Source: Candidatus Saccharimonadota bacterium
Lineage (GTDB): Bacteria > Patescibacteriota > Gracilibacteria > BD1-5 > UBA6164
NCBI GenBank assembly: GCA_965229705.1
Contig: OZ245922.1
Coordinates: 480,001 to 512,000, forward strand
Direction of reading: 5' to 3'
Length of the DNA: 32,000 nt
Shown: one piece after another, positions 1 to 32,000 of the stretch
Layout of the letters: every line of letters begins with the position of its first letter
How positions within the stretch are numbered: the stretch's first letter is position 1
The notes under the pieces: model-generated
Database searches by the model: none
Told to the model about the DNA's origin: nothing
What the model saw: the letters and a program-made list of their open reading frames with translations, nothing else
Made by a program: the position numbers and the translations under genes

Positions 1-459
1 GAACCAATGCTCTCGCGATAGAAACGCGCTGTTTTTCACCACCTGATAATTCTTTTACGGAAGTATCTTTCTTCATCAAGAGCCCTACCTGTTCAAGAGC
101 TGTTGGAACTTTTTTGTATATTTGAGAATTTTTATATCCACACACCTCCATCGCAAAAGCAACATTTTCAAATACTGTTTTTGACTCCATGAGTTTATAG
201 TCCTGAAAAATCACTCCAATAGACTTTCGATATGCCAGTAAAAGTTTCTCTGTAAGATTTTTATACAAAAACCCTCCATTATCTAAAACAATATCTCCTC
301 TCTCTGGAGGAAAATCTCCTATAAGAGAACGGATAAGTGTTGTTTTTCACGATCATGAATGACCGATAAAAAATACAAACTCTCCAGGATGAATTTCAAG
401 AGAAATATCCCGAAGAACGATTTTGTTTTTAAAACTGAGAGTGAGCCTGTCTATTTTCA
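1..459 (-). CDS. ftsE: Cell-division ABC-type ATPase FtsE; the 3' end runs off the left edge of the window
   Basis: The minus-strand translation starts MKIDRLTLSFKNKIVLRDISLEIHPGEFVFFIGHSGSGKTTLIRSL... and reaches the LSGGEKQRVSIARAL signature. Both glycines of the Walker A loop GHSGSGKT are TGA codons (347-349 and 353-355). Confidence 0.85.
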
Positions 460-566
460 TTTTTTAGATATAAATCTTCCTTTGAATTCCCTCTTTTGAC
501 GATGAAACACGAAGCTCTTTCGCATTTCCCTAAAGACTAAAAAGAAATACATAAAAATCAAGAGCA

Positions 567-3065
567 TTAGCTTGCTTGTTCTTGTGCTTGCTGCCTTTTC
601 TTTTCTTCTATTTTTTCGAGTTGTTTCATGCGTTTTTCTTCTTCTTTTTTTTGTTTTAGCTCTTCTTTTCTCTTTTCCCACTCATCTTCTTGTTTTTCGA
701 TTTCTTGCATGGATTTATTTATTTTTTCCTCTACGAGCTCTTTTTTCTTACAATACCTTTCTCGTGAAACTTGGAGGATATTTTCATACCGCTCTCGAAA
801 CTCTTCAGGATCTTTTGGATGTGGAGGAAATGTTGCCGCTGAAAAAATAGGAGATGGCATTCCATCTATGAGTTGTTTGAGATATATCGTATACTTTTTT
901 TGGTTCATCAAGTCTTCTGCCTCTATATCCCCAGCAAAAGCTTCAGAGAGAAGTTTTGCATCATTGTGCCCTACCTGAAAAGACACAAGTGTTCAGACAT
1001 TTCCAAATACGGCTCATCTCACTGTTTCTGTCATTTGATCTATATACTGGTTTGCCATAACAAGATTGAGCTTATATTTACGAGCCTCTGAAAGAATGGT
1101 AGAAAAACTATCTGTAGCAAAGTTCTGAAACTCATCAACATAGAGATAAAAATCCTCTCGCTGATCTTCTGGGATATCTGCCCGACTCATCGCATCAAGC
1201 TGAAACTTCGTCACCATCATCGCTCAAAGCAGACTCGAAGCATCTTCTCAGATTTTTCATTTTGAGAGATTGACAATAATAATCTTCTTTTTATCCATTG
1301 CCCACCGCATAGAAAAAGAATTTTTTGGCTGTCACAATACATTTCTCAAAAGAGTACTTGAGAGAAATTGCCCAACCTTATTGAGTATCGGACCTGCTGT
1401 TTCATTTCTTTGCTGAGGAGTGAGTTTTCCATACTCGTGAGTCCAAAACTTTTTTACTACAGGATCTGTGATTTTTTTTATAACCTTATTTCTATACACT
1501 TCACTGGTAAGCATGAGCGGAATAGAAATCAGTGTCGTATTAGGGTACTCCATCAACGCCAACACCGTATTACGAAGTGTGTGTTCAAGTCTTGGTCACC
1601 AACTATCACCAAAAATTCTTTTAAAAATTCACACCAGTCCCGAAGCAATAAATGGTCGTTGTTCATCAGAAATATTTTCCAGCATATTAAATCCCAAAGG
1701 CCACTGTGTATCACTAGGGTCAAATATAATCGTCGCATTTGTTCTGTTTTTTGGAATGAGACCAATAATTCCTTCTGCCAAATCCCCATGAGGATCAATC
1801 ACGGCAACTCATCGTCATTTTTTAATATCATCGAGAATCATATTCTCTAAAAGTACGGATTTCCCCATACCTGTTTTTCCTATGATATAAGTATGTCTTC
1901 GTCTATCATTTGGTCACATACCAAAACTCATATCTGTACCTCGAAAATTTGTTTTTCCTATAGGGGTCAACTCTGACTCGGGAGAAATATCATCGCTCAG
2001 ATCAGCGTCAATAATCGGCAAATTACTCGGTGGTTCAAAGGCTCGACTACTCACCCAGTTGATATAGGGAGTTTTAACATACTGTGTTGGGAGATGTACG
2101 AGTCACGCGAGCTCTGGACTAGAAAGCATATTTGCCACATGTATTTCTCTATTTTTTACTCTGCGTATATCTGTAAAAGATCTGCTAATATTTCTCAGTG
2201 TGAGACTATTTTGCCCAAAATAAGAATATACCGAAAGAGTAGATGATATCTCCTTAATCGCCGAATGTACTTCCAGCTCATCCTCCCCAGCACACACTAC
2301 AGATATCTCTACCTCATATCATTCACTAGAAAGTTTTGCAAGAAACTTTGGATCGATTTTATCAGGATTTTCTAAAATATCATTTGCGTAGTCGACTTCT
2401 TCTTCTGGCGGGAGTGTTTCTCAAGTATCCTTATTTCATCTATTAAATAACAAAACAAGAAGTTTTCATAAAAGAAAAAAAGGAAAAAATATGATCTGAA
2501 AATACCAAAATAGTGGATGTAATAGTATATCTTTCAAAAACTGTGGATAATTTGCTTTGAGGACTTTAATAGTTCTCTTTGTATCTTTTTTCCAAATCTT
2601 TGACTTTATAGGACGAAAATTTACTTGAAAAGTATTGAGTGTGTATTTTCCCGTCTTTGAAAGGGCTCAAGTGAGTGATCCAAAAGGATCTATTTCTCAT
2701 CATTTTCCTGTTTTAACACTCTGATCCTCAAAAGTTTTGAGACTATAAAAAAAATGTTTCTTGAGTCCTATTTTTCATACGGCTATCTTGTCATCAGGGA
2801 CTCTCTCAAGATAATCTCATACCTCTCATATCTCTACATTGTGAAAGTGAGAATATATTTGATTTTGCAAAAATCCTTTATATTTTGCCGAACATATAAG
2901 AAAAAAACGAATCCTGTTTCCTACCTTGGTAATCTCAAAAGTAAAATTTTCTTTTTCATTTTTTCCAAGATATGCTCGATGAAGTATGACTAAAATCTCA
3001 TGAAATACGGCAGGACCTTTTTCGTTTTGCTTATCAACAAGAATTTCAAGAATAATTTTTTGCAT
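567..3065 (-). CDS. VirD4/TraD-like P-loop ATPase (the 'type IV secretion system DNA-binding domain' family common in CPR genomes) with a K/E-rich coiled-coil tail
   Basis: Track fragments 567-986, 1014-1220, 1332-1565, 2103-2297 and 2826-3167 are all in one frame and are joined only by TGA codons; I saw no TAA or TAG. Motifs include Walker A IIGKTGMGKS, AVIDPHGDL and Walker B LYVDEFQNF, followed by SEARKYKLNLVMANQY. I prefer the start at M35 (3065) over 3167, because 3079-3153 is occupied by the end of the upstream SOR gene. Confidence 0.8.
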
Positions 3066-3078
3066 ATCGCGAGTTTTT

Positions 3079-3555
3079 TTAATAGTTTTGTATATACCCT
3101 GTTCCCCAAAGTCCGTGTTGAGAACAACTTGCTCGAATCTCAAAGCTCTCCATTCATGATATATCAAACTCCGCTACAGGATCTTCATCTGGCATGATAA
3201 ATACCTCTTCTACAATATGCCCGTCTTCATCTATGAGATATATGGCTGTTATTCTATGATCTTCGCCTGCAGGGTGCATCTCCTCTTCTTCTCCGATACA
3301 TACTTCGATCTTGTGTTCATCATGGTAGAGGATTTTCGGAAGATGTTGGCGCTCAATATGAGAGAGATGTTCAGAATTATCTACATATATCACTTCATCT
3401 TCTATAGGAGAAAAGTCATCAAAACCCTCTCCACATCCCGGGCAATGAATATTCTCAGGAATCTCATCTATTCATGTTCCTGGAGAGATACCATCATCTC
3501 TTTCTCACAAAGATTCATCATAAATATATCAGCAATTCACGCAGAGAAATCTCAT
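3079..3555 (-). CDS. Rubredoxin-superoxide reductase (neelaredoxin-type) fusion protein
   Basis: The N-terminus reads MRFLCVNC(G)YIYDESL(G)ERDDGISPGT(G)IDEIPENIHCPGCG, where (G) marks a TGA codon. It is followed by QHLPKI, MHPAGEDHRITAIYL and ASCSQHGLW, which match SOR centre-II ligand motifs. The Cys/His ligands lie downstream of the TGA that ends track ORF 3154-3393. The true stop is TAA at 3079. Confidence 0.8.
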
Positions 3556-3621
3556 ATATTTTTGGGAAAATAAAGTATCTCTCTTATACTAGAGGAAATT
3601 TAGCATTTTCGCAAATTTTTT

Positions 3622-4320
3622 ATGCTGACAATGTCTCAAAATGAAGAAAAACTGCTCAAAGAATATCTCTGAGTCAAAACCTCTCAATGAGAAGATGAGA
3701 TACGACTTCTCCAAAAAGCACAAAAATATACCACGGTTTTTCGCTACATTCCAGGTATTCTCTGTCTTTGTGTTTGCAACTCTGTTGCGATGAATGCTGC
3801 TCACAAGGACTCTGATATAGATCTCTTTGTGATCACGAAAAATAAGCGTTTATGGACTGTGAGAATTCTTTTAACAGCTCTTGTGGCACTTTTATGACAA
3901 AGAAAAACTTCTCGAGAACATACAGGAAAATTTTGTTTGTCATTCTTCATTACAGAAAATTCGCTAAACCTTGAAGAAATTGCTCTAAAAAATGATTATT
4001 ATCTCTCTTATTGGACAGAAAATCTCATTCCTCTCATAAATAGAGAACACTCTCTTGAGAGATTTCAGCGTATCAATACCTCACCCTCTAACTCCCTCTC
4101 CTCAAGGATAGGGGGAAGCAAGCGGAGTGAATGGGGGTGATGTCATATATGAGATATTTGAGAATATATTCTCAAAAAAATATTTCTTCCACGCACAAAA
4201 AAAAGCTTCCAGAAACTCTGAAAACCTTTCTGAGTGATCATCTCTGATGATATGCTCAAGTTTCATGATCAAGATCGTAGAAAAGAGATACGAGAATATA
4301 TTTCTCAGTGAAGCGCATAA
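3622..4320 (+). CDS. Nucleotidyltransferase-domain protein (pol-beta-like NTase fold)
   Basis: One frame runs from ATG 3622 (or 3631) to TAA 4318-4320 and is interrupted only by TGA. It contains the motif NSVAMNAAHKDSDIDLFVIT. Track ORF 3937-4140 is in the same frame. Confidence 0.55.
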
Positions 4321-4350
4321 AAAAGGTCGTTGGTTTTATACTCTCACTTC

Positions 4351-5655
4351 CTACTCGAGACTGACCTCCACTCTTCAAATGACGCTCTCCTTCGTCATCT
4401 CATGAATACAACAACACAGTTGTTTTTTTGTCACATCTTCAGCGTCTCCATTAACAATATCAAAATATACCTTTTCCCCTTTTTTTGGAAATCGCTCAAG
4501 TTTGTGCGTTATCATATAAGCAAGAGAATCTCCACCAAACTCCTTTTCCTCGAGACCAATATCAGAAAACTCCAGATCAAACTCCTCCAAAACATCTGCA
4601 AACTGTACCCCGGGATCAACACTGAGAACTCCTTCTTTTTTTTCAATAATCTCATCTATTCACTTATCAGTTTCATCATGAATCTCTCCAAATATCTCCT
4701 CTATCACGTCTTCTATTGTTACCAGTCACGCGACTCATCCATACTCATCTTTGACAATAGCCATATGCTGCCTCGTTGTTTTAAAACTCTCAAGCAGAAC
4801 ATCAAGTGGCTGATTGATAGGTACTTGCAACATTTCTGGAAGTGATACATCTTTGAGTTTTTTTCGAGTTTTTCATTGTTTTTTTTGCTCAAGTAACCAA
4901 CGGATAGAAACAACAGCAATAATCGTATCTATCTGCTGATGATATACAGGAATACGACTATGATTTTCCTGCATATAAAACTCCAAAGCCTCTCACAAAG
5001 TCATCTCATCAGACATTGCTACTATCCTCACTCGCGGAATCATAATTTCCTCGACGAGTGTATCGTGAAACTCAAGAGAATTTTTTAAGAGTTCATGCTC
5101 TTCTTCCTCAAGTGTTCCTGCATCTTTTCCTAGATCAATAAAACTCTCTATCTCCTCTTCTGTCACGCTGATACTACTATTTTTTCATGTAAATATGAGG
5201 ATAAGTTTTTCTAAAACAAATATAACAGGAGACAAAAGTATCATGAGATAAAAATACATAGGGGCAACAAAAAGCCCTATTTTTTCTGCATTTTTTGTGG
5301 AAAAACTTTTGGGAACTATTTCTCCAAAAACTAAAATCAAAAAGGTAATAACTCCTGTTGCAAGACCAACAGCAAGTGATGCCTCCATACCAGAAGAACT
5401 TGCAATACTCAAAGAGATTTGCGTTGCCAGCGCCGCAGTATAAACATTGACGAGATTATTTCATACGAGAATAGTGATGAGCAGTCTATCCGTATTTTGA
5501 CGAATCTGATGCAGTGCTCAGGAACCAAACTTTTTTTGTTTGAGGAGAGCATCTATCTTGTGTTTTGGAAGGCTCATAAGAGCAATCTCACTTCCTGAGA
5601 AAAATCCAGAAAGGATAAATAATAAGAGAAAGAGTCAGTATTGCCAGGGGTCCAT
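4351..5655 (-). CDS. CNNM/HlyC-CorC family membrane protein (DUF21 + CBS + CorC_HlyC)
   Basis: The translation reads MDPWQYGLFLLLFILSGFFSGSEIALMSL...ITILV(G)NNLVNV...GEIVPK...TEEEIESFIDLGKDAGTLEEE, ending in a CorC_HlyC-like C-terminus. Track ORFs 5185-5412 and 4375-4590 are in the same frame. The stop is TAG at 4351. Confidence 0.85.
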
Positions 5656-5789
5656 AAGGGAGAAGGAGTTACTATGTAAATAAAGTAAATAGTGTGTCTA
5701 TGCATTTTAGCTCAAAGCATAGATATTGTAAGAGCACATATATATTCAAGAAAAACTATACAACACAAAATAACAAAACTACCTCTCAC

Positions 5790-6980
5790 TTACTTTATAT
5801 CAAATATCTCCAAAGACTCTCATATAAGTCTTCCCTCTTCATTTATATATACATGCGTTCCAAAGTATGATAGGAGAGCCATATCATCATCCTTGATTGG
5901 GTTGATGTAGAGTTGTTTTCCATCGTCTAGATTCTCCTCCGCGCGAACTCTATAGAGTAAGAGTTCCTCTGTCGTTAAGTTTTCTACAAAGAGTATATAG
6001 TCATATTGAGCAATATCAAATACATATTCATTTCCTGTTTTTTCACTACTGAGTGAAAGCTCTGCATCATCTTGCAAATATCAAATAGCTGGCTGAGAAG
6101 ATATTCCTTCTCTTTTTTCTGTCATGATAAGCTCACGAGTAGCATTATATCTATCTTTATCTACCCTGTAAAGTACCAAACGATACTCTTGATCAAACTC
6201 AAGGTACAAAAGAACCTCAGAAAGAGAATCTTTTGAAAGTTTTCCATAGACGCTGTCAGTATTATTACTGTTTTCCTCAATGTATGATCACAACTCATCA
6301 TGCGACCAAAAAATATTATACAAACCAGAGTCAGAAGTAATAAAACCATACATCTCTAGACGAGCGTTAACATCATTATCAATATATGCATCTGGATAAT
6401 ATGTTCATATACTTGATCCAACTGTATAATCATCACTATTAAAATTATCATCTACACCGTCAGAGCTAAGATATGCCTGTGATCAAATATCTATCTGTGT
6501 TCCTGCACTATCTGCAAATACGGCGCTGAGCTCATTTTGATTCACGCTCACATAATATCCATCATACTGTGCAAAAGCAATATCCGTAAAATCATCTTTA
6601 AAAAGAATTTTAAGGTCTTTTCACTGATGAACCTGAGAAGAGAGACAATACAAAGAATCGTTTTCTCGCGCAAGAGATGTTGATATTCCAGGTGTCACGA
6701 TAGGACTCGCATTCAAAACGGGTGTTGAGAGCGTAACAGACTGTGGACAAGAAATATTATCTACAAATCATCATCCATCACCATTGATTTCACGAGAGTA
6801 TTTAAAAGAAAGTTCTGCCTTAGTCTTAATAATATTAATGATTGTTTTTGATATCTGTTCAACACGAAAACTCCTACTAAGCTCTAATGATATATTGAGA
6901 ATCACGTCAGCAATAAACACTGAAAGCGTTACAAGCATCAATGTATAAACCAGAACTGTTGCTGCACTATTACGAACCAT
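5790..6980 (-). CDS. Membrane-anchored hypothetical protein, possibly a PilX-like minor pilus component
   Basis: A single frame runs from 6980 to TAA at 5790 with about nine in-frame TGA and no TAA or TAG. The hydrophobic N-terminus is MVRNSAATVLVYTLMLVTLSVFIADVIL. It starts 3 nt after the stop of the upstream pseudopilin gene. Confidence 0.5.
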
Positions 6981-6983
6981 ATG

Positions 6984-7598
6984 CTAAAAAGAAAGAGTAT
7001 AATATTTGAGGTCATCTTGCGGGAGTTCATCCCAAGAAGTATCTTCATAATCAGGAGAAAAGAAGGTAAATATTTCTAAAAATAGATCAACAATATCTCC
7101 ATTATTATAGGGAGTAAGTTGCATATTTTTTATAAAAAAATCTTCTAATACTTTATCTTTTTGAAATACAAGATTATAAGGAGATGCTGGGTTACTACTA
7201 TCTGTAAGAGCATCAAACTCTGTCTGTGAGAGACTTCGATACCCAAAAACCGTTTTTTTATATATCCCTGCATCACTCTGAGAAACAAGTGTGTAGGTAT
7301 CCATATCTACAATTCAAAACATAATCCCTCCTGAAATCCCTGGACTCGTAATGAGACCAATATCAGAGATATCTCACAGATTATCTTGTAAAACAGATAT
7401 ATTTCAAGTATTAAATACTGAACTAAAAGCATAAAAATCTCTCAGAAATTTTGCCTCTATTTGCGCCTCAATTCAACGAGAGGTACTACTACTCATAAGA
7501 TAAAAAATTGTTCCAAGTACGAGAGCCGATATCACAACTGCTACTATCAATTCTATCAGAGTATAGGCTCTTGTATTTTCGCAATAAAACTTCTGCAT
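6984..7598 (-). CDS. Protein with a prepilin-type N-terminal domain (minor pseudopilin)
   Basis: The N-terminus is MQKFYCENTRAYTLIELIVAVVISALVLGTIF, a class-III signal-like motif with Glu at +5. The frame is open through TGA down to TAG at 6984. Confidence 0.65.
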
Positions 7599-7664
7599 TT
7601 TTTTACATTTTACAAAAAATTCATATGATTACTGTGAAATATACTTTTTTTCGTATTTTACGCA

Positions 7665-8102
7665 ATGCTTCACAATAATAAAGGAGAGTCATTTGTTGGA
7701 ATTGTGGTATGAGTCTTGTTGCTTTCTTTTGTTGTTCTTGCTATCATGAATCTCCTGATTTTCTCCTATGATGTCACGCAAAAACACTTTGAGAGAAACA
7801 ATATTGATATTCTTTCAAATAATCTCAGCAGAGTTATCAAAGCCCTTGATACCTCAGCACTTGTAGAAAATGAGGTTTTTTATGTTCATAAAAATAGGGC
7901 AGCAGGAAATATATATGAGATCAAAAGAGGGGCAAGTAATGACTTTTATAGGTTCGTTAATAAACATGGGGAAACTATTGATGTAGATACTTATGAGTGA
8001 GAGATATACTCACAAATCCTATGGGTTGCAAAAGAAGATACAAGTATTACAGAACAAGATCAGGTAATACGAGTAAGTATTAAGCGACTAACAAAAAGGT
8101 AA
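7665..8102 (+). CDS. Small N-terminally anchored protein with a degenerate pilin-like N-terminus
   Basis: The N-terminus is MLHNNKGESFVGIVV(G)VLLLSFVVLAIMNLL. The frame runs from 7665 to TAA at 8100-8102 with two TGA codons. It is divergent from the 6984-7598 gene. Confidence 0.45.
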
Positions 8103-8106
8103 GAGA

Positions 8107-8557
8107 TTATTTTCCACAATAAAAAAATCCCGAACTACTTACGAGTTTTTGTGTATTTCATTGATAGTTAGTAGGTATAGTATTTACATTATTAAGTACT
8201 TCCATTCAGCTTGGGCAATTTGTTTCTCATGAGGTAGAGTCAAAAGAAATATTTATATAATAACGATCATCGATAGAATCATCTACTTTTCATGTTCAAG
8301 ACAAAGTAATTCTTCCTGTAGTAAAACTCACTTTGTTATCTTCAAGATCTATTCACATGATAGTTCCATCAGGAACACTCACTATTTTATCTTCCACCAG
8401 TATATCTCAATTGACTTTGTAGTTTCCAGGCCAGCTACAATCTGACTCTACAGTATAGTCTCTATTAAATGTTGGGATGCAGTCAGTAGCATAACTATAA
8501 TAAAAAGAAAATAACAGGACTATTATAGATGCTGGAATATATATATTTTGCAGGCAT
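8107..8557 (-). CDS. Small secreted hypothetical protein whose start codon is out of frame with the body
   Basis: A roughly 145-codon frame with eight TGA and no TAA or TAG ends at TAA 8107. It encodes a signal-peptide-like ..IPASIIVLLFSFYYSYATDC. The only ATG (8555-8557) is displaced by one nt across an A4/(TA)5 run. Confidence 0.4.
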
Positions 8558-8586
8558 ATTGTATAAAAATTATAACGATATATTTT

Positions 8587-9486
8587 TTAGTTTTCTAGGG
8601 CTTCAATTCTTGCTTTGAGCTCTTCTATTTGGTTTTGTTGTTCTTTCACAGCTTCAAGTAACACGGCACTAAGTTTGCCATAATCAACGGACTTATAACC
8701 CTCATCATCACTACTAACGATTTGGGGATACACCGTTTCAACTTCTTGAGCGATAACTCCAATTTGTTGACTCTGATCTTTATCGGTATCTTTCCAGTTA
8801 TAGGTTACTCCTCGAAGTTTTTGTAGGTTTGCGAGTGGGTTTTGGAGTTTGGTAATATCGGTCTTGTAACGAGCGTCTGAGGTAGTATAACCACTAGTGA
8901 ATCGCGCTTTACCCGTTACATCCAGTTTATAAGAGGGATTTCTGTTCCCGATTCCAACGTTTCCATCAGTATACACCGCATCATCAGTATCGTCACCATC
9001 GACAAATTTACCGTTAGCAACGCTCGCTGAACTCCAATCTGGAGCTGTAGAGCTCCCTGGACAATTTCCGACACAAGAAGTAGAAATACTTTCTGAACGA
9101 ATACCTCACGCTACATCCAAGAGTTCTTTAGGAGAACTCGTTGATATTCATATATTCCCGGATACCTCATAAATACTTGTAGGCTGAAATATTGAGCCAT
9201 CAAACATTACTAAACTGTCAGTATCTCATGAACTGAACTCATCAAGTATTTTTAAAAAGACATTTCCTATTTTCCCATCTGTTCCAAATACCTTTGCAAT
9301 GATTTCTCACAGTTTTCCTTTTTGTTCTGCCTGAGTTGTTGGCAAGTTTGGATTTACTTGTTGCATATCATTGATACGAGGCTTTGTGAGATCAAAGTCT
9401 TGTTGCGTATCAGCAGCATATGAAAGAGGATTCGATACATGTACCACAAGAGTGCTAACGATACAAAGTGATAATAATAGTTTCAT
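8587..9486 (-). CDS. Secreted protein with a C-terminal peptidase-S74 / tail-fibre intramolecular chaperone domain
   Basis: The signal peptide is MKLLLSLCIVSTLVVHVSNPLSYAAD. The C-terminus reads SDARYKTDITKLQNPLANLQKLRGVTYNWKD...IGVIAQEVETVYPQIV...VDYGKLSAVLLEAVKEQQNQIEELKARIEALEN, which is the typical S74 pattern. The length is 900 nt, in frame with track ORF 8587-8976. Confidence 0.8.
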
Positions 9487-9513
9487 AAAACAATCGTTAA
9501 AAAAGATAAAAAA

Positions 9514-10189
9514 TTACTTTATTATATAAAATAGAGATTCTTCCGTTGTCTCAAAATCAATAATATTATTTTGGATAGTATTGGGAGTAAAGTGAGAATC
9601 ATTTGTCTCTCCAGAAAGACTTTCTGGGTTGGTAATACTTGTTCCATCATTACTAAAATCATCATTCTCGGTTGGAGACTCTGACTGATTTTCTACATCA
9701 GCATAGATGTCAAAAGCTATCCCCTCAAAATTTTGGAATCATAGATCTTCACTATATCCATAACCATAAAGTTGCCCATCATCAAGACAGTAATACACAA
9801 AAGTATTATTATCAAAATCAAAATCTATAATATTCGCTATAAGAATATCATCAGAGTTTATAGCCATATCCTGTTGTGCAGGCTGTTGTAGAACTGACAA
9901 TTCTTACATTTTCTCAGGCATTAGAAGACCAATCTGCTTGGAAATATCCAAAAATATCATCATAGTAAAACCCTGAGAAATAATTTCCAATCACTGCAGA
10001 GTTGTCTCAGAGATTATAATACTCTAGATTTTTATCAACAGAGATATAGCTATTACTTGAACCTTTTCATGTAGAAGTTTGAGCAGAAAAAGACTCTCAA
10101 AGAGTATCCACGGCAAGTACTGGGGTATCTATCATAAAAAGAGACAGAATAAAAAACGCAAGGATTTTTTGAGTCTTTTTTTGTCTCAT
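9514..10189 (-). pseudogene. Secreted 'GYGYSE'-repeat protein split by an apparent frameshift near 9857 (a genuine frameshift or an assembly indel)
   Basis: Frame 1 (10189-9809) reads MRQKKTQKILAFFILSLFMIDTPVLA...CTTGYGYKL and then four TGA in 15 codons before TAA TAA. Frame 2 (9867-9514) reads ..NSDDILIANIIDFDFDNNTFVYYCLDDGQLYGYGYSEDLGFQNFEGIAFDIY.. Removing one A from the run at about 9857-9859 joins the two frames. Confidence 0.5.
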
Positions 10190-10320
10190 AATTCTTTTTT
10201 TCTATACTAAAATCAGAATTCATTATAACATATAGGATATTCAACTTCAAAAGAGTTCCGAGTTTTTTGGAGAAATATATCTTGCGAATCTCTTAATAAT
10301 ATCTCATTACACAACTTATT

Positions 10321-11103
10321 ATGAACAAACAATACAATAAAAAAGCTCTCACTTTTGTAGAAATGGTAGTGGTTGTTACCGTTATTTCTATTATAGGGAC
10401 TATCGGTTTTTACAGCTACACAAATAACATATCTACTGCTCAAGACACCGTAAGAGAAACTGATATCTCTGCTCTGCGATCAGAACTCAGTTTATACAAA
10501 CGAGAACGCTGAGCATATCCTTTCCCAGGAGACCACTTCTCCATTACTAATAGAGGATTAGAGGTTGCGTATCAGTGATATATGAATAAAAGCGTTGCTC
10601 TCTCTACAGCAGAAAACCTCCCCTACGATCCCCTCTTAAATATTCCATATATATATTCTACAACTGTAAATAGGCAAGAATATGAGCTTGCAGCAACTCT
10701 CGAAAACAAAGGATCTCAAAAAGCTCTTGTATGATGAGATTATAAATCTGTTGCAAAAAATATTCTCCCTCATATCATTCTTGCCTATAGCGGTCAGAGT
10801 GATATGGAGATAAATAACGACTTTTCTGCAGGAAGCACAAACAGAAAGCTTTTCGTCTTCGACGAATGAACCCATAATCTCGTCTATGACATATACACCG
10901 GTAATCCTTATAGCTCTGGCGTGAGTTTTGATACAAACTTGAATGACGGAAGTGAGTCTTTCTGGCAAAACTCGGATTATCGAAATTGCGATGAGATTGA
11001 GAGTGCTCGAAAAAATATTACTCCTACATGATCTCAAGATGAGTATCAAATACTTGATGATTCTTGAACACTCGTAAACACAAATTGTTCTGGAGTAAAT
11101 TAA
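10321..11103 (+). CDS. Type IV pilin-like protein (prepilin N-terminal methylation motif)
   Basis: The N-terminus is MNKQYNKKALTFVEMVVVVTVISIIGTIGFYSY. The frame continues through seven TGA to TAA at 11101-11103. Total length is 783 nt, in frame with track ORF 10321-10512. Confidence 0.8.
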
Positions 11104-11180
11104 AAAATACCGAAAAAAGGCTTCACAATACTATTCTATAAAAAAATTATTGAAGAAATTGACTTTTTTTCTTCACATTT

Positions 11181-11209
11181 TTGACATTATAAAAAAAATA
11201 TTTTACTAT
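11181..11209 (+). promoter_or_regulatory. Candidate sigma70-type promoter for the 11244 gene
   Basis: TTGACA (11181-11186) is followed by a 17-nt spacer and TACTAT (11204-11209), about 35 nt upstream of the ATG. Confidence 0.35.
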
Positions 11210-11243
11210 CTATAGGTAGTTTGATTTTTATATATTTCGTATT

Positions 11244-12179
11244 ATGTCAGAAAATAAAAAAATAAACCTCTCTGCTCTTTCTCCTCAGTATAAGAAAGAT
11301 GAAAGTATCGTTGAGAATACTCCCTCTCTTGACGCGAAAAATTCTCTATCAAAAGAAAATCTCAAAAACAGTACGGAAAATGATACTGTAAAAACGCCAG
11401 AGACTTCTTCACCTTCTGTAAAAATCTCTCTTTGAAACATTAAGAGTCCTCAAAAAAATGAAAAGCAAGATACAGAGAAACAACAGACTTCAAAAAATTC
11501 TGTAAAAAATGATACTGCAGAAGACGCTCTTCAAGAAAATAAAAGTCTCAAAATTTCTGTGTGAGAAATACAATCAAAAAACCAAAAAGAAAGCACTTGA
11601 TGAGAAAATGCAGAAGAAAAGACGCATACTCTTGCTGAAAATACTCAACACACAGAACAAGCGCAAAGCACTACACAGACTCCCACTCCCCTCTCTCTTT
11701 CAAAAAAATGATCTGCAAGTACAGATAATCAAGATACAGCTCAGCAAGAAACACCAGAAGAGAAATTTGATAACTATGAGTCAAGTTTTGAGAAACAATC
11801 AAATAAGATCAAGCATCGTTTGAAGCATTTTGAGTATAAAAAATATACTCCTTTACGGGCATGATTTACTATTGCTTTTTGTCTGACTGTTATATTTTGA
11901 GGTGTTACTGTCTCATGGCAAAATGGGTATATTCCTGAAAAGTATACTGCCAGTATTATGCGCATGTACTCTGAATCAGAAAATGCTCAAGAAATCGTCA
12001 ATACTCTTTCAGATACTGCATCTCAGATAGGAGAACAAACTCGAGGAATACTATGAGTAAGTTTATACAGTAAGCATGAAAAACTAAAAGATCATCTTAT
12101 AGAAAAACACAAGCAAGAACAGGAAGAAATCAAAAAACAAAAAATCAAAGATCATTTGATTGCGACATATTCGAGTTAA
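11244..12179 (+). CDS. Low-complexity (K/E/Q/T/S-rich) single-pass membrane protein, function unknown
   Basis: One frame runs from 11244 to TAA at 12177-12179 through about 10 TGA. It has one hydrophobic helix, RA(G)FTIAFCLTVIF(G)GVTVSW, and lies between a pilin gene and the pilin-FISUMP array. Confidence 0.6.
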
Positions 12180-12240
12180 GAGGAGTTCTGAAAAATGAAA
12201 ATTTTCTAAGCCTCTCTGGCTCTATCGAGTTCTGATTATG

Positions 12241-12271
12241 AACACCGGGCTTCAGCCCGGTGTTGTTTTTT
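12241..12271 (+). terminator. Intrinsic terminator hairpin
   Basis: The sequence is aacaccgggc-ttca-gcccggtgtt followed by gtttttt. Confidence 0.6.
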
Positions 12272-12296
12272 GGGTGTTTGAGAAAGCTCTGAGTTT

Positions 12297-12332
12297 CAAA
12301 CCCGGGGTATCATACCCCGGGTTTGTTTTTTT
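12297..12332 (+). terminator. Second intrinsic terminator hairpin
   Basis: The sequence is caaacccgggg-tatcata-ccccgggtttg followed by ttttttt. Confidence 0.6.
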
Positions 12333-12393
12333 GAGAAGAACTATATCCACACACAAGATTCTTTCTTGAGTCAACGAAAAAACTCTTGTTCTA

Positions 12394-12441
12394 TTGTATT
12401 TTCGTGAAAAAGAAGTATTTTTCTCTTGGAAAATACTTTCT
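12394..12441 (+). promoter_or_regulatory. Candidate promoter plus conserved inverted repeat upstream of pilin-FISUMP copy 1
   Basis: TTGTAT (12394-12399) is followed by 16 nt and TATTTT (12416-12421). It overlaps the inverted repeat agaagtattttt-ctcttgg-aaaatactttct. The same architecture precedes all four copies. Confidence 0.35.
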
Positions 12442-12454
12442 TAATTATTTCTTT

Positions 12455-13888
12455 ATGAAGCCATCTTTCTTAAAAAAAACTCAGGGTTTTACTCTGGTAG
12501 AACTGATCACGGTAGTGACAATCCTCGCTGTACTCTCTGCTATAGGATTTGTCTCTTTTTCTGGGTATCTCGCAGGAGTACGAGATACCAATAGACTCTC
12601 ACAGCTCACATCTATCTATGACGGTTTAGAGCTCTACGCGACAAAGTATGATCTCCCTATGCCTGATGACGCTGTAGAGATACAAGACGGATCGAGTCTC
12701 TTAGGATACCAAGGAAATATTGGAGCAAATATCCTCGATATCCTCGACTTTAGTCGAGGAGGAGTTGATCCAAAAGATGATTCATATTTTGTGTATTATC
12801 TCTCTGCAGATAAAAGTGATTTTCAGCTTATGGCGTTTCTCGAGGAAGAACAAAATGTTCCAACGGTATTTTTTCCTCAAGCTTATGCAGAAAAAGACTA
12901 TAGCAATCTTTATCCAGTCGTATTTGGAGAAAAGTTAGGAATACTCCTTGATGAGACAACGAAAACTCCAGTCCATGAGATAGAGGCAGTCAAGACTGCT
13001 GGAGCGTTAGATTTAGATGGAAGCACGGAGAGTTATACTGCCTACTTTAAAAATGATGATACCGCAACGGATACAGGAGAAAATCTGTGAGAGACGATAG
13101 AGGAGGAGAGAGAGGAAGGGACGAGTAGTTCGAGTGTTTCGAGTAGTTCAACTACTGCTTCTACTGCGCCTACTGATTGGAGAGATCAAGACCCAAACTG
13201 TGACAGAGCAGATGTGACTATCTGAACACAAACTTGGGCATGATGTAACTCGACTCTGGGAACATGATTTGAGTTTTGACAAAAAGATGCGGATATAGGA
13301 ACGAATAATTATAGTGGATCGGTAGGTAGTTGTTACAACTATAACGGAAACAATTCCGCCACTTGTATCAAGTGAGACATAACGATGGCGAGTACCTCTA
13401 AAGCCAATGATTGGTTTACCGGAACGAATAATGATGGAGATACTGCCGTAGATAATATATGGGGAAAGTTCTACACTTGGGATTCTCTCGATACTGATAA
13501 TGATGATGATATAGACGCAAATGATACCAACCTCGTCTGTTGAGTGTGATACCATGTACCAAGTGAACTCGAATGGGAAACACTGGAAGAATACTTGAAT
13601 GGATCAGCTTGTAGAACTACAAGTAATTGACAATGCGACTGACAGTGATGGCAGTACCACTCAACGACTAATAGTGATAGCAGTATTGCTGCTCTCCTAC
13701 AGATTCCTTTGAGTGGTTGGAGGAGTAATAATACATTCAATAGTCGTGGGTACTATGGGTATCTATGGTCTAGTACGGTAAATGGATCTGAGGCTTATAG
13801 GAGAGGATTCAGTAATCTCTATACTACTGTTGATAGTAACAATCGTACACAATCGAATTGATATTCAGTCAGATGTATCAAGGATTAG
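12455..13888 (+). CDS. Type IV pilin N-terminal module fused to a FISUMP (Fibrobacter succinogenes major paralogous, TIGR02145-like) domain, copy 1
   Basis: The protein starts MKPSFLKKTQ-G|FTLVELITVVTILAVLSAIGF, followed by a 211-aa TGA-free pilin module and a boundary TGA (13088-13090). The linker is ETIEEEREEGTSSSSVSSSSTTASTAPTDW. The FISUMP part reads VTI(G)TQTWA(G)CNS...IWGKFYTWD...C(G)V(G)YHVPSELEWETLEEYL...LWSSTVNGS...SN(G)YSVRCIKD, ending at TAG 13886-13888. Confidence 0.9.
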
Positions 13889-13894
13889 GTATAA

Positions 13895-13925
13895 AATCCC
13901 GGGCTTCAGCCCGGGATTGTTTTTG
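13895..13925 (+). terminator. Intrinsic terminator after copy 1
   Basis: The sequence is aatcccgggc-ttca-gcccgggatt followed by gttttt. Confidence 0.65.
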
Positions 13926-13951
13926 GGGATTGCTCTGTACTCTAGAGAAAG

Positions 13952-14040
13952 CTCTGAGAAACAAAAAATTTCTCATCCTCTCTGGCTCTCACGAGCCATC
14001 TCTCCTTTGCAAAAGGAGAGAGAAAAGGAGTTTCTCAGAG
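13952..14040 (+). repeat. Structured intergenic repeat ('E element'), complete copy
   Basis: The outer stem is ctctgagaaac/gtttctcagag. It encloses the hairpins ggctc-tcac-gagcc and tctctcctt-tgca-aaggagaga. Confidence 0.7.
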
Positions 14041-14145
14041 CCTGTTTAACCCCGGGGTTGTTTTTTTAAGAAGAACTATATCCACACACAAGATTCTTTC
14101 TTGAGTCAACGAAAAAACTCTTGCTCTATTGTATTTTCGTGAAAA

Positions 14146-14176
14146 AGAAGTATTTTTCTCTTGGAAAATACTTTCT
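14146..14176 (+). promoter_or_regulatory. Conserved inverted repeat upstream of copy 2
   Basis: This is the same sequence as 12411-12441, offset by 1735 nt. Confidence 0.3.
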
Positions 14177-14189
14177 TAATTATTTCTTT

Positions 14190-15629
14190 ATGAAGTCATC
14201 TTTCTTAAAAAAAACTTAGGGTTTTACTCTGGTAGAACTGATCACGGTAGTGACTATCCTTGCTGTACTTGCAGCTATAGGATTTGTCTCTTTTTCTGGG
14301 TATCTCGCAGGAGTACGAGATACCAATAGGCTTTCTCAACTTACATCTATCTATGACGGTTTAGAGCTCTACGCGACAAAGTATGATCTGCCTATGCCTG
14401 ATGACGCTGTAGAGATACAAGACGGATCGAGTCTCTTAGGATACCAAGGAAATATAGGAGCAAATATCCTCGATATCCTCGACTTTAGTCGAGGAGGAGT
14501 TGATCCAAAAGATGATTCATATTTTGTGTATTATCTCTCTGCAGATAAAAGTGATTTTCAGCTTATGGCATTTCTCGAGGAAGAACAAAATGTTCCAACG
14601 GTATTTTTTCCTCAGGCATATGCCGATAAAGACTATAGTAATCTTTATCCAGTCGTATTTGGAGAAAAGTTAGGAATACTCCTTGATGAGACAACGAAGA
14701 CTCCCGTTCATGAGATAGAGGCAGTCAAGACGGCTGGAGCGTTAGATTTAGATGGAAGCACGGAGAGTTATACTGCCTACTTTAAAAATGATGATACCGC
14801 AACGGATACAGGAGAAAATCTATGAGAGACGATAGAGGAGGAGAGAGAGGAAGGGACGAGTACTTCGAGTGTTTCGAGTAGTTCAACGACTGCTTCTACT
14901 GCTCCTACAGACTGGAGAGCTCAAGACCCAAATTGTGACAGAGCAGATGTGACTATCTGAACACAGACGTGGGCATGATGTAACTCGACGCTGGGAACAT
15001 GATTTGAGTTTTGACAAAAAGATGCGGATATAGGAACGAATAACTATAGTGGGACGGTAAGTAGTTGTTACAACTATAACGGAAACAATTTCACTTGTAT
15101 CAAGTGAGACATAACGATGGCGAGTACCTCTAAAGCCAATGATTGGTTTACTGGAACGAATATATATGGAGATACTGCCGTAGATAATATATGGGGAAAG
15201 TTCTACACTTGGGATTCTCTCGATACGGATAATGATAATGATATAGACGCAAATGATACGAACCTTGTATGTTGAGTGGGATACCATGTACCAAGTAGAG
15301 CAGAATGGGAAACACTCGAAGAATACTTGAATGGATCAAATTGTAGAACTTCAGACAGTGATAGTTTCCAGTGTAAATGACAGTGATGGACGTACCACTC
15401 AACGACTAATAGTGATACAAGTATTGCCTCAGTCCTCCAGATTCCTCTGAGTGGTTGGAGTAATAGTAGTAAAACATTCTATGGTCGTGGGTACAATGGG
15501 TCTCTATGGTCTAGTACGGTAAATGGATCTAATGCTTATAGAAGATATTTTGCGTATAATAATACCCAAGTCTATAGTGACGATGTTTCACAATCGAATT
15601 GACATTCAGTCAGATGTATCAAGGATTAG
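14190..15629 (+). pseudogene. Pilin-FISUMP copy 2, interrupted by a TAG nonsense codon at codon 10
   Basis: The gene reads ATG AAG TCA TCT TTC TTA AAA AAA ACT TAG GGT TTT ACT CTG GTA GAA. The TAG at 14217-14219 replaces the CAG (Gln) found in the other three copies. The rest of the 480-codon frame is intact through TGA codons down to TAG at 15627-15629. Confidence 0.7.
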
Positions 15630-15697
15630 GGATTTTTGAACGCCGGGGTGTAGCCTGGAGTTTTCTTTTTGGGGATTGCTCTGTACTCTAGAGAAAG

Positions 15698-15787
15698 CTC
15701 TGAAAAACAAAAAATTTCTCATCCTCTCTGGCTCTAAACTAGCCATCTCTCCTTTGCAAAAGGAGAGAGAAAAGGAGTTTCTCAGAG
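15698..15787 (+). repeat. E element, complete copy
   Basis: The architecture matches 13952-14040. The small hairpin variant is ggct-ctaaac-tagcc, and the outer stem has one A/C mismatch. Confidence 0.7.
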
Positions 15788-15794
15788 TCTGTTT

Positions 15795-15828
15795 AACCCC
15801 GGGGTATGATACCCCGGGGTTGTTTTTT
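15795..15828 (+). terminator. Intrinsic terminator hairpin
   Basis: The sequence is aaccccgggg-tatgata-ccccggggtt followed by gtttttt. Confidence 0.6.
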
Positions 15829-16035
15829 GGGTGTTTAGAGAAAAGAGAGAAAACAGTTTTCCCCTCCCTTACCAAGGGAGGGGCTAGGGGAGGGTTATAC
15901 TTCTAGAGAGAGTTCTGAGTTTAAGTTTGAACCCCGGGCTACAGCCCGGGGTTCAAACTTAAAACAGTATACAAAGCATACTTCATACCTTTTCGCAAGA
16001 GATATTTTTCGCTTTTTTTCAAAAAATCTATTAAC

Positions 16036-17310
16036 ATGAAAATAATATTAAGAAGTAGTAAAAATATGACAGTAAATGATAAATACTCTGAAGTATGAGA
16101 AATGAAAATGCAAGAAAATCTCTGAGATGTCGTAGAGTACGTTGCATCTATTTTTAAGAATGCTATAGATTTTTGAGCTTCTGATATTCATATAGAACCC
16201 ACACAGCACTTTTTGCTGATTCGTTTTCGACAAGATGGGGATTTTCACATGATTGATAAAGTACATCTTGATAACGCCTCTGCAATTATTACTAGACTCA
16301 AGGTACTCTCAAAAATCAAGATAGATGAAAATAAAAAACCTCAAGACGGAAAAATCGTATACGAATACGAAAACTCTCAAGATCACAGCAAAGAACATAT
16401 AGATATTCGTCTCTCCACTCTTCCAACAAATTATGGAGAAAAAATCGTGATGCGTATTCTCAAACAGGATGACTCTCTCACAAATATTGAAGCGCTCGGA
16501 CTCATAGATGTCAATGTAGAAAAAGTACGCGAAGCGCTCAAAAGTAAATATGGAATTGTATTAGTTGCTGGTCCAACAGGGTCAGGAAAATCAACCACGC
16601 TTTTTGGAGTTCTCAAACACTTTAATCCTCTCGAGTACAATATATCAACTCTCGAAGATCCAATAGAATACGATATTGAGTATGTAAATCAATCTCAGGT
16701 ACATCCATGAATTGATTATACCTTCGCCTCTGGACTGAGGAGTCTCGTACGTCAAGATCCCGATATCATTATGGTATGAGAAATCCGTGATAAAGAAACG
16801 GCAACTCTCGCTGTAGAAGCCGCACTTACTGGACACCTCGTACTTTCTACGATTCATACCAACTCTGCAACCGCAACAATTCAAAGACTTATTAATATGT
16901 GAGTAGAACCATTTTTGCTTGCAAGTGCTATGAAGATGGTTATATCTCAAAGACTCTGAAAAAGACTCTGTAAAAACTGTAAGGTTCCTGAAGAACTCAG
17001 TGATTTTAAGAAAAAAAAGGTACACTCATACCTTGATAGTATTATGGATCCAAAAGAAGTAGACTCTATTGTTTTCTATAAAGCTGAGTGATGTGAAGTA
17101 TGCCATAACTCATGATATAAATGACGACTCGGAATACATGAGGTACTGATAATAGAAGAATACATCGAACCCATGATCCTCGCAGAAGAAAGTGCTACCA
17201 GTATACAAAGAGAAGCAATGCAGCACGGCATGATCACTATTGTACAAGATGCTCTCTTAAAAGCAGCTATCTGAAATACGAGTCTTGATGAAGCATTTAA
17301 ACTTATTTAA
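16036..17310 (+). CDS. pilB: Type IV pilus assembly ATPase PilB/GspE family, short form, copy 1
   Basis: Motifs are [29 protein letters not shown](G)[16 protein letters not shown], and CxxC...CHNS(G)YK(G)RLGIHEVL. The length is 1275 nt, in frame with track ORF 16213-16710. Confidence 0.9.
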
Positions 17311-17315
17311 AAACT

Positions 17316-17642
17316 ATGTTTGGAAGAGGAAAAAAAGTAAATTTTAAAGATATAAAAAACTTTCGCGATGCCGTGAGAGCTATAAGATGATATATCTATC
17401 TTTCTGAGTGGGTCAAAGCAAATACTGCTATTACTGAACTAGAAGACAAAGAAAAAGCTGCCTTTGAGGAGCTAGAACATCATCTAAAAAATGATTATAC
17501 AGAACTACAAAAACAGAAAAAAAAGTACGAGAAAAATAGATCTGAGGCTTATAGGAGAACTTTTTGGCATGAGAGTACCAACGTCCTTAGTAACGATTCT
17601 CCACAATCGAATTGATTTTCAGTCAGATGTATCAAGGATTAG
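17316..17642 (+). pseudogene. Chimeric junction ORF: codons 1-76 of the PP2C/SpoIIE gene fused in frame to the last 32 codons of a FISUMP domain
   Basis: The product reads MFGRGKKVNFKDIKNF...KKKYEKNRS|EAYRRTFWHESTNVLSNDSPQSN(G)FSVRCIKD*. It diverges from the full-length gene after 'aatagatctg' (17544 versus 23174). The FISUMP copies carry 'aatggatctg' at the equivalent point. Confidence 0.7.
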
Positions 17643-17648
17643 GTATAA

Positions 17649-17678
17649 AATCCCGGGCTGAAGCCCGGGATTGTTTTT
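17649..17678 (+). terminator. Intrinsic terminator hairpin
   Basis: The sequence is aatcccgggc-tgaa-gcccgggatt followed by gttttt. Confidence 0.6.
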
Positions 17679-17705
17679 GGGGATTGCTCTGTACTCTAGA
17701 GAAAG

Positions 17706-17780
17706 CTCTGAGAAACAAAAAATTTCTCATCCTCTCTGGCTCTCACGAGCCATCTCTCCTTTGCAAAAGGAGAGAGAAAA
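17706..17780 (+). repeat. E element, 3'-truncated copy
   Basis: The 5' outer arm and both inner hairpins are present. The 3' arm is replaced by cggtgttcccctctc..., consistent with a deletion between gagagaaaa direct repeats. Confidence 0.6.
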
Positions 17781-17962
17781 CGGTGTTCCCCTCTCTTCGC
17801 GTATAAGAGACCAGTCTCGAAAATGAATGTTTGTTTGAGTCTTGAGTAGCAACCCCGGACTGAAAAACTCCGAGTTGCTTTTGTAAAAGAGCTATATTCA
17901 CACACTAGAGTCTTTGCTGAGTCAAGTAAAAATCCTGTAAGTCATTGCGTTTTCCACAAAAG

Positions 17963-17990
17963 GAAGTATTTTCCTCTTGAGAAATACTTC
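17963..17990 (+). promoter_or_regulatory. Conserved inverted repeat, with a candidate -10 box, upstream of copy 3
   Basis: The repeat is gaagtattt-tcctcttgag-aaatacttc, preceded by TTGCGT, 16 nt and TATTTT. Confidence 0.3.
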
Positions 17991-18004
17991 TTTAACATTT
18001 CTTT

Positions 18005-19453
18005 ATGAAGTCATCTTTCTGTAAAAAAACTCAGGGTTTTACTCTGGTAGAACTGATCACGGTAGTAACAATCCTCGCTGTACTCTCTGCTATAGGATTT
18101 GTCTCTTTTTCTGGGTATCTCGCAGGAGTACGAGATACCAATAGACTTTCTCAACTTACATCTATCTATGACGGTTTAGAGCTCTACGCGACAAAGTATG
18201 ATCTGCCTATGCCTGATGACGCTGTAGAGATACAAGACGGATCGAGTCTCTTAGGATACCAAGGAAATATTGGAGCAAATATCCTCGATATCCTCGACTT
18301 TAGTCGAGGAGGTGTTGATCCCAAAGATGATTCATATTTTGTGTATTATCTCTCTGCAGATAAAAGTGATTTTCAGCTTATGGCGTTTCTCGAGGAAGAA
18401 CAAAATGTTCCAACGGTATTTTTTCCTCAGGCATATGCCGATAAAGACTATAGTAATCTTTATCCAGTCGTATTTGGAGAAAAGCTTGGAATACTCCTTG
18501 ATGAGACAACGAAGACTCCTGTTCATGAGATAGAGGCAGTCAAGACGGCTGGAGCGTTAGATTTAGAGGGAGACACAACGAGTTATACTGCCTACTTTAA
18601 AAATGATGATACCGCAACGGATACAGGAGAAAATCTGTGAGAGACGATAGAGGAGGAGAGAGAGGAAGGGTCGAGTACTTCGAGTGTTTCGAGTAGTTCA
18701 ACGACTGCTTCTACTGCTCCTACAGACTGGAGAGCTCAAGACCCAAATTGTGACAGAGCAGATGTGACTATCTGAACACAGACGTGGGCATGATGTAACT
18801 CGACGCTAGGAGCATGACTTGAGTGGTGACAAACAGATGCGGATATAGGGACAAATAATTATAGTGGATCGGTAGGTAATTGTTATGATTATAATGGAAA
18901 CTACATAGATACAAGTAACTGTACTGCATGAGATATAACGATGGCAAGCAACTCAAAGGCTAATGACTGGTTTACTGGAACGAATAATAATGGAGATACT
19001 GCCGTAGATAATATATGGGGAAAGTTCTATACTTGGGATTATCTCGATACAGATAATGATAACGATATAGACGCAGATGATACGAACCTCGTATGTTGAG
19101 TGGGATACCATGTACCAAGTAACAGTGAATGGGAAACACTCGAAGAATACTTGAATGGATCAAATTGTAGAACTTGAAATGGTTACCAGTGTGACTGACA
19201 GTGATGGACGTACCACTCAACAACGAATAGTAATACAAGTATTGCCTCAGTCCTCCAGATTCCTCTGAGTGGTTATCGTACTGATCTTGATAATAAAACA
19301 TTCTATCATCGTGGGAGATATGGGTATCTATGGTCTAGTACGGTAAATGGATCTAAGGCTTATAGAAGAATGTTCACTTATAATAGTACCGAAGTCTATA
19401 GCGGCGATACTTCACAATCTGCTTGATATCCAGTCAGATGTATCAAGGATTAG
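18005..19453 (+). CDS. Pilin-FISUMP fusion, copy 3
   Basis: It starts MKSSFCKKTQ-G|FTLVEL. The pilin module is track ORF 18005-18640, with the boundary TGA at 18638-18640. The FISUMP domain contains 10 further TGA and ends ...SA(G)YPVRCIKD at TAG 19451-19453. Confidence 0.9.
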
Positions 19454-19459
19454 GTATAC

Positions 19460-19489
19460 AATCCCGGGCTGAAGCCCGGGATTGTTTTT
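19460..19489 (+). terminator. Intrinsic terminator hairpin after copy 3
   Basis: The hairpin is the same as at 17649, offset by 1811 nt. Confidence 0.6.
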
Positions 19490-19516
19490 GGGGATTGCTC
19501 TGTACTCTAGAGAAAG

Positions 19517-19591
19517 CTCTGAGAAACAAAAAATTTCTCATCCTCTCTGGCTCTCACGAGCCATCTCTCCTTTGAAAAAGGAGAGAGAAAA
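19517..19591 (+). repeat. E element, 3'-truncated copy
   Basis: It matches 17706-17780 at an offset of 1811 nt, with the loop variant tgaa instead of tgca. Confidence 0.6.
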
Positions 19592-19773
19592 CGGTGTTCC
19601 CCTCTCTTCGCGTATAAGAGACCAGTCTCGAAAATGAATGTTTGTTTGAGTCTTGAGTAGCAACCCCGGACTGAAAAACTCCGAGTTGCTTTTGTAAAAG
19701 AGCTATATTCACACACTAGAGTCTTTGCTGAGTCAAGTAAAAATCCTGTAAGTCATTGCGTTTTCCACAAAAG

Positions 19774-19801
19774 GAAGTATTTTCCTCTTGAGAAATACTT
19801 C
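19774..19801 (+). promoter_or_regulatory. Conserved inverted repeat upstream of copy 4
   Basis: It is identical to 17963-17990. Confidence 0.3.
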
Positions 19802-19815
19802 TTTAACATTTCTTT

Positions 19816-21264
19816 ATGAAGTCATCTTTCTGTAAAAAAACTCAGGGTTTTACTCTGGTAGAACTGATCACGGTAGTAACAATCCTCGCTGTACTCTCTG
19901 CTATAGGATTTGTCTCTTTTTCTGGGTATCTCGCAGGAGTACGAGATACCAATAGGCTTTCTCAACTTACATCTATCTATGATGGTTTAGAGCTCTACGC
20001 GACAAAGTATGATCTGCCTATGCCTGATGACGCTGTAGAGATACAAGACGGATCGAGTCTCTTAGGATACCAAGGAAATATAGGAGCAAATATTCTCGAT
20101 ATCCTCGACTTTAGTCGAGGAGGTGTTGATCCCAAAGATGATTCATATTTTGTGTATTATCTCTCTGCAGATAAAAGTGATTTTCAGCTTATGGCATTTC
20201 TCGAGGAAGAACAAAATGTTCCAACGGTATTTTTTCCTCAGGCATATGCCGATAAAGACTATAGTAATCTTTATCCAGTCGTATTTGGAGAAAAGCTTGG
20301 AATACTCCTTGATGAGACAACGAAGACTCCTGTTCATGAGATAGAGGCAGTCAAGACGGCTGGAGCGTTAGATTTAGAGGGAGACACAACGAGTTATACT
20401 GCCTACTTTAAAAATGATGATACCGCAACGGATACAGGAGAAAATCTGTGAGAGACGATAGAGGAGGAGAGAGAGGAAGGGTCGAGTACTTCGAGTGTTT
20501 CGAGTAGTTCAACGACTGCTTCTACTGCTCCTACAGACTGGAGAGCTCAAGATCCTAATTGTGACAGAGCAGATGTGACTATCTGAACACAGACTTGGGC
20601 ATGATGTAACTCGACGCTAGGAGCATGACTTGAGTGGTGACAAACAGATGCGGATATAGGGACGAATAACTATAGTGGGACAATAAGCGCTAATCAAGGT
20701 TGTTATAATTACGGAAATACTTCTTGAGTAGCTTGTACCAAGTGAGATATAACGATGGCGAGTACCTCTAAAGCCAATGATTGGTTTACCGGAACGAATA
20801 CATATGGAGATACTGCCGTAGATAATATATGGGGAAAGTTCTACACTTGGGATTCTCTCGATACGGATAATGATAACGATATAGACGCAAATGATACGAA
20901 CCTTGTATGTTGAGTGGGATACCATGTACCAAGTGAACTCGAATGGGAAACACTGGAAGAATACTTGAATGGATCAGCTTGTAGAACTACAAGTAATTGG
21001 CAATGCCACTGACAGTGATGGAAGTACCACTCAACGACAAATAGTGATAGGAGTATAGCAGCATTATTACAAATTCCTCTGAATGGTTATAGGAGTAGTA
21101 GTAGTAAAACATTCTATACTCGTGGGAACTATGGGTATCTATGGTCTAGTACGGTAAATGGATCTAATGCTTATAGAAGATATTTTTGGTATAATAGTAC
21201 CAACGTCGCTAGTGACGATGTTCCACAATCGTATTGACTTTCAGTTAGGTGTATCAAGGATTAG
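19816..21264 (+). CDS. Pilin-FISUMP fusion, copy 4
   Basis: The pilin module protein is identical to copy 3 (track ORF 19816-20451). The FISUMP domain is divergent and ends ...SY(G)LSVRCIKD at TAG 21262-21264. Confidence 0.9.
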
Positions 21265-21270
21265 GTATAA

Positions 21271-21300
21271 AATCCCGGGCTTCAGCCCGGGATTGTTTTT
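21271..21300 (+). terminator. Intrinsic terminator after copy 4
   Basis: The sequence is aatcccgggc-ttca-gcccgggatt followed by gttttt. Confidence 0.65.
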
Positions 21301-21327
21301 GGGGATTGCTCTGTACTCTAGAGAAAG

Positions 21328-21417
21328 CTCTGAGAAACAAAAAATTTCTCATCCTCTCTGGCTCTAAACTAGCCATCTCTCCTTTGCAAAAGGAGAGAGA
21401 AAAGGAGTTTCTCAGAG
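21328..21417 (+). repeat. E element, complete copy
   Basis: The outer stem ctctgagaaac/gtttctcagag is perfect. Otherwise it is identical to 15698-15787. Confidence 0.7.
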
Positions 21418-21665
21418 TCTGTTTAACCCCGGGGTATGATACCCCGGGGTTGTTTTTTGGGTGTTTAGAGAAAAGAGAGAAAACAGTTTTCCCCTCCCTT
21501 ACCAAGGGAGGGGCTAGGGGAGGGTTATACTTCTAGAGAGAGTTCTGAGTTTAAGTTTGAACCCCGGGCTACAGCCCGGGGTTCAAACTTAAAACAGTAT
21601 ACAAAGCATACTTCATACCTTTTCGCAAGAGATATTTTTCGCTTTTTTTCAAAAAATCTATTAAC

Positions 21666-22940
21666 ATGAAAATAATATTAAGAAGTAGTAAAAATATGAC
21701 AGTAAATGATAAATACTCTGAAGTATGAGAAATGAAAATGCAAGAAAATCTCTGAGATGTCGTAGAGTACGTTGCATCTATTTTTAAGAATGCTATAGAT
21801 TTTTGAGCTTCTGATATTCATATAGAACCCACACAGCACTTTTTGCTGATTCGTTTTCGACAAGATGGGGATTTTCACATGATTGATAAAGTACATCTTG
21901 ATAACGCCTCTGCAATTATTACTAGACTCAAGGTACTCTCAAAAATCAAGATAGATGAAAATAAAAAACCTCAAGACGGAAAAATCGTATACGAATACGA
22001 AAACTCTCAAGATCACAGCAAAGAACATATAGATATTCGTCTCTCCACTCTTCCAACAAATTATGGAGAAAAAATCGTGATGCGTATTCTCAAACAGGAT
22101 GACTCTCTCACAAATATTGAAGCGCTCGGACTCATAGATGTCAATGTAGAAAAAGTACGCGAAGCGCTCAAAAGTAAATATGGAATTGTATTAGTTGCTG
22201 GTCCAACAGGGTCAGGAAAATCAACCACGCTTTTTGGAGTTCTCAAACACTTTAATCCTCTCGAGTACAATATATCAACTCTCGAAGATCCAATAGAATA
22301 CGATATTGAGTATGTAAATCAATCTCAGGTACATCCATGAATTGATTATACCTTCGCCTCTGGACTGAGGAGTCTCGTACGTCAAGATCCCGATATCATT
22401 ATGGTATGAGAAATCCGTGATAAAGAAACGGCAACTCTCGCTGTAGAAGCCGCACTTACTGGACACCTCGTACTTTCTACGATTCATACCAACTCTGCAA
22501 CCGCAACAATTCAAAGACTTATTAATATGTGAGTAGAACCATTTTTGCTTGCAAGTGCTATGAAGATGGTTATATCTCAAAGACTCTGAAAAAGACTCTG
22601 TAAAAACTGTAAGGTTCCTGAAGAACTCAGTGATTTTAAGAAAAAAAAGGTACACTCATACCTTGATAGTATTATGGATCCAAAAGAAGTAGACTCTATT
22701 GTTTTCTATAAAGCTGAGTGATGTGAAGTATGCCATAACTCATGATATAAATGACGACTCGGAATACATGAGGTACTGATAATAGAAGAATACATCGAAC
22801 CCATGATCCTCGCAGAAGAAAGTGCTACCAGTATACAAAGAGAAGCAATGCAGCACGGCATGATCACTATTGTACAAGATGCTCTCTTAAAAGCAGCTAT
22901 CTGAAATACGAGTCTTGATGAAGCATTTAAACTTATTTAA
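21666..22940 (+). CDS. pilB: Type IV pilus assembly ATPase PilB/GspE family, copy 2
   Basis: As far as I can read it, the nucleotide sequence is identical to 16036-17310. Confidence 0.9.
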
Positions 22941-22945
22941 AAACT

Positions 22946-24844
22946 ATGTTTGGAAGAGGAAAAAAAGTAAATTTTAAAGATATAAAAAACTTTCGCGATG
23001 CCGTGAGAGCTATAAGATGATATATCTATCTTTCTGAGTGGGTCAAAGCAAATACTGCTATTACTGAACTAGAAGACAAAGAAAAAGCTGCCTTTGAGGA
23101 GCTAGAACATCATCTAAAAAATGATTATACAGAACTGCAAAAGCAGAAAAAAAAGTACGAGAAAAATAGATCTGTGATCATCCAACTCAAAAAAGAATAT
23201 GAAGTAAAAAAAATCAAGTATGAGAGAAAAATATCCTCAGAAAAATTTCATGTTCGCTTTGATAGTATCAAGAAAGAAATAGAAAAACTTTCTCTTGAGT
23301 GAGACGGTACAGAAGCACTCGCTGCACTCACATCTTTTTTTGAAGAAAACAAAAACAACTATCAAGTAGTTTTATATTACGCCAGAGAAAAGAAGAGAAT
23401 TGCGAAAAATATGAAAAAACAGGATATTTTTAAAAAGAAGAAAAAAAAGCAAAGTACCGAACTTGAGGCTCTCAGGCTTGCGGGAATCACACTGAAAAAT
23501 CAAAAAATTGCCGAACAAGAAAAAGAAAAACAAATAAAAGAAAACCAACAAAACTCATTTTTTTGACGTATAAGAGAATCGATAAATTTTCATAAAAAAC
23601 TCAAAGCAAAATATAGAGAAAAACAACTCCTCGATGAGATTCGACTCCTCACCGAAGAAAGCTCTAAGGTAAAGCAAGATATTGCCAAGCAAAAACTCTC
23701 TCATATGCATCAATGACTGATTAAAGAAATAGAGAAAAATCATCTCATAGGTTTTGATCTCTACGGAAAAATACTTGGTTCTGACAAGATATCTGGAGAC
23801 TGCTTTGGTATGTATGAAAGTAAGGAGAAATATAGCTTTTATATGGGAGATGCTACAGGACACTGAGTACAGGCATGACTCATCGTATCGATACTCTCAA
23901 AAACTTTTACAGAACAAGCACGAAAAGATGATATTGTGAATCTGGTATATCAGATAAATAATACTCTGAAAGAGTCTCTTCAGTCAAAGCACTTTATTAC
24001 AGGAATGATATTTGAGATAGATAAAAAGTATAAAAATATCGTCAATATTGCAGGAATGTGACATGAACCACTTCTGATATATAGAGCTGAAACAAAAACT
24101 GTTGAAAAGTTTATCGCTGGAGGACTAGCAGCCGGTATTCGATACATCAAAAAACCGGAAGATATCAAACCAAAACCTGTTGAAATACATGATGGAGATA
24201 TTTTTATGAGTTATAGTGACGGGGTCATAGAGACAAAAAATGCTGAGTGAAACATCTATACGATTGATAAACTTGCTGAAACTCTTTGAAGAGTAGCTCC
24301 AGAAGCAAAAGATATTAAAGATCTCTACAGTCTCATTATGCAAGATGTAGAAGCTCATAGATGATGAACAAAGTTTGATGATGATGCAAGTATTTTTATC
24401 TTTTCACGAAACTCAGAAAAAGATCTCCTCACCGAATGATCTGAGGAACTATCAAGTGTTGCCCAAAAAGAAGGGTTTACCATGAAAGATATGAAATCTC
24501 TGGAATGAAAAAGAAAAGTAGAACTCAAAGAAGAGGTAGAGAAAATCAAACATGAAAAAAAGCTTGATAGTATTATCAATTCCCTCAAAGGACATTACTA
24601 TACTGGTGAGTATCTCAAACTCAAAGAAGAAGCAACAAGATATGTAAAAGAAGGTTTTGTACATGAAAAAATTAATTTTTACCTCAAAAAAGCACTTGAA
24701 AATGAGGATAACTATAAAATATCTCAAAAAAATACAAAGATGAGTAATAAATATATGGTTCTCCAAGAACTCTATAAAAAGAAAGAATACACCAGCGTTA
24801 TACAAGAGTGTAATGAAATAATTGCCAAAGATGGAAATATTTAA
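22946..24844 (+). CDS. Coiled-coil protein with a PP2C/SpoIIE-type serine phosphatase domain
   Basis: The domain reads ...ISGDCFGMYESKEKYSFYMGDATGH(G)VQA(G)LIVSILSK...ITGMIFEIDKKY...IAGM(G)HEPLLIY...IFMSYSDGVIETKN...FDDDASIFIF. The length is 1899 nt from ATG 22946 to TAA 24842-24844. Confidence 0.8.
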
Positions 24845-24864
24845 TTTTTAGAAATAGTAATAAT

Positions 24865-26085
24865 ATGGCTTTTTTCCAAAGATGATTTTTTGATAGAGCA
24901 GGAAACTTTGATAACACCAAAATCATAGCTCTTTTAAAGCAGGCACAAAAAGCCCAACTGAGAGCAGAGGTTGGGAAGAAAGCTATGGGTTCTTCTGAAA
25001 TACTGCTTTTTGCATCTACCACACAAAAAGATGTATGGGGGTTTATCAACAAATTCTCTATCTTTATTAACTCAGGGATTGATATAAAGTGAGCTCTTGC
25101 CATACTCGTAAAGCAGTCAAAAAATCCTCTGATGAAAAAAATCGTTATGGAGATGAGAACCAATATCGACCATGGTATTGCTCTACATGAAACTATGATG
25201 CAATACCCAAAAGTATTTGATGCTCTTACAACAGCTCTGATAGAAGTATGAGAAAAAACCGGTCAGCTCTGAAAAATCCTTGCAGAACTTGATACAAATC
25301 TCCTAGAAAGTATTGAACTCAAAGGAAAAGTAAAATGAGCAATGGTATATCCGATGATACTTCTTGGTCTAACAATATGTATGGTCGTATTTATGATGAT
25401 TTTTATTGTCCCACGAATTACCGAATCATTTGAAAAAGCAGGAGCCCAGCTCCCTGCAATGACACAATTTGTCGTAAATGTCTCAAACTTTCTGACAAAT
25501 GATTATCTCACTATAGGAGCTATTTTGATATTTTTATGGATTGGTATAAAAATTACGAAATCTACTTATATTGGAAGATTCTTTTTTGCAAAAATGGCAG
25601 TCAATCTTCCAGTATTTTGATATGTCGTAAAACAGTCAAATATTATATACTTTATCAAATCTTTTACAATACTTCTAGATGCGTGAGTACTCTTACTTGA
25701 TTCTATCAAAACAGCATCAAAGGTTGTTCCCAATCTCTTATATAAAAAAGAAGTCATTCGTATAAAAAATGAGGTAGAGATAGGTATCACCATCTCCAGA
25801 TCTCTTGGTCTCAATCTTGAGTATGAAACCAATGTATATATGAATAAGCTCTTTTCTGAAGAGTTTGCCTATGTTGTCAGTACCTGAGAAGAAACAGGGA
25901 CACTTTCAGCTTCTCTACAAAAAATATGAAGAAACTACAATAGTGAGCTCAAGAGATATATATGAAACATATCTTCGATGATGGAACCAATTATTATTGT
26001 TATCGTATGATTCCTCGTTGGTACCATTGTTGTTGCCATTATGCTCCCCTTCTTTCAGATGTGAGAGGTCGCAAAAAACTTATAG
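24865..26085 (+). CDS. pilC: Type IV pilus platform protein PilC/GspF family
   Basis: There are two GspF-type repeats, (G)ALAILVKQSKNPLMKKIVMEMRTNIDHGIALHETM and LLD.IKTASKVVPNLLYKKEVIRIKNEVEIGITISRSL, plus three TM segments. It is in frame with track ORF 25342-25620. The stop is TAG at 26083-26085. Confidence 0.9.
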
Positions 26086-26108
26086 TATAGGAAACTAAGG
26101 CAAACCAA

Positions 26109-26141
26109 AAGCAAGAAGAAAAACCTTGCTTGTTTTGTGTT
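26109..26141 (+). terminator. Terminator-like hairpin after pilC
   Basis: The sequence is aagcaag-aagaaaaac-cttgctt followed by a T-rich tract. Confidence 0.4.
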
Positions 26142-26235
26142 TCACGAGCTTATGAGTACCGTAGTTACGGTTTATGAAAATAAACCTTAAGTTTCAAAAC
26201 TTAATTGTATTTTATTTCTTGTAATGTTTCTTTAT

Positions 26236-26802
26236 ATGAAAAACATACAAAAAGGGTTTACCCTCGTGGAACTCATCGTCGTGATTACGATTCTTGCGAT
26301 TCTTGGTACTATTGCGTTTATCTCTCTTCAAGGACACTCTCAGGACGCAAAAAACTCTAAGGTAGCTTCAGATATCCGAAGTCTTGGTACTTCTGTTGAG
26401 ACAAAGCTTACTAACGGTTCTGTAACTCTTGGAACACTTGTGAGTGGTGATCTCTCATCCACAAACGCTGTAACAGGTACTTTTGGTGGTGCAACAAGTA
26501 CTCTTGGTACAGATGGGACATATAATGTTGGAACTCTCAACTTTGTTGGTCTCAAACAAAATGGTGAAGACTTTAAAGATAACTCTGGTAATGATTATAT
26601 TGCTGCTGTTGCTGTTGATGGAAGTGATAAGGCATACTACCAAATCGTTGGTCAAACTTCTAACCCAGATGGCAGCTATACTGCGGTTATAAAAGGAAAC
26701 TACTTTGCTGCCGATGCAAGTGATGTTGCTGGTCTTGTTTCAGCAAGTACTGATACTACTCCACTCACAAACAACGCTATTCACAAAGATGGTCTCTACT
26801 AG
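26236..26802 (+). CDS. pilA: Type IV pilin without a fused domain; probable major pilin
   Basis: It starts MKNIQK-G|FTLVELIVVITILAILGTIAFISLQG and has a Gly/Thr/Ser-rich C-terminal part. There is no in-frame TGA despite about 25 Gly codons. A strong terminator follows immediately. The track start at 26224 adds four residues (MFLY). Confidence 0.85.
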   Translation: MKNIQKGFTLVELIVVITILAILGTIAFISLQGHSQDAKNSKVASDIRSLGTSVETKLTNGSVTLGTLVSGDLSSTNAVTGTFGGATSTLGTDGTYNVGTLNFVGLKQNGEDFKDNSGNDYIAAVAVDGSDKAYYQIVGQTSNPDGSYTAVIKGNYFAADASDVAGLVSASTDTTPLTNNAIHKDGLY

Positions 26803-26812
26803 TATTTTTCTT

Positions 26813-26856
26813 GAAATACAAAAAAAACACCCTAAAGGTGTTTTTTTTTGTATTTC
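26813..26856. terminator. Bidirectional intrinsic terminator between convergent pilA and pilT
   Basis: The sequence is gaaatacaaaaaaaacacc-ctaaa-ggtgtttttttttgtatttc, a stem of about 19 bp with A/T tracts on both sides. Confidence 0.7.
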
Positions 26857-26865
26857 AGAGATTCT

Positions 26866-27948
26866 TTAATAGAGAGCCTCTTTTACTAGTTTCACATTAT
26901 TCGCAAACTTCATTCCTTCTTGAGCAGATATCTGATTTTTTGCTATAAGATCAACGATTTCATCTTCTAAGAGACACATACCTTCTTTTCGTCACATTTG
27001 CATAGTTGTCGGTATTTGGTGTATCTCATTTTCACGAATAAGGTTGGCAACGGCATCATTATTGAGCATGATTTCTTTTACCATCACTACTCCTGTTCCA
27101 TTAATATTTTTTAAGAGTCGCTGAGAAAATACGGCAATCAGAGAACTTGAGAGATTTTTTCGCATCTGATCTCTCTCTCCTTCAGGAAACACGTCAACAA
27201 TACGTGATATAGTCTGCGCTGCTCAACGGGTATGCAAAGTAGAAAGAACTAGTTGCCCAGTCTCTGCAAGAGTCAGTGCCATTTCTATCTCTTGGCGAGT
27301 CTTCATCTCTCAAAATAAGATAATATTTGGAGCCTGACGCATTGATCCTATAAGCGCTGTATTGTAGTCTGGAACATCTCTTCCTATCTCTTTTTGTTCA
27401 AAAATAGAATTCTTGTGACTATGCACAAACTCAATAGGATCCTCTATCGTGATAATATGCTTTTTTTGATACGTATTCACATAGTTGAGCATCGCTGCAA
27501 GAGTCGTTGTTTTTCATGATGATGTAGGACCTGTTACAAGTATGAGTCCATGTCCCCTATCCATAACATCTCTATAAATATCTGGAAGCCCAAGCTCGTC
27601 AAGGCTTGGTACTTCTGACTGAAGCAGCCTCAGCACTATCATGTACTCTCCCATCTGAAATGATATATTTCCTCGAAATCGTGAACCTCAAAAACTAAAT
27701 GCAAAATCAAGATTTTTATCTCGCAGGAGTTCCTCACGCTGTTTCTCGTCTATGATTGACTCTGTAAGTTCAAGAGTGTCTTGTGATGTCAGTTTTTTAA
27801 CTCACTCATCAACTGAAATGATTTCTCCAAATATCCTGATAGCTGGGTGTGTGCCTACTGTGAGGTACATATCACTCCCGTGATTATCTATCATCACATG
27901 GAGGAGTTGATCTCTGAGTATGTAGTCAGATCGTATTGCTGTATCCAT
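26866..27948 (-). CDS. pilT: Twitching-motility / pilus retraction ATPase PilT
   Basis: Motifs are MDTAIRSDY...GSDMYLTVG, Walker A LVTGPTSS(G)KTTT, HIITIEDPIEF, PNIILF(G)EM and LVLSTLHTR(G)AAQTISRIVDVFP. Track ORFs 26992-27192 and 27310-27492 are in the same frame. The stop is TAA at 26866. Confidence 0.9.
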
Positions 27949-28034
27949 AGTATCTATTTCTAATGTAAAATTTAAAAAAATGTCCTATGAGTATTAGAAC
28001 ATTTTTTTGAAAAAATATCAATTATCTGAAATAT

Positions 28035-29081
28035 CTATTTTCTTTTTCTTCTCGATAAATAAAAGAAAGTATTTATAAATAGAGTTCCGAGGATAATCAC
28101 CCAAGTTGCCGTTCCTGTATCGGGAGTTTCCTCTGCAAGTAGAGCTACCTCTTCTATATCTCATTGCATCTCTTCTTCTTGCATGAGTTCTGGTGCTGAC
28201 TCAAGTTCTGGGAGCTCTTGCTCATCAAACTCTACTACTCTCGGCTCATCTGAGGGACTTATAAAATCAGTAATATCATCAAAGACTCATTCTATACCTT
28301 CACTCATACCAAACAGTCCTGCATCATTTTCTGACTCATCTTCTTGGAGAGTTTCTTCTTCTACTATTTCAGGAATATCTTCTTCTGCTCACGTATCATC
28401 CATATAACTCTCATAGAGAGAATCTATTTCTGGAGTAGTAAAGTCATATATCCCTGTATCAAACTCGAGGTAGTTTCCGTCAACATCCTGGAGCTCAATA
28501 AACATCAAGATATAATCTGTTTCTCAAACAAATGCTTCACTCATAGTGATGAGTAACTCTGGTTCATAATAGTCTGGTTTTTCAATACCTGCAACTTCTT
28601 TTTCTGCAAGGAGCTTATATTCTACTACGCTACTTGTAACATTTTCTGAGTAGATGATCATCAAAGTGTTTGCATCTATCACTTTTACCTCCTCTATTCA
28701 TGAAGCATCAGTGTTTCCAAAGTTTATGTAACTGGTTCAGAAAAAATCTGACTCTGTCACAAAATCAATACTCCCTTCAGCCCCACTCACAGATAAGAGG
28801 CTATAACTTGTATCTGCCTCTATATTATCATAGAGCAGAACCTCTACTTGGTTTGGAGAAAGCTCTGAAGTAAATCCTCATTTGATATCTATATCCTGGA
28901 GGACAGTTACCTCAGCATCAAGCTCTCAGAGCTCAAGGTTTGGATTTTCAGAAAGTACCACAGAGAGAGTATTCTCTTCTATTACTTCTATTTTATCAAC
29001 TCCTAATTCTCAAGAATATACTGCTTGAAAAAGGATAAAAAGTGCTGCGACAGCAACTATTTTTTTTATTGCGCTCAACAT
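28035..29081 (-). CDS. Acidic secreted surface protein with a sortase-like C-terminal sorting signal
   Basis: The signal peptide is MLSAIKKIVAVAALFILFQAVYS. A long D/E-rich region follows. The C-terminus is EETPDTG-TATWVIILGTLFINTFFYL-SRRKRK*. The length is 1047 nt with 12 in-frame TGA and no TAA or TAG. Confidence 0.7.
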
Positions 29082-29196
29082 ACGTTCTAAGTTTTAGAAA
29101 AATAATTTACCCTTCTATTGAAACATAGTTTTATTTTTCTGTCAAAAACTCAATCGTGACAATTATATTTTTTATGATTAATATAAAATTATTTCT

Positions 29197-30129
29197 CTAC
29201 ATCCATCCTATAATCTTGAGTATAAAAATACTATACAATACTAAGAGTCCTGCTCCTTCCCATTTTTGAATTTTGTTATCACTTGTGGTAAATATAAATC
29301 ACAAAGTCGAAACAATGAAAAACATTATTCCTATCTCTAGAGCTGTTTGAGAAACACTCAGTGAAACAAAGAGTGATGGAATTCATGCGACTGCCAAAAC
29401 ATTAAACGTATTGGAACCAAATATATTTCCAAGTGCTATAGAGTGTTTTCCACTGAGAGCAGCTCGCAGAGAAATAATAAGTTCCGGTAGGCTCGTCCCT
29501 ATTGCTACTGCCAACATCGTAATAATAGAAGGAGAGATGTTGAGGAGTTCTCATAACATCGTGACTGAAGTAATAGTATACTTTGCCCCTATAAATATTC
29601 CTCACACTCCTCAGAGAATGTAGACTATCCAGAGAATATGAAACTTTTTGAGAGTTTTGGTATTTTCTGAATCTTGCGCTGTATCATAGACTGTATAGAG
29701 TATATATATTACAAGCATGAAGAGACTGATAATCCCTTCTTTATAATCAAATACGCCATCATATATGAATATAATAAAAATCGCTGATGAGAGAAAAAAG
29801 AATGGCAAATCTATATCAACAAGTTTCTCTTTTACTGCGAGAGTTCCAACAATAACGGAACAAACTCATCATATCAGGAGTGTATTGGCAATGTTTGAAC
29901 CAATCACATTATCAATGGCAAAGTCTGTTTTTCCATCAAGAGCAGATAAGAGTGAGGTTGCGAGCTCTGGCATGCTCCCTCACAAGGCAACAATCGTAGC
30001 TCAAACGATAAAGCTCCTCATCCCAAGATAGAGTCCTACTTTCTCTGATCAGAGAGTAAAATAATCTGCTGATTTTACGAGTCAAAAAAGAGCAGCTCAC
30101 AAGACACAAGACCAAAAAAATATGTTCAT
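29197..30129 (-). CDS. Ca2+/cation antiporter (CaCA, YrbG-like) membrane protein
   Basis: There are two alpha-repeats, (G)ATIVAL(G)GSMPELATSL and AIGTSLPELIISL, each followed by GSN(I/T)(A/F)N. It is in frame with track ORF 29611-29808. Confidence 0.85.
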
Positions 30130-30139
30130 AAAAAAAAGA

Positions 30140-30523
30140 TTACGAAATAATGTCAGTTCATAGGCTATCAAGATATGATTGAAGAATATGCTGCGCTGCA
30201 ATATCATCACGATGTTGGTCTCATCACTCATCTGCTACAACGCTTGAAAAGCGTTCATCATGTCAGAGAATAGAAATTTTTGGAAATATATGAGATATTT
30301 TTTCTATAAATGCTTCTGTTTTCTTCAATTGTTTTGTATCTTTTCCATACAAGTCATATGGGAGTCCCACCACTATAGTATGAATATTTGGATAGCGTAA
30401 AAGTATTTTACGAATTTCTTTTACCAGATATATACGCTGTACAATACCATAAGGAAGTACTATTGATTCTTGAGTAATAGCAATTCATGAACGAGTGTTT
30501 CATAAGTCTATAGCGATATACAT
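30140..30523 (-). CDS. ruvX: YqgF/RuvX-family putative pre-16S rRNA nuclease / Holliday junction resolvase-like protein
   Basis: The translation reads MYIAIDL(G)NTRS(G)IAI...VVGLPYDLYGK...(G)HDERFSS..A....DDIAAQHILQSYLD. Confidence 0.8.
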
Positions 30524-30527
30524 TCTA

Positions 30528-30980
30528 TTATTTTGCTTGTATATTGAGAAAAATTTTTCCTGCATGGTTTTCTCAGAGATCTACATACACCTCGTACTCT
30601 CCAAACTTTGTGAGTTTTCTCTGCGGTATTCAAAAATCAATGTGTTTTTTTGTCAGAGGAAGTTTATATGTTTTCTGTATATATTCTGCAATATCTTTCG
30701 GTGTTATTCCCCCAAGAGCTTTTCCGTTTTTTTCGGGGAGATATACATGCATCTTTTCTCAGGAAAGTTTTTGTATGATATCTGCTTTTGATCATAAAAG
30801 CATTCGGCGTTCTGCTTCTTGTTTTTTGATCTTTTTTTCATCTTGAGCAGCAAGAGATGCGCTGTAGGGTTTTGCAAGTTTTTTCGGAAAAAGAAAGTTT
30901 GTGGCATATCCAGAAGCAACTTCTTTCACTTCTCATGGCTTTGCAACATGCAGAACATGTTCTAAGAAAACAACTTTCAT
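30528..30980 (-). CDS. rplI: 50S ribosomal protein L9
   Basis: The translation reads MKVVFLEHVLHVAKP(G)EVKEVASGYATNFLFPKKLAKPYS... and is 150 aa long. Confidence 0.85.
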
Positions 30981-31012
30981 ATAAAAAATATCTTATATAT
31001 CACTTAAGGAGT

Positions 31013-31102
31013 CTCTGAGAAATAAAAAATATCCAATCCTCTCTAGCTCTACCGAGCCATCTCTCTTTTTGCAAAAGGAGAGATGAAAGGAGTTTCTCAG
31101 AG
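31013..31102 (+). repeat. E element, complete diverged copy outside the pilin array
   Basis: The sequence is ctctgagaaat...agctc-tacc-gagcc...atctctcttttt-gca-aaaggagagat...gtttctcagag. It is followed by taagagaccggtctc, a module also found at 17805-17820. Confidence 0.65.
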
Positions 31103-31198
31103 GTTCCTTAAGGAGACTCTGAAAAATAGAAAAATCTTGTGTAAGAGACCGGTCTCAAGAAAATAAAAAGGAGCTTATCGGATCTTTCCTCAAAAAAA

Positions 31199-32000
31199 TT
31201 ATTCTCCACTTTCTTCGGAGAGAGCTTCTGCTTCTTGCCTCTTTTGTTCTTCGGTTTGTTCGAGTTCTTCTATAGATATTTTCACACCAAGAAGTTCTGA
31301 AGCAAGATTGACATTGATACCTCATCTTCCTACTGCTTTTGCCCTTTCTCCATACGGAATATATGCAACATAACTTTCCTCATCTTCTCACTGTTCTACT
31401 TTTTGAACATCTGCTGGAGTAAGAGATCTCGCAATAAGGTCTCGGATATCATTGCTATTGGGAATAACATCTATTTTTTCCCCACTCAACTCTTCCATAA
31501 CAGCTTTAACCCTCATTCATTTTTGTCCGATGAGTGTCCCTGCTGGATCTATTTCTTCATAGCTACTACTTACAAGAAGTTTTGTCTTCACTCATGCATG
31601 TCGAACAACAGCATCGATACTCACTACTTCTTCTGCTATTTCAGGAACATATTCTGCAAATACTGCTGGAACAAGCTCTGCTCGTTTTCTTGAGAGTATA
31701 ACTTTTGGGAGTGATCATTCTTCTTTGGAAACTTCTGCAACATAGAGATAGAGTCTATTGTCTGCAACATAGTTATCTCTTGGTACTTGCTCACTTTTAG
31801 GGAGTACTACCTGATTTCCATTATAATCAAATATCACTTTCCCTCACTCTACTATATCTACTCGCATGTTCACAACTTCACCTTCTTTTCCAGCGAAAAG
31901 GTCATAAATCTTCTCTTTTTCACTATCAGCTACTTTTTGGATAATTACTTGCCTTGCTGCTTGTGATGCAATTCTTCCAAATATATCTCCCTCTTTTTCG
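31199..32000 (-). CDS. nusA: Transcription termination/antitermination factor NusA; the 5' end is off the window
   Basis: The translation reads ..FGRIASQAARQVIIQKVADSEKEKIY...RAELVPAVFAEYVPEIAEEVVSIDAVVRHA(G)VKTKLLV...DPAGTLIGQK(G)MRVKAVMEELSGEKIDVIP... The stop is TAA at 31199. Confidence 0.85.

Follow-up and report, generated by a model that had tools for sequence, protein, structure and literature searches.

A probable repertoire of modular type IV pilins with variable FISUMP heads in a code-25 bacterial genome

We describe four near-copies, U1 to U4, of a gene that fuses a type IV pilin to a FISUMP domain, encoded on the plus strand inside a type IV pilus locus. They lie in a window of 32,000 nt, the whole stretch of DNA analysed here, from a genome of about 1.0 Mb; open reading frames (ORFs) were read with translation table 25 (TGA = Gly). 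The region is probably a small repertoire of paralogous modular type IV pilins that carry adhesin heads for pilus display, with diversity kept as germline copies. The fusion as such is already known; what we add is that the heads differ at residues that diversity-generating retroelements (DGRs) rewrite in related genomes.

We take IPR011871 to be Fib_succ_major. An earlier note on this DNA knew of no description of FISUMP on a pilin, but the pairing is catalogued: IPR012902-IPR011871 is the fifth commonest modular-pilin architecture, with 40 proteins (Raynaud et al. 2021, PNAS, PMC8179133, Dataset S1), and NCBI annotation already names Gracilibacteria proteins with both domains. In that survey, the FISUMP head has "no clear function" (PMC8179133).

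The genes of the locus are the following.

6984-7598, minus strand: pilin-like gene, 204 aa, with N_methyl motif, likely minor pilin
10321-11103, plus strand: second pilin-like gene of this kind
12455-13888, plus strand: U1, intact modular pilin gene, 477 aa; PF07963 26.3, PF09603 62.1, TIGR02145 56.3 bits
14190-15629, plus strand: U2, U1-type architecture, 479 codons; TAG at codon 10, rest of ORF intact
16036-17310, plus strand: pilB copy 1 (T2SSE ATPase, 424 aa); PF00437 393 bits
17316-17642, plus strand: chimeric relic ORF, 108 codons; SpoIIE-type first 76 codons joined in frame to last 32 FISUMP codons
18005-19453, plus strand: U3, intact modular pilin gene, 482 aa; table-25 ORF and HMM matches
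19816-21264, plus strand: U4, intact modular pilin gene, 482 aa; table-25 ORF
21666-22940, plus strand: pilB copy 2; table-25 ORF, within the duplicated stretch
22946-24844, plus strand: SpoIIE/PP2C-type phosphatase gene, 632 aa; PF07228 110 bits; 5' end duplicated in the relic ORF
24865-26085, plus strand: pilC (T2SSF platform protein); PF00482 161.7 bits
26224-26802, plus strand: plain 192 aa pilin; PF07963 36.3 bits
26866-27948, minus strand: pilT-like retraction ATPase; PF00437 131.6 bits

Four plus-strand genes of one architecture had been proposed and are present, with the reservation that U2 carries a TAG at codon 10 (CAG to TAG, 14217-14219, directly ahead of the cleavage site). As assembled, U2 is not an intact prepilin gene; it may be a pseudogene, a silent copy or a sequencing error. 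The genes are not strictly consecutive, as had been thought: U1 and U2 are followed by pilB and the relic ORF, which holds a fifth, partial FISUMP 3' end, then by U3 and U4, and then by pilB again. Type IV pilus genes do lie directly downstream (pilB, pilC, the 192 aa pilin and pilT). Of these, the plain pilin is a candidate major pilin, and the pilT assignment is suggested by size and context. Within the 32 kb window we found no prepilin peptidase gene.

The genome is of the code-25, Gracilibacteria/Absconditabacteria type, with TGA recoded. This bears on whether the pilin and FISUMP parts are separate genes, the first of them ending at the boundary TGA of codon 212: under table 11 the ORF does stop at codon 211. 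Each gene, however, contains 10-11 further in-frame TGAs inside the FISUMP domain, and the domain is recognised only with TGA as glycine (for one fusion sequence, 62.4 bits to PF09603, against no match at E<=0.001 with TGA as tryptophan). Neither a start codon nor a signal follows the boundary TGA, the homologues that NCBI annotates as Gracilibacteria are full-length fusions, and conserved genes throughout the window require TGA as sense. The fusion survives this check, all these TGAs are sense codons, and we reject separate genes as having virtually no chance of being correct.

The four proteins begin with a common class III prepilin signal, MK(P/S)SF(L/C)KKTQ-G|FTLVE with Glu+5, as predicted; PF07963 (26-27 bits, curated cut-off 21.2) and TIGR02532 (25 bits, cut-off 16.3) recognise it. 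A pilin module of about 200 aa follows, and then a linker of about 40 aa, GETIEEEREEG(T/S)S(S/T)SSVSSSSTTASTAP, acidic and then Ser/Thr-rich, which is probably flexible; both had been foreseen and occur in every copy. The cysteine-rich FISUMP head spans about 235 aa. Its identity was checked with PF09603 (62-69 bits, cut-off 33.9) and TIGR02145 (56-58 bits, cut-off 41.65), and the C-terminal domain call stands; the SVRCIKD said to close it does so in U1, U2 and U4, with PVRCIKD in U3.

The AF2 model of U3 residues 1-211 has a helix at 14-64 followed by beta strands (pLDDT 77.9). In a full-length model of the homologue P0009, the helix spans 42-93, the linker is of low confidence, and block-mean pLDDT in the head is mostly >80. 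Foldseek against the PDB returned no significant match for either the pilin module or the head module, so the pilin fold and the lectin-like fold rest on HMM motifs, secondary structure and analogy. The homologue model also matches phage proteins annotated as FISUMP (E 1e-8 and 1e-5); since we assume, for these proteins, that they are receptor-binding proteins, the matches support a binding role only loosely. In relatives, this pilin scaffold is also joined to other adhesion heads: of 37, 7 have Fibrinogen_C and 5 have Laminin_G_3.

We propose that prepilin peptidase would cleave after Gly-1, and that the alpha1 helix would allow the neighbouring PilB/PilC/PilT machinery to build the subunit into a pilus, where it would probably sit at the tip or at scattered places along the filament. 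The FISUMP ligand-binding head would thereby be exposed and could bind a host or prey surface. A different role, which we consider quite unlikely, is that the prepilin signal has no purpose beyond export and anchoring in the membrane, or helps to build a short pseudopilus, the proteins being cell-surface lectins and not subunits of a long pilus. The bulky heads and long linker are in keeping with such lectins, the plain 192 aa pilin could act as major subunit in their place, and Raynaud et al. call the location of modular pilins in the filament unresolved (PMC8179133). Against it, the carrier has a full-length alpha1 helix and Glu5 and is under strong purifying selection, and the genes are embedded among pilB, pilC and pilT. 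In addition, of the two modular pilins of S. sanguinis, PilB, which has a vWA head, is described as a pilus subunit that mediates adhesion (PMC8179133), and PilC, which has a lectin head, is also reported to be in pili (PMC9934059).

Selection differs along the fusion: among the copies, dN/dS is 0.00-0.20 in the pilin, 0.34-0.56 in the head and 0.86-4.5 in a hypervariable C-terminal patch formed by the last 51 codons. The pilin modules are under strong purifying selection.

13733-13885, plus strand: hypervariable patch of U1
15474-15626, plus strand: hypervariable patch of U2
19298-19450, plus strand: hypervariable patch of U3
21109-21261, plus strand: hypervariable patch of U4

Of 48 patch codons, 20 vary, and these coincide with AAY codons in the template repeats (TRs) of three homologues (Fisher p 1e-6 to 5e-6). 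DGR targets are known to include FISUMP domains (PMC11661182), and 3 of 7 homologue loci contain a DGR cassette, made up of Avd, a reverse transcriptase (RT) and a TR, that is aimed at this same patch. These cassettes adjoin P0009, P0015 and P0045, where VR/TR mismatches fall at template adenines in 19/19, 18/18 and 20/22 cases, respectively. The patch is homologous to the DGR variable region of these relatives. This homology and the patch dN/dS of about 1-4.5 lend support to the earlier view that a variable recognition repertoire is displayed on the adjacent pilus. The carrier is kept nearly invariant, and the last ~50 head codons differ at positions that DGRs mutagenise in homologous pilin::FISUMP genes of related genomes. 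The window therefore keeps its diversity in alternative versions of the gene in the germline: three intact genes, a fourth with an early TAG, and a 3' fragment.

Might U1-U4 instead be current targets of a DGR whose RT, Avd and TR lie elsewhere in the ~1.0 Mb genome, the copy differences being products of mutagenic retrohoming? The homologues are clear targets in the same patch, the variable codons coincide with AAY codons, and many of them retain T or C at the third position. Codons 437-455 look DGR-like, which counts against our main explanation: A occurs in each of the 8 variable columns, 7 of them lie at the first or second codon position, and the copies differ there in nothing else. However, the 32 kb window holds no RT, Avd or TR, and patch diversity in it is not made by a local retroelement. 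In codons 456-487, 14 of 38 variable columns lack an A allele and 13 are third positions; among these are simple synonymous T/C differences, which a single TR common to all copies would remove. Other variable loops of the heads carry indels, which DGRs do not make. P0050, a DGR-less paralogue in a DGR-bearing MAG, is in the same "fossil" state, with 16 non-A mismatches to that MAG's TR, and, as a weak point, the best 120 matches to a Gracilibacteria DGR RT include no protein from a 1,006,762 bp contig. An active DGR elsewhere in the genome is, on this evidence, quite unlikely.

Tandem and segmental duplication gave rise to the copies, and recombination exchanges segments between them. U1-U4 are recombination mosaics (26 topology runs against 54.3 +/- 3.9 expected; 0 of 10,000 shuffles had as few). 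The 1.8 kb at 15705-17506, including pilB, has a second copy with 0 differences, and the relic ORF marks where the duplication was joined, at the microhomology AAAT[A/G]GATCT; its FISUMP part (17544-17639) is a fifth variant of the C-terminal patch. A perfect 1.8 kb duplicate is odd beside copies 5-6% apart, and counts against the main explanation.

An identical pilB stretch flanked by differing pilin genes is also what an assembly artefact could give, with two strain versions of one [pilin, pilin, pilB] locus concatenated into the 2+2 layout. We hold this to be very unlikely: the junction is a specific in-frame chimera with ~10 nt of microhomology, within a unique gene and a FISUMP 3' end, which is typical of illegitimate recombination and not of k-mer overlap; the contig is ~1.0 Mb; and tandem arrays of such pilins also occur in relatives (loci L003 and L009).

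Each gene had been credited with its own promoter and terminator. Terminator-like hairpins do lie 3' of the genes, and 20 were counted against 6.1 +/- 2.0 in shuffles; the promoters lack such support, promoter-like sites showing no enrichment (31 against 30.0 +/- 5.1 in shuffles).

13895-13918, plus strand: terminator-like GC hairpin and T run, 6 nt past the U1 stop
17649-17672 and 21271-21294: equivalents of this hairpin; the same sequence also lies 3' of U3, and a weaker one at 15643-15658
12297-12325, 15794-15822 and 21424-21452: stronger hairpins
15876-15894 and 21506-21524, plus strand: G-quadruplex (G4) motif GGGAGGGGCTAGGGGAGGG, between the pilin pair and each pilB

The mosaicism is block-wise, which would also suit programmed cassette switching like that of Neisseria pilE/pilS. 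Gene conversion would then carry head segments into one or a few expressed genes; U2, with its nonsense codon, and the 3' fragment, which lacks a promoter, would be among the donors, and the nearby G4 might initiate the exchange. U2 looks silent, the fragment has its own patch variant, the G4 motif is expected 0.005 times per 32 kb window, and the lower dS of the pilin half (0.03-0.17, against 0.22-0.44 for the head) suggests homogenisation. Yet, in contrast to pilS, three copies are full length, each with an upstream region and a terminator of its own; any tandem paralogues would be expected to show mosaicism; and the G4 tracts, which can also form an ordinary hairpin, are one independent occurrence, found in 0 of 9 homologue loci. 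Such switching seems unlikely to us, and we favour a standing repertoire of germline copies.

Several known systems resemble this repertoire. Classical DGR variable proteins include Bordetella phage Mtd and Treponema TvpA. As in DGR variable proteins, among them P0009, P0015 and P0045, the window's patch occupies the last ~50 codons and ends at the stop codon, and its variable residues match template AAY codons of homologues; unlike them, the window is without RT, Avd and template repeat, and its differences include non-adenine and synonymous changes. In Neisseria pilE/pilS, the variable part is the pilin globular domain and donors lack 5' ends. Several pilin copies, some incomplete, segment exchange and a G4 motif near pilin genes are common to both systems; in the window, it is the added head that varies, and three copies look fit for expression. 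CofB, with its lectin-like C-terminal domain, and TcpB are type IVb minor pilins. They too have a pilin domain, a linker and extra beta-rich C-terminal domains, and are thought to sit at the pilus tip, but they are single-copy and without hypervariability, and the sequences of their extra domains are unrelated. Of the two, CofB is covered in PMC8179133.

With the modular pilins of PMC8179133, the window's proteins share the class III signal and pilin module, a non-pilus module grafted at the C-terminus via a linker, genes beside the pilus machinery and, in the catalogue, the exact pair N_methyl and Fib_succ_major. They differ in three respects: several near-identical carriers with divergent heads share a locus, the linker is longer and Ser/Thr-rich, and there is a connection to DGR hypervariation. 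Finally, the Bacteroides type V pilus tip adhesins, for which an active DGR has been shown, belong to another phylum and are lipoproteins of a type V pilus assembled by strand exchange; like the window's proteins, they join a conserved assembly domain to a hypervariable C-terminal ligand-binding head (bioRxiv 10.1101/2024.11.15.621889).

The pilin and FISUMP parts form single open reading frames when the region is read with genetic code 25, and the four resulting genes (U1-U4) share one organization. A table 11 reading was rejected: its frames break at TGA into short pieces, and a comparison of glycine with tryptophan at this codon favors code 25. Each U gene holds 11-12 in-frame TGAs, and one and the same U1 segment scores 62.4 bits against PF09603 with TGA as Gly and gives no match at E<=0.001 with TGA as Trp. 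The TGA at the domain boundary is thus a sense codon, and the fusion proposed in the earlier note stands; neither of the two refuting conditions set in that note was borne out.

12455-13888, plus strand: U1, table-25 open reading frame of 477 aa
14190-15629, plus strand: U2, table-25 open reading frame with TAG at codon 10
18005-19453, plus strand: U3, table-25 open reading frame of 482 aa
19816-21264, plus strand: U4, table-25 open reading frame of 482 aa

All four encode the leader MK(P/S)SF(L/C)KKTQG and then FTLVELITVV, in which Glu occupies +5. This is a class III leader, as in MKSSFCKKTQG/FTLVELITVV, with a short basic part ending in Gly before the hydrophobic N-terminus of the N_methyl motif. 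A module of ~200 aa, the linker GETIEEEREEG(T/S)S(S/T)SSVSSSSTTASTAP, and a C-terminal domain with eight cysteines and the end SVRCIKD (PVRCIKD in U3) complete the common plan. The FISUMP assignment is borne out by PF09603 and TIGR02145 scores above the curated cut-offs; we take IPR011871 to be the InterPro entry for Fib_succ_major. An acidic insertion, DTDNDNDIDA(N/D)D, at head residues about 348-362 of U1-U4 (e.g., 19046-19090 in U3) resembles a calcium-binding DxDxD loop; among homologous database proteins, it is present in P0007 and absent from P0009.

Profile matches of U1-U4
PF09603 Fib_succ_major: 62-69 bits, cut-off 33.9 bits, model positions 1-187 of 187
TIGR02145: 56-58 bits, cut-off 41.65 bits
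PF07963 N_methyl: 26-27 bits (26-29 bits in the test of the pilin signal), cut-off 21.2 bits
TIGR02532: 25 bits, cut-off 16.3 bits

The claim of four pilin::FISUMP genes stands for the reading frames but not for the integrity of U2, in which TAG (14217-14219) replaces the CAG of the other copies at codon 10, directly before the G/F cleavage site; as assembled, U2 cannot make a prepilin, though the rest of its frame is intact. Nor are the genes consecutive, as had been stated: pilB and a chimeric open reading frame sit between U2 and U3. The order is U1, U2; pilB, chimeric frame; U3, U4; pilB, SpoIIE-type phosphatase, pilC, 192 aa pilin, pilT.

16036-17310: pilB copy 1, between U2 and the relic frame
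17316-17642: chimeric relic open reading frame, 108 codons
21666-22940: pilB copy 2, 3' of U4
after pilB copy 2: SpoIIE-type phosphatase gene
after the SpoIIE-type gene: pilC
after pilC: plain pilin, 192 aa
last of the type IV pilus genes, minus strand: pilT

Type IV pilus assembly genes adjoin the U genes (two pilB copies, pilC, the plain pilin, and pilT within 7 kb), and two further pilin-like genes lie upstream of the array. No Peptidase_A24 gene was found in the window; one lies near the homologue locus L005. The relic frame begins with codons 1-76 of the SpoIIE-type gene and ends with the 32 final codons of a FISUMP gene, fused at the microhomology AAAT[A/G]GATCT; it is a duplication junction preserving a fifth variant of the head C-terminus. 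Positions 15705-17506 and 21335-23136 show 0 differences in 1.8 kb, spanning the whole of pilB and ~190 nt at the start of the SpoIIE-type gene; U2 and U4, adjoining this stretch, are about 5-6% different. The identity is due to duplication or conversion of very recent date, or else to an assembly problem.

The spacers carry several conserved elements. Terminator-like hairpins after genes are enriched (20 versus 6.1 +/- 2.0 in shuffles), while sigma-70-like promoter matches are as frequent as expected by chance (31 versus 30.0 +/- 5.1 in shuffles), so that of the promoter and terminator formerly ascribed to each gene, the terminator finds support and the promoter does not. The hairpin after each stop codon was also considered as a homing element of a diversity-generating retroelement (DGR); because it is not conserved in DGR-linked homologues, it is read as a predicted terminator instead.

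13925-14060, 15670-15790, 17680-17790, 19490-19600, 21300-21420, 31013-31102: multi-hairpin repeat of ~100 nt, with parts CTCTGAGAAAC, TGGCTCTCACGAGCCA, TCTCTCCTTTGCAAAAGGAGAGA, GTTTCTCAGAG
12410-12443, 14145-14178, 17960-17993, 19771-19804: conserved inverted repeat, 12-45 nt before the start codon of each gene; AAGAAGTATTTTTCTCTTGGAAAATACTTTCTT in U1 and U2, GGAAGTATTTTCCTCTTGAGAAATACTTCTTT in U3 and U4
15876-15894, 21506-21524, plus strand: G-quadruplex (G4) motif GGGAGGGGCTAGGGGAGGG, between each pilin pair and pilB

The multi-hairpin repeat follows every pilin unit and recurs between an L9-like frame (a call without Pfam basis) and nusA; an Rfam search of the whole window, this repeat included, returned no family at gathering score. 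The upstream inverted repeat may act as an operator or may form a hairpin in the 5' UTR, and no Shine-Dalgarno-like sequence is evident beside it in U1-U4. The G4 motif, expected about 0.005 times per 32 kb, lies in surroundings of ~36-40% GC and was found in none of nine homologue loci; its first two G tracts can alternatively pair with upstream CCCCTCCC.

A protein search over 5.8 billion proteins gave 92 matches, and several of these homologues are tied to DGRs. P0009, at locus L002, has the architecture of the window genes and is about 40% identical to U3, with pilB immediately before it and genes for RVT_1 (reverse transcriptase, RT) and bAvd immediately after it. Its 3'-terminal 182 nt have a counterpart in an intergenic repeat that lies 210 nt downstream, and the 19 mismatches between the two all fall on adenines of that repeat. 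Mismatches confined to adenines of the template repeat (TR) are the defining signature of a DGR, and RT and Avd genes lie next to the homologues of all three loci below.

Mismatches between variable region (VR) and TR
L002, P0009: 19/19 at template adenines
L005, P0015: 18/18 at template adenines
L006, P0045: 20/22 at template adenines

At L001, L007, L008, and L009, no RT was found in the flanking sequence, which reached at most 8-10 kb per side and less where the contig ended sooner; at L009, about 290 nt of contig follow the gene. The homologue VRs align gap-free to the C-terminal patch of the window heads, the last ~50 codons (13733-13885, 153 nt, in U1). Each TR has 14-17 AAY codons, 13-15 of which correspond to codons variable among the window copies, against only 5-7 of about 32 other codons (Fisher p 1e-6 to 5e-6). 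The alignments thus mark the window patch as a homologue of a DGR variable region, and the patch probably marks a binding surface. P0050, which shares its MAG with P0009, differs from the TR of that MAG at 19 A and 16 non-A positions and is in a similar DGR-less 'fossil' state. Some database proteins (P0159, P0209) contain both PF09603 and RVT_1, probably because a single gene call ran through a FISUMP-target and a DGR cassette; P0137 and P0023 share one 285,190 bp contig; and among RTs with 55-60% identity to the Gracilibacteria DGR RT are proteins that carry the labels Candidatus Marinimicrobia and Saprospiraceae.

Between the four copies, differences gather in a few loops, some with indels; the C-terminal patch is indel-free.

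Nei-Gojobori analysis of U1-U4
Pilin module: dN/dS 0.00-0.20, dS 0.03-0.17
FISUMP head: dN/dS 0.34-0.56, dS 0.22-0.44
Last ~46 codons of the head: dN/dS 0.86-4.5

The 104 parsimony-informative sites back differing groupings in contiguous blocks: U1 pairs with U2 and U3 with U4 up to about 13378; U1 pairs with U4 and U2 with U3 at 13 consecutive sites (13565-13699); and groupings are mixed further 3'. There are 26 grouping runs where 54.3 +/- 3.9 are expected, and 0 of 10,000 shuffles had so few; the copies are therefore recombination mosaics.

An active DGR elsewhere in the source genome could now be targeting the U genes, and codons 437-455 have the look of it, since all 8 variable columns include A, 7/8 of them at codon positions 1-2, with no other differences. 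We nevertheless regard this as unlikely. In codons 456-487, 14/38 variable columns are without an A allele and 13 are third positions, with T/C synonymous differences among them, which homing from one template would erase; other variable loops contain indels; and P0050 offers a second case of the DGR-less state. Neither RT (RVT_1) nor Avd was found in the window by a Pfam scan that took in 18 further code-25 frames, self-blastn of the 32 kb gave no second copy of the patch beyond the five coding copies, and neither a hypothetical adenine-substituted template nor the homologues' TRs matched the window. More weakly, no protein of the 1,006,762 bp source contig was among the best 120 of 7972 matches in a search with the Gracilibacteria DGR RT. 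The most plausible reading of the window diversity is a stored set of paralogues that recombination and selection have shaped and that past DGR activity may have seeded.

The stored copies might instead serve programmed cassette switching of the pilE/pilS type, the paralogue array replacing the role of the DGR in sister lineages. Gene conversion would shuffle head segments between expressed genes and silent donors (the TAG copy and the 3' relic), and the adjacent G-quadruplex might be the trigger, as at Neisseria pilE; if so, the host-recognition head of a CPR type IV pilus would undergo programmed switching. The mosaic blocks, the presence of a 3' fragment and a nonsense copy, and the nearby G4 motif are consistent with such a system, but three copies are full length, and we consider it improbable. 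Our preferred explanation, which we hold to be reasonably likely, is the display of alternative heads on the adjacent type IV pilus; these lectin-like heads would serve host or prey recognition.

Structure prediction was applied to window residues 1-211, a TGA-free fragment, and to full-length P0009. The AF2 model of the window fragment (pLDDT 77.9, pTM 0.68) comprises a 51-residue N-terminal helix (14-64) and, after it, nine beta strands of at least 3 residues. The P0009 model consists of a helix (42-93) and sheet, then a linker of low confidence (238-253) and a head in which most 10-residue blocks average >80 pLDDT, with a maximum of 98. Neither model had a significant Foldseek match in the PDB, and a head profile found no solved relative among PDB sequences. 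The best PDB match of P0009 was C. difficile PilA1 (E 0.49), with weak matches to snake-venom C-type lectin-like proteins and CLEC4D (E 0.7-4, probability <=0.21); these point in the expected direction, inconclusively. A Foldseek comparison of P0009 with viral models picked out two phage proteins with FISUMP annotation (E 1.2e-8 and 1e-5), so the module occurs in phages too.

Database records partly conceal these genes. P0001 and P0002 correspond to U2 and U1; both come from a 1,006,762 bp NCBI/ENA contig, start at Met68, and are translated with TGA as Trp. P0008, from elsewhere in the source genome, is another pilin on this scaffold but bears a head of a different type. P0002 has no Pfam match at E<=0.001 in a fresh scan; the collection's precomputed table gives PF09603 for P0001 and P0002. 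Truncation together with the tryptophan reading of TGA thus keeps a new Pfam scan at that threshold from recognizing the FISUMP domain in the two products of this locus, an annotation problem. PF07963 and PF09603 occur together in many Gracilibacteria and Absconditabacteria proteins, some of which NCBI names FISUMP domain-containing or prepilin-type (e.g., QFR39771.1). Other heads on the same pilin scaffold (40-87% identical) include Fibrinogen_C (7/37), Laminin_G_3 (5/37), and Laminin_G_2 (1/37) in a fresh Pfam scan, as well as PF03382 (DUF285). Relatives also carry tandem pilin sets, with three paralogues at L003 and a DUF285 pilin adjoining a FISUMP pilin at L009; a genome-contig search with U3 found no relative.

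Further genes of the window are recorded here for their own sake. A TrwB/TraG-like coupling ATPase of 866 aa (567-3167, minus strand) visibly resembles, by motif likeness without Pfam basis, an 815 aa frame at L001 (11729-14173, minus strand) just downstream of the pilin::FISUMP gene P0007, with GKTGMGKS/GQTGTGKS and VIDPHGDL in common. The 3' end of a 158 aa rubredoxin-desulfoferrodoxin fusion (3079-3555, minus strand) overlaps the start of the 866 aa call. A secreted-looking 299 aa protein (8587-9486, minus strand) has a Peptidase_S74 (endosialidase chaperone) domain, which is typical of phage tail fibres. Peptidase_S74 is also among the modular pilin heads of Raynaud et al. (PMC8179133).

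Modular pilins were defined, and surveyed across InterPro, by Raynaud et al. 2021 (PMC8179133), and a pilin motif and FISUMP domain in one code-25 frame fit that definition. The earlier note knew of no description of FISUMP domains on a pilin; the architecture IPR012902-IPR011871 was in fact already catalogued, with 40 proteins, as the fifth most frequent, its extra domain having 'no clear function' (PMC8179133, Dataset S1). It appears there only under its InterPro number, and no open-access paper was found that names 'FISUMP' and 'pilin' together. Among DGR targets, 43 proteins with the FISUMP domain are listed, and a VR within a GspG-type pilin domain is mentioned (PMC11661182). Gracilibacteria type IV pilin::FISUMP genes as DGR targets, or arrays of them, were not found in open-access full texts. 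The locus is real, but it encodes a further modular pilin of a catalogued architecture and not a new kind of protein; because the fusion is already catalogued, the value lies in the locus organization and the DGR link. Points of interest are the multi-copy mosaic locus, variable residues that match one-to-one the DGR-targeted residues of relatives, the silent-looking copies, and the rare G4 nearby.

Dependence on other cells is presumed for Gracilibacteria and Absconditabacteria. The U genes are concrete candidates for the molecule that recognizes those cells, with a conserved pilus 'handle' and exchangeable, fast-varying heads, and DGR hypermutation of the same ~50-residue patch in related genomes marks a probable ligand-binding surface. 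Patch and heads are testable targets for expression, binding, and host-range work.

The DGR-bearing relatives and the window array together point to two ways of reaching the same goal, either hypermutation or a stored repertoire. Tip adhesins of Bacteroides type V pili are a demonstrated case of DGR diversification (bioRxiv 10.1101/2024.11.15.621889). The G4 adjoining the window array can be likened to the initiator at Neisseria pilE; a pilE/pilS-type system, however, consists of an expressed locus and silent partial copies, whereas the window holds three full-length copies.

Follow-up and report, generated by a model that had tools for sequence, protein, structure and literature searches.

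Heads of a tandem array of modular type IV pilins in a Gracilibacteria genome appear to be diversified by gene conversion between paralogues

How do neighbouring genes come to share one half almost perfectly while differing block by block over the other? The question is raised by an array of four tandem genes in a genome of about 1.0 Mb from Candidatus Gracilibacteria, contained in the 32-kb stretch of DNA that we analysed (the window). The host is a tiny, symbiotic bacterium that reads TGA as glycine (genetic code 25). Under table 11 the open reading frames of the copies end at a TGA behind 'GENL'; under table 25 there is one ORF per copy, with 477-482 codons each. Copy 1 (c1) contains 12 in-frame TGA codons, and glycines in the Gracilibacteria homologues at NCBI align with TGA codons here. 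The surroundings are those of a type IV pilus locus, with PilB, PilC, PilT and other pilins. We favour, with a probability of roughly 0.68, the reading that a modular pilin was amplified specifically in this lineage and that gene conversion between paralogues diversified its heads.

Each copy begins with a type IV prepilin module, continues through a Ser/Thr-rich linker and ends in a C-terminal FISUMP domain (PF09603/TIGR02145). The profiles matched by c1 are PF07963 (N_methyl), PF09603 (62.1 bits, cut-off 33.9) and TIGR02145 (56.3 bits, cut-off 41.65). In a fold search, the best PDB matches had E >= 0.06 and TM-scores of 0.3-0.4, and nearly all were C-type lectin-like proteins or 4EPS; the head is disulfide-rich and probably C-type-lectin-like, a weak fold assignment. 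To our knowledge no FISUMP domain has a known ligand, and we know of no FISUMP-headed pilin for which adhesion or pilus incorporation has been demonstrated. IPR011871 is presumably the InterPro entry for the FISUMP domain of these pilins. Modular pilins are adhesins; the architecture IPR012902+IPR011871 is one of the 15 commonest among them, and the 15 representatives include a protein from Gracilibacteria (PMC8179133). The modular pilins PilB (vWA head) and PilC (lectin head) of Streptococcus sanguinis likewise have their genes in a type IV pilus locus (PMC8179133, PMC9934059), whereas here there are four tandem copies and more elsewhere, with heads reassorted by recombination. In other Gracilibacteria, the same pilin module carries a different head: Laminin_G_3, fibrinogen_C, DUF285 or PF26707.

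Table 1. Features of the pilin array and its flanks (positions within the window)
Feature	Position	Strand	Description
Copy 1 (c1)	12455-13888	+	Intact bimodular pilin, 477 aa, code 25
c1 layout			Prepilin leader with G|FTLVE; pilin module aa 1-211; acidic Ser/Thr-rich linker 212-241; FISUMP ~242-477
Copy 2 (c2)	14190-15629	+	479 codons; architecture as other copies; TAG at codon 10
Copy 3 (c3)	18005-19453	+	Intact bimodular pilin, 482 aa
Copy 4 (c4)	19816-21264	+	Intact bimodular pilin, 482 aa; pilin module as c3 at protein level
Variable block A (SVGSCYNYNGNNSATCIKG), c1	13319-13375	+	Most divergent patch; has indels
Block A equivalents	c2 15054-15107; c3 18869-18931; c4 20680-20745		
PS(EL)EWE ... 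CRT..QC..QGW segment, c1	13562-13654	+	Inside tract of alignment codons 376-422
Hypervariable C-terminal 33 residues, c1	13787-13885	+	C-terminal beta-strands of FISUMP domain
C-terminal 33-residue equivalents	15528-15626; 19352-19450; 21163-21261		
Structured non-coding block	13886-14050	+	Conserved; behind every FISUMP stop codon
Structured block, other copies	Starts 15630, 17643, 19454, 21265		5 copies in all
G-quadruplex-type motif GGGAGGGGCTAGGGGAGGG	15876-15894	+	Downstream of c2
G-quadruplex-type motif, duplicate	21506-21524		Downstream of c4
1.8-kb repeat, first copy	15700-17520	+	100% identical to 21330-23150, offset 5630
First repeat contents			pilB 16036-17310 (T2SSE, E = 1e-117) and 5' end of phosphatase gene
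1.8-kb repeat, second copy	21330-23150	+	pilB 21666-22940
Intact SpoIIE-type phosphatase gene	22946-24844		Start inside second repeat
Chimeric 108-codon ORF	17316-17642	+	SpoIIE-type phosphatase 5' part joined to FISUMP tail

An earlier note on this DNA had claimed that the pilin modules differ at about six residues or fewer, that c3 and c4 are identical there, and that variation is confined to patches of the FISUMP domain. The first two statements are borne out: c3 equals c4 over residues 1-211, and the other pairs differ at 4-6 residues. The third stands in part. In the FISUMP half, the variable positions form clusters (70 runs, where 94 would be expected; p = 2e-4), but variation is not strictly confined to that half: the pilin modules differ at about 4-5% of nucleotides, mostly synonymously. 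Every block quoted in the note (after NNYSG; GTN(ND/IY/NN/TY)GD; PS(EL/RA/NS/EL)EWE; the CRT...QC..QGW loop; the last ~35 residues) was found as written, and the blocks do combine differently across copies: SELEWETLEEYLNGSACRTTSN is common to c1 and c4, and NGSNAYRRYF to c2 and c4. The variable residues lie at beta-strand positions near the C-terminus and in loops. They match positions that vary across the family (entropy 2.70 against 1.71 bits, p = 7e-15); of 40 scaffold positions just one varies among the paralogues, and the conserved Cys/Trp/Gly scaffold of the head is unaffected by the patches.

The mosaic among the copies is not random (permutation p <= 1e-4 over the full gene, and <= 4e-4 when the test is restricted to the FISUMP half), and parsimony-informative sites fall in contiguous blocks with conflicting groupings. 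Codons 1-285 support c1 with c2 and c3 with c4, while 13 consecutive sites in codons 376-422 all place c1 with c4 and c2 with c3; over codons 376-405, c1 differs from c4 at 2 positions and from c2 at 25. Four sites in the c1-c4 block are synonymous, and their sharing indicates common ancestry and rules out convergence. The genome holds at least four more paralogues. P0110, a fifth full-length one located elsewhere, is a patchwork of c1-, c3- and c2-like blocks, and P0101 and P0111 are truncated. The proposed recombination among the copies is thus supported by the permutation results, the synonymous sites and the P0110 patchwork.

Clusters of singleton differences (c1 codons 48-51 and 142-150 and c2 codons 22-28, among others) are private to one copy and require donors outside the four, perhaps further paralogues or different strains. 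The mosaic might therefore come mainly from the DNA of other strains, for instance through competence and type IV pilus uptake, and the type IV pili of these bacteria are indeed thought to serve DNA uptake (PMC11452946, PMC8080830). We consider this unlikely, as many tracts have donors in the same genome (c1/c4 over codons 376-405, c2/c4 over 316-375, c3/c4 over 1-285), the match of P0110 and c2 over ~105 residues is also intragenomic, and none of the collections searched yielded a closely related strain.

Gene conversion between paralogues would also bear on the conserved half. Synonymous divergence (dS) is 0.03-0.17 in the pilin module and linker and 0.23-0.44 in the FISUMP half. As the note had put it, the upstream regions of c1/c2 and c3/c4 are only about three-quarters identical while the pilin-module DNA is nearly so: we obtained 77% over 150 nt upstream against 95-96%. 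That dS in the module and linker lies below both the FISUMP value and the upstream divergence points to homogenisation. The module has a dN/dS of 0.04-0.2, and codons 426-487 (the last ~60 codons) one of 0.75-2.6. Over the last 62 codons some pairs reach 2-2.6, on few sites: 19 nonsynonymous against 2 synonymous changes, as one example, is not individually significant (p ~0.16 by a rough binomial estimate). The suggested diversifying selection on binding loops finds some favour in these ratios; with only four sequences, positive selection on the C-terminal head is suggestive and not statistically established.

Pilin copies that exchange short tracts non-reciprocally, with mosaic variable regions, a conserved N-terminal part, possible non-expressed donors and a G-quadruplex (G4) motif in the neighbourhood, recall pilE/pilS of Neisseria. 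Programmed, high-frequency head variation of that kind would have one or a few copies expressed and conversion started at a structure such as the G4, with copy 2, the orphan FISUMP tail described below and the truncated P0101 and P0111 as silent or partial donors. In c2 the TAG (14217-14219; CAG in the remaining copies) lies just ahead of the prepilin cleavage site, which probably makes c2 a pseudogene or a silent copy, yet it is otherwise maintained, and partial copies are indeed present in the genome. The G4 motif, ~247 nt downstream of c2 and c4, is the sole such motif in the window (0.007 expected per window), and a 1.8-kb flank that is 100% identical beside differing genes indicates very recent recombination activity. 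In Neisseria, however, there is one expression locus with 5'-truncated, promoterless silent copies, the G4 lies upstream of pilE and is required, and it is the C-terminal region of the pilin itself that varies. Here three copies are complete, each with a conserved upstream region and a terminator of its own, the donors are not cassettes of that type, and the variation sits in a grafted head. The structured block behind the stop codons has a terminator-like hairpin (AATCCCGGGCTTCAGCCCGGGATT, then a T-run) and two more hairpins (MFE -67.8 kcal/mol, z = -5.7; 20 terminators found against 6 expected). The G4, of putative relevance only, lies downstream of the genes, where it belongs to a hairpin, and it has no counterpart at the related loci L001 and L002. 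With a dS of 0.1-0.4, the copies also diverge, as far as visible, on an evolutionary rather than a somatic time scale. Programmed switching seems to us distinctly unlikely, and the 'variable-adhesin cassette system' of the note holds as a loose analogy, the copies being full-length.

The array arose by unit duplications and by a 5.63-kb segmental duplication via 6-bp microhomology. The orphan tail (17545-17642) is the junction of the latter, in which pilB was also duplicated: the first 76 codons of the chimeric ORF derive from the phosphatase gene and the last 33 from a FISUMP gene, and they are fused at GATCTG. The tail opens like c1 (SEAYRR) and then resembles c4, as had been noticed before, and the spacer behind it is of the c3/c4 and not the c1 type. 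That the tail is a junction, like the TAG of c2 and the alternative genetic code, is an addition to the earlier note. Among related loci, L003 has one pilB and no pilin-FISUMP gene, L004 (GCA_028689115.1) a single pilin-FISUMP gene adjoining the equivalent locus, and L001 tandem pilins with 97.5% identical pilin modules and differing heads. An assembly from an uncultured organism, highly repetitive in this region and with a perfectly identical 1.8-kb repeat, could in principle have strung together variants of co-existing strains across the pilin-module and pilB repeats. We regard this as very unlikely: a single public contig of 1,006,762 bp, on which the exact code-4 translation of c3 was found, carries all four copies and further paralogues, the microhomology at the novel joint is judged too short for a k-mer mis-join, two substitutions separate the repeats immediately before it, and two distinct spacer types consistently flank the copies.

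Fib_succ_major/DUF1566 domains are a class of C-type-lectin-type targets of diversity-generating retroelements (DGRs), which diversify exactly this C-terminal region (PMC5758913, PMC4159848), and the pilins share with targets such as Legionella LdtA (category 'd', Wu et al. 2018, PMC5758913) the domain family, the most-variable C-terminal stretch and surface exposure. A DGR at some other place in the genome, whose template repeat would be the orphan tail or another copy, is nevertheless barely credible, even with some tail codons that vary at positions 1 and 2 over a fixed position 3 and a GC-rich hairpin behind each stop codon: where the orphan tail differs from the copies, only 3-5 of the 16-24 differences hit an adenine of the orphan, roughly a dozen tail columns (read from the site list) are without any adenine, patches far from the tail vary too and are block-shared between copies, the orphan tail has the genes' downstream flank and is accounted for by the duplication junction, and the diversity is spread across paralogues. 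The R64 shufflon, in which the Rci recombinase switches C-terminal segments of PilV and inverted sfx repeats flank the invertible segments, offers another adhesin-like type IV pilin with alternative C-terminal ends, which in R64 set pilus binding. Here the copies are co-oriented and the inverted repeats are only hairpins. A DGR, a shufflon and a classical pilE/pilS organisation were each tested for and none was found; no recombinase, reverse transcriptase or invertible segment was found in the 32-kb window, nor any template repeat or adenine-specific pattern.

Helicobacter babA/babB and the MgPa repeats of Mycoplasma genitalium are other surface-protein paralogues that undergo gene conversion. 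The lpl lipoprotein clusters of Staphylococcus aureus are reported to be tandem paralogues evolving by this route (Tsuru & Kobayashi 2008, PMC2568036). Such clusters resemble our array in that their paralogues, tandem or dispersed, have conserved as well as variable segments and are related in mosaic fashion, and in a conserved unit that may run from a 3' end through the spacer into the following 5' end (here c3-c4); they differ in protein family, whereas here the host is a candidate phyla radiation (CPR) bacterium with code 25 and the conserved segment is a pilus-assembly module.

As to direction, mechanism and timing, we infer that homologous, non-reciprocal recombination would act among the four copies and the paralogues elsewhere in the genome. 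The pilin module would be a conserved 'carrier' that admits the protein into the type IV pilus, joined by the flexible linker to the FISUMP head. Conversion, added to purifying selection, may homogenise module and linker; in the head it would reassort patches at family-wide variable positions and spare the scaffold, and c2, though probably inactivated by its nonsense codon, could still be used as a sequence donor. The outcome would be a small set of alternative ligand-binding heads on the pili, with a putative role that is most plausibly attachment to the surfaces of host or prey cells. Modular pilins and gene conversion are each known, and here they would be combined in a CPR bacterium; head variation is a plausible but ordinary means by which this organism may change the adhesion of its pili.

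Under the standard bacterial code, ORFs across 12.4-21.3 kb stop at a TGA after "...TGENL", and beyond it the frame continues perfectly, broken by TGA alone. Translation table 25 (TGA = Gly) resolves the region into four genes of one orientation, copies 1 to 4, each with 10-12 in-frame TGA codons and each terminating with TAG. Copy 1 contains 12 such codons (13088-13090 is one example), 8 of which align with an invariant or nearly invariant Gly in homologues annotated at NCBI as Candidatus Gracilibacteria; additionally, the named relatives of the PilB encoded in the window are all Gracilibacteria, with identities of up to 83%. We therefore assign the organism to the Gracilibacteria (CPR/Patescibacteria) and its translation to code 25. 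The public protein set has Trp at the TGA positions and lists copies 1 and 2 only from Met69. Without code 25 such genes are split or mistranslated, and this locus is another reminder of it.

Features of the pilin-FISUMP array, in window coordinates
Feature	Positions	Strand	Description
Copy 1	12455-13888	+	477 aa, table 25
Copy 2	14190-15629	+	table 25
Copy 3	18005-19453	+	482 aa, table 25
Copy 4	19816-21264	+	482 aa, table 25
Chimeric ORF	17316-17642	+	108 codons, SpoIIE-phosphatase N-terminus and FISUMP tail
Multi-hairpin non-coding block	13886-14050, 15630-, 17643-, 19454-, 21265-		after every FISUMP stop codon
G-quadruplex-type motif GGGAGGGGCTAGGGGAGGG	15876-15894, 21506-21524	+	~247 nt downstream of copies 2 and 4

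Each protein consists, in order, of a 211-residue pilin module, an acidic, Ser/Thr-rich linker and a full-length FISUMP (Fib_succ_major) domain, the head. The N-terminus, MKPSFLKKTQG/FTLVELITVVTILAVLSAIGF (the slash marks the prepilin cleavage site), is a class III signal peptide with the hallmarks of a type IV pilin, namely a short basic leader ending in Gly and a hydrophobic stretch of ~20 residues with Glu at +5. This prepilin leader and hydrophobic helix (KKTQG/FTLVELITVV...) score 26.3 bits against PF07963 (cut-off 21.2) and 25.4 bits against TIGR02532 (cut-off 16.3). The head spans profile positions 1-187 of the 187 in PF09603 at 62.1 bits (cut-off 33.9), scores 56.3 against TIGR02145 (cut-off 41.65) and has the nearly invariant cysteines C249, C264, C304, C362 and C474, which places it in the FISUMP family. 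N_methyl and, after the linker, PF09603, a domain not specific to type IV pili, lie in a single ORF, and by this architecture the products are modular pilins in the sense of Raynaud et al. 2021. In every pilin gene codons 6-8 include an A8 or A7 homopolymer (12472-12479, 14207-14214, 18023-18029 and 19834-19840), a possible slipped-strand site; all four genes are in frame in the window.

The earlier note had described nearly constant pilin modules joined to heads that vary in mosaic blocks, and we confirm that observation. The pilin modules differ at 0-6 residues between copies and are identical in protein between copies 3 and 4; the variable FISUMP blocks and shared strings that it quoted are all found in the sequence; and the orphan tail (17545-17642), the isolated end of a FISUMP gene between copies 2 and 3, starts like copy 1 and continues like copy 4. 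In the 150 nt upstream, copies 1 and 2 are 77% identical to copies 3 and 4, whereas the pilin-module DNA is 95-96% identical. The variation is indeed clustered, but it is not strictly confined to the head as had been proposed, since the pilin-module DNA itself differs by 4-5%, mostly at synonymous sites. Within FISUMP, 64 of 234 positions vary when a fifth paralogue is included in the count, and they are unevenly spread (70 runs versus 94 expected, p = 2e-4). These positions coincide with those that vary family-wide (entropy 2.70 versus 1.71 bits, p = 7e-15), and just 1 of 40 strongly conserved scaffold positions varies among the paralogues. The variable positions lie in loops and also in C-terminal beta-strand residues.

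With four sequences, each informative site backs one of three groupings: A (copies 1 and 2 against 3 and 4), B (1 and 3 against 2 and 4) or C (1 and 4 against 2 and 3). The 61 informative sites read, in order, AAABBAABAAAAAAAAACAAAAAAABBBBAACAACBABCCCCCCCCCCCCCAAABBCBACB. The whole gene shows 23 runs versus 39 expected and local incompatibility well under the permuted values (p ≤ 1e-4), and the FISUMP half alone shows 18 runs versus 29.6 (p ≤ 1e-4), with a PHI-like p ≤ 4e-4. These permutation tests support the reading that the copies have recombined. In sliding windows, copies 3 and 4 show 0-3 differences per 90 nt as far as codon 285 and 24-47 beyond it; copies 2 and 4 differ at 1-2 sites across codons 316-375; and across codons 376-405 copy 1 differs at 2 sites from copy 4 versus 25 from copy 2. 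Convergent evolution of the shared blocks is ruled out, because in the C block (codons 376-422) the synonymous sites at codons 382, 400, 401 and 422 carry the same pattern as the nonsynonymous sites, and the tract therefore reflects common descent and not convergent selection.

Copies 3 and 4, as exact code-4 translations, and copies 1 and 2, started at M69, are found on one 1,006,762-bp NCBI/ENA contig, which also encodes further paralogues outside the window. One of them, P0110 (485 aa), is a full-length mosaic: its N-terminus is copy 1-like, its GAGLEWGQTD resembles copies 3 and 4, its NYIDTSNCTAG resembles copy 3, it equals copy 2 across ~105 residues (TNIYGD ... SGWSN), and its tail is unique. 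This patchwork gives independent support for the mosaicism. Two others, P0101 and P0111 (230-232 aa), are head-less and end in the linker, and P0008 is a diverged paralogue of 273 aa. Some private clusters of differences need donors beyond copies 1 to 4, which could be other paralogues or other strains. A scan of a genome contig collection with a protein query and a degenerate N-terminus DNA pattern matched no related genome, and a scan of a metagenome contig collection for relatives likewise gave no match.

Pairwise Nei-Gojobori estimates of dN/dS are 0.04-0.2 for the pilin module, 0.3-0.5 for the FISUMP half and 0.75-2.6 for the last 62 codons, in which copies 2 and 4 differ by 19 nonsynonymous and 2 synonymous changes. 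Diversifying selection on putative binding loops, as the earlier note had suggested, is plausible but not established, because the few tail differences do not suffice for a significant test. At synonymous sites the pilin module has diverged less (dS 0.03-0.17) than the FISUMP half (dS 0.23-0.44), and less than the upstream spacers; this speaks for a conversion that homogenises the 5' module on top of purifying selection.

The array lies in the core type IV pilus locus, with the order pilin, 311-aa protein, array, PilB, SpoIIE phosphatase, PilC, pilin, PilT; the window encodes two copies of PilB together with PilC and PilT, and no prepilin peptidase gene was seen within it. The stretch from ~15,700 to 17,520 is 100% identical over 1.8 kb to that from 21,330 to 23,150, at an offset of 5630 bp. 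This repeat, which holds pilB and the first 76 codons of the SpoIIE-type phosphatase gene, is the core of a 5.63-kb segmental duplication. The truncated phosphatase gene runs into the last 33 FISUMP codons at ~17,540, across a 6-bp microhomology (GATCTG), and two substitutions distinguish the repeats just before the joint. The orphan tail is thus the duplication junction. The short microhomology at this junction and the presence of the array on a single long public contig make an assembly artefact unlikely. In a relative whose PilB is 78% identical (L003), this locus has one pilB and lacks a pilin-FISUMP gene, and in GCA_028689115.1 one pilin-FISUMP gene adjoins the same locus; by this comparison, the four-copy array is a lineage-specific amplification.

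Other genes of the window are recorded here as observations in their own right. A 299-aa secreted protein (8587-9486, minus strand) has a C-terminal Peptidase_S74 domain, of the type of the intramolecular chaperone of endosialidases and tail fibres, and its gene adjoins minor-pilin-like genes. An 832-aa TrwB/TraD-like coupling ATPase (567-3065, minus strand) has a counterpart near the pilus locus of GCA_028689115.1, and beside its gene lies that of a rubredoxin-desulfoferrodoxin fusion protein (3079-3555, minus strand).

The stop codon of every FISUMP gene is followed by a conserved, strongly structured block of ~165 nt (MFE z = -5.7), which opens with a terminator-like hairpin, abounds in CCCGGG palindromes and is better conserved than the coding tails. 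An Rfam search of the window at gathering thresholds returned no match. The block might serve as a terminator or 3'-UTR element, or else as a repeat promoting duplication of the unit.

General homologous recombination between paralogues accounts for the block structure of the heads, for the homogenised 5' module and for the identical pilB repeat beside diverged genes. We also weighed an active, programmed, high-frequency switching of the pilus head, in which silent or partial copies donate tracts to expressed ones. Copy 2 is intact apart from codon 10 (14217-14219), a TAG in place of the CAG of the other copies and directly ahead of the prepilin cleavage site; going by this codon, copy 2 probably yields no pilin and would be a pseudogene or a silent donor. 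Copy 2, the orphan tail and the truncated paralogues would be the donors of a programmed system, and initiation might occur at the motif GGGAGGGGCTAGGGGAGGG or at the flanking CCCGGG-rich hairpins. This motif is the only one of G-quadruplex type in the window, where 0.007 are expected, and sits between copy 2 and pilB and again between copy 4 and pilB, in partial overlap with a hairpin; the related loci L001 and L002 lack it. On account of the disrupted copy, the partial copies and this statistically unusual motif we leave a small probability to such a system, but we consider it improbable. The classical Neisseria organisation, a single pilE expression locus with promoterless, 5'-truncated silent pilS copies, is absent: three genes are intact and full-length, with conserved upstream regions and terminators, and the only non-expressible copies are copy 2 (probably, by its nonsense codon) and the orphan tail. 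In Neisseria, initiation requires a G-quadruplex-forming sequence beside the recipient locus; the motif in the window, a possible lead, is placed differently, downstream of copies 2 and 4. The "cassette system" to which the earlier note had likened the array is accordingly not established.

Diversification by a diversity-generating retroelement (DGR) or by a shufflon is rejected for what the window shows. A DGR combines a DGR-type reverse transcriptase and a nearby template repeat with variable-region differences restricted to template adenines. No reverse transcriptase, recombinase or transposase is present among the ORFs of the window, the sole extra tail copy is the duplication junction, and the orphan tail has A at only 3-5 of the 16-24 sites at which it differs from a given copy; about half of all differences are transitions, and about a dozen tail columns lack A altogether. 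A shufflon pairs a site-specific recombinase with inverted repeats flanking alternative C-terminal segments, neither of which occurs in the window, where the copies are co-oriented and the inverted repeats are simply copies of the palindromic hairpins.

The head domain is modelled with confidence. AlphaFold gives the FISUMP domain a pLDDT of 85-96 in the copy 1 model (the code-4 public translation starting at Met69), in which linker residues 223-236 fall below 50, and of 94-98 in the model of a Gracilibacteria FISUMP lipoprotein. A PDB sequence search with the domain found no solved relative, and the best matches of a PDB fold search were weak, none of them significant (E = 0.06-0.5, TM-scores 0.3-0.4). 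Among the top 22, almost every entry was either a C-type lectin-like protein of snake-venom or human origin or 4EPS, a fimbrial protein of Bacteroides. Published work classes Fib_succ_major/DUF1566 domains with the C-type-lectin-type targets whose C-terminus is diversified by DGRs, and a superposition of 4EPS on the DGR variable protein TvpA has been made (PMC5758913, PMC4159848). Among the paralogues it is this same C-terminal stretch that varies most, which fits a putative ligand-binding surface. Diversification of that part by paralogue recombination here and by DGRs in other lineages offers indirect evidence for ligand binding there.

InterPro lists the Fibrobacter succinogenes paralogous domain as IPR011871. 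Modular pilins carry a functional domain grafted onto a pilin module; they are widespread and, in Streptococcus sanguinis, established adhesins, and the combination IPR012902+IPR011871 is among their 15 commonest architectures (PMC8179133). In other Gracilibacteria proteins the same pilin module carries Laminin_G_3, fibrinogen_C, DUF285 or PF26707 heads. The related contig L001 encodes three tandem pilins of this family (907-5068): two with 97.5% identical pilin-module DNA and different heads, and a third with a short FISUMP-like head. The different heads contain a CDM.SDGGGWT motif, which we take to resemble fibrinogen-type domains. Gene conversion is a well-known mode of evolution in adhesin gene families. 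The array thus belongs to kinds already known, both as modular pilins and as a gene-converting adhesin family; for its amplification and the reassortment of its heads in a CPR bacterium we found no earlier description in the literature that we searched.

If a programmed system did operate, a clonal population of an uncultivated CPR episymbiont would continuously vary the host surface glycans that its pili recognise, a functional counterpart of pilin variation in Neisseria, with the grafted lectin head as its target in place of the pilin itself. The value of the finding lies mainly in a candidate determinant of host recognition. Little is understood of how the ultrasmall episymbionts of the CPR/Patescibacteria recognise their hosts, with type IV pili as leading candidates (PMC11623550, PMC11452946). 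In Gracilibacteria the array offers a concrete candidate for what sets host specificity, namely a conserved carrier pilin whose lectin-like heads are interchangeable and recombine, and the variable patches mark residues of interest for that specificity.

What the first reader, a model, noticed from the sequence alone, without database searches (positions are those of the whole stretch)
13952..14040. A conserved structured repeat of about 90 nt ('E element') follows the pilin-FISUMP genes and recurs between nusA and rplI
Complete copies lie at 13952-14040, 15698-15787, 21328-21417 and 31013-31102. 3'-truncated copies lie at 17706-17780 and 19517-19591, and a fragment lies at about 12190-12235.

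All complete copies fold the same way on paper.
- An 11-bp closing stem, ctctgagaaac/gtttctcagag.
- A small hairpin, ggctc-tcac-gagcc.
- A 9-bp hairpin, tctctcctt-tgca-aaggagaga.

The diverged copy at 31013 keeps all three helices despite substitutions: agctc-tacc-gagcc, atctctcttttt-gca-aaaggagagat, and a U-G pair in the closing stem.

In the array the element is boxed between two intrinsic terminators, so it could be a stand-alone small RNA. At 31 kb it lies in the opposite orientation to the flanking genes, which argues against a simple 3'-UTR element. It favours either an independently transcribed sRNA or a dispersed REP/MITE-like DNA repeat. I do not recognise it as any named RNA family. 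Such repeats may also supply the homology that drives the rearrangements of this locus.
Basis: seen in the sequence. Interest (0 to 1): 0.65.

Follow-up and report, generated by a model that had tools for sequence, protein, structure and literature searches.

The report
Small mobile palindromic repeat in Gracilibacteria
The 90-base "E element" is real, but it is best read as a small non-coding mobile DNA repeat scattered between genes of a tiny candidate-phylum bacterium and a close relative, not as a dedicated RNA gene.

Summary
All seven copies sit at the stated coordinates, and the core 13-mer occurs 7 times against 0.06 expected by chance. Complete copies fold far better than shuffled sequence (z = -2.9 to -5.8).

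The window comes from a roughly 1.0 Mb Gracilibacteria-type genome that reads TGA as glycine. The copies after the pilin-FISUMP genes are not independent: a 1.74-1.81 kb tandem cassette duplication carries them.

Independent copies exist elsewhere in the window and on four contigs of a related genome. They lie in unrelated intergenic spots, in both orientations, at about one locus per 8-10 kb.

Homology between copies starts and stops at terminal inverted repeats of about 16 nt (GGAGNCTCTGAGAAAC). Full copies are flanked by 4-nt repeats: TTAA/TTAA three times and TTAG/TTAG once.

The family is mosaic, with forms of about 100, 78, 68 and 150 nt.

The element is absent from matching sites. The nusA-rplI spacer is 14 nt in a syntenic relative and 218 nt here, and six of seven homologous pilin upstream regions lack it.

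Covariation is weak, there is no Rfam match, and the array copies have no room for a promoter of their own.

Verdict: a previously undescribed MITE-like repeat, similar to the Neisseria Correia elements. An RNA role is unproven.

The parts
13942..14050 (+). Complete E copy of cassette A (core 13952-14040). Flanked by CTAG and TTAA. Lies between terminator-like hairpins at 13895-13918 and about 14044-14070.
   Evidence: (130.8 bits)
15688..15797 (+). Complete E copy of cassette B (core 15698-15787). Hairpin 1 is weakened and the closing stem has an A.C mismatch.
   Evidence: 121.6 bits
21318..21427 (+). Complete E copy of cassette D (core 21328-21417). Lies inside the 3.5-kb segmental duplication 14057-17544 = 19685-23174.
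   Evidence: (124.8 bits)
17696..17830 (+). Mosaic copy. It has the E 5' 75 nt (17706-17780), then a piece homologous to 15844-15866, then an E2-type core hairpin (GTATAAGAGACCAGTCTC). It has no 3' closing arm.
   Evidence: (77.3 bits)
19507..19641 (+). Duplicate of the mosaic copy, 99.6% identical to 17690-17960.
   Evidence: (77.1 bits)
12180..12242 (+). Decayed 5' fragment. It reads TTAA + GAGGAGTTCTGAAAAAT ... GGCTCTATCGAG and starts within the stop codon region of gene 11220-12179.
   Evidence: nhmmer E = 6e-9
31004..31111 (+). Independent complete E copy: TTAA, then 100 nt, then TTAA. It lies in the nusA-rplI spacer in the opposite orientation to both genes. Its inverted repeat extends to 20 bp.
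   Evidence: (114.9 bits)
31112..31193 (+). E2, a sister element abutting E. It shares the E-type 5' end (GGAGACTCTGAAAAAT) but has a different core hairpin (GTAAGAGACCGGTCTC) and a decayed 3' end. It matches L011 11124-11207.
26799..26870 (.). Possible mini copy. It is a 19-bp A/T-rich palindrome between the convergent pilin and pilT genes, and its arm plus flank reads like an E 5' end (TTAAAGAATCTCTGAAATACAAAAAAAAAC on the minus strand). The match is weak.
   Evidence: (19 bits, E = 0.15)
12265..12300 (+). Spacer between two terminator-like hairpins that reads like the same spacer in the other cassettes without E (GAGAAAG CTCTGAG TTTCAAACCCGGGG). It may be an unoccupied or deleted site.
   Evidence: read directly from the sequence

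Best explanation
**What it is.** E is one member of a mosaic family of short, non-coding, palindromic DNA repeats of MITE type. It lives in a Gracilibacteria-type genome (genetic code 25) and in a close relative.

**Anatomy.**
- The basic unit is about 100 nt.
- It is bounded by imperfect terminal inverted repeats of about 16 nt (GGAGNCTCTGAGAAAC).
- It is flanked by a repeated tetranucleotide of the form YTAR (TTAA, TTAG or CTAG).
- Sister forms share the ends but swap or drop internal modules: E2 at 78 nt, a 68-nt fold-back mini form, and a 150-nt long form that joins the E and E2 cores.

**How it works (inferred).**
- Copies were inserted into intergenic DNA, mostly at the 3' ends of genes, probably by a DDE transposase supplied in trans. 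That transposase has not been identified.
- In this window one insertion, between the two terminators downstream of a pilin-FISUMP gene, was then multiplied passively by tandem duplication of the 1.74-1.81 kb cassette.
- The strong RNA fold is mainly a by-product of the inverted repeats and internal palindromes.
- Where a copy is read through, the hairpin could alter mRNA stability, processing or termination, as Correia, REP and RUP elements do.
- The conserved copies and their purine runs give homology for recombination within the pilin array.

**Shown versus inferred.**
- Shown: dispersal, defined ends, flanking repeats, variants, and homologous sites without the element.
- Inferred: transposase-mediated mobility, and any effect on RNA or recombination.
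For: **1. The array copies are not independent.**
- Cassettes repeat at 1735-1811 nt with 87-95% identity.

**2. Independent copies lie in unrelated contexts and both orientations.**
- Window: 31004-31111 (nusA-rplI, antisense to both genes) and 12180-12242 (after gene 11220-12179).
- Relative (ENA sample ERZ25074195):
  - L011 782-890, in a pilin 5' region;
  - L012 7393-7501, between smpB and serS, antisense;
  - L012 2024-2108 and 8904-8976;
  - L038 12408-12516;
  - L040 682-767, 3564-3650 and 6232-6306, all between convergent genes.
- Sources.
- Density is about one locus per 8-10 kb.

**3. Sharp ends.**
- Homology of the 31-kb copy to the array copies spans exactly 31013-31102 against 13952-14040.

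**4. Matching flanks.**
- TTAA/TTAA at window 31004, at L011 and at L038.
- TTAG/TTAG at L012 7394-7499. TTAG is not a palindrome, so this is a direct repeat and not part of the inverted repeat.
- CTAG/TTAA in the array copies.
- TTAA/TTAC in the long form.

**5. Length variants.**
- The variants share ends but differ inside.
- The E-TTAA-E2 tandem recurs at unrelated loci in both genomes.

**6. Sites without the element.**
- The nusA-rplI spacer is 14 nt in the syntenic L023 and 108 nt, unrelated in sequence, in L013.
- The same spacer is 218 nt here, of which 186 nt are E, E2 and two flank copies.
- In the alignment of seven homologous pilin upstream regions, only L011_680 carries E.

**7. 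Narrow distribution.**
- The covariance model and nhmmer find nothing in loci from five more distant Gracilibacteria.

**8. Little sign of selection on an RNA fold.**
- Variable columns: 27% of paired against 41% of unpaired, p = 0.22.
- Hairpin 1 is defective in four of seven independent lineages.
- A G-to-A change in the closing stem recurs without compensation.

**9. No independent promoter, no known RNA family.**
- There is no space for a promoter between terminator T1 and E.
- Rfam has no match.

**10. Transposases are present in the relative.**
- It carries an IS256-family element and an IS5-family element.
- The IS5-family element is flanked by CTAG/CTAG.
- A fragment 100% identical to the IS256 transposase lies on the source contig.
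Against: - No autonomous element with the same inverted repeats was found. The similarity of E ends to the IS256-like ends is not significant after multiple tests, and the IS5-like element has different ends.
- TTAA and CTAG are palindromes, so most flanks could be read as the outermost bases of the inverted repeat. Only one copy (TTAG/TTAG) separates the two readings, and two copies have unequal flanks.
- The sites without the element are paralogous or diverged orthologous sites, not exact empty alleles.
- Hairpin 2 pairs in all 13 aligned copies. Its only three changes are C-to-U opposite G, which keep pairing on the plus strand only. That is a hint of strand-specific constraint.
- Covariation exceeds shuffles modestly: 14 of 500 shuffles reach the observed score, and five pairs change on both sides.
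- The rest of the roughly 1.0 Mb source genome could not be read, so the copy number is extrapolated.
Confidence: 0.72

Rival explanations
1. E is a functional structured RNA module. It would be either a multi-copy small RNA or a cis-acting element in 3' or 5' untranslated regions that controls stability, processing or termination of neighbouring mRNAs. Its spread as DNA would be secondary.
For: - The fold is very stable on the plus strand (z down to -5.8).
- Hairpin 2 pairs in 13 of 13 copies, and its three substitutions all keep a G.U pair on the plus strand only.
- There is one clean compensatory change in hairpin 1 (GGCTC/GAGCC to GTCTC/GAGAC) and one in the closing stem.
- Most copies sit at gene 3' ends or between convergent genes.
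- The element is rich in AAGGAG and CTCCTT motifs.
Against: - There is no Rfam match.
- Array copies have no room for a promoter.
- Orientation relative to flanking genes is mixed, about 3 to 3 among the first six independent copies.
- Hairpin 1 and the closing stem carry many uncompensated mismatches.
- Paired and unpaired columns vary at similar rates.
- Variants lacking hairpin 1, or hairpins 1 and 2, persist.
- The covariation score is only slightly above the slid-partner controls: 0.074 against 0.03-0.05.
Confidence: 0.13
2. E is not mobile. It is a conserved recombination or terminator module of pilin cassettes, serving as a 3' homology anchor for gene conversion among pilin-FISUMP copies in the manner of the Neisseria Sma/Cla repeat. 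Copies elsewhere would come from ectopic recombination.
For: - The stretch from the last 60 nt of each gene through T1 to E is nearly invariant, while the C-terminal domains differ by 10-25%.
- The step from 89% to 99% identity between cassettes B and D falls at the T1/E boundary.
- A junction lies inside E at a 10-nt AGAGAGAAAA microhomology.
- One copy in the relative is also next to a pilin gene.
Against: - Most copies in the relative lie next to unrelated housekeeping genes such as smpB/serS, CDP-alcohol phosphatidyltransferase and TPP enzymes.
- No copy was found after the three complete pilin genes on the relative's 14-kb contig.
- In L011 the element lies on the other side of the conserved pilin upstream block from its position in the window.
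- Sharp ends with matching flanks are not expected from ectopic recombination.
Confidence: 0.1
3. The E core, read on the minus strand, is a relic of a cobalamin riboswitch, namely the B12 box plus the two preceding hairpins.
For: - Pattern scans with the E core hit only one coherent family. These are Patescibacteria loci L007/L010 and L009, which share TCTCTCC-loop-GGAGAGA-T-GGCTC-loop-GAGCC-AGAGAGG on the opposite strand.
- That region scores as a Cobalamin riboswitch at 24.2 bits, E = 5e-4.
- It precedes a transcobalamin-like protein with an alpha-toroid domain and DUF4430.
Against: - E gives no Cobalamin or AdoCbl hit even at E <= 10, and it lacks the conserved aptamer core.
- The scan pattern itself forced 21.5 of the matching bases.
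- The second hairpin then follows from the riboswitch's own structure.
- Given the very large number of riboswitch instances in the collections, one such match is expected by chance (my estimate, not a computed value).
Confidence: 0.02

Closest known systems
Correia repeat enclosed elements (CREE / nemis) of Neisseria
   Same: - Both are short, non-coding elements bounded by inverted repeats and flanked by a short duplicated target.
- Both come in several discrete length classes made by internal deletion, including a short class with two identical ends.
- Both reach high copy numbers in intergenic DNA.
- Both show presence/absence differences upstream of paralogous surface-protein genes, and leave end fragments behind.
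- Both form RNA hairpins when transcribed, and both are proposed recombination hot spots.
- CREE features are taken from PMC2649163.
   Different: - There is no sequence similarity.
- E has inverted repeats of about 16 nt against 26 bp in CREE.
- E flanks are 4-nt YTAR. CREE also duplicates its target (PMC2649163); that the duplication is a TA dinucleotide is from my own knowledge.
- E carries two internal hairpins.
- No promoter, IHF site or RNase III cleavage has been shown for E.
- The host is a CPR bacterium with genetic code 25.
MITEs derived from IS5-family elements (4-nt YTAR target duplication)
   Same: - E has terminal inverted repeats starting GGAA/GGAG.
- E has 4-nt flanks that fit YTAR.
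- An IS5-family element flanked by CTAG/CTAG lies in the related genome.
- The YTAR rule for IS5 is from my own knowledge.
   Different: - The IS5-like element found has unrelated ends (GCACTGTTGA...).
- No parent element with E-type ends was found.
REP/BIME, RUP, BOX and ERIC repeats of other bacteria
   Same: - All are dispersed intergenic palindromic repeats, often at 3' ends of genes.
- BIME and BOX are mosaic and modular, like the E family.
- All can affect mRNA stability or termination (from my own knowledge).
   Different: - REPs are 20-40 nt units tied to a RAYT transposase and lack flanking duplications.
- E is a single unit of about 100 nt with inverted-repeat ends.
- No RAYT gene was seen in the sequence available.
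Sma/Cla repeat downstream of Neisseria pilE/pilS
   Same: Both are a conserved non-coding block at the 3' end of each variable pilin cassette, and could serve as a homology anchor for recombination (from my own knowledge).
   Different: E is also found far from pilin genes, in both orientations, with transposon-like ends.

Membership tests
MITE (miniature inverted-repeat transposable element) | Short (under about 300 bp) with no coding capacity | tested here: met
   Units are 68-150 nt and contain no ORF.
MITE (miniature inverted-repeat transposable element) | Terminal inverted repeats that define the ends | tested here: met
   An 11-bp perfect core sits within imperfect repeats of about 16 nt (13 of 16 matching at window 31004-31111). 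Homology between copies ends exactly there.
MITE (miniature inverted-repeat transposable element) | Target-site duplication flanking each copy | tested here: inconclusive
   Flanks are TTAA/TTAA three times and TTAG/TTAG once, but also CTAG/TTAA, TTAA/TTAC and TTAA/CCTT. Only the TTAG pair rules out the reading that the flanks are part of the inverted repeat.
MITE (miniature inverted-repeat transposable element) | Many dispersed copies in one genome | tested here: met
   There are 4 loci in the 32-kb window and 8 loci in about 80 kb of the relative. The whole-genome count could not be made because the source contig cannot be retrieved.
MITE (miniature inverted-repeat transposable element) | Insertion polymorphism (occupied and empty homologous sites) | tested here: met
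   The nusA-rplI spacer is 14 nt in L023 against 218 nt here. One of seven homologous pilin upstream regions is occupied. These are not strict alleles.
MITE (miniature inverted-repeat transposable element) | A related autonomous element with the same ends that supplies the transposase | tested here: not met
   The IS256-like and IS5-like elements in the relative have different ends. The search covered only about 110 kb, so this is not a genome-wide test.
Any Rfam RNA family | Covariance-model score at or above the family's gathering threshold | tested here: not met
   There are no matches in the window at gathering thresholds. The best sub-threshold matches come from the flanking terminator.
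Cobalamin riboswitch | Aptamer core plus B12 box recognised by RF00174 or AdoCbl models | tested here: not met
   No Cobalamin match at E <= 10 on either strand of 13880-14100. Only the B12-box-like 11-mer and two hairpins resemble L007/L009.
Stand-alone small RNA gene | Own promoter and terminator, consistent orientation, structure-preserving evolution | tested here: inconclusive
   Only 27 nt separate T1 from E, and no promoter-like site was found there. Covariation is weak. Expression cannot be tested with these tools.
Diversity-generating retroelement target signal | Reverse transcriptase nearby, and a template repeat differing from the variable repeat at adenines | tested here: not met
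   No reverse transcriptase ORF was seen among the long ORFs of the window (not all were scanned against Pfam). Differences among pilin 3' ends are of all base types.

The most novel reading that the evidence does not exclude
The E family has been co-opted. Its always-paired polypyrimidine/polypurine hairpin 2 and inverted-repeat stem would act on the plus-strand transcript as a 3'-end processing or stabilising signal. The invariant T1-E block would be the homology anchor that lets the pilin-FISUMP cassettes exchange their variable lectin-like domains. That would amount to a surface-variation system in a host-dependent CPR bacterium, built on a domesticated MITE.
Probability: 0.1. Interest if true: 0.6.

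Novelty: new member of a known kind. Interest (0 to 1): 0.3.

Why it matters
CPR bacteria such as Gracilibacteria have very small genomes and are usually described as streamlined. A repeat family at about one locus per 8-10 kb, roughly 1% of a 1 Mb genome if that density holds, shows that mobile non-coding DNA is active there.

Practical consequences:
- Such repeats break assemblies.
- They can be mistaken for RNA genes in motif screens.
- They sit next to the most variable surface genes, the pilin-FISUMP array that probably contacts the host cell. There they may promote duplication, deletion and domain exchange.

I found no paper describing such elements in this group.

Tried and rejected
**Collection scans**
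- *TIR-only pattern, viral contigs.* It gave four chance hits with no internal homology.
- *Core pattern, genome and metagenome contigs.*
  - It returned only chance hits and a Patescibacteria family, which turned out to be a probable cobalamin riboswitch on the opposite strand.
  - The pattern was too strict. It would also have missed the true copies later found in the relative, so the lack of hits says little about distribution.
- *Further viral-contig scans.*
  - Two E-specific patterns found nothing.
  - A TIR-plus-flank pattern gave 13 hits, and none was E by the covariance model.
  - Four contigs share GGAASCTCTGAAAAACCAAYTATC about 100-125 nt from a contig end. This was not resolved.

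**Retrieving the source contig**

**Possible parent elements**
- IS256-like ends as the parent of the E ends: one 11-mer match, not robust against shuffles across 14 comparisons.

**Other readings considered**
- DGR-type mutagenesis of the pilin C-termini: no adenine-specific pattern.
- A tRNA-like reading of the L007/L009 region: ARAGORN results were inconsistent.
- Integron attC and IS200/IS605-type ends were considered from the sequence. They were dropped because the core sites and the paired subterminal hairpins are absent.

Full report
**Setting**

- The window has 36.5% G+C.
- Long open reading frames appear only when TGA is read as a sense codon: 14 ORFs of at least 150 aa under table 11 against 63 when TGA is sense.
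- In ribosomal protein L9 and in the FISUMP domain, TGA falls at conserved glycines. The code is therefore 25.
- The closest named relatives of the pilin proteins are Candidatus Gracilibacteria.
- The window's own proteins lie on a contig of 1,006,762 bp.
- Gene order, with Pfam support where tested and from synteny with L023:
  - type IV pilus genes;
  - four pilin-FISUMP genes at about 12.4-21.3 kb, plus a 3' remnant at 17534-17648;
  - a duplicated PilB-like ATPase;
  - then SpoIIE-like, PilC, a small pilin, PilT, a Na/Ca exchanger, rplI and nusA.

Yes.
- The repeat finder and a multiple alignment recover every copy at the stated coordinates.
- The most conserved 13-mer, CCTCTCTRGCTCT, occurs seven times. 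Shuffled sequence gives 0.06.
- Terminator-like hairpins flank the array copies.

Three corrections are needed.
- Hairpin 1 is weakened in two of the four complete copies, and it is mismatched at its first pair at 31013.
- The closing stem of the 15698 copy has an uncompensated A.C.
- The 'truncated' copies continue into another module rather than ending.

**How many independent copies are there?**

- The copies at 13952, 15698, 17706, 19517 and 21328 are carried by tandem cassettes of 1.74-1.81 kb that are 87-95% identical. This includes a 3.5-kb duplication, 14057-17544 = 19685-23174, which also duplicates the ATPase gene. They count as one insertion that was then amplified.
- Independent loci in the window are:
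  - the copy in the nusA-rplI spacer;
  - the decayed fragment at 12180-12242, right after the stop codon of an unrelated gene;
  - possibly a small palindrome at 26799-26870 whose arms read like E 5' ends.

**Copies elsewhere**

- Both scans of the large collections used a core pattern that proved too strict.
  - They found only a Patescibacteria family sharing a double hairpin.
  - That family is a probable cobalamin riboswitch on the other strand: RF00174 at 24.2 bits, E = 5e-4.
  - It lies upstream of a transcobalamin-like protein with DUF4430.
  - E gives no such match, so I treat the likeness as chance.
- Protein searches were more useful.
  - Pilin homologues led to contigs of a related, recoded genome with 34-35% G+C in ENA sample ERZ25074195.
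  - A transposase shared at 100% identity over 221 residues with the source contig led to two more contigs.
- A covariance model built from six copies, together with nhmmer, found the following:

| Locus | Coordinates | Strand | Context or form |
|---|---|---|---|
| L011 | 782-890 | + | inside a pilin upstream region |
| L012 | 7393-7501 | - | between smpB and serS |
| L012 | 2024-2108 | palindromic | 68-nt fold-back form |
| L012 | 8904-8976 | - | decayed core |
| L038 | 12408-12516 | - | full copy between convergent genes |
| L040 | 682-767 and 3564-3650 | - | long form; the two share a segmental duplication |
| L040 | 6232-6306 | - | mini form |

- No copy was found in loci from five more distant Gracilibacteria.

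**Anatomy**

- Homology between the 31-kb copy and the array copies spans exactly the inverted-repeat ends.
- Outside the array, the inverted repeat extends to about 16 nt (GGAGNCTCTGAGAAAC) and is bracketed by tetranucleotides:

| Copy | Left flank | Right flank |
|---|---|---|
| window 31004-31111 | TTAA | TTAA |
| L011 782-889 | TTAA | TTAA |
| L038 12408-12516 | TTAA | TTAA |
| L012 7394-7499 | TTAG | TTAG |
| array copies | CTAG | TTAA |
| long form (L040) | TTAA | TTAC |

- All of these except TTAC fit YTAR.
- The TTAG pair is a direct repeat, not an inverted one. This favours a 4-nt target duplication.
- The family is mosaic.
  - E2 is 78 nt. It has the same 5' end and the core hairpin GTAAGAGACCGGTCTC.
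  - E2 abuts E at window 31112-31193. An E2-like stretch follows the E copy on L038, and E2 stands alone on L011.
  - The long form joins the E 5' 75 nt to the E2 core.
  - The window's 'truncated' copies have a similar make-up, with a junction at a 10-nt AGAGAGAAAA microhomology.

**Sites without the element**

- In L023, which keeps the window's gene order, the nusA-rplI spacer is 14 nt.
- In L013 it is 108 nt of unrelated sequence.
- Here it is 218 nt. Of these, E (100), E2 (78) and two extra flank copies (8) make up 186, leaving 32 nt.
- In an alignment of seven homologous pilin upstream regions from both genomes, only one carries E. It sits between the conserved block and the start codon.
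- In the window's array, E lies on the other side of that conserved block.
- The spacer at 12265-12300 reads like the T1-T2 spacer without E.

**Is there selection for an RNA fold?**

- On six copies, 93.8% of cells pair. Three pairs change on both sides, and 13 cells are unpaired.
- On 13 model-aligned matches:
  - 92.4% of cells pair;
  - the covariation score is 0.074, against 0.03-0.05 with slid partners;
  - 14 of 500 shuffles reach the observed score.
- Among four independent copies, paired and unpaired columns vary at 27% and 41%, p = 0.22.
- Hairpin 1 is defective in four of seven independent lineages.
- A G-to-A change in the 5' closing arm recurs without compensation.
- Hairpin 2 is the exception. 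It pairs in every copy, and its three changes all give G.U on the plus strand. The numbers are too small to decide.
- Identity between copies of the two genomes (for example 88%) is no higher than within a genome (77-86%). By eye the neighbouring pilin upstream DNA looks similarly conserved; I did not compute that figure. The element therefore does not appear unusually conserved.

**Mechanism**

- The best-supported reading is a MITE-like family mobilised in trans, with later passive amplification in the pilin array.
- The relative carries an IS256-family element and an IS5-family element flanked by CTAG/CTAG. Neither has E-type ends, and the likeness to the IS256 ends is not significant. The partner transposase is therefore unknown.
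- Effects on transcripts and on recombination are inferred by analogy with Correia elements (PMC2649163). Those elements show the same combination of inverted-repeat ends, discrete length classes, presence/absence next to paralogous surface-protein genes, and RNA hairpins.

**Verdict**

- The feature is real and is a dispersed repeat. It is a new member of a known kind.
- The stand-alone sRNA reading is not supported, but it cannot be excluded without expression data.

Noticed in passing
window, whole length (e.g. 30528-30992, 17996-19453): TGA is a sense codon and aligns with conserved glycines, so the code is 25. The public protein collection translates this genome with table 4 (TGA = Trp), which puts W at glycine positions in its proteins.
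   Followed up: partly
window 12290-23174: The pilin-FISUMP array has four genes plus a 3' remnant at 17534-17648. An exact duplicate of the PilB-like ATPase gene is present (15925-17310 = 21555-22940), within a 3.5-kb segmental duplication at 95% identity. N-terminal halves of the pilins are nearly identical, while the C-terminal lectin-like domains differ by 10-25%.
   Followed up: partly
L007 5096-5265 (+), L009 about 6974-7140 (-), L010: A probable cobalamin riboswitch scores below Rfam's gathering threshold (24.2 against 31.5 bits) in Patescibacteria. It is followed by a terminator and a transcobalamin-like protein (alpha-toroid plus DUF4430), and lies about 3 kb from the tmRNA gene. It may be a divergent riboswitch variant that the curated cut-off misses.
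   Followed up: partly
L012 about 9790-9960 and L039 545-683: A second, unrelated repeat of about 165 nt has inverted ends CCTTAGGAAA(A/T)ACGGAAAAA. The two copies are 91% identical over 139 nt. The relative therefore hosts more than one small repeat family.
   Followed up: no
L011 11260-12567 and 12570-13434; L038 4626-5774 and 10001-11149; L040 10001-11149: An IS256-family element (382-aa transposase, 36-nt imperfect inverted repeats) is present in at least four copies in the relative. A fragment 100% identical over 221 residues lies on the source contig. Next to it on L011 is an 865-bp IS5-family element (DUF4096 plus DDE) flanked by CTAG/CTAG.
   Followed up: partly
window 13895-13918, 17649-17672, 19460-19483, 21271-21294: The terminator-like hairpin T1 after each pilin gene keeps its stem, but its loop is inverted between copies (CTTCAG against CTGAAG). 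This is what a flip of a palindrome's centre would produce.
   Followed up: no
window 12400-12440, 14140-14175; L011 2270-2350, 3690-3770: The pilin 5' leader carries one to four copies of a TTCTTAAT-like motif just before the start codon. In L011 the E copy is inserted at the first of them (TAC | TTCCTTAA), a sequence that also resembles the E 3' end.
   Followed up: partly
L026 97-120, L034 8000-8023, L035 116-139, L037 100-123: Four IMG/VR contigs of very different G+C share GGAASCTCTGAAAAACCAAYTATC preceded by TTAR. In each case it lies 100-125 nt from a contig end and points outward, which looks like the end of a multi-copy element that breaks assemblies. Its first 16 nt nearly match the E inverted repeat.
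   Followed up: partly
window 15830-15925 and 21460-21555: Downstream of terminator T2 in cassettes B and D lie further E-like scraps (AGAGAGAAAACAGTTTTCCCCTC and CTTCTAGAGAGAGTTCTGAGTTTAAG) and a G-rich hairpin (CCCCTCCCTTACCAAGGGAGGGG). The intergenic DNA here is a patchwork of repeat fragments.
   Followed up: no

Follow-up and report, generated by a model that had tools for sequence, protein, structure and literature searches.

Why does a type IV pilus locus carry two genes for the same pilus assembly ATPase, separated by modular pilin genes, and is the second copy a property of the genome or of its assembly? We addressed this question in a 32,000-nt stretch of DNA (hereafter the window). 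We favor, at a probability of roughly 70%, an account in which an array of modular pilins was built within the pilus locus and a segment carrying pilB was copied into this array at a microhomology. The order of events, their mechanism and their effects on expression and recombination are what we infer from the sequence.

The pilus locus and its genetic code

The window is a type IV pilus locus on a Candidatus Gracilibacteria chromosome. The host genome uses genetic code 25, in which TGA encodes glycine. The window genes are intact under this code only, translation with table 11 fragments every one of them, and reading TGA as sense increases the coverage by long ORFs from 7.7 kb to 50.7 kb. TAG serves as the stop codon in 10 of the 19 window genes. 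The TGA codons at positions 248, 289, 352, 360 and 363 of pilB coincide with conserved glycines in both displayed PilB/GspE structures. The Walker A motif, GEIRD box and tetracysteine motif (CKNC...GCEVC) of pilB all align with PDB homologues, and their glycines are partly TGA-encoded.

Genes lie on the forward strand unless stated otherwise. The conserved left flank of the locus is marked by a pilin-like gene, 'pil260' (10321-11103, with a weak T2SSG match), followed by 'unk311' (11244-12179), which has no Pfam match. To the right of the second pilB lie an intact gene for a SpoIIE-type PP2C phosphatase of 632 aa (22946-24844; PF07228, E = 2e-31, and synteny), pilC, encoding the T2SSF platform protein (24865-26085), and a gene for a short pilin of 192 aa with no TGA codon (26224-26802), the candidate major pilin by its N_methyl match and synteny. 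A PilT-like retraction ATPase is encoded on the reverse strand (26866-27948; partial PF00437 match and synteny). PP2C is found between pilB and pilC in nearly all related loci long enough to show the neighbours.

The first pilB gene, pilB-1 (16036-17310), encodes a pilus assembly ATPase of 424 aa that matches PF00437 over residues 27-421 (E = 1.3e-117) as well as the structures 6olj (PilB, E = 7e-100) and 4pht (GspE, E = 9e-100); the protein encoded by pilB-2 (21666-22940) is identical. The N-terminal regulatory domains (GSPII or MshEN) of 566-588-aa PilB proteins are absent, and the alignment to 6olj is confined to residues ~190-582. Gracilibacteria PilB homologues are likewise ~410 aa long, and the protein encoded here is therefore a short-form PilB. 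If a later Met is the start, the length of the pilB-1 product would be ~410-414 aa.

A near-perfect direct repeat containing pilB

Both pilB genes reside in a direct repeat. Positions 15666-17544 (copy A) and 21296-23174 (copy B), both on the forward strand, match at a constant offset of 5,630 nt over 1,879 nt with 99.84% identity, and chance cannot produce such a match. The copies differ only at positions 15704, 17507 and 17513, each no more than 39 nt from a block edge (P = 7e-5 for uniform placement). The 1,802-nt perfect run in the interior (15705 to 17506) contains pilB; this perfect identity and the copy number of the repeat both come from a single assembly. Each copy comprises an E element (15698-15796 and 21328-21426), hairpins (15794-15822, ~15860-15879 and 15920-15963 in block A), pilB and PP2C codons 1-76, which in copy B are the beginning of the intact PP2C gene. 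These findings bear out the first-pass annotation, which had described a 1.88-kb block duplicated at ~99.8% identity with an offset of 5630 and three mismatches, each block containing an E element, three hairpins, an intact 424-aa pilB and 76 PP2C codons; its coordinates (15669-17544) were right to within 3 nt. The two pilin-FISUMP genes that it placed between the blocks are found at 18005-19453 and 19816-21264, and the periodicities of 1,735 and 1,811 nt that it reported were both recovered.

Since the block lies within these nested periodicities, the locus records several rounds of duplication or recombination. Nested rounds had also been proposed in the earlier annotation, the interpretation of which is thus partly supported: the several rounds stand, and the simple tandem 5.63-kb unit does not. 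Near-identity is limited to the last 1.88 kb of that notional unit. Leftward, the repeat continues at lower identity to 14057/19685, taking in pilin copies 2 and 4 (3.5 kb in total, 95.1%), and a comparison of 11915-12290 with 17545-17920 gave no match anywhere in that stretch.

The two edges of the block are of different kinds. On the left, it begins inside the E repeat that is common to every spacer, at the point where all five spacers turn 95-99% identical. The right edge is a junction between 17544 and 17545 with a microhomology of 10 of 11 nt (AAATAGATCTG / AAATGGATCTG). Here, PP2C codons 1-76 (17316-17544, matching 22946-23174) run in frame into the last 32 codons of a pilin gene (17545-17642), yielding a chimeric ORF of 108 codons (17316-17642). 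In the tail alignment, this 98-nt relic differs from all four other pilin tails and represents a distinct fifth variant. The right join thus appears to have destroyed a fifth pilin gene, of which the last 32 codons would be what remains.

Further E elements occupy the forward strand of the spacers between copies 1 and 2 (13952-14049, with terminator T1 upstream at 13895-13918), between the relic and copy 3 (17706-17803, a variant with a type-B 3' end) and between copies 3 and 4 (19517-19614, also with a type-B 3' end). The derived hairpin variant GGCTCTAAACTAGCC is common to spacers 2 and 4. The outer stem of the element reads GAGAAAC...GTTTCTC, and in one relative the element adjoins housekeeping genes too. 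An interpretation of the array as integron cassettes, prompted by the structured repeat behind each gene, was rejected, given that no IntI or other recombinase was found, that the E stem does not fit the RYYYAAC / GTTRRRY attC cores and that the element occurs near housekeeping genes in that relative. An inversion switch was likewise examined at the locus and rejected.

An array of modular pilins with mosaic C-terminal domains

The array consists of four full-length pilin-FISUMP genes with conserved upstream regions and terminators. Copy 1 (12455-13888; 477 aa, with N_methyl and Fib_succ_major matches) and copies 3 (18005-19453) and 4 (19816-21264), of 482 aa each, are intact. In copy 2 (14190-15629), codon 10 (14217-14219) has changed from CAG to the stop TAG, which makes the gene a pseudogene or a silent copy. 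A scan for sigma-70-type promoters gave no enrichment over shuffled sequences (56 found versus 46 expected).

Each pilin gene codes for a prepilin leader with a pilin module, followed by a Ser/Thr linker and, at the C-terminus, a FISUMP domain. Their class III signal peptide (MKSSFCKKTQG/FTLVELITVV...) has a leader ending in Gly and Glu5 in the hydrophobic helix, the N-terminal region matches N_methyl (PF07963, E = 3e-6), and Fib_succ_major (PF09603, E = 1e-18) covers residues 254-481 after the Ser/Thr-rich linker. In the model of homologue P0129, a long alpha-1 helix and a beta-sheet are followed by a linker that is disordered and by a C-terminal domain modelled with confidence (mean pLDDT 79); a Foldseek search with this model returned pilins and C-type-lectin-like proteins, at E >= 0.28 only. 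The FISUMP domain is probably lectin-like.

Identity among the pilin genes that neighbour the block is mosaic, ranging from 65 to 99%. The 5' halves of the four genes are homogenised and their 3' FISUMP halves are mosaic and older, a pattern that reads as gene conversion. Copies 3 and 4 differ by a dS of 0.03 in the pilin module versus 0.37 in the FISUMP half. Among 61 informative sites there is a run of 13 consecutive sites with the partition 14/23, and pattern switches as few as those observed occurred in 1 of 200,000 permutations. Variation in the pilins is greatest towards the C-terminal end of their FISUMP domain.

The second pilB in the context of related loci

A second pilB within 10 kb is absent from all 81 related loci. 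In 43 related loci, pilB has a 'pil260' homologue upstream; the two genes are 0.9-1.7 kb apart in 28 of these, whereas here the distance is 4.9 kb for pilB-1 and 10.5 kb for pilB-2. In the closest relatives (L001-L009, L081), unk311 is directly upstream of pilB and the slot contains no pilin-FISUMP gene. Another relative (L082) has a comparable design: its pilins are identical through the spacer and 5' module, and their C-terminal modules are unrelated. Overall, the duplicated pilB looks real and is unique among the 81 related loci, yet it is a genome rearrangement of an ordinary kind.

Origin of the duplication

We propose that the lineage built its modular pilin array in the slot between unk311 and pilB. 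A 1.88-kb segment with an E element, pilB and 76 PP2C codons would then have been copied once more, in direct orientation, into this array. At the left end, the ~130-nt E repeat of every spacer could have acted as a homologous anchor, and the right end would be an illegitimate join at the 10-of-11-nt microhomology, with loss of the fifth pilin gene. The most economical mechanism would be one recent event that used homology at one end and microhomology at the other, for which template switching during replication and homology-facilitated illegitimate recombination are candidates. In a close variant, the tandem duplication would be older, and gene conversion would have preserved the identity of its interior. 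Concerted evolution appears to act on the 5' halves and spacers of the pilin genes, with older mosaic diversity retained in the FISUMP halves. The one-step model requires an ancestral fifth pilin gene, of which 98 nt survive.

A tentative alternative, which is essentially the model of the first-pass annotation, is a simple tandem duplication of the stretch between a pilin tail and PP2C codon 76; unequal crossing-over would later have altered pilin copy number, and ongoing gene conversion would keep pilB identical, with the FISUMP halves remaining diverse. That PP2C codon 76, a downstream site, is joined to a pilin tail, an upstream one, is the classic signature of such an event, copy 1 alone has GATCTG directly followed by AGGCTTATAGGAGA in common with the relic, and the edge-confined mismatches fit conversion tracts, a process that the mosaic tracts show at work in the array. 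However, the first notional unit does not resemble the second outside pilB, as identity between copies 2 and 4 is patchy, ranging from 69 to 99%, and their 5'-UTR types differ (73%), and the type-B spacer is missing from the first half of the array; because of these mismatches, the tandem reading needs several extra events. It is unlikely that the second pilB is an assembly artefact, with a true genome containing one pilB and either strain variants of one locus joined or duplicated (for example, a haplotype with copies 1-2 and pilB and another with copies 3-4 and pilB) or the repeat over-expanded. Repeats of 1.9-3.5 kb are difficult for short-read assemblers, and a perfect interior with mismatches within 39 nt of unique flanks might indicate reads that were unphased within the repeat, or consensus polishing of a repeat that was not separated. 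Independent sequence of the same lineage was found neither by exact search nor by protein search of metagenomes. On the other hand, the right edge is a novel junction and not a shared repeat, and 10 of 11 nt is too short for a k-mer or overlap mis-join. This junction keeps the reading frame and leaves behind a pilin tail that none of the four other copies has, and the spacer and 5'-UTR types of the two halves differ and are not allelic. At ~1.0 Mb, the source contig is on the scale of a Gracilibacteria chromosome (the hits include complete genomes of 1.05-1.49 Mb), which suggests a high-contiguity assembly.

Two further readings concern the diversity of the pilins. That the locus is a programmed system of adhesin variation is distinctly unlikely; in such a system, conversion would shuffle FISUMP segments within a repertoire of lectin-tipped pilins, the stop-interrupted copy 2 would be a silent donor, and copies 3 and 4 would be switched in or out whenever the pilB repeats recombined. 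It would account for conversion tracts concentrated in the FISUMP half and for a copy 2 silenced by one nonsense change and yet with a dN/dS of 0.05 versus copy 1 in its pilin module. In addition, modular pilins are known adhesins (PMC8179133), and their most variable region here is the one diversified by diversity-generating retroelements (DGRs) in Fib_succ_major/CLec2 targets (PMC5758913). The overall dN/dS of the FISUMP half, however, is 0.31-0.51 and not above 1, the upstream region and terminator of each copy point to ordinary expressed paralogues rather than silent cassettes, a search for dedicated recombination machinery or a dedicated site at the locus found none, and such a system has no need of a duplicated pilB. 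A DGR acting here, with the FISUMP C-termini as variable regions and the orphan 98-nt tail as template, is highly improbable. Fib_succ_major is a recognised target class, DGRs are documented in CPR genomes (PMC5758913), and the orphan tail has the appearance of a non-coding copy of the variable end. Nevertheless, only 15-36% of mismatches fall on template adenines for every candidate template, 20 adenines are invariant in all five tails, 14 of 37 variable columns contain no A in any copy, the variable region has 24 gap columns, and no reverse transcriptase was found among the 19 proteins scanned in the 32 kb. The relic tail is the sole additional copy of the variable end. For the window copies we rejected a DGR on these grounds: mismatches not confined to adenines, indels and no reverse transcriptase.

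Comparison with known systems

Like duplications attributed to template switching (MMBIR) or homology-facilitated illegitimate recombination, the pilB repeat is in direct orientation with a chimeric junction and ~10 nt of microhomology at one end, has its other end in a pre-existing repeat, and consists of near-identical copies that differ at their edges. We see no essential difference from microhomology-mediated segmental duplications with concerted evolution, the mechanism here being read from one sequence. The array also resembles Neisseria pilE/pilS: several pilin copies share one locus, the 5' part is constant, variable 3' segments show mosaic transfer, and one copy or more cannot be expressed. 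In Neisseria, the pilS copies lack promoters and are truncated, and a G4 element together with a small RNA at pilE drives conversion. In contrast, the copies here are full length with their own upstream region and terminator, and copy 2 alone is silenced, by a point mutation. Mosaic gene-conversion tracts of the Neisseria type are thus present in this array, and donors lacking a promoter and 5' coding part are absent.

In Streptococcus sanguinis, modular type IV pilins are exemplified by PilB and PilC, which bear a vWA and a lectin module, respectively, and a survey identified >1,200 such proteins, with examples from CPR phyla (Raynaud et al. 2021, PMC8179133). The filament is expected to present the bulky C-terminal domain of these pilins for binding (PMC8179133). 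By a class III signal peptide with an N-terminal pilin module, a linker and a bulky non-pilus C-terminal domain, the FISUMP pilins would be modular type IV pilins. What sets them apart is that their effector module is FISUMP (PF09603) and that they form a tandem array of four genes and one relic, in which the pilin modules are homogenised and the effector modules mosaic. The same domain family includes the Fib_succ_major/DUF1566 (CLec2) surface proteins that DGRs diversify, Legionella LdtA among them (Wu et al. 2018, PMC5758913), and these likewise vary mostly at the C-terminal end of the domain. In contrast to these targets, we find no reverse transcriptase, template-variable pair or adenine-specific pattern here, and diversity is stored as paralogous genes that recombination would reshuffle.

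Possible consequences for the pilus

The second pilB would double pilB dosage, and the chimeric ORF is probably functionless. If the pilins were a programmed repertoire, the binding target of the episymbiont's pilus would change. RecA-type recombination across the 1.9-3.5-kb direct repeats could delete or amplify copies 3 and 4, and repertoire switching by recombination between the repeats is plausible for this lineage.

Results

The type IV pilus locus carries two copies of pilB within a near-perfect direct repeat. The first-pass annotation had described a block of about 1.88 kb, containing a complete pilB and repeated at a constant offset with three mismatches, and this observation is correct: positions 15666-17544 match 21296-23174 over 1,879 nt at an offset of 5,630 nt, within 3 nt of the limits originally proposed, and the copies differ at 15704, 17507 and 17513. 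The 1,802 consecutive bases of the core (15705-17506), which include pilB, show zero differences, and all three mismatches lie no more than 39 nt from an edge (P = 7e-5). Beyond the block limits, identity drops to background within a few bases. The shorter periodicities of 1,735 and 1,811 nt that had also been proposed are real. In a self-comparison, the block proves to be the right-hand portion of a 3.5-kb repeat (14057-17544 versus 19685-23174, 95.1% identity) that pairs copy 2 of the neighboring pilin genes and pilB-1 with copy 4 and pilB-2.

The two edges of the block differ in character. The left edge (15666) falls just 3' of the terminator hairpin private to each pilin gene, and from this point onward all five spacers are 95-99% identical and constitute a structured repeat, the E element. 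A hairpin variant, GGCTCTAAACTAGCC, and a second terminator are common to the spacers after copies 2 and 4 alone. At the right edge, the PP2C phosphatase gene reads ...GAAAAATAGATCTG followed by TGATC, the pilin tails read ...GTAAATGGATCTG followed by AGGCTTATAGG, and the junction reads ...GAAAAATAGATCTG followed by AGGCTTATAGG; comparison of the three identifies this edge as a microhomology join of 10/11 nt. The join is in frame and results in a chimera of 108 codons, comprising PP2C residues 1-76 (17316-17544, forward strand) and the final 32 residues of a pilin. Set against the tail of each of copies 1-4, the 98-nt pilin tail (17545-17642, forward strand) shows 16-24 differences; it is what is left of a fifth pilin gene.

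On the forward strand, the locus consists of the pilin-like gene pil260 (10321-11103), unk311 (11244-12179), pilin-FISUMP copies 1 (12455-13888) and 2 (14190-15629), pilB-1 (16036-17310), the truncated PP2C gene with its pilin relic, copies 3 (18005-19453) and 4 (19816-21264), pilB-2 (21666-22940), a complete SpoIIE-type PP2C gene of about 630 aa (22946-24844), pilC (24865-26085) and a short pilin gene (26224-26802), followed on the reverse strand by a pilT-like ATPase gene (26866-27948). Further to the left, also on the reverse strand, a protein of 299 aa with a C-terminal Peptidase_S74 intramolecular-chaperone domain (8587-9486) adjoins minor-pilin-like genes at 6984-7598 and 7665-8102. Peptidase_S74 domains are typical of phage tail-fibre and endosialidase-like proteins. 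A reverse-strand gene at 567-3065 encodes a TrwB/TraD-like coupling ATPase of 832 aa with a HerA/DUF87 core and a Lys/Glu-rich tail, and this gene is kept near the pilus locus in several relatives (L031, L042 and L067).

Reading these genes depends on the genetic code. Under table 11, every gene is broken into fragments and the longest ORF in the 32 kb is 234 aa, so code 25 was adopted. Reading TGA as sense raised long-ORF coverage from 7.7 to 50.7 kb, and no such rise followed reassignment of TAG or TAA; TAG is a genuine stop that terminates 10 of the 19 window genes. In pilB, TGA codons 248, 289, 352, 360 and 363 stand opposite the Gly residues of VGEIRD, MGVEPF, GCxxC and GYKGR, which are conserved in both displayed PilB/GspE structures. 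This assignment of TGA to Gly identifies the code as 25 and rules out code 4. Two public entries from the source contig, P0121 and P0122, are code-4 translations of copies 2 and 1, respectively, which carry Trp in place of Gly and begin at an internal Met. The genome uses code 25, and all tools that assume table 11 break up its genes. The closest pilB proteins are annotated as Candidatus Gracilibacteria, the top one being just 83% identical.

The pilin-FISUMP proteins have four parts: a class III leader (KKTQG/FTLVE, cleaved at the slash) precedes the pilin module, which a Ser/Thr linker joins to a Fib_succ_major domain. By definition, they qualify as modular type IV pilins (PMC8179133). Identity is 91-100% over the 5' 900 nt of the genes and over the spacers, and 65-99%, in a patchy manner, over the last 600 nt or so of the genes. 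Among 61 parsimony-informative sites, the three possible groupings of the copies are strongly clustered, including 13 successive 14/23 sites, and as few pattern switches as observed arose in 1 of 200,000 permutations. Copies 3 and 4 show a dS of 0.03 in the pilin module versus 0.37 in the FISUMP half, and dN/dS is 0-0.23 in the pilin module versus 0.31-0.51 in the FISUMP half. Together, these patterns of identity, clustering and dS show that the carrier module and spacers evolve in concert and that the effector module holds older, recombining diversity. In copy 2, one substitution has turned codon 10 (14217-14219), immediately 5' of the cleavage-site Gly, from CAG into TAG; the remainder of the gene is intact, and its pilin module has a dN/dS of 0.05 relative to copy 1. 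Either copy 2 became a pseudogene very recently, or it is silent and gene conversion keeps it fresh.

Differences among the copies peak at the C-terminal end of the FISUMP domain, the same region that diversity-generating retroelements (DGRs) diversify in this domain class (PMC5758913). This suggests a putative ligand-binding surface under diversifying retention. The structural model of the homologue P0129 combines a long alpha-1 helix and sheet with a confidently predicted C-terminal domain, the linker between them being disordered; a fold search with this model gave only weak matches to pilin and C-type-lectin-like proteins (E of at least 0.28) and no significant PDB match.

The E element spans about 110-130 nt, with a 12-bp outer stem around two hairpins. 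It is found at 12186 (partial), 13952, 15698, 17706, 19517, 21328 and 31013. As a candidate functional RNA, it has a stable fold (z = -2.3 to -5.6) but compensatory change in 3/35 pairs only. Relatives carry it in L082 (782-888) and in L083 (7395-7499, reverse strand, and 2023-2099), where it lies beside smpB/serS. Its presence in the former and next to housekeeping genes in the latter identify it as a dispersed structured repeat of the lineage that is not specific to the pilus, and it may offer portable homology for recombination. No Rfam families or tRNAs were found in the spacers at gathering score, permissive settings giving sub-threshold hairpin matches only. Hairpins resembling intrinsic terminators are strongly enriched at 11000-27000 (28 found versus 8.2 expected). 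A separate terminator belongs to each pilin gene, and its stems vary among copies yet pair (for example, CCGGGG..CCTGG versus CCCGGGC..GCCCGGG). In addition, a conserved imperfect palindrome, AAAGAAGTATTTT..AAAATACTTTCTT, lies 12-45 nt 5' of every pilin-FISUMP start codon (12409-12442, 14144-14177, 17960-17993 and 19771-19804) and upstream of related pilins in L082 (around 2277-2309 and 3698-3730); possible roles are an operator or a 5'-UTR hairpin.

We compared the locus with 80 species-representative loci and one metagenome contig, annotated in code 25. The core pil260-unk311-pilB-PP2C-pilC-pilin-pilT is conserved wherever contigs are long enough, and a second pilB within 10 kb is absent from all 81 loci. 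In the closest relatives (pilB 74-79% identical), unk311 abuts pilB. The gap between pil260 and pilB is 0.9-1.7 kb in 28/43 loci, compared to the window, where it is 4.9 kb for pilB-1 and 10.5 kb for pilB-2. A few distant relatives have FISUMP-like genes between pil260 and pilB, marking this slot as a variable region. Three copies of pil260 lie 5' of pilB in L022 (1424-9100), so tandem expansion in the pilus locus recurs within the group. Elsewhere in a relative's genome, a tandem array of three pilins shares the same pilin module (L082, 907-5068). Two of its members are 95% identical over the spacer and first 770 nt or so, followed by unrelated fibrinogen-like (YCD..GGGW) C-terminal modules, a case of modules swapped on a constant carrier. 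Of the 81 Gracilibacteria-group loci, almost all that extend far enough to include the neighbors have the order pilB-PP2C-pilC, which suggests lineage-wide phospho-regulation of the pilus machine. Among metagenome contigs, the exact pattern beside the junction had no match, nor did a scan of metagenomes for the pilin-FISUMP protein.

Discussion

The duplicated structure is probably real. Repeat copy numbers derive from one assembly, and a perfect interior with mismatches confined to the edges is also an outcome of polishing an unphased repeat. We nevertheless regard an assembly artefact as unlikely, since the junction similarity of 10/11 nt is too short for a k-mer or overlap mis-join, the junction leaves a pilin tail unlike any other, spacer and 5'-UTR types differ between the two halves, and the source contig, at 1,006,762 bp, is chromosome-sized. 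A real duplication could have arisen in one step or in tandem, and both histories lead to an identical present structure. In the one-step history, which we slightly prefer, copying of E-pilB-PP2C' would start from E homology in the spacer after copy 2 and end when microhomology allowed a jump into a fifth pilin gene at its tail, replacing the body of that gene, either by a replication template switch or by homology-facilitated illegitimate recombination. A single event would then account for why identity is near-perfect, why it stops abruptly and why a pilin tail is left as a relic. Alternatively, a unit from a pilin tail to PP2C codon 76 was duplicated in tandem, the array was later remodelled and pilB was kept identical by gene conversion. 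Such a history accounts for the downstream-to-upstream junction and the edge-only mismatches; it requires several extra events, since the remainder of the notional unit does not match. We infer that the duplication doubled pilB dosage and made a functionless chimeric PP2C-pilin ORF, and that copies 3 and 4 could be lost or amplified by way of the direct repeats.

Other classes of element were tested and rejected. Fib_succ_major domains are a recognized target class of DGRs (PMC5758913). The orphan tail could have served as a template repeat, but this reading fails: template adenines take just 15-36% of mismatches for every candidate template, 20 adenines are invariant across the tails, 14/37 variable columns lack A in any copy and indels are present; a reverse transcriptase was not found in the window. 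Integron or attC-like cassettes are rejected: an integrase is missing from the window, and the core sequences do not match. An inversion switch or mobile element is likewise rejected: the window lacks a transposase, and all of the apparent inverted repeats are terminator palindromes, each local and recurring in direct copies.

Recombinational switching, also raised in the first-pass annotation, is a reasonable but unproven reading. It would make the array a repertoire-switching device of the host-attachment pilus in an episymbiotic or predatory Gracilibacteria cell, with FISUMP tips as tandem cassettes, one of them silent; we place this at roughly one chance in eight. Lectin-like tips would be reshuffled through gene conversion between homogenised flanks, and recombination between the duplicated pilB segments would add or remove tips in blocks. 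If true, recombination would diversify a binding surface that retroelements diversify in other bacteria.

Microhomology duplications, concertedly evolving paralogues and modular pilins are each already known. The event is of a standard type, a microhomology segmental duplication within a concertedly evolving array of modular-pilin paralogues; the structure is without equal among the 81 related loci and is mechanistically readable. A practical lesson is that code 25 is required to read the locus. The 17544/17545 junction and the predicted deletion junction provide concrete targets for studying recombinational variation of attachment specificity in candidate-phyla bacteria. Provided that the assembly is correct, the locus would present a clean natural example of a reduced, host-dependent bacterium remodelling its main surface organelle, through a growing array of lectin-tipped modular pilins and a very recent segmental duplication that doubled the pilus assembly ATPase.
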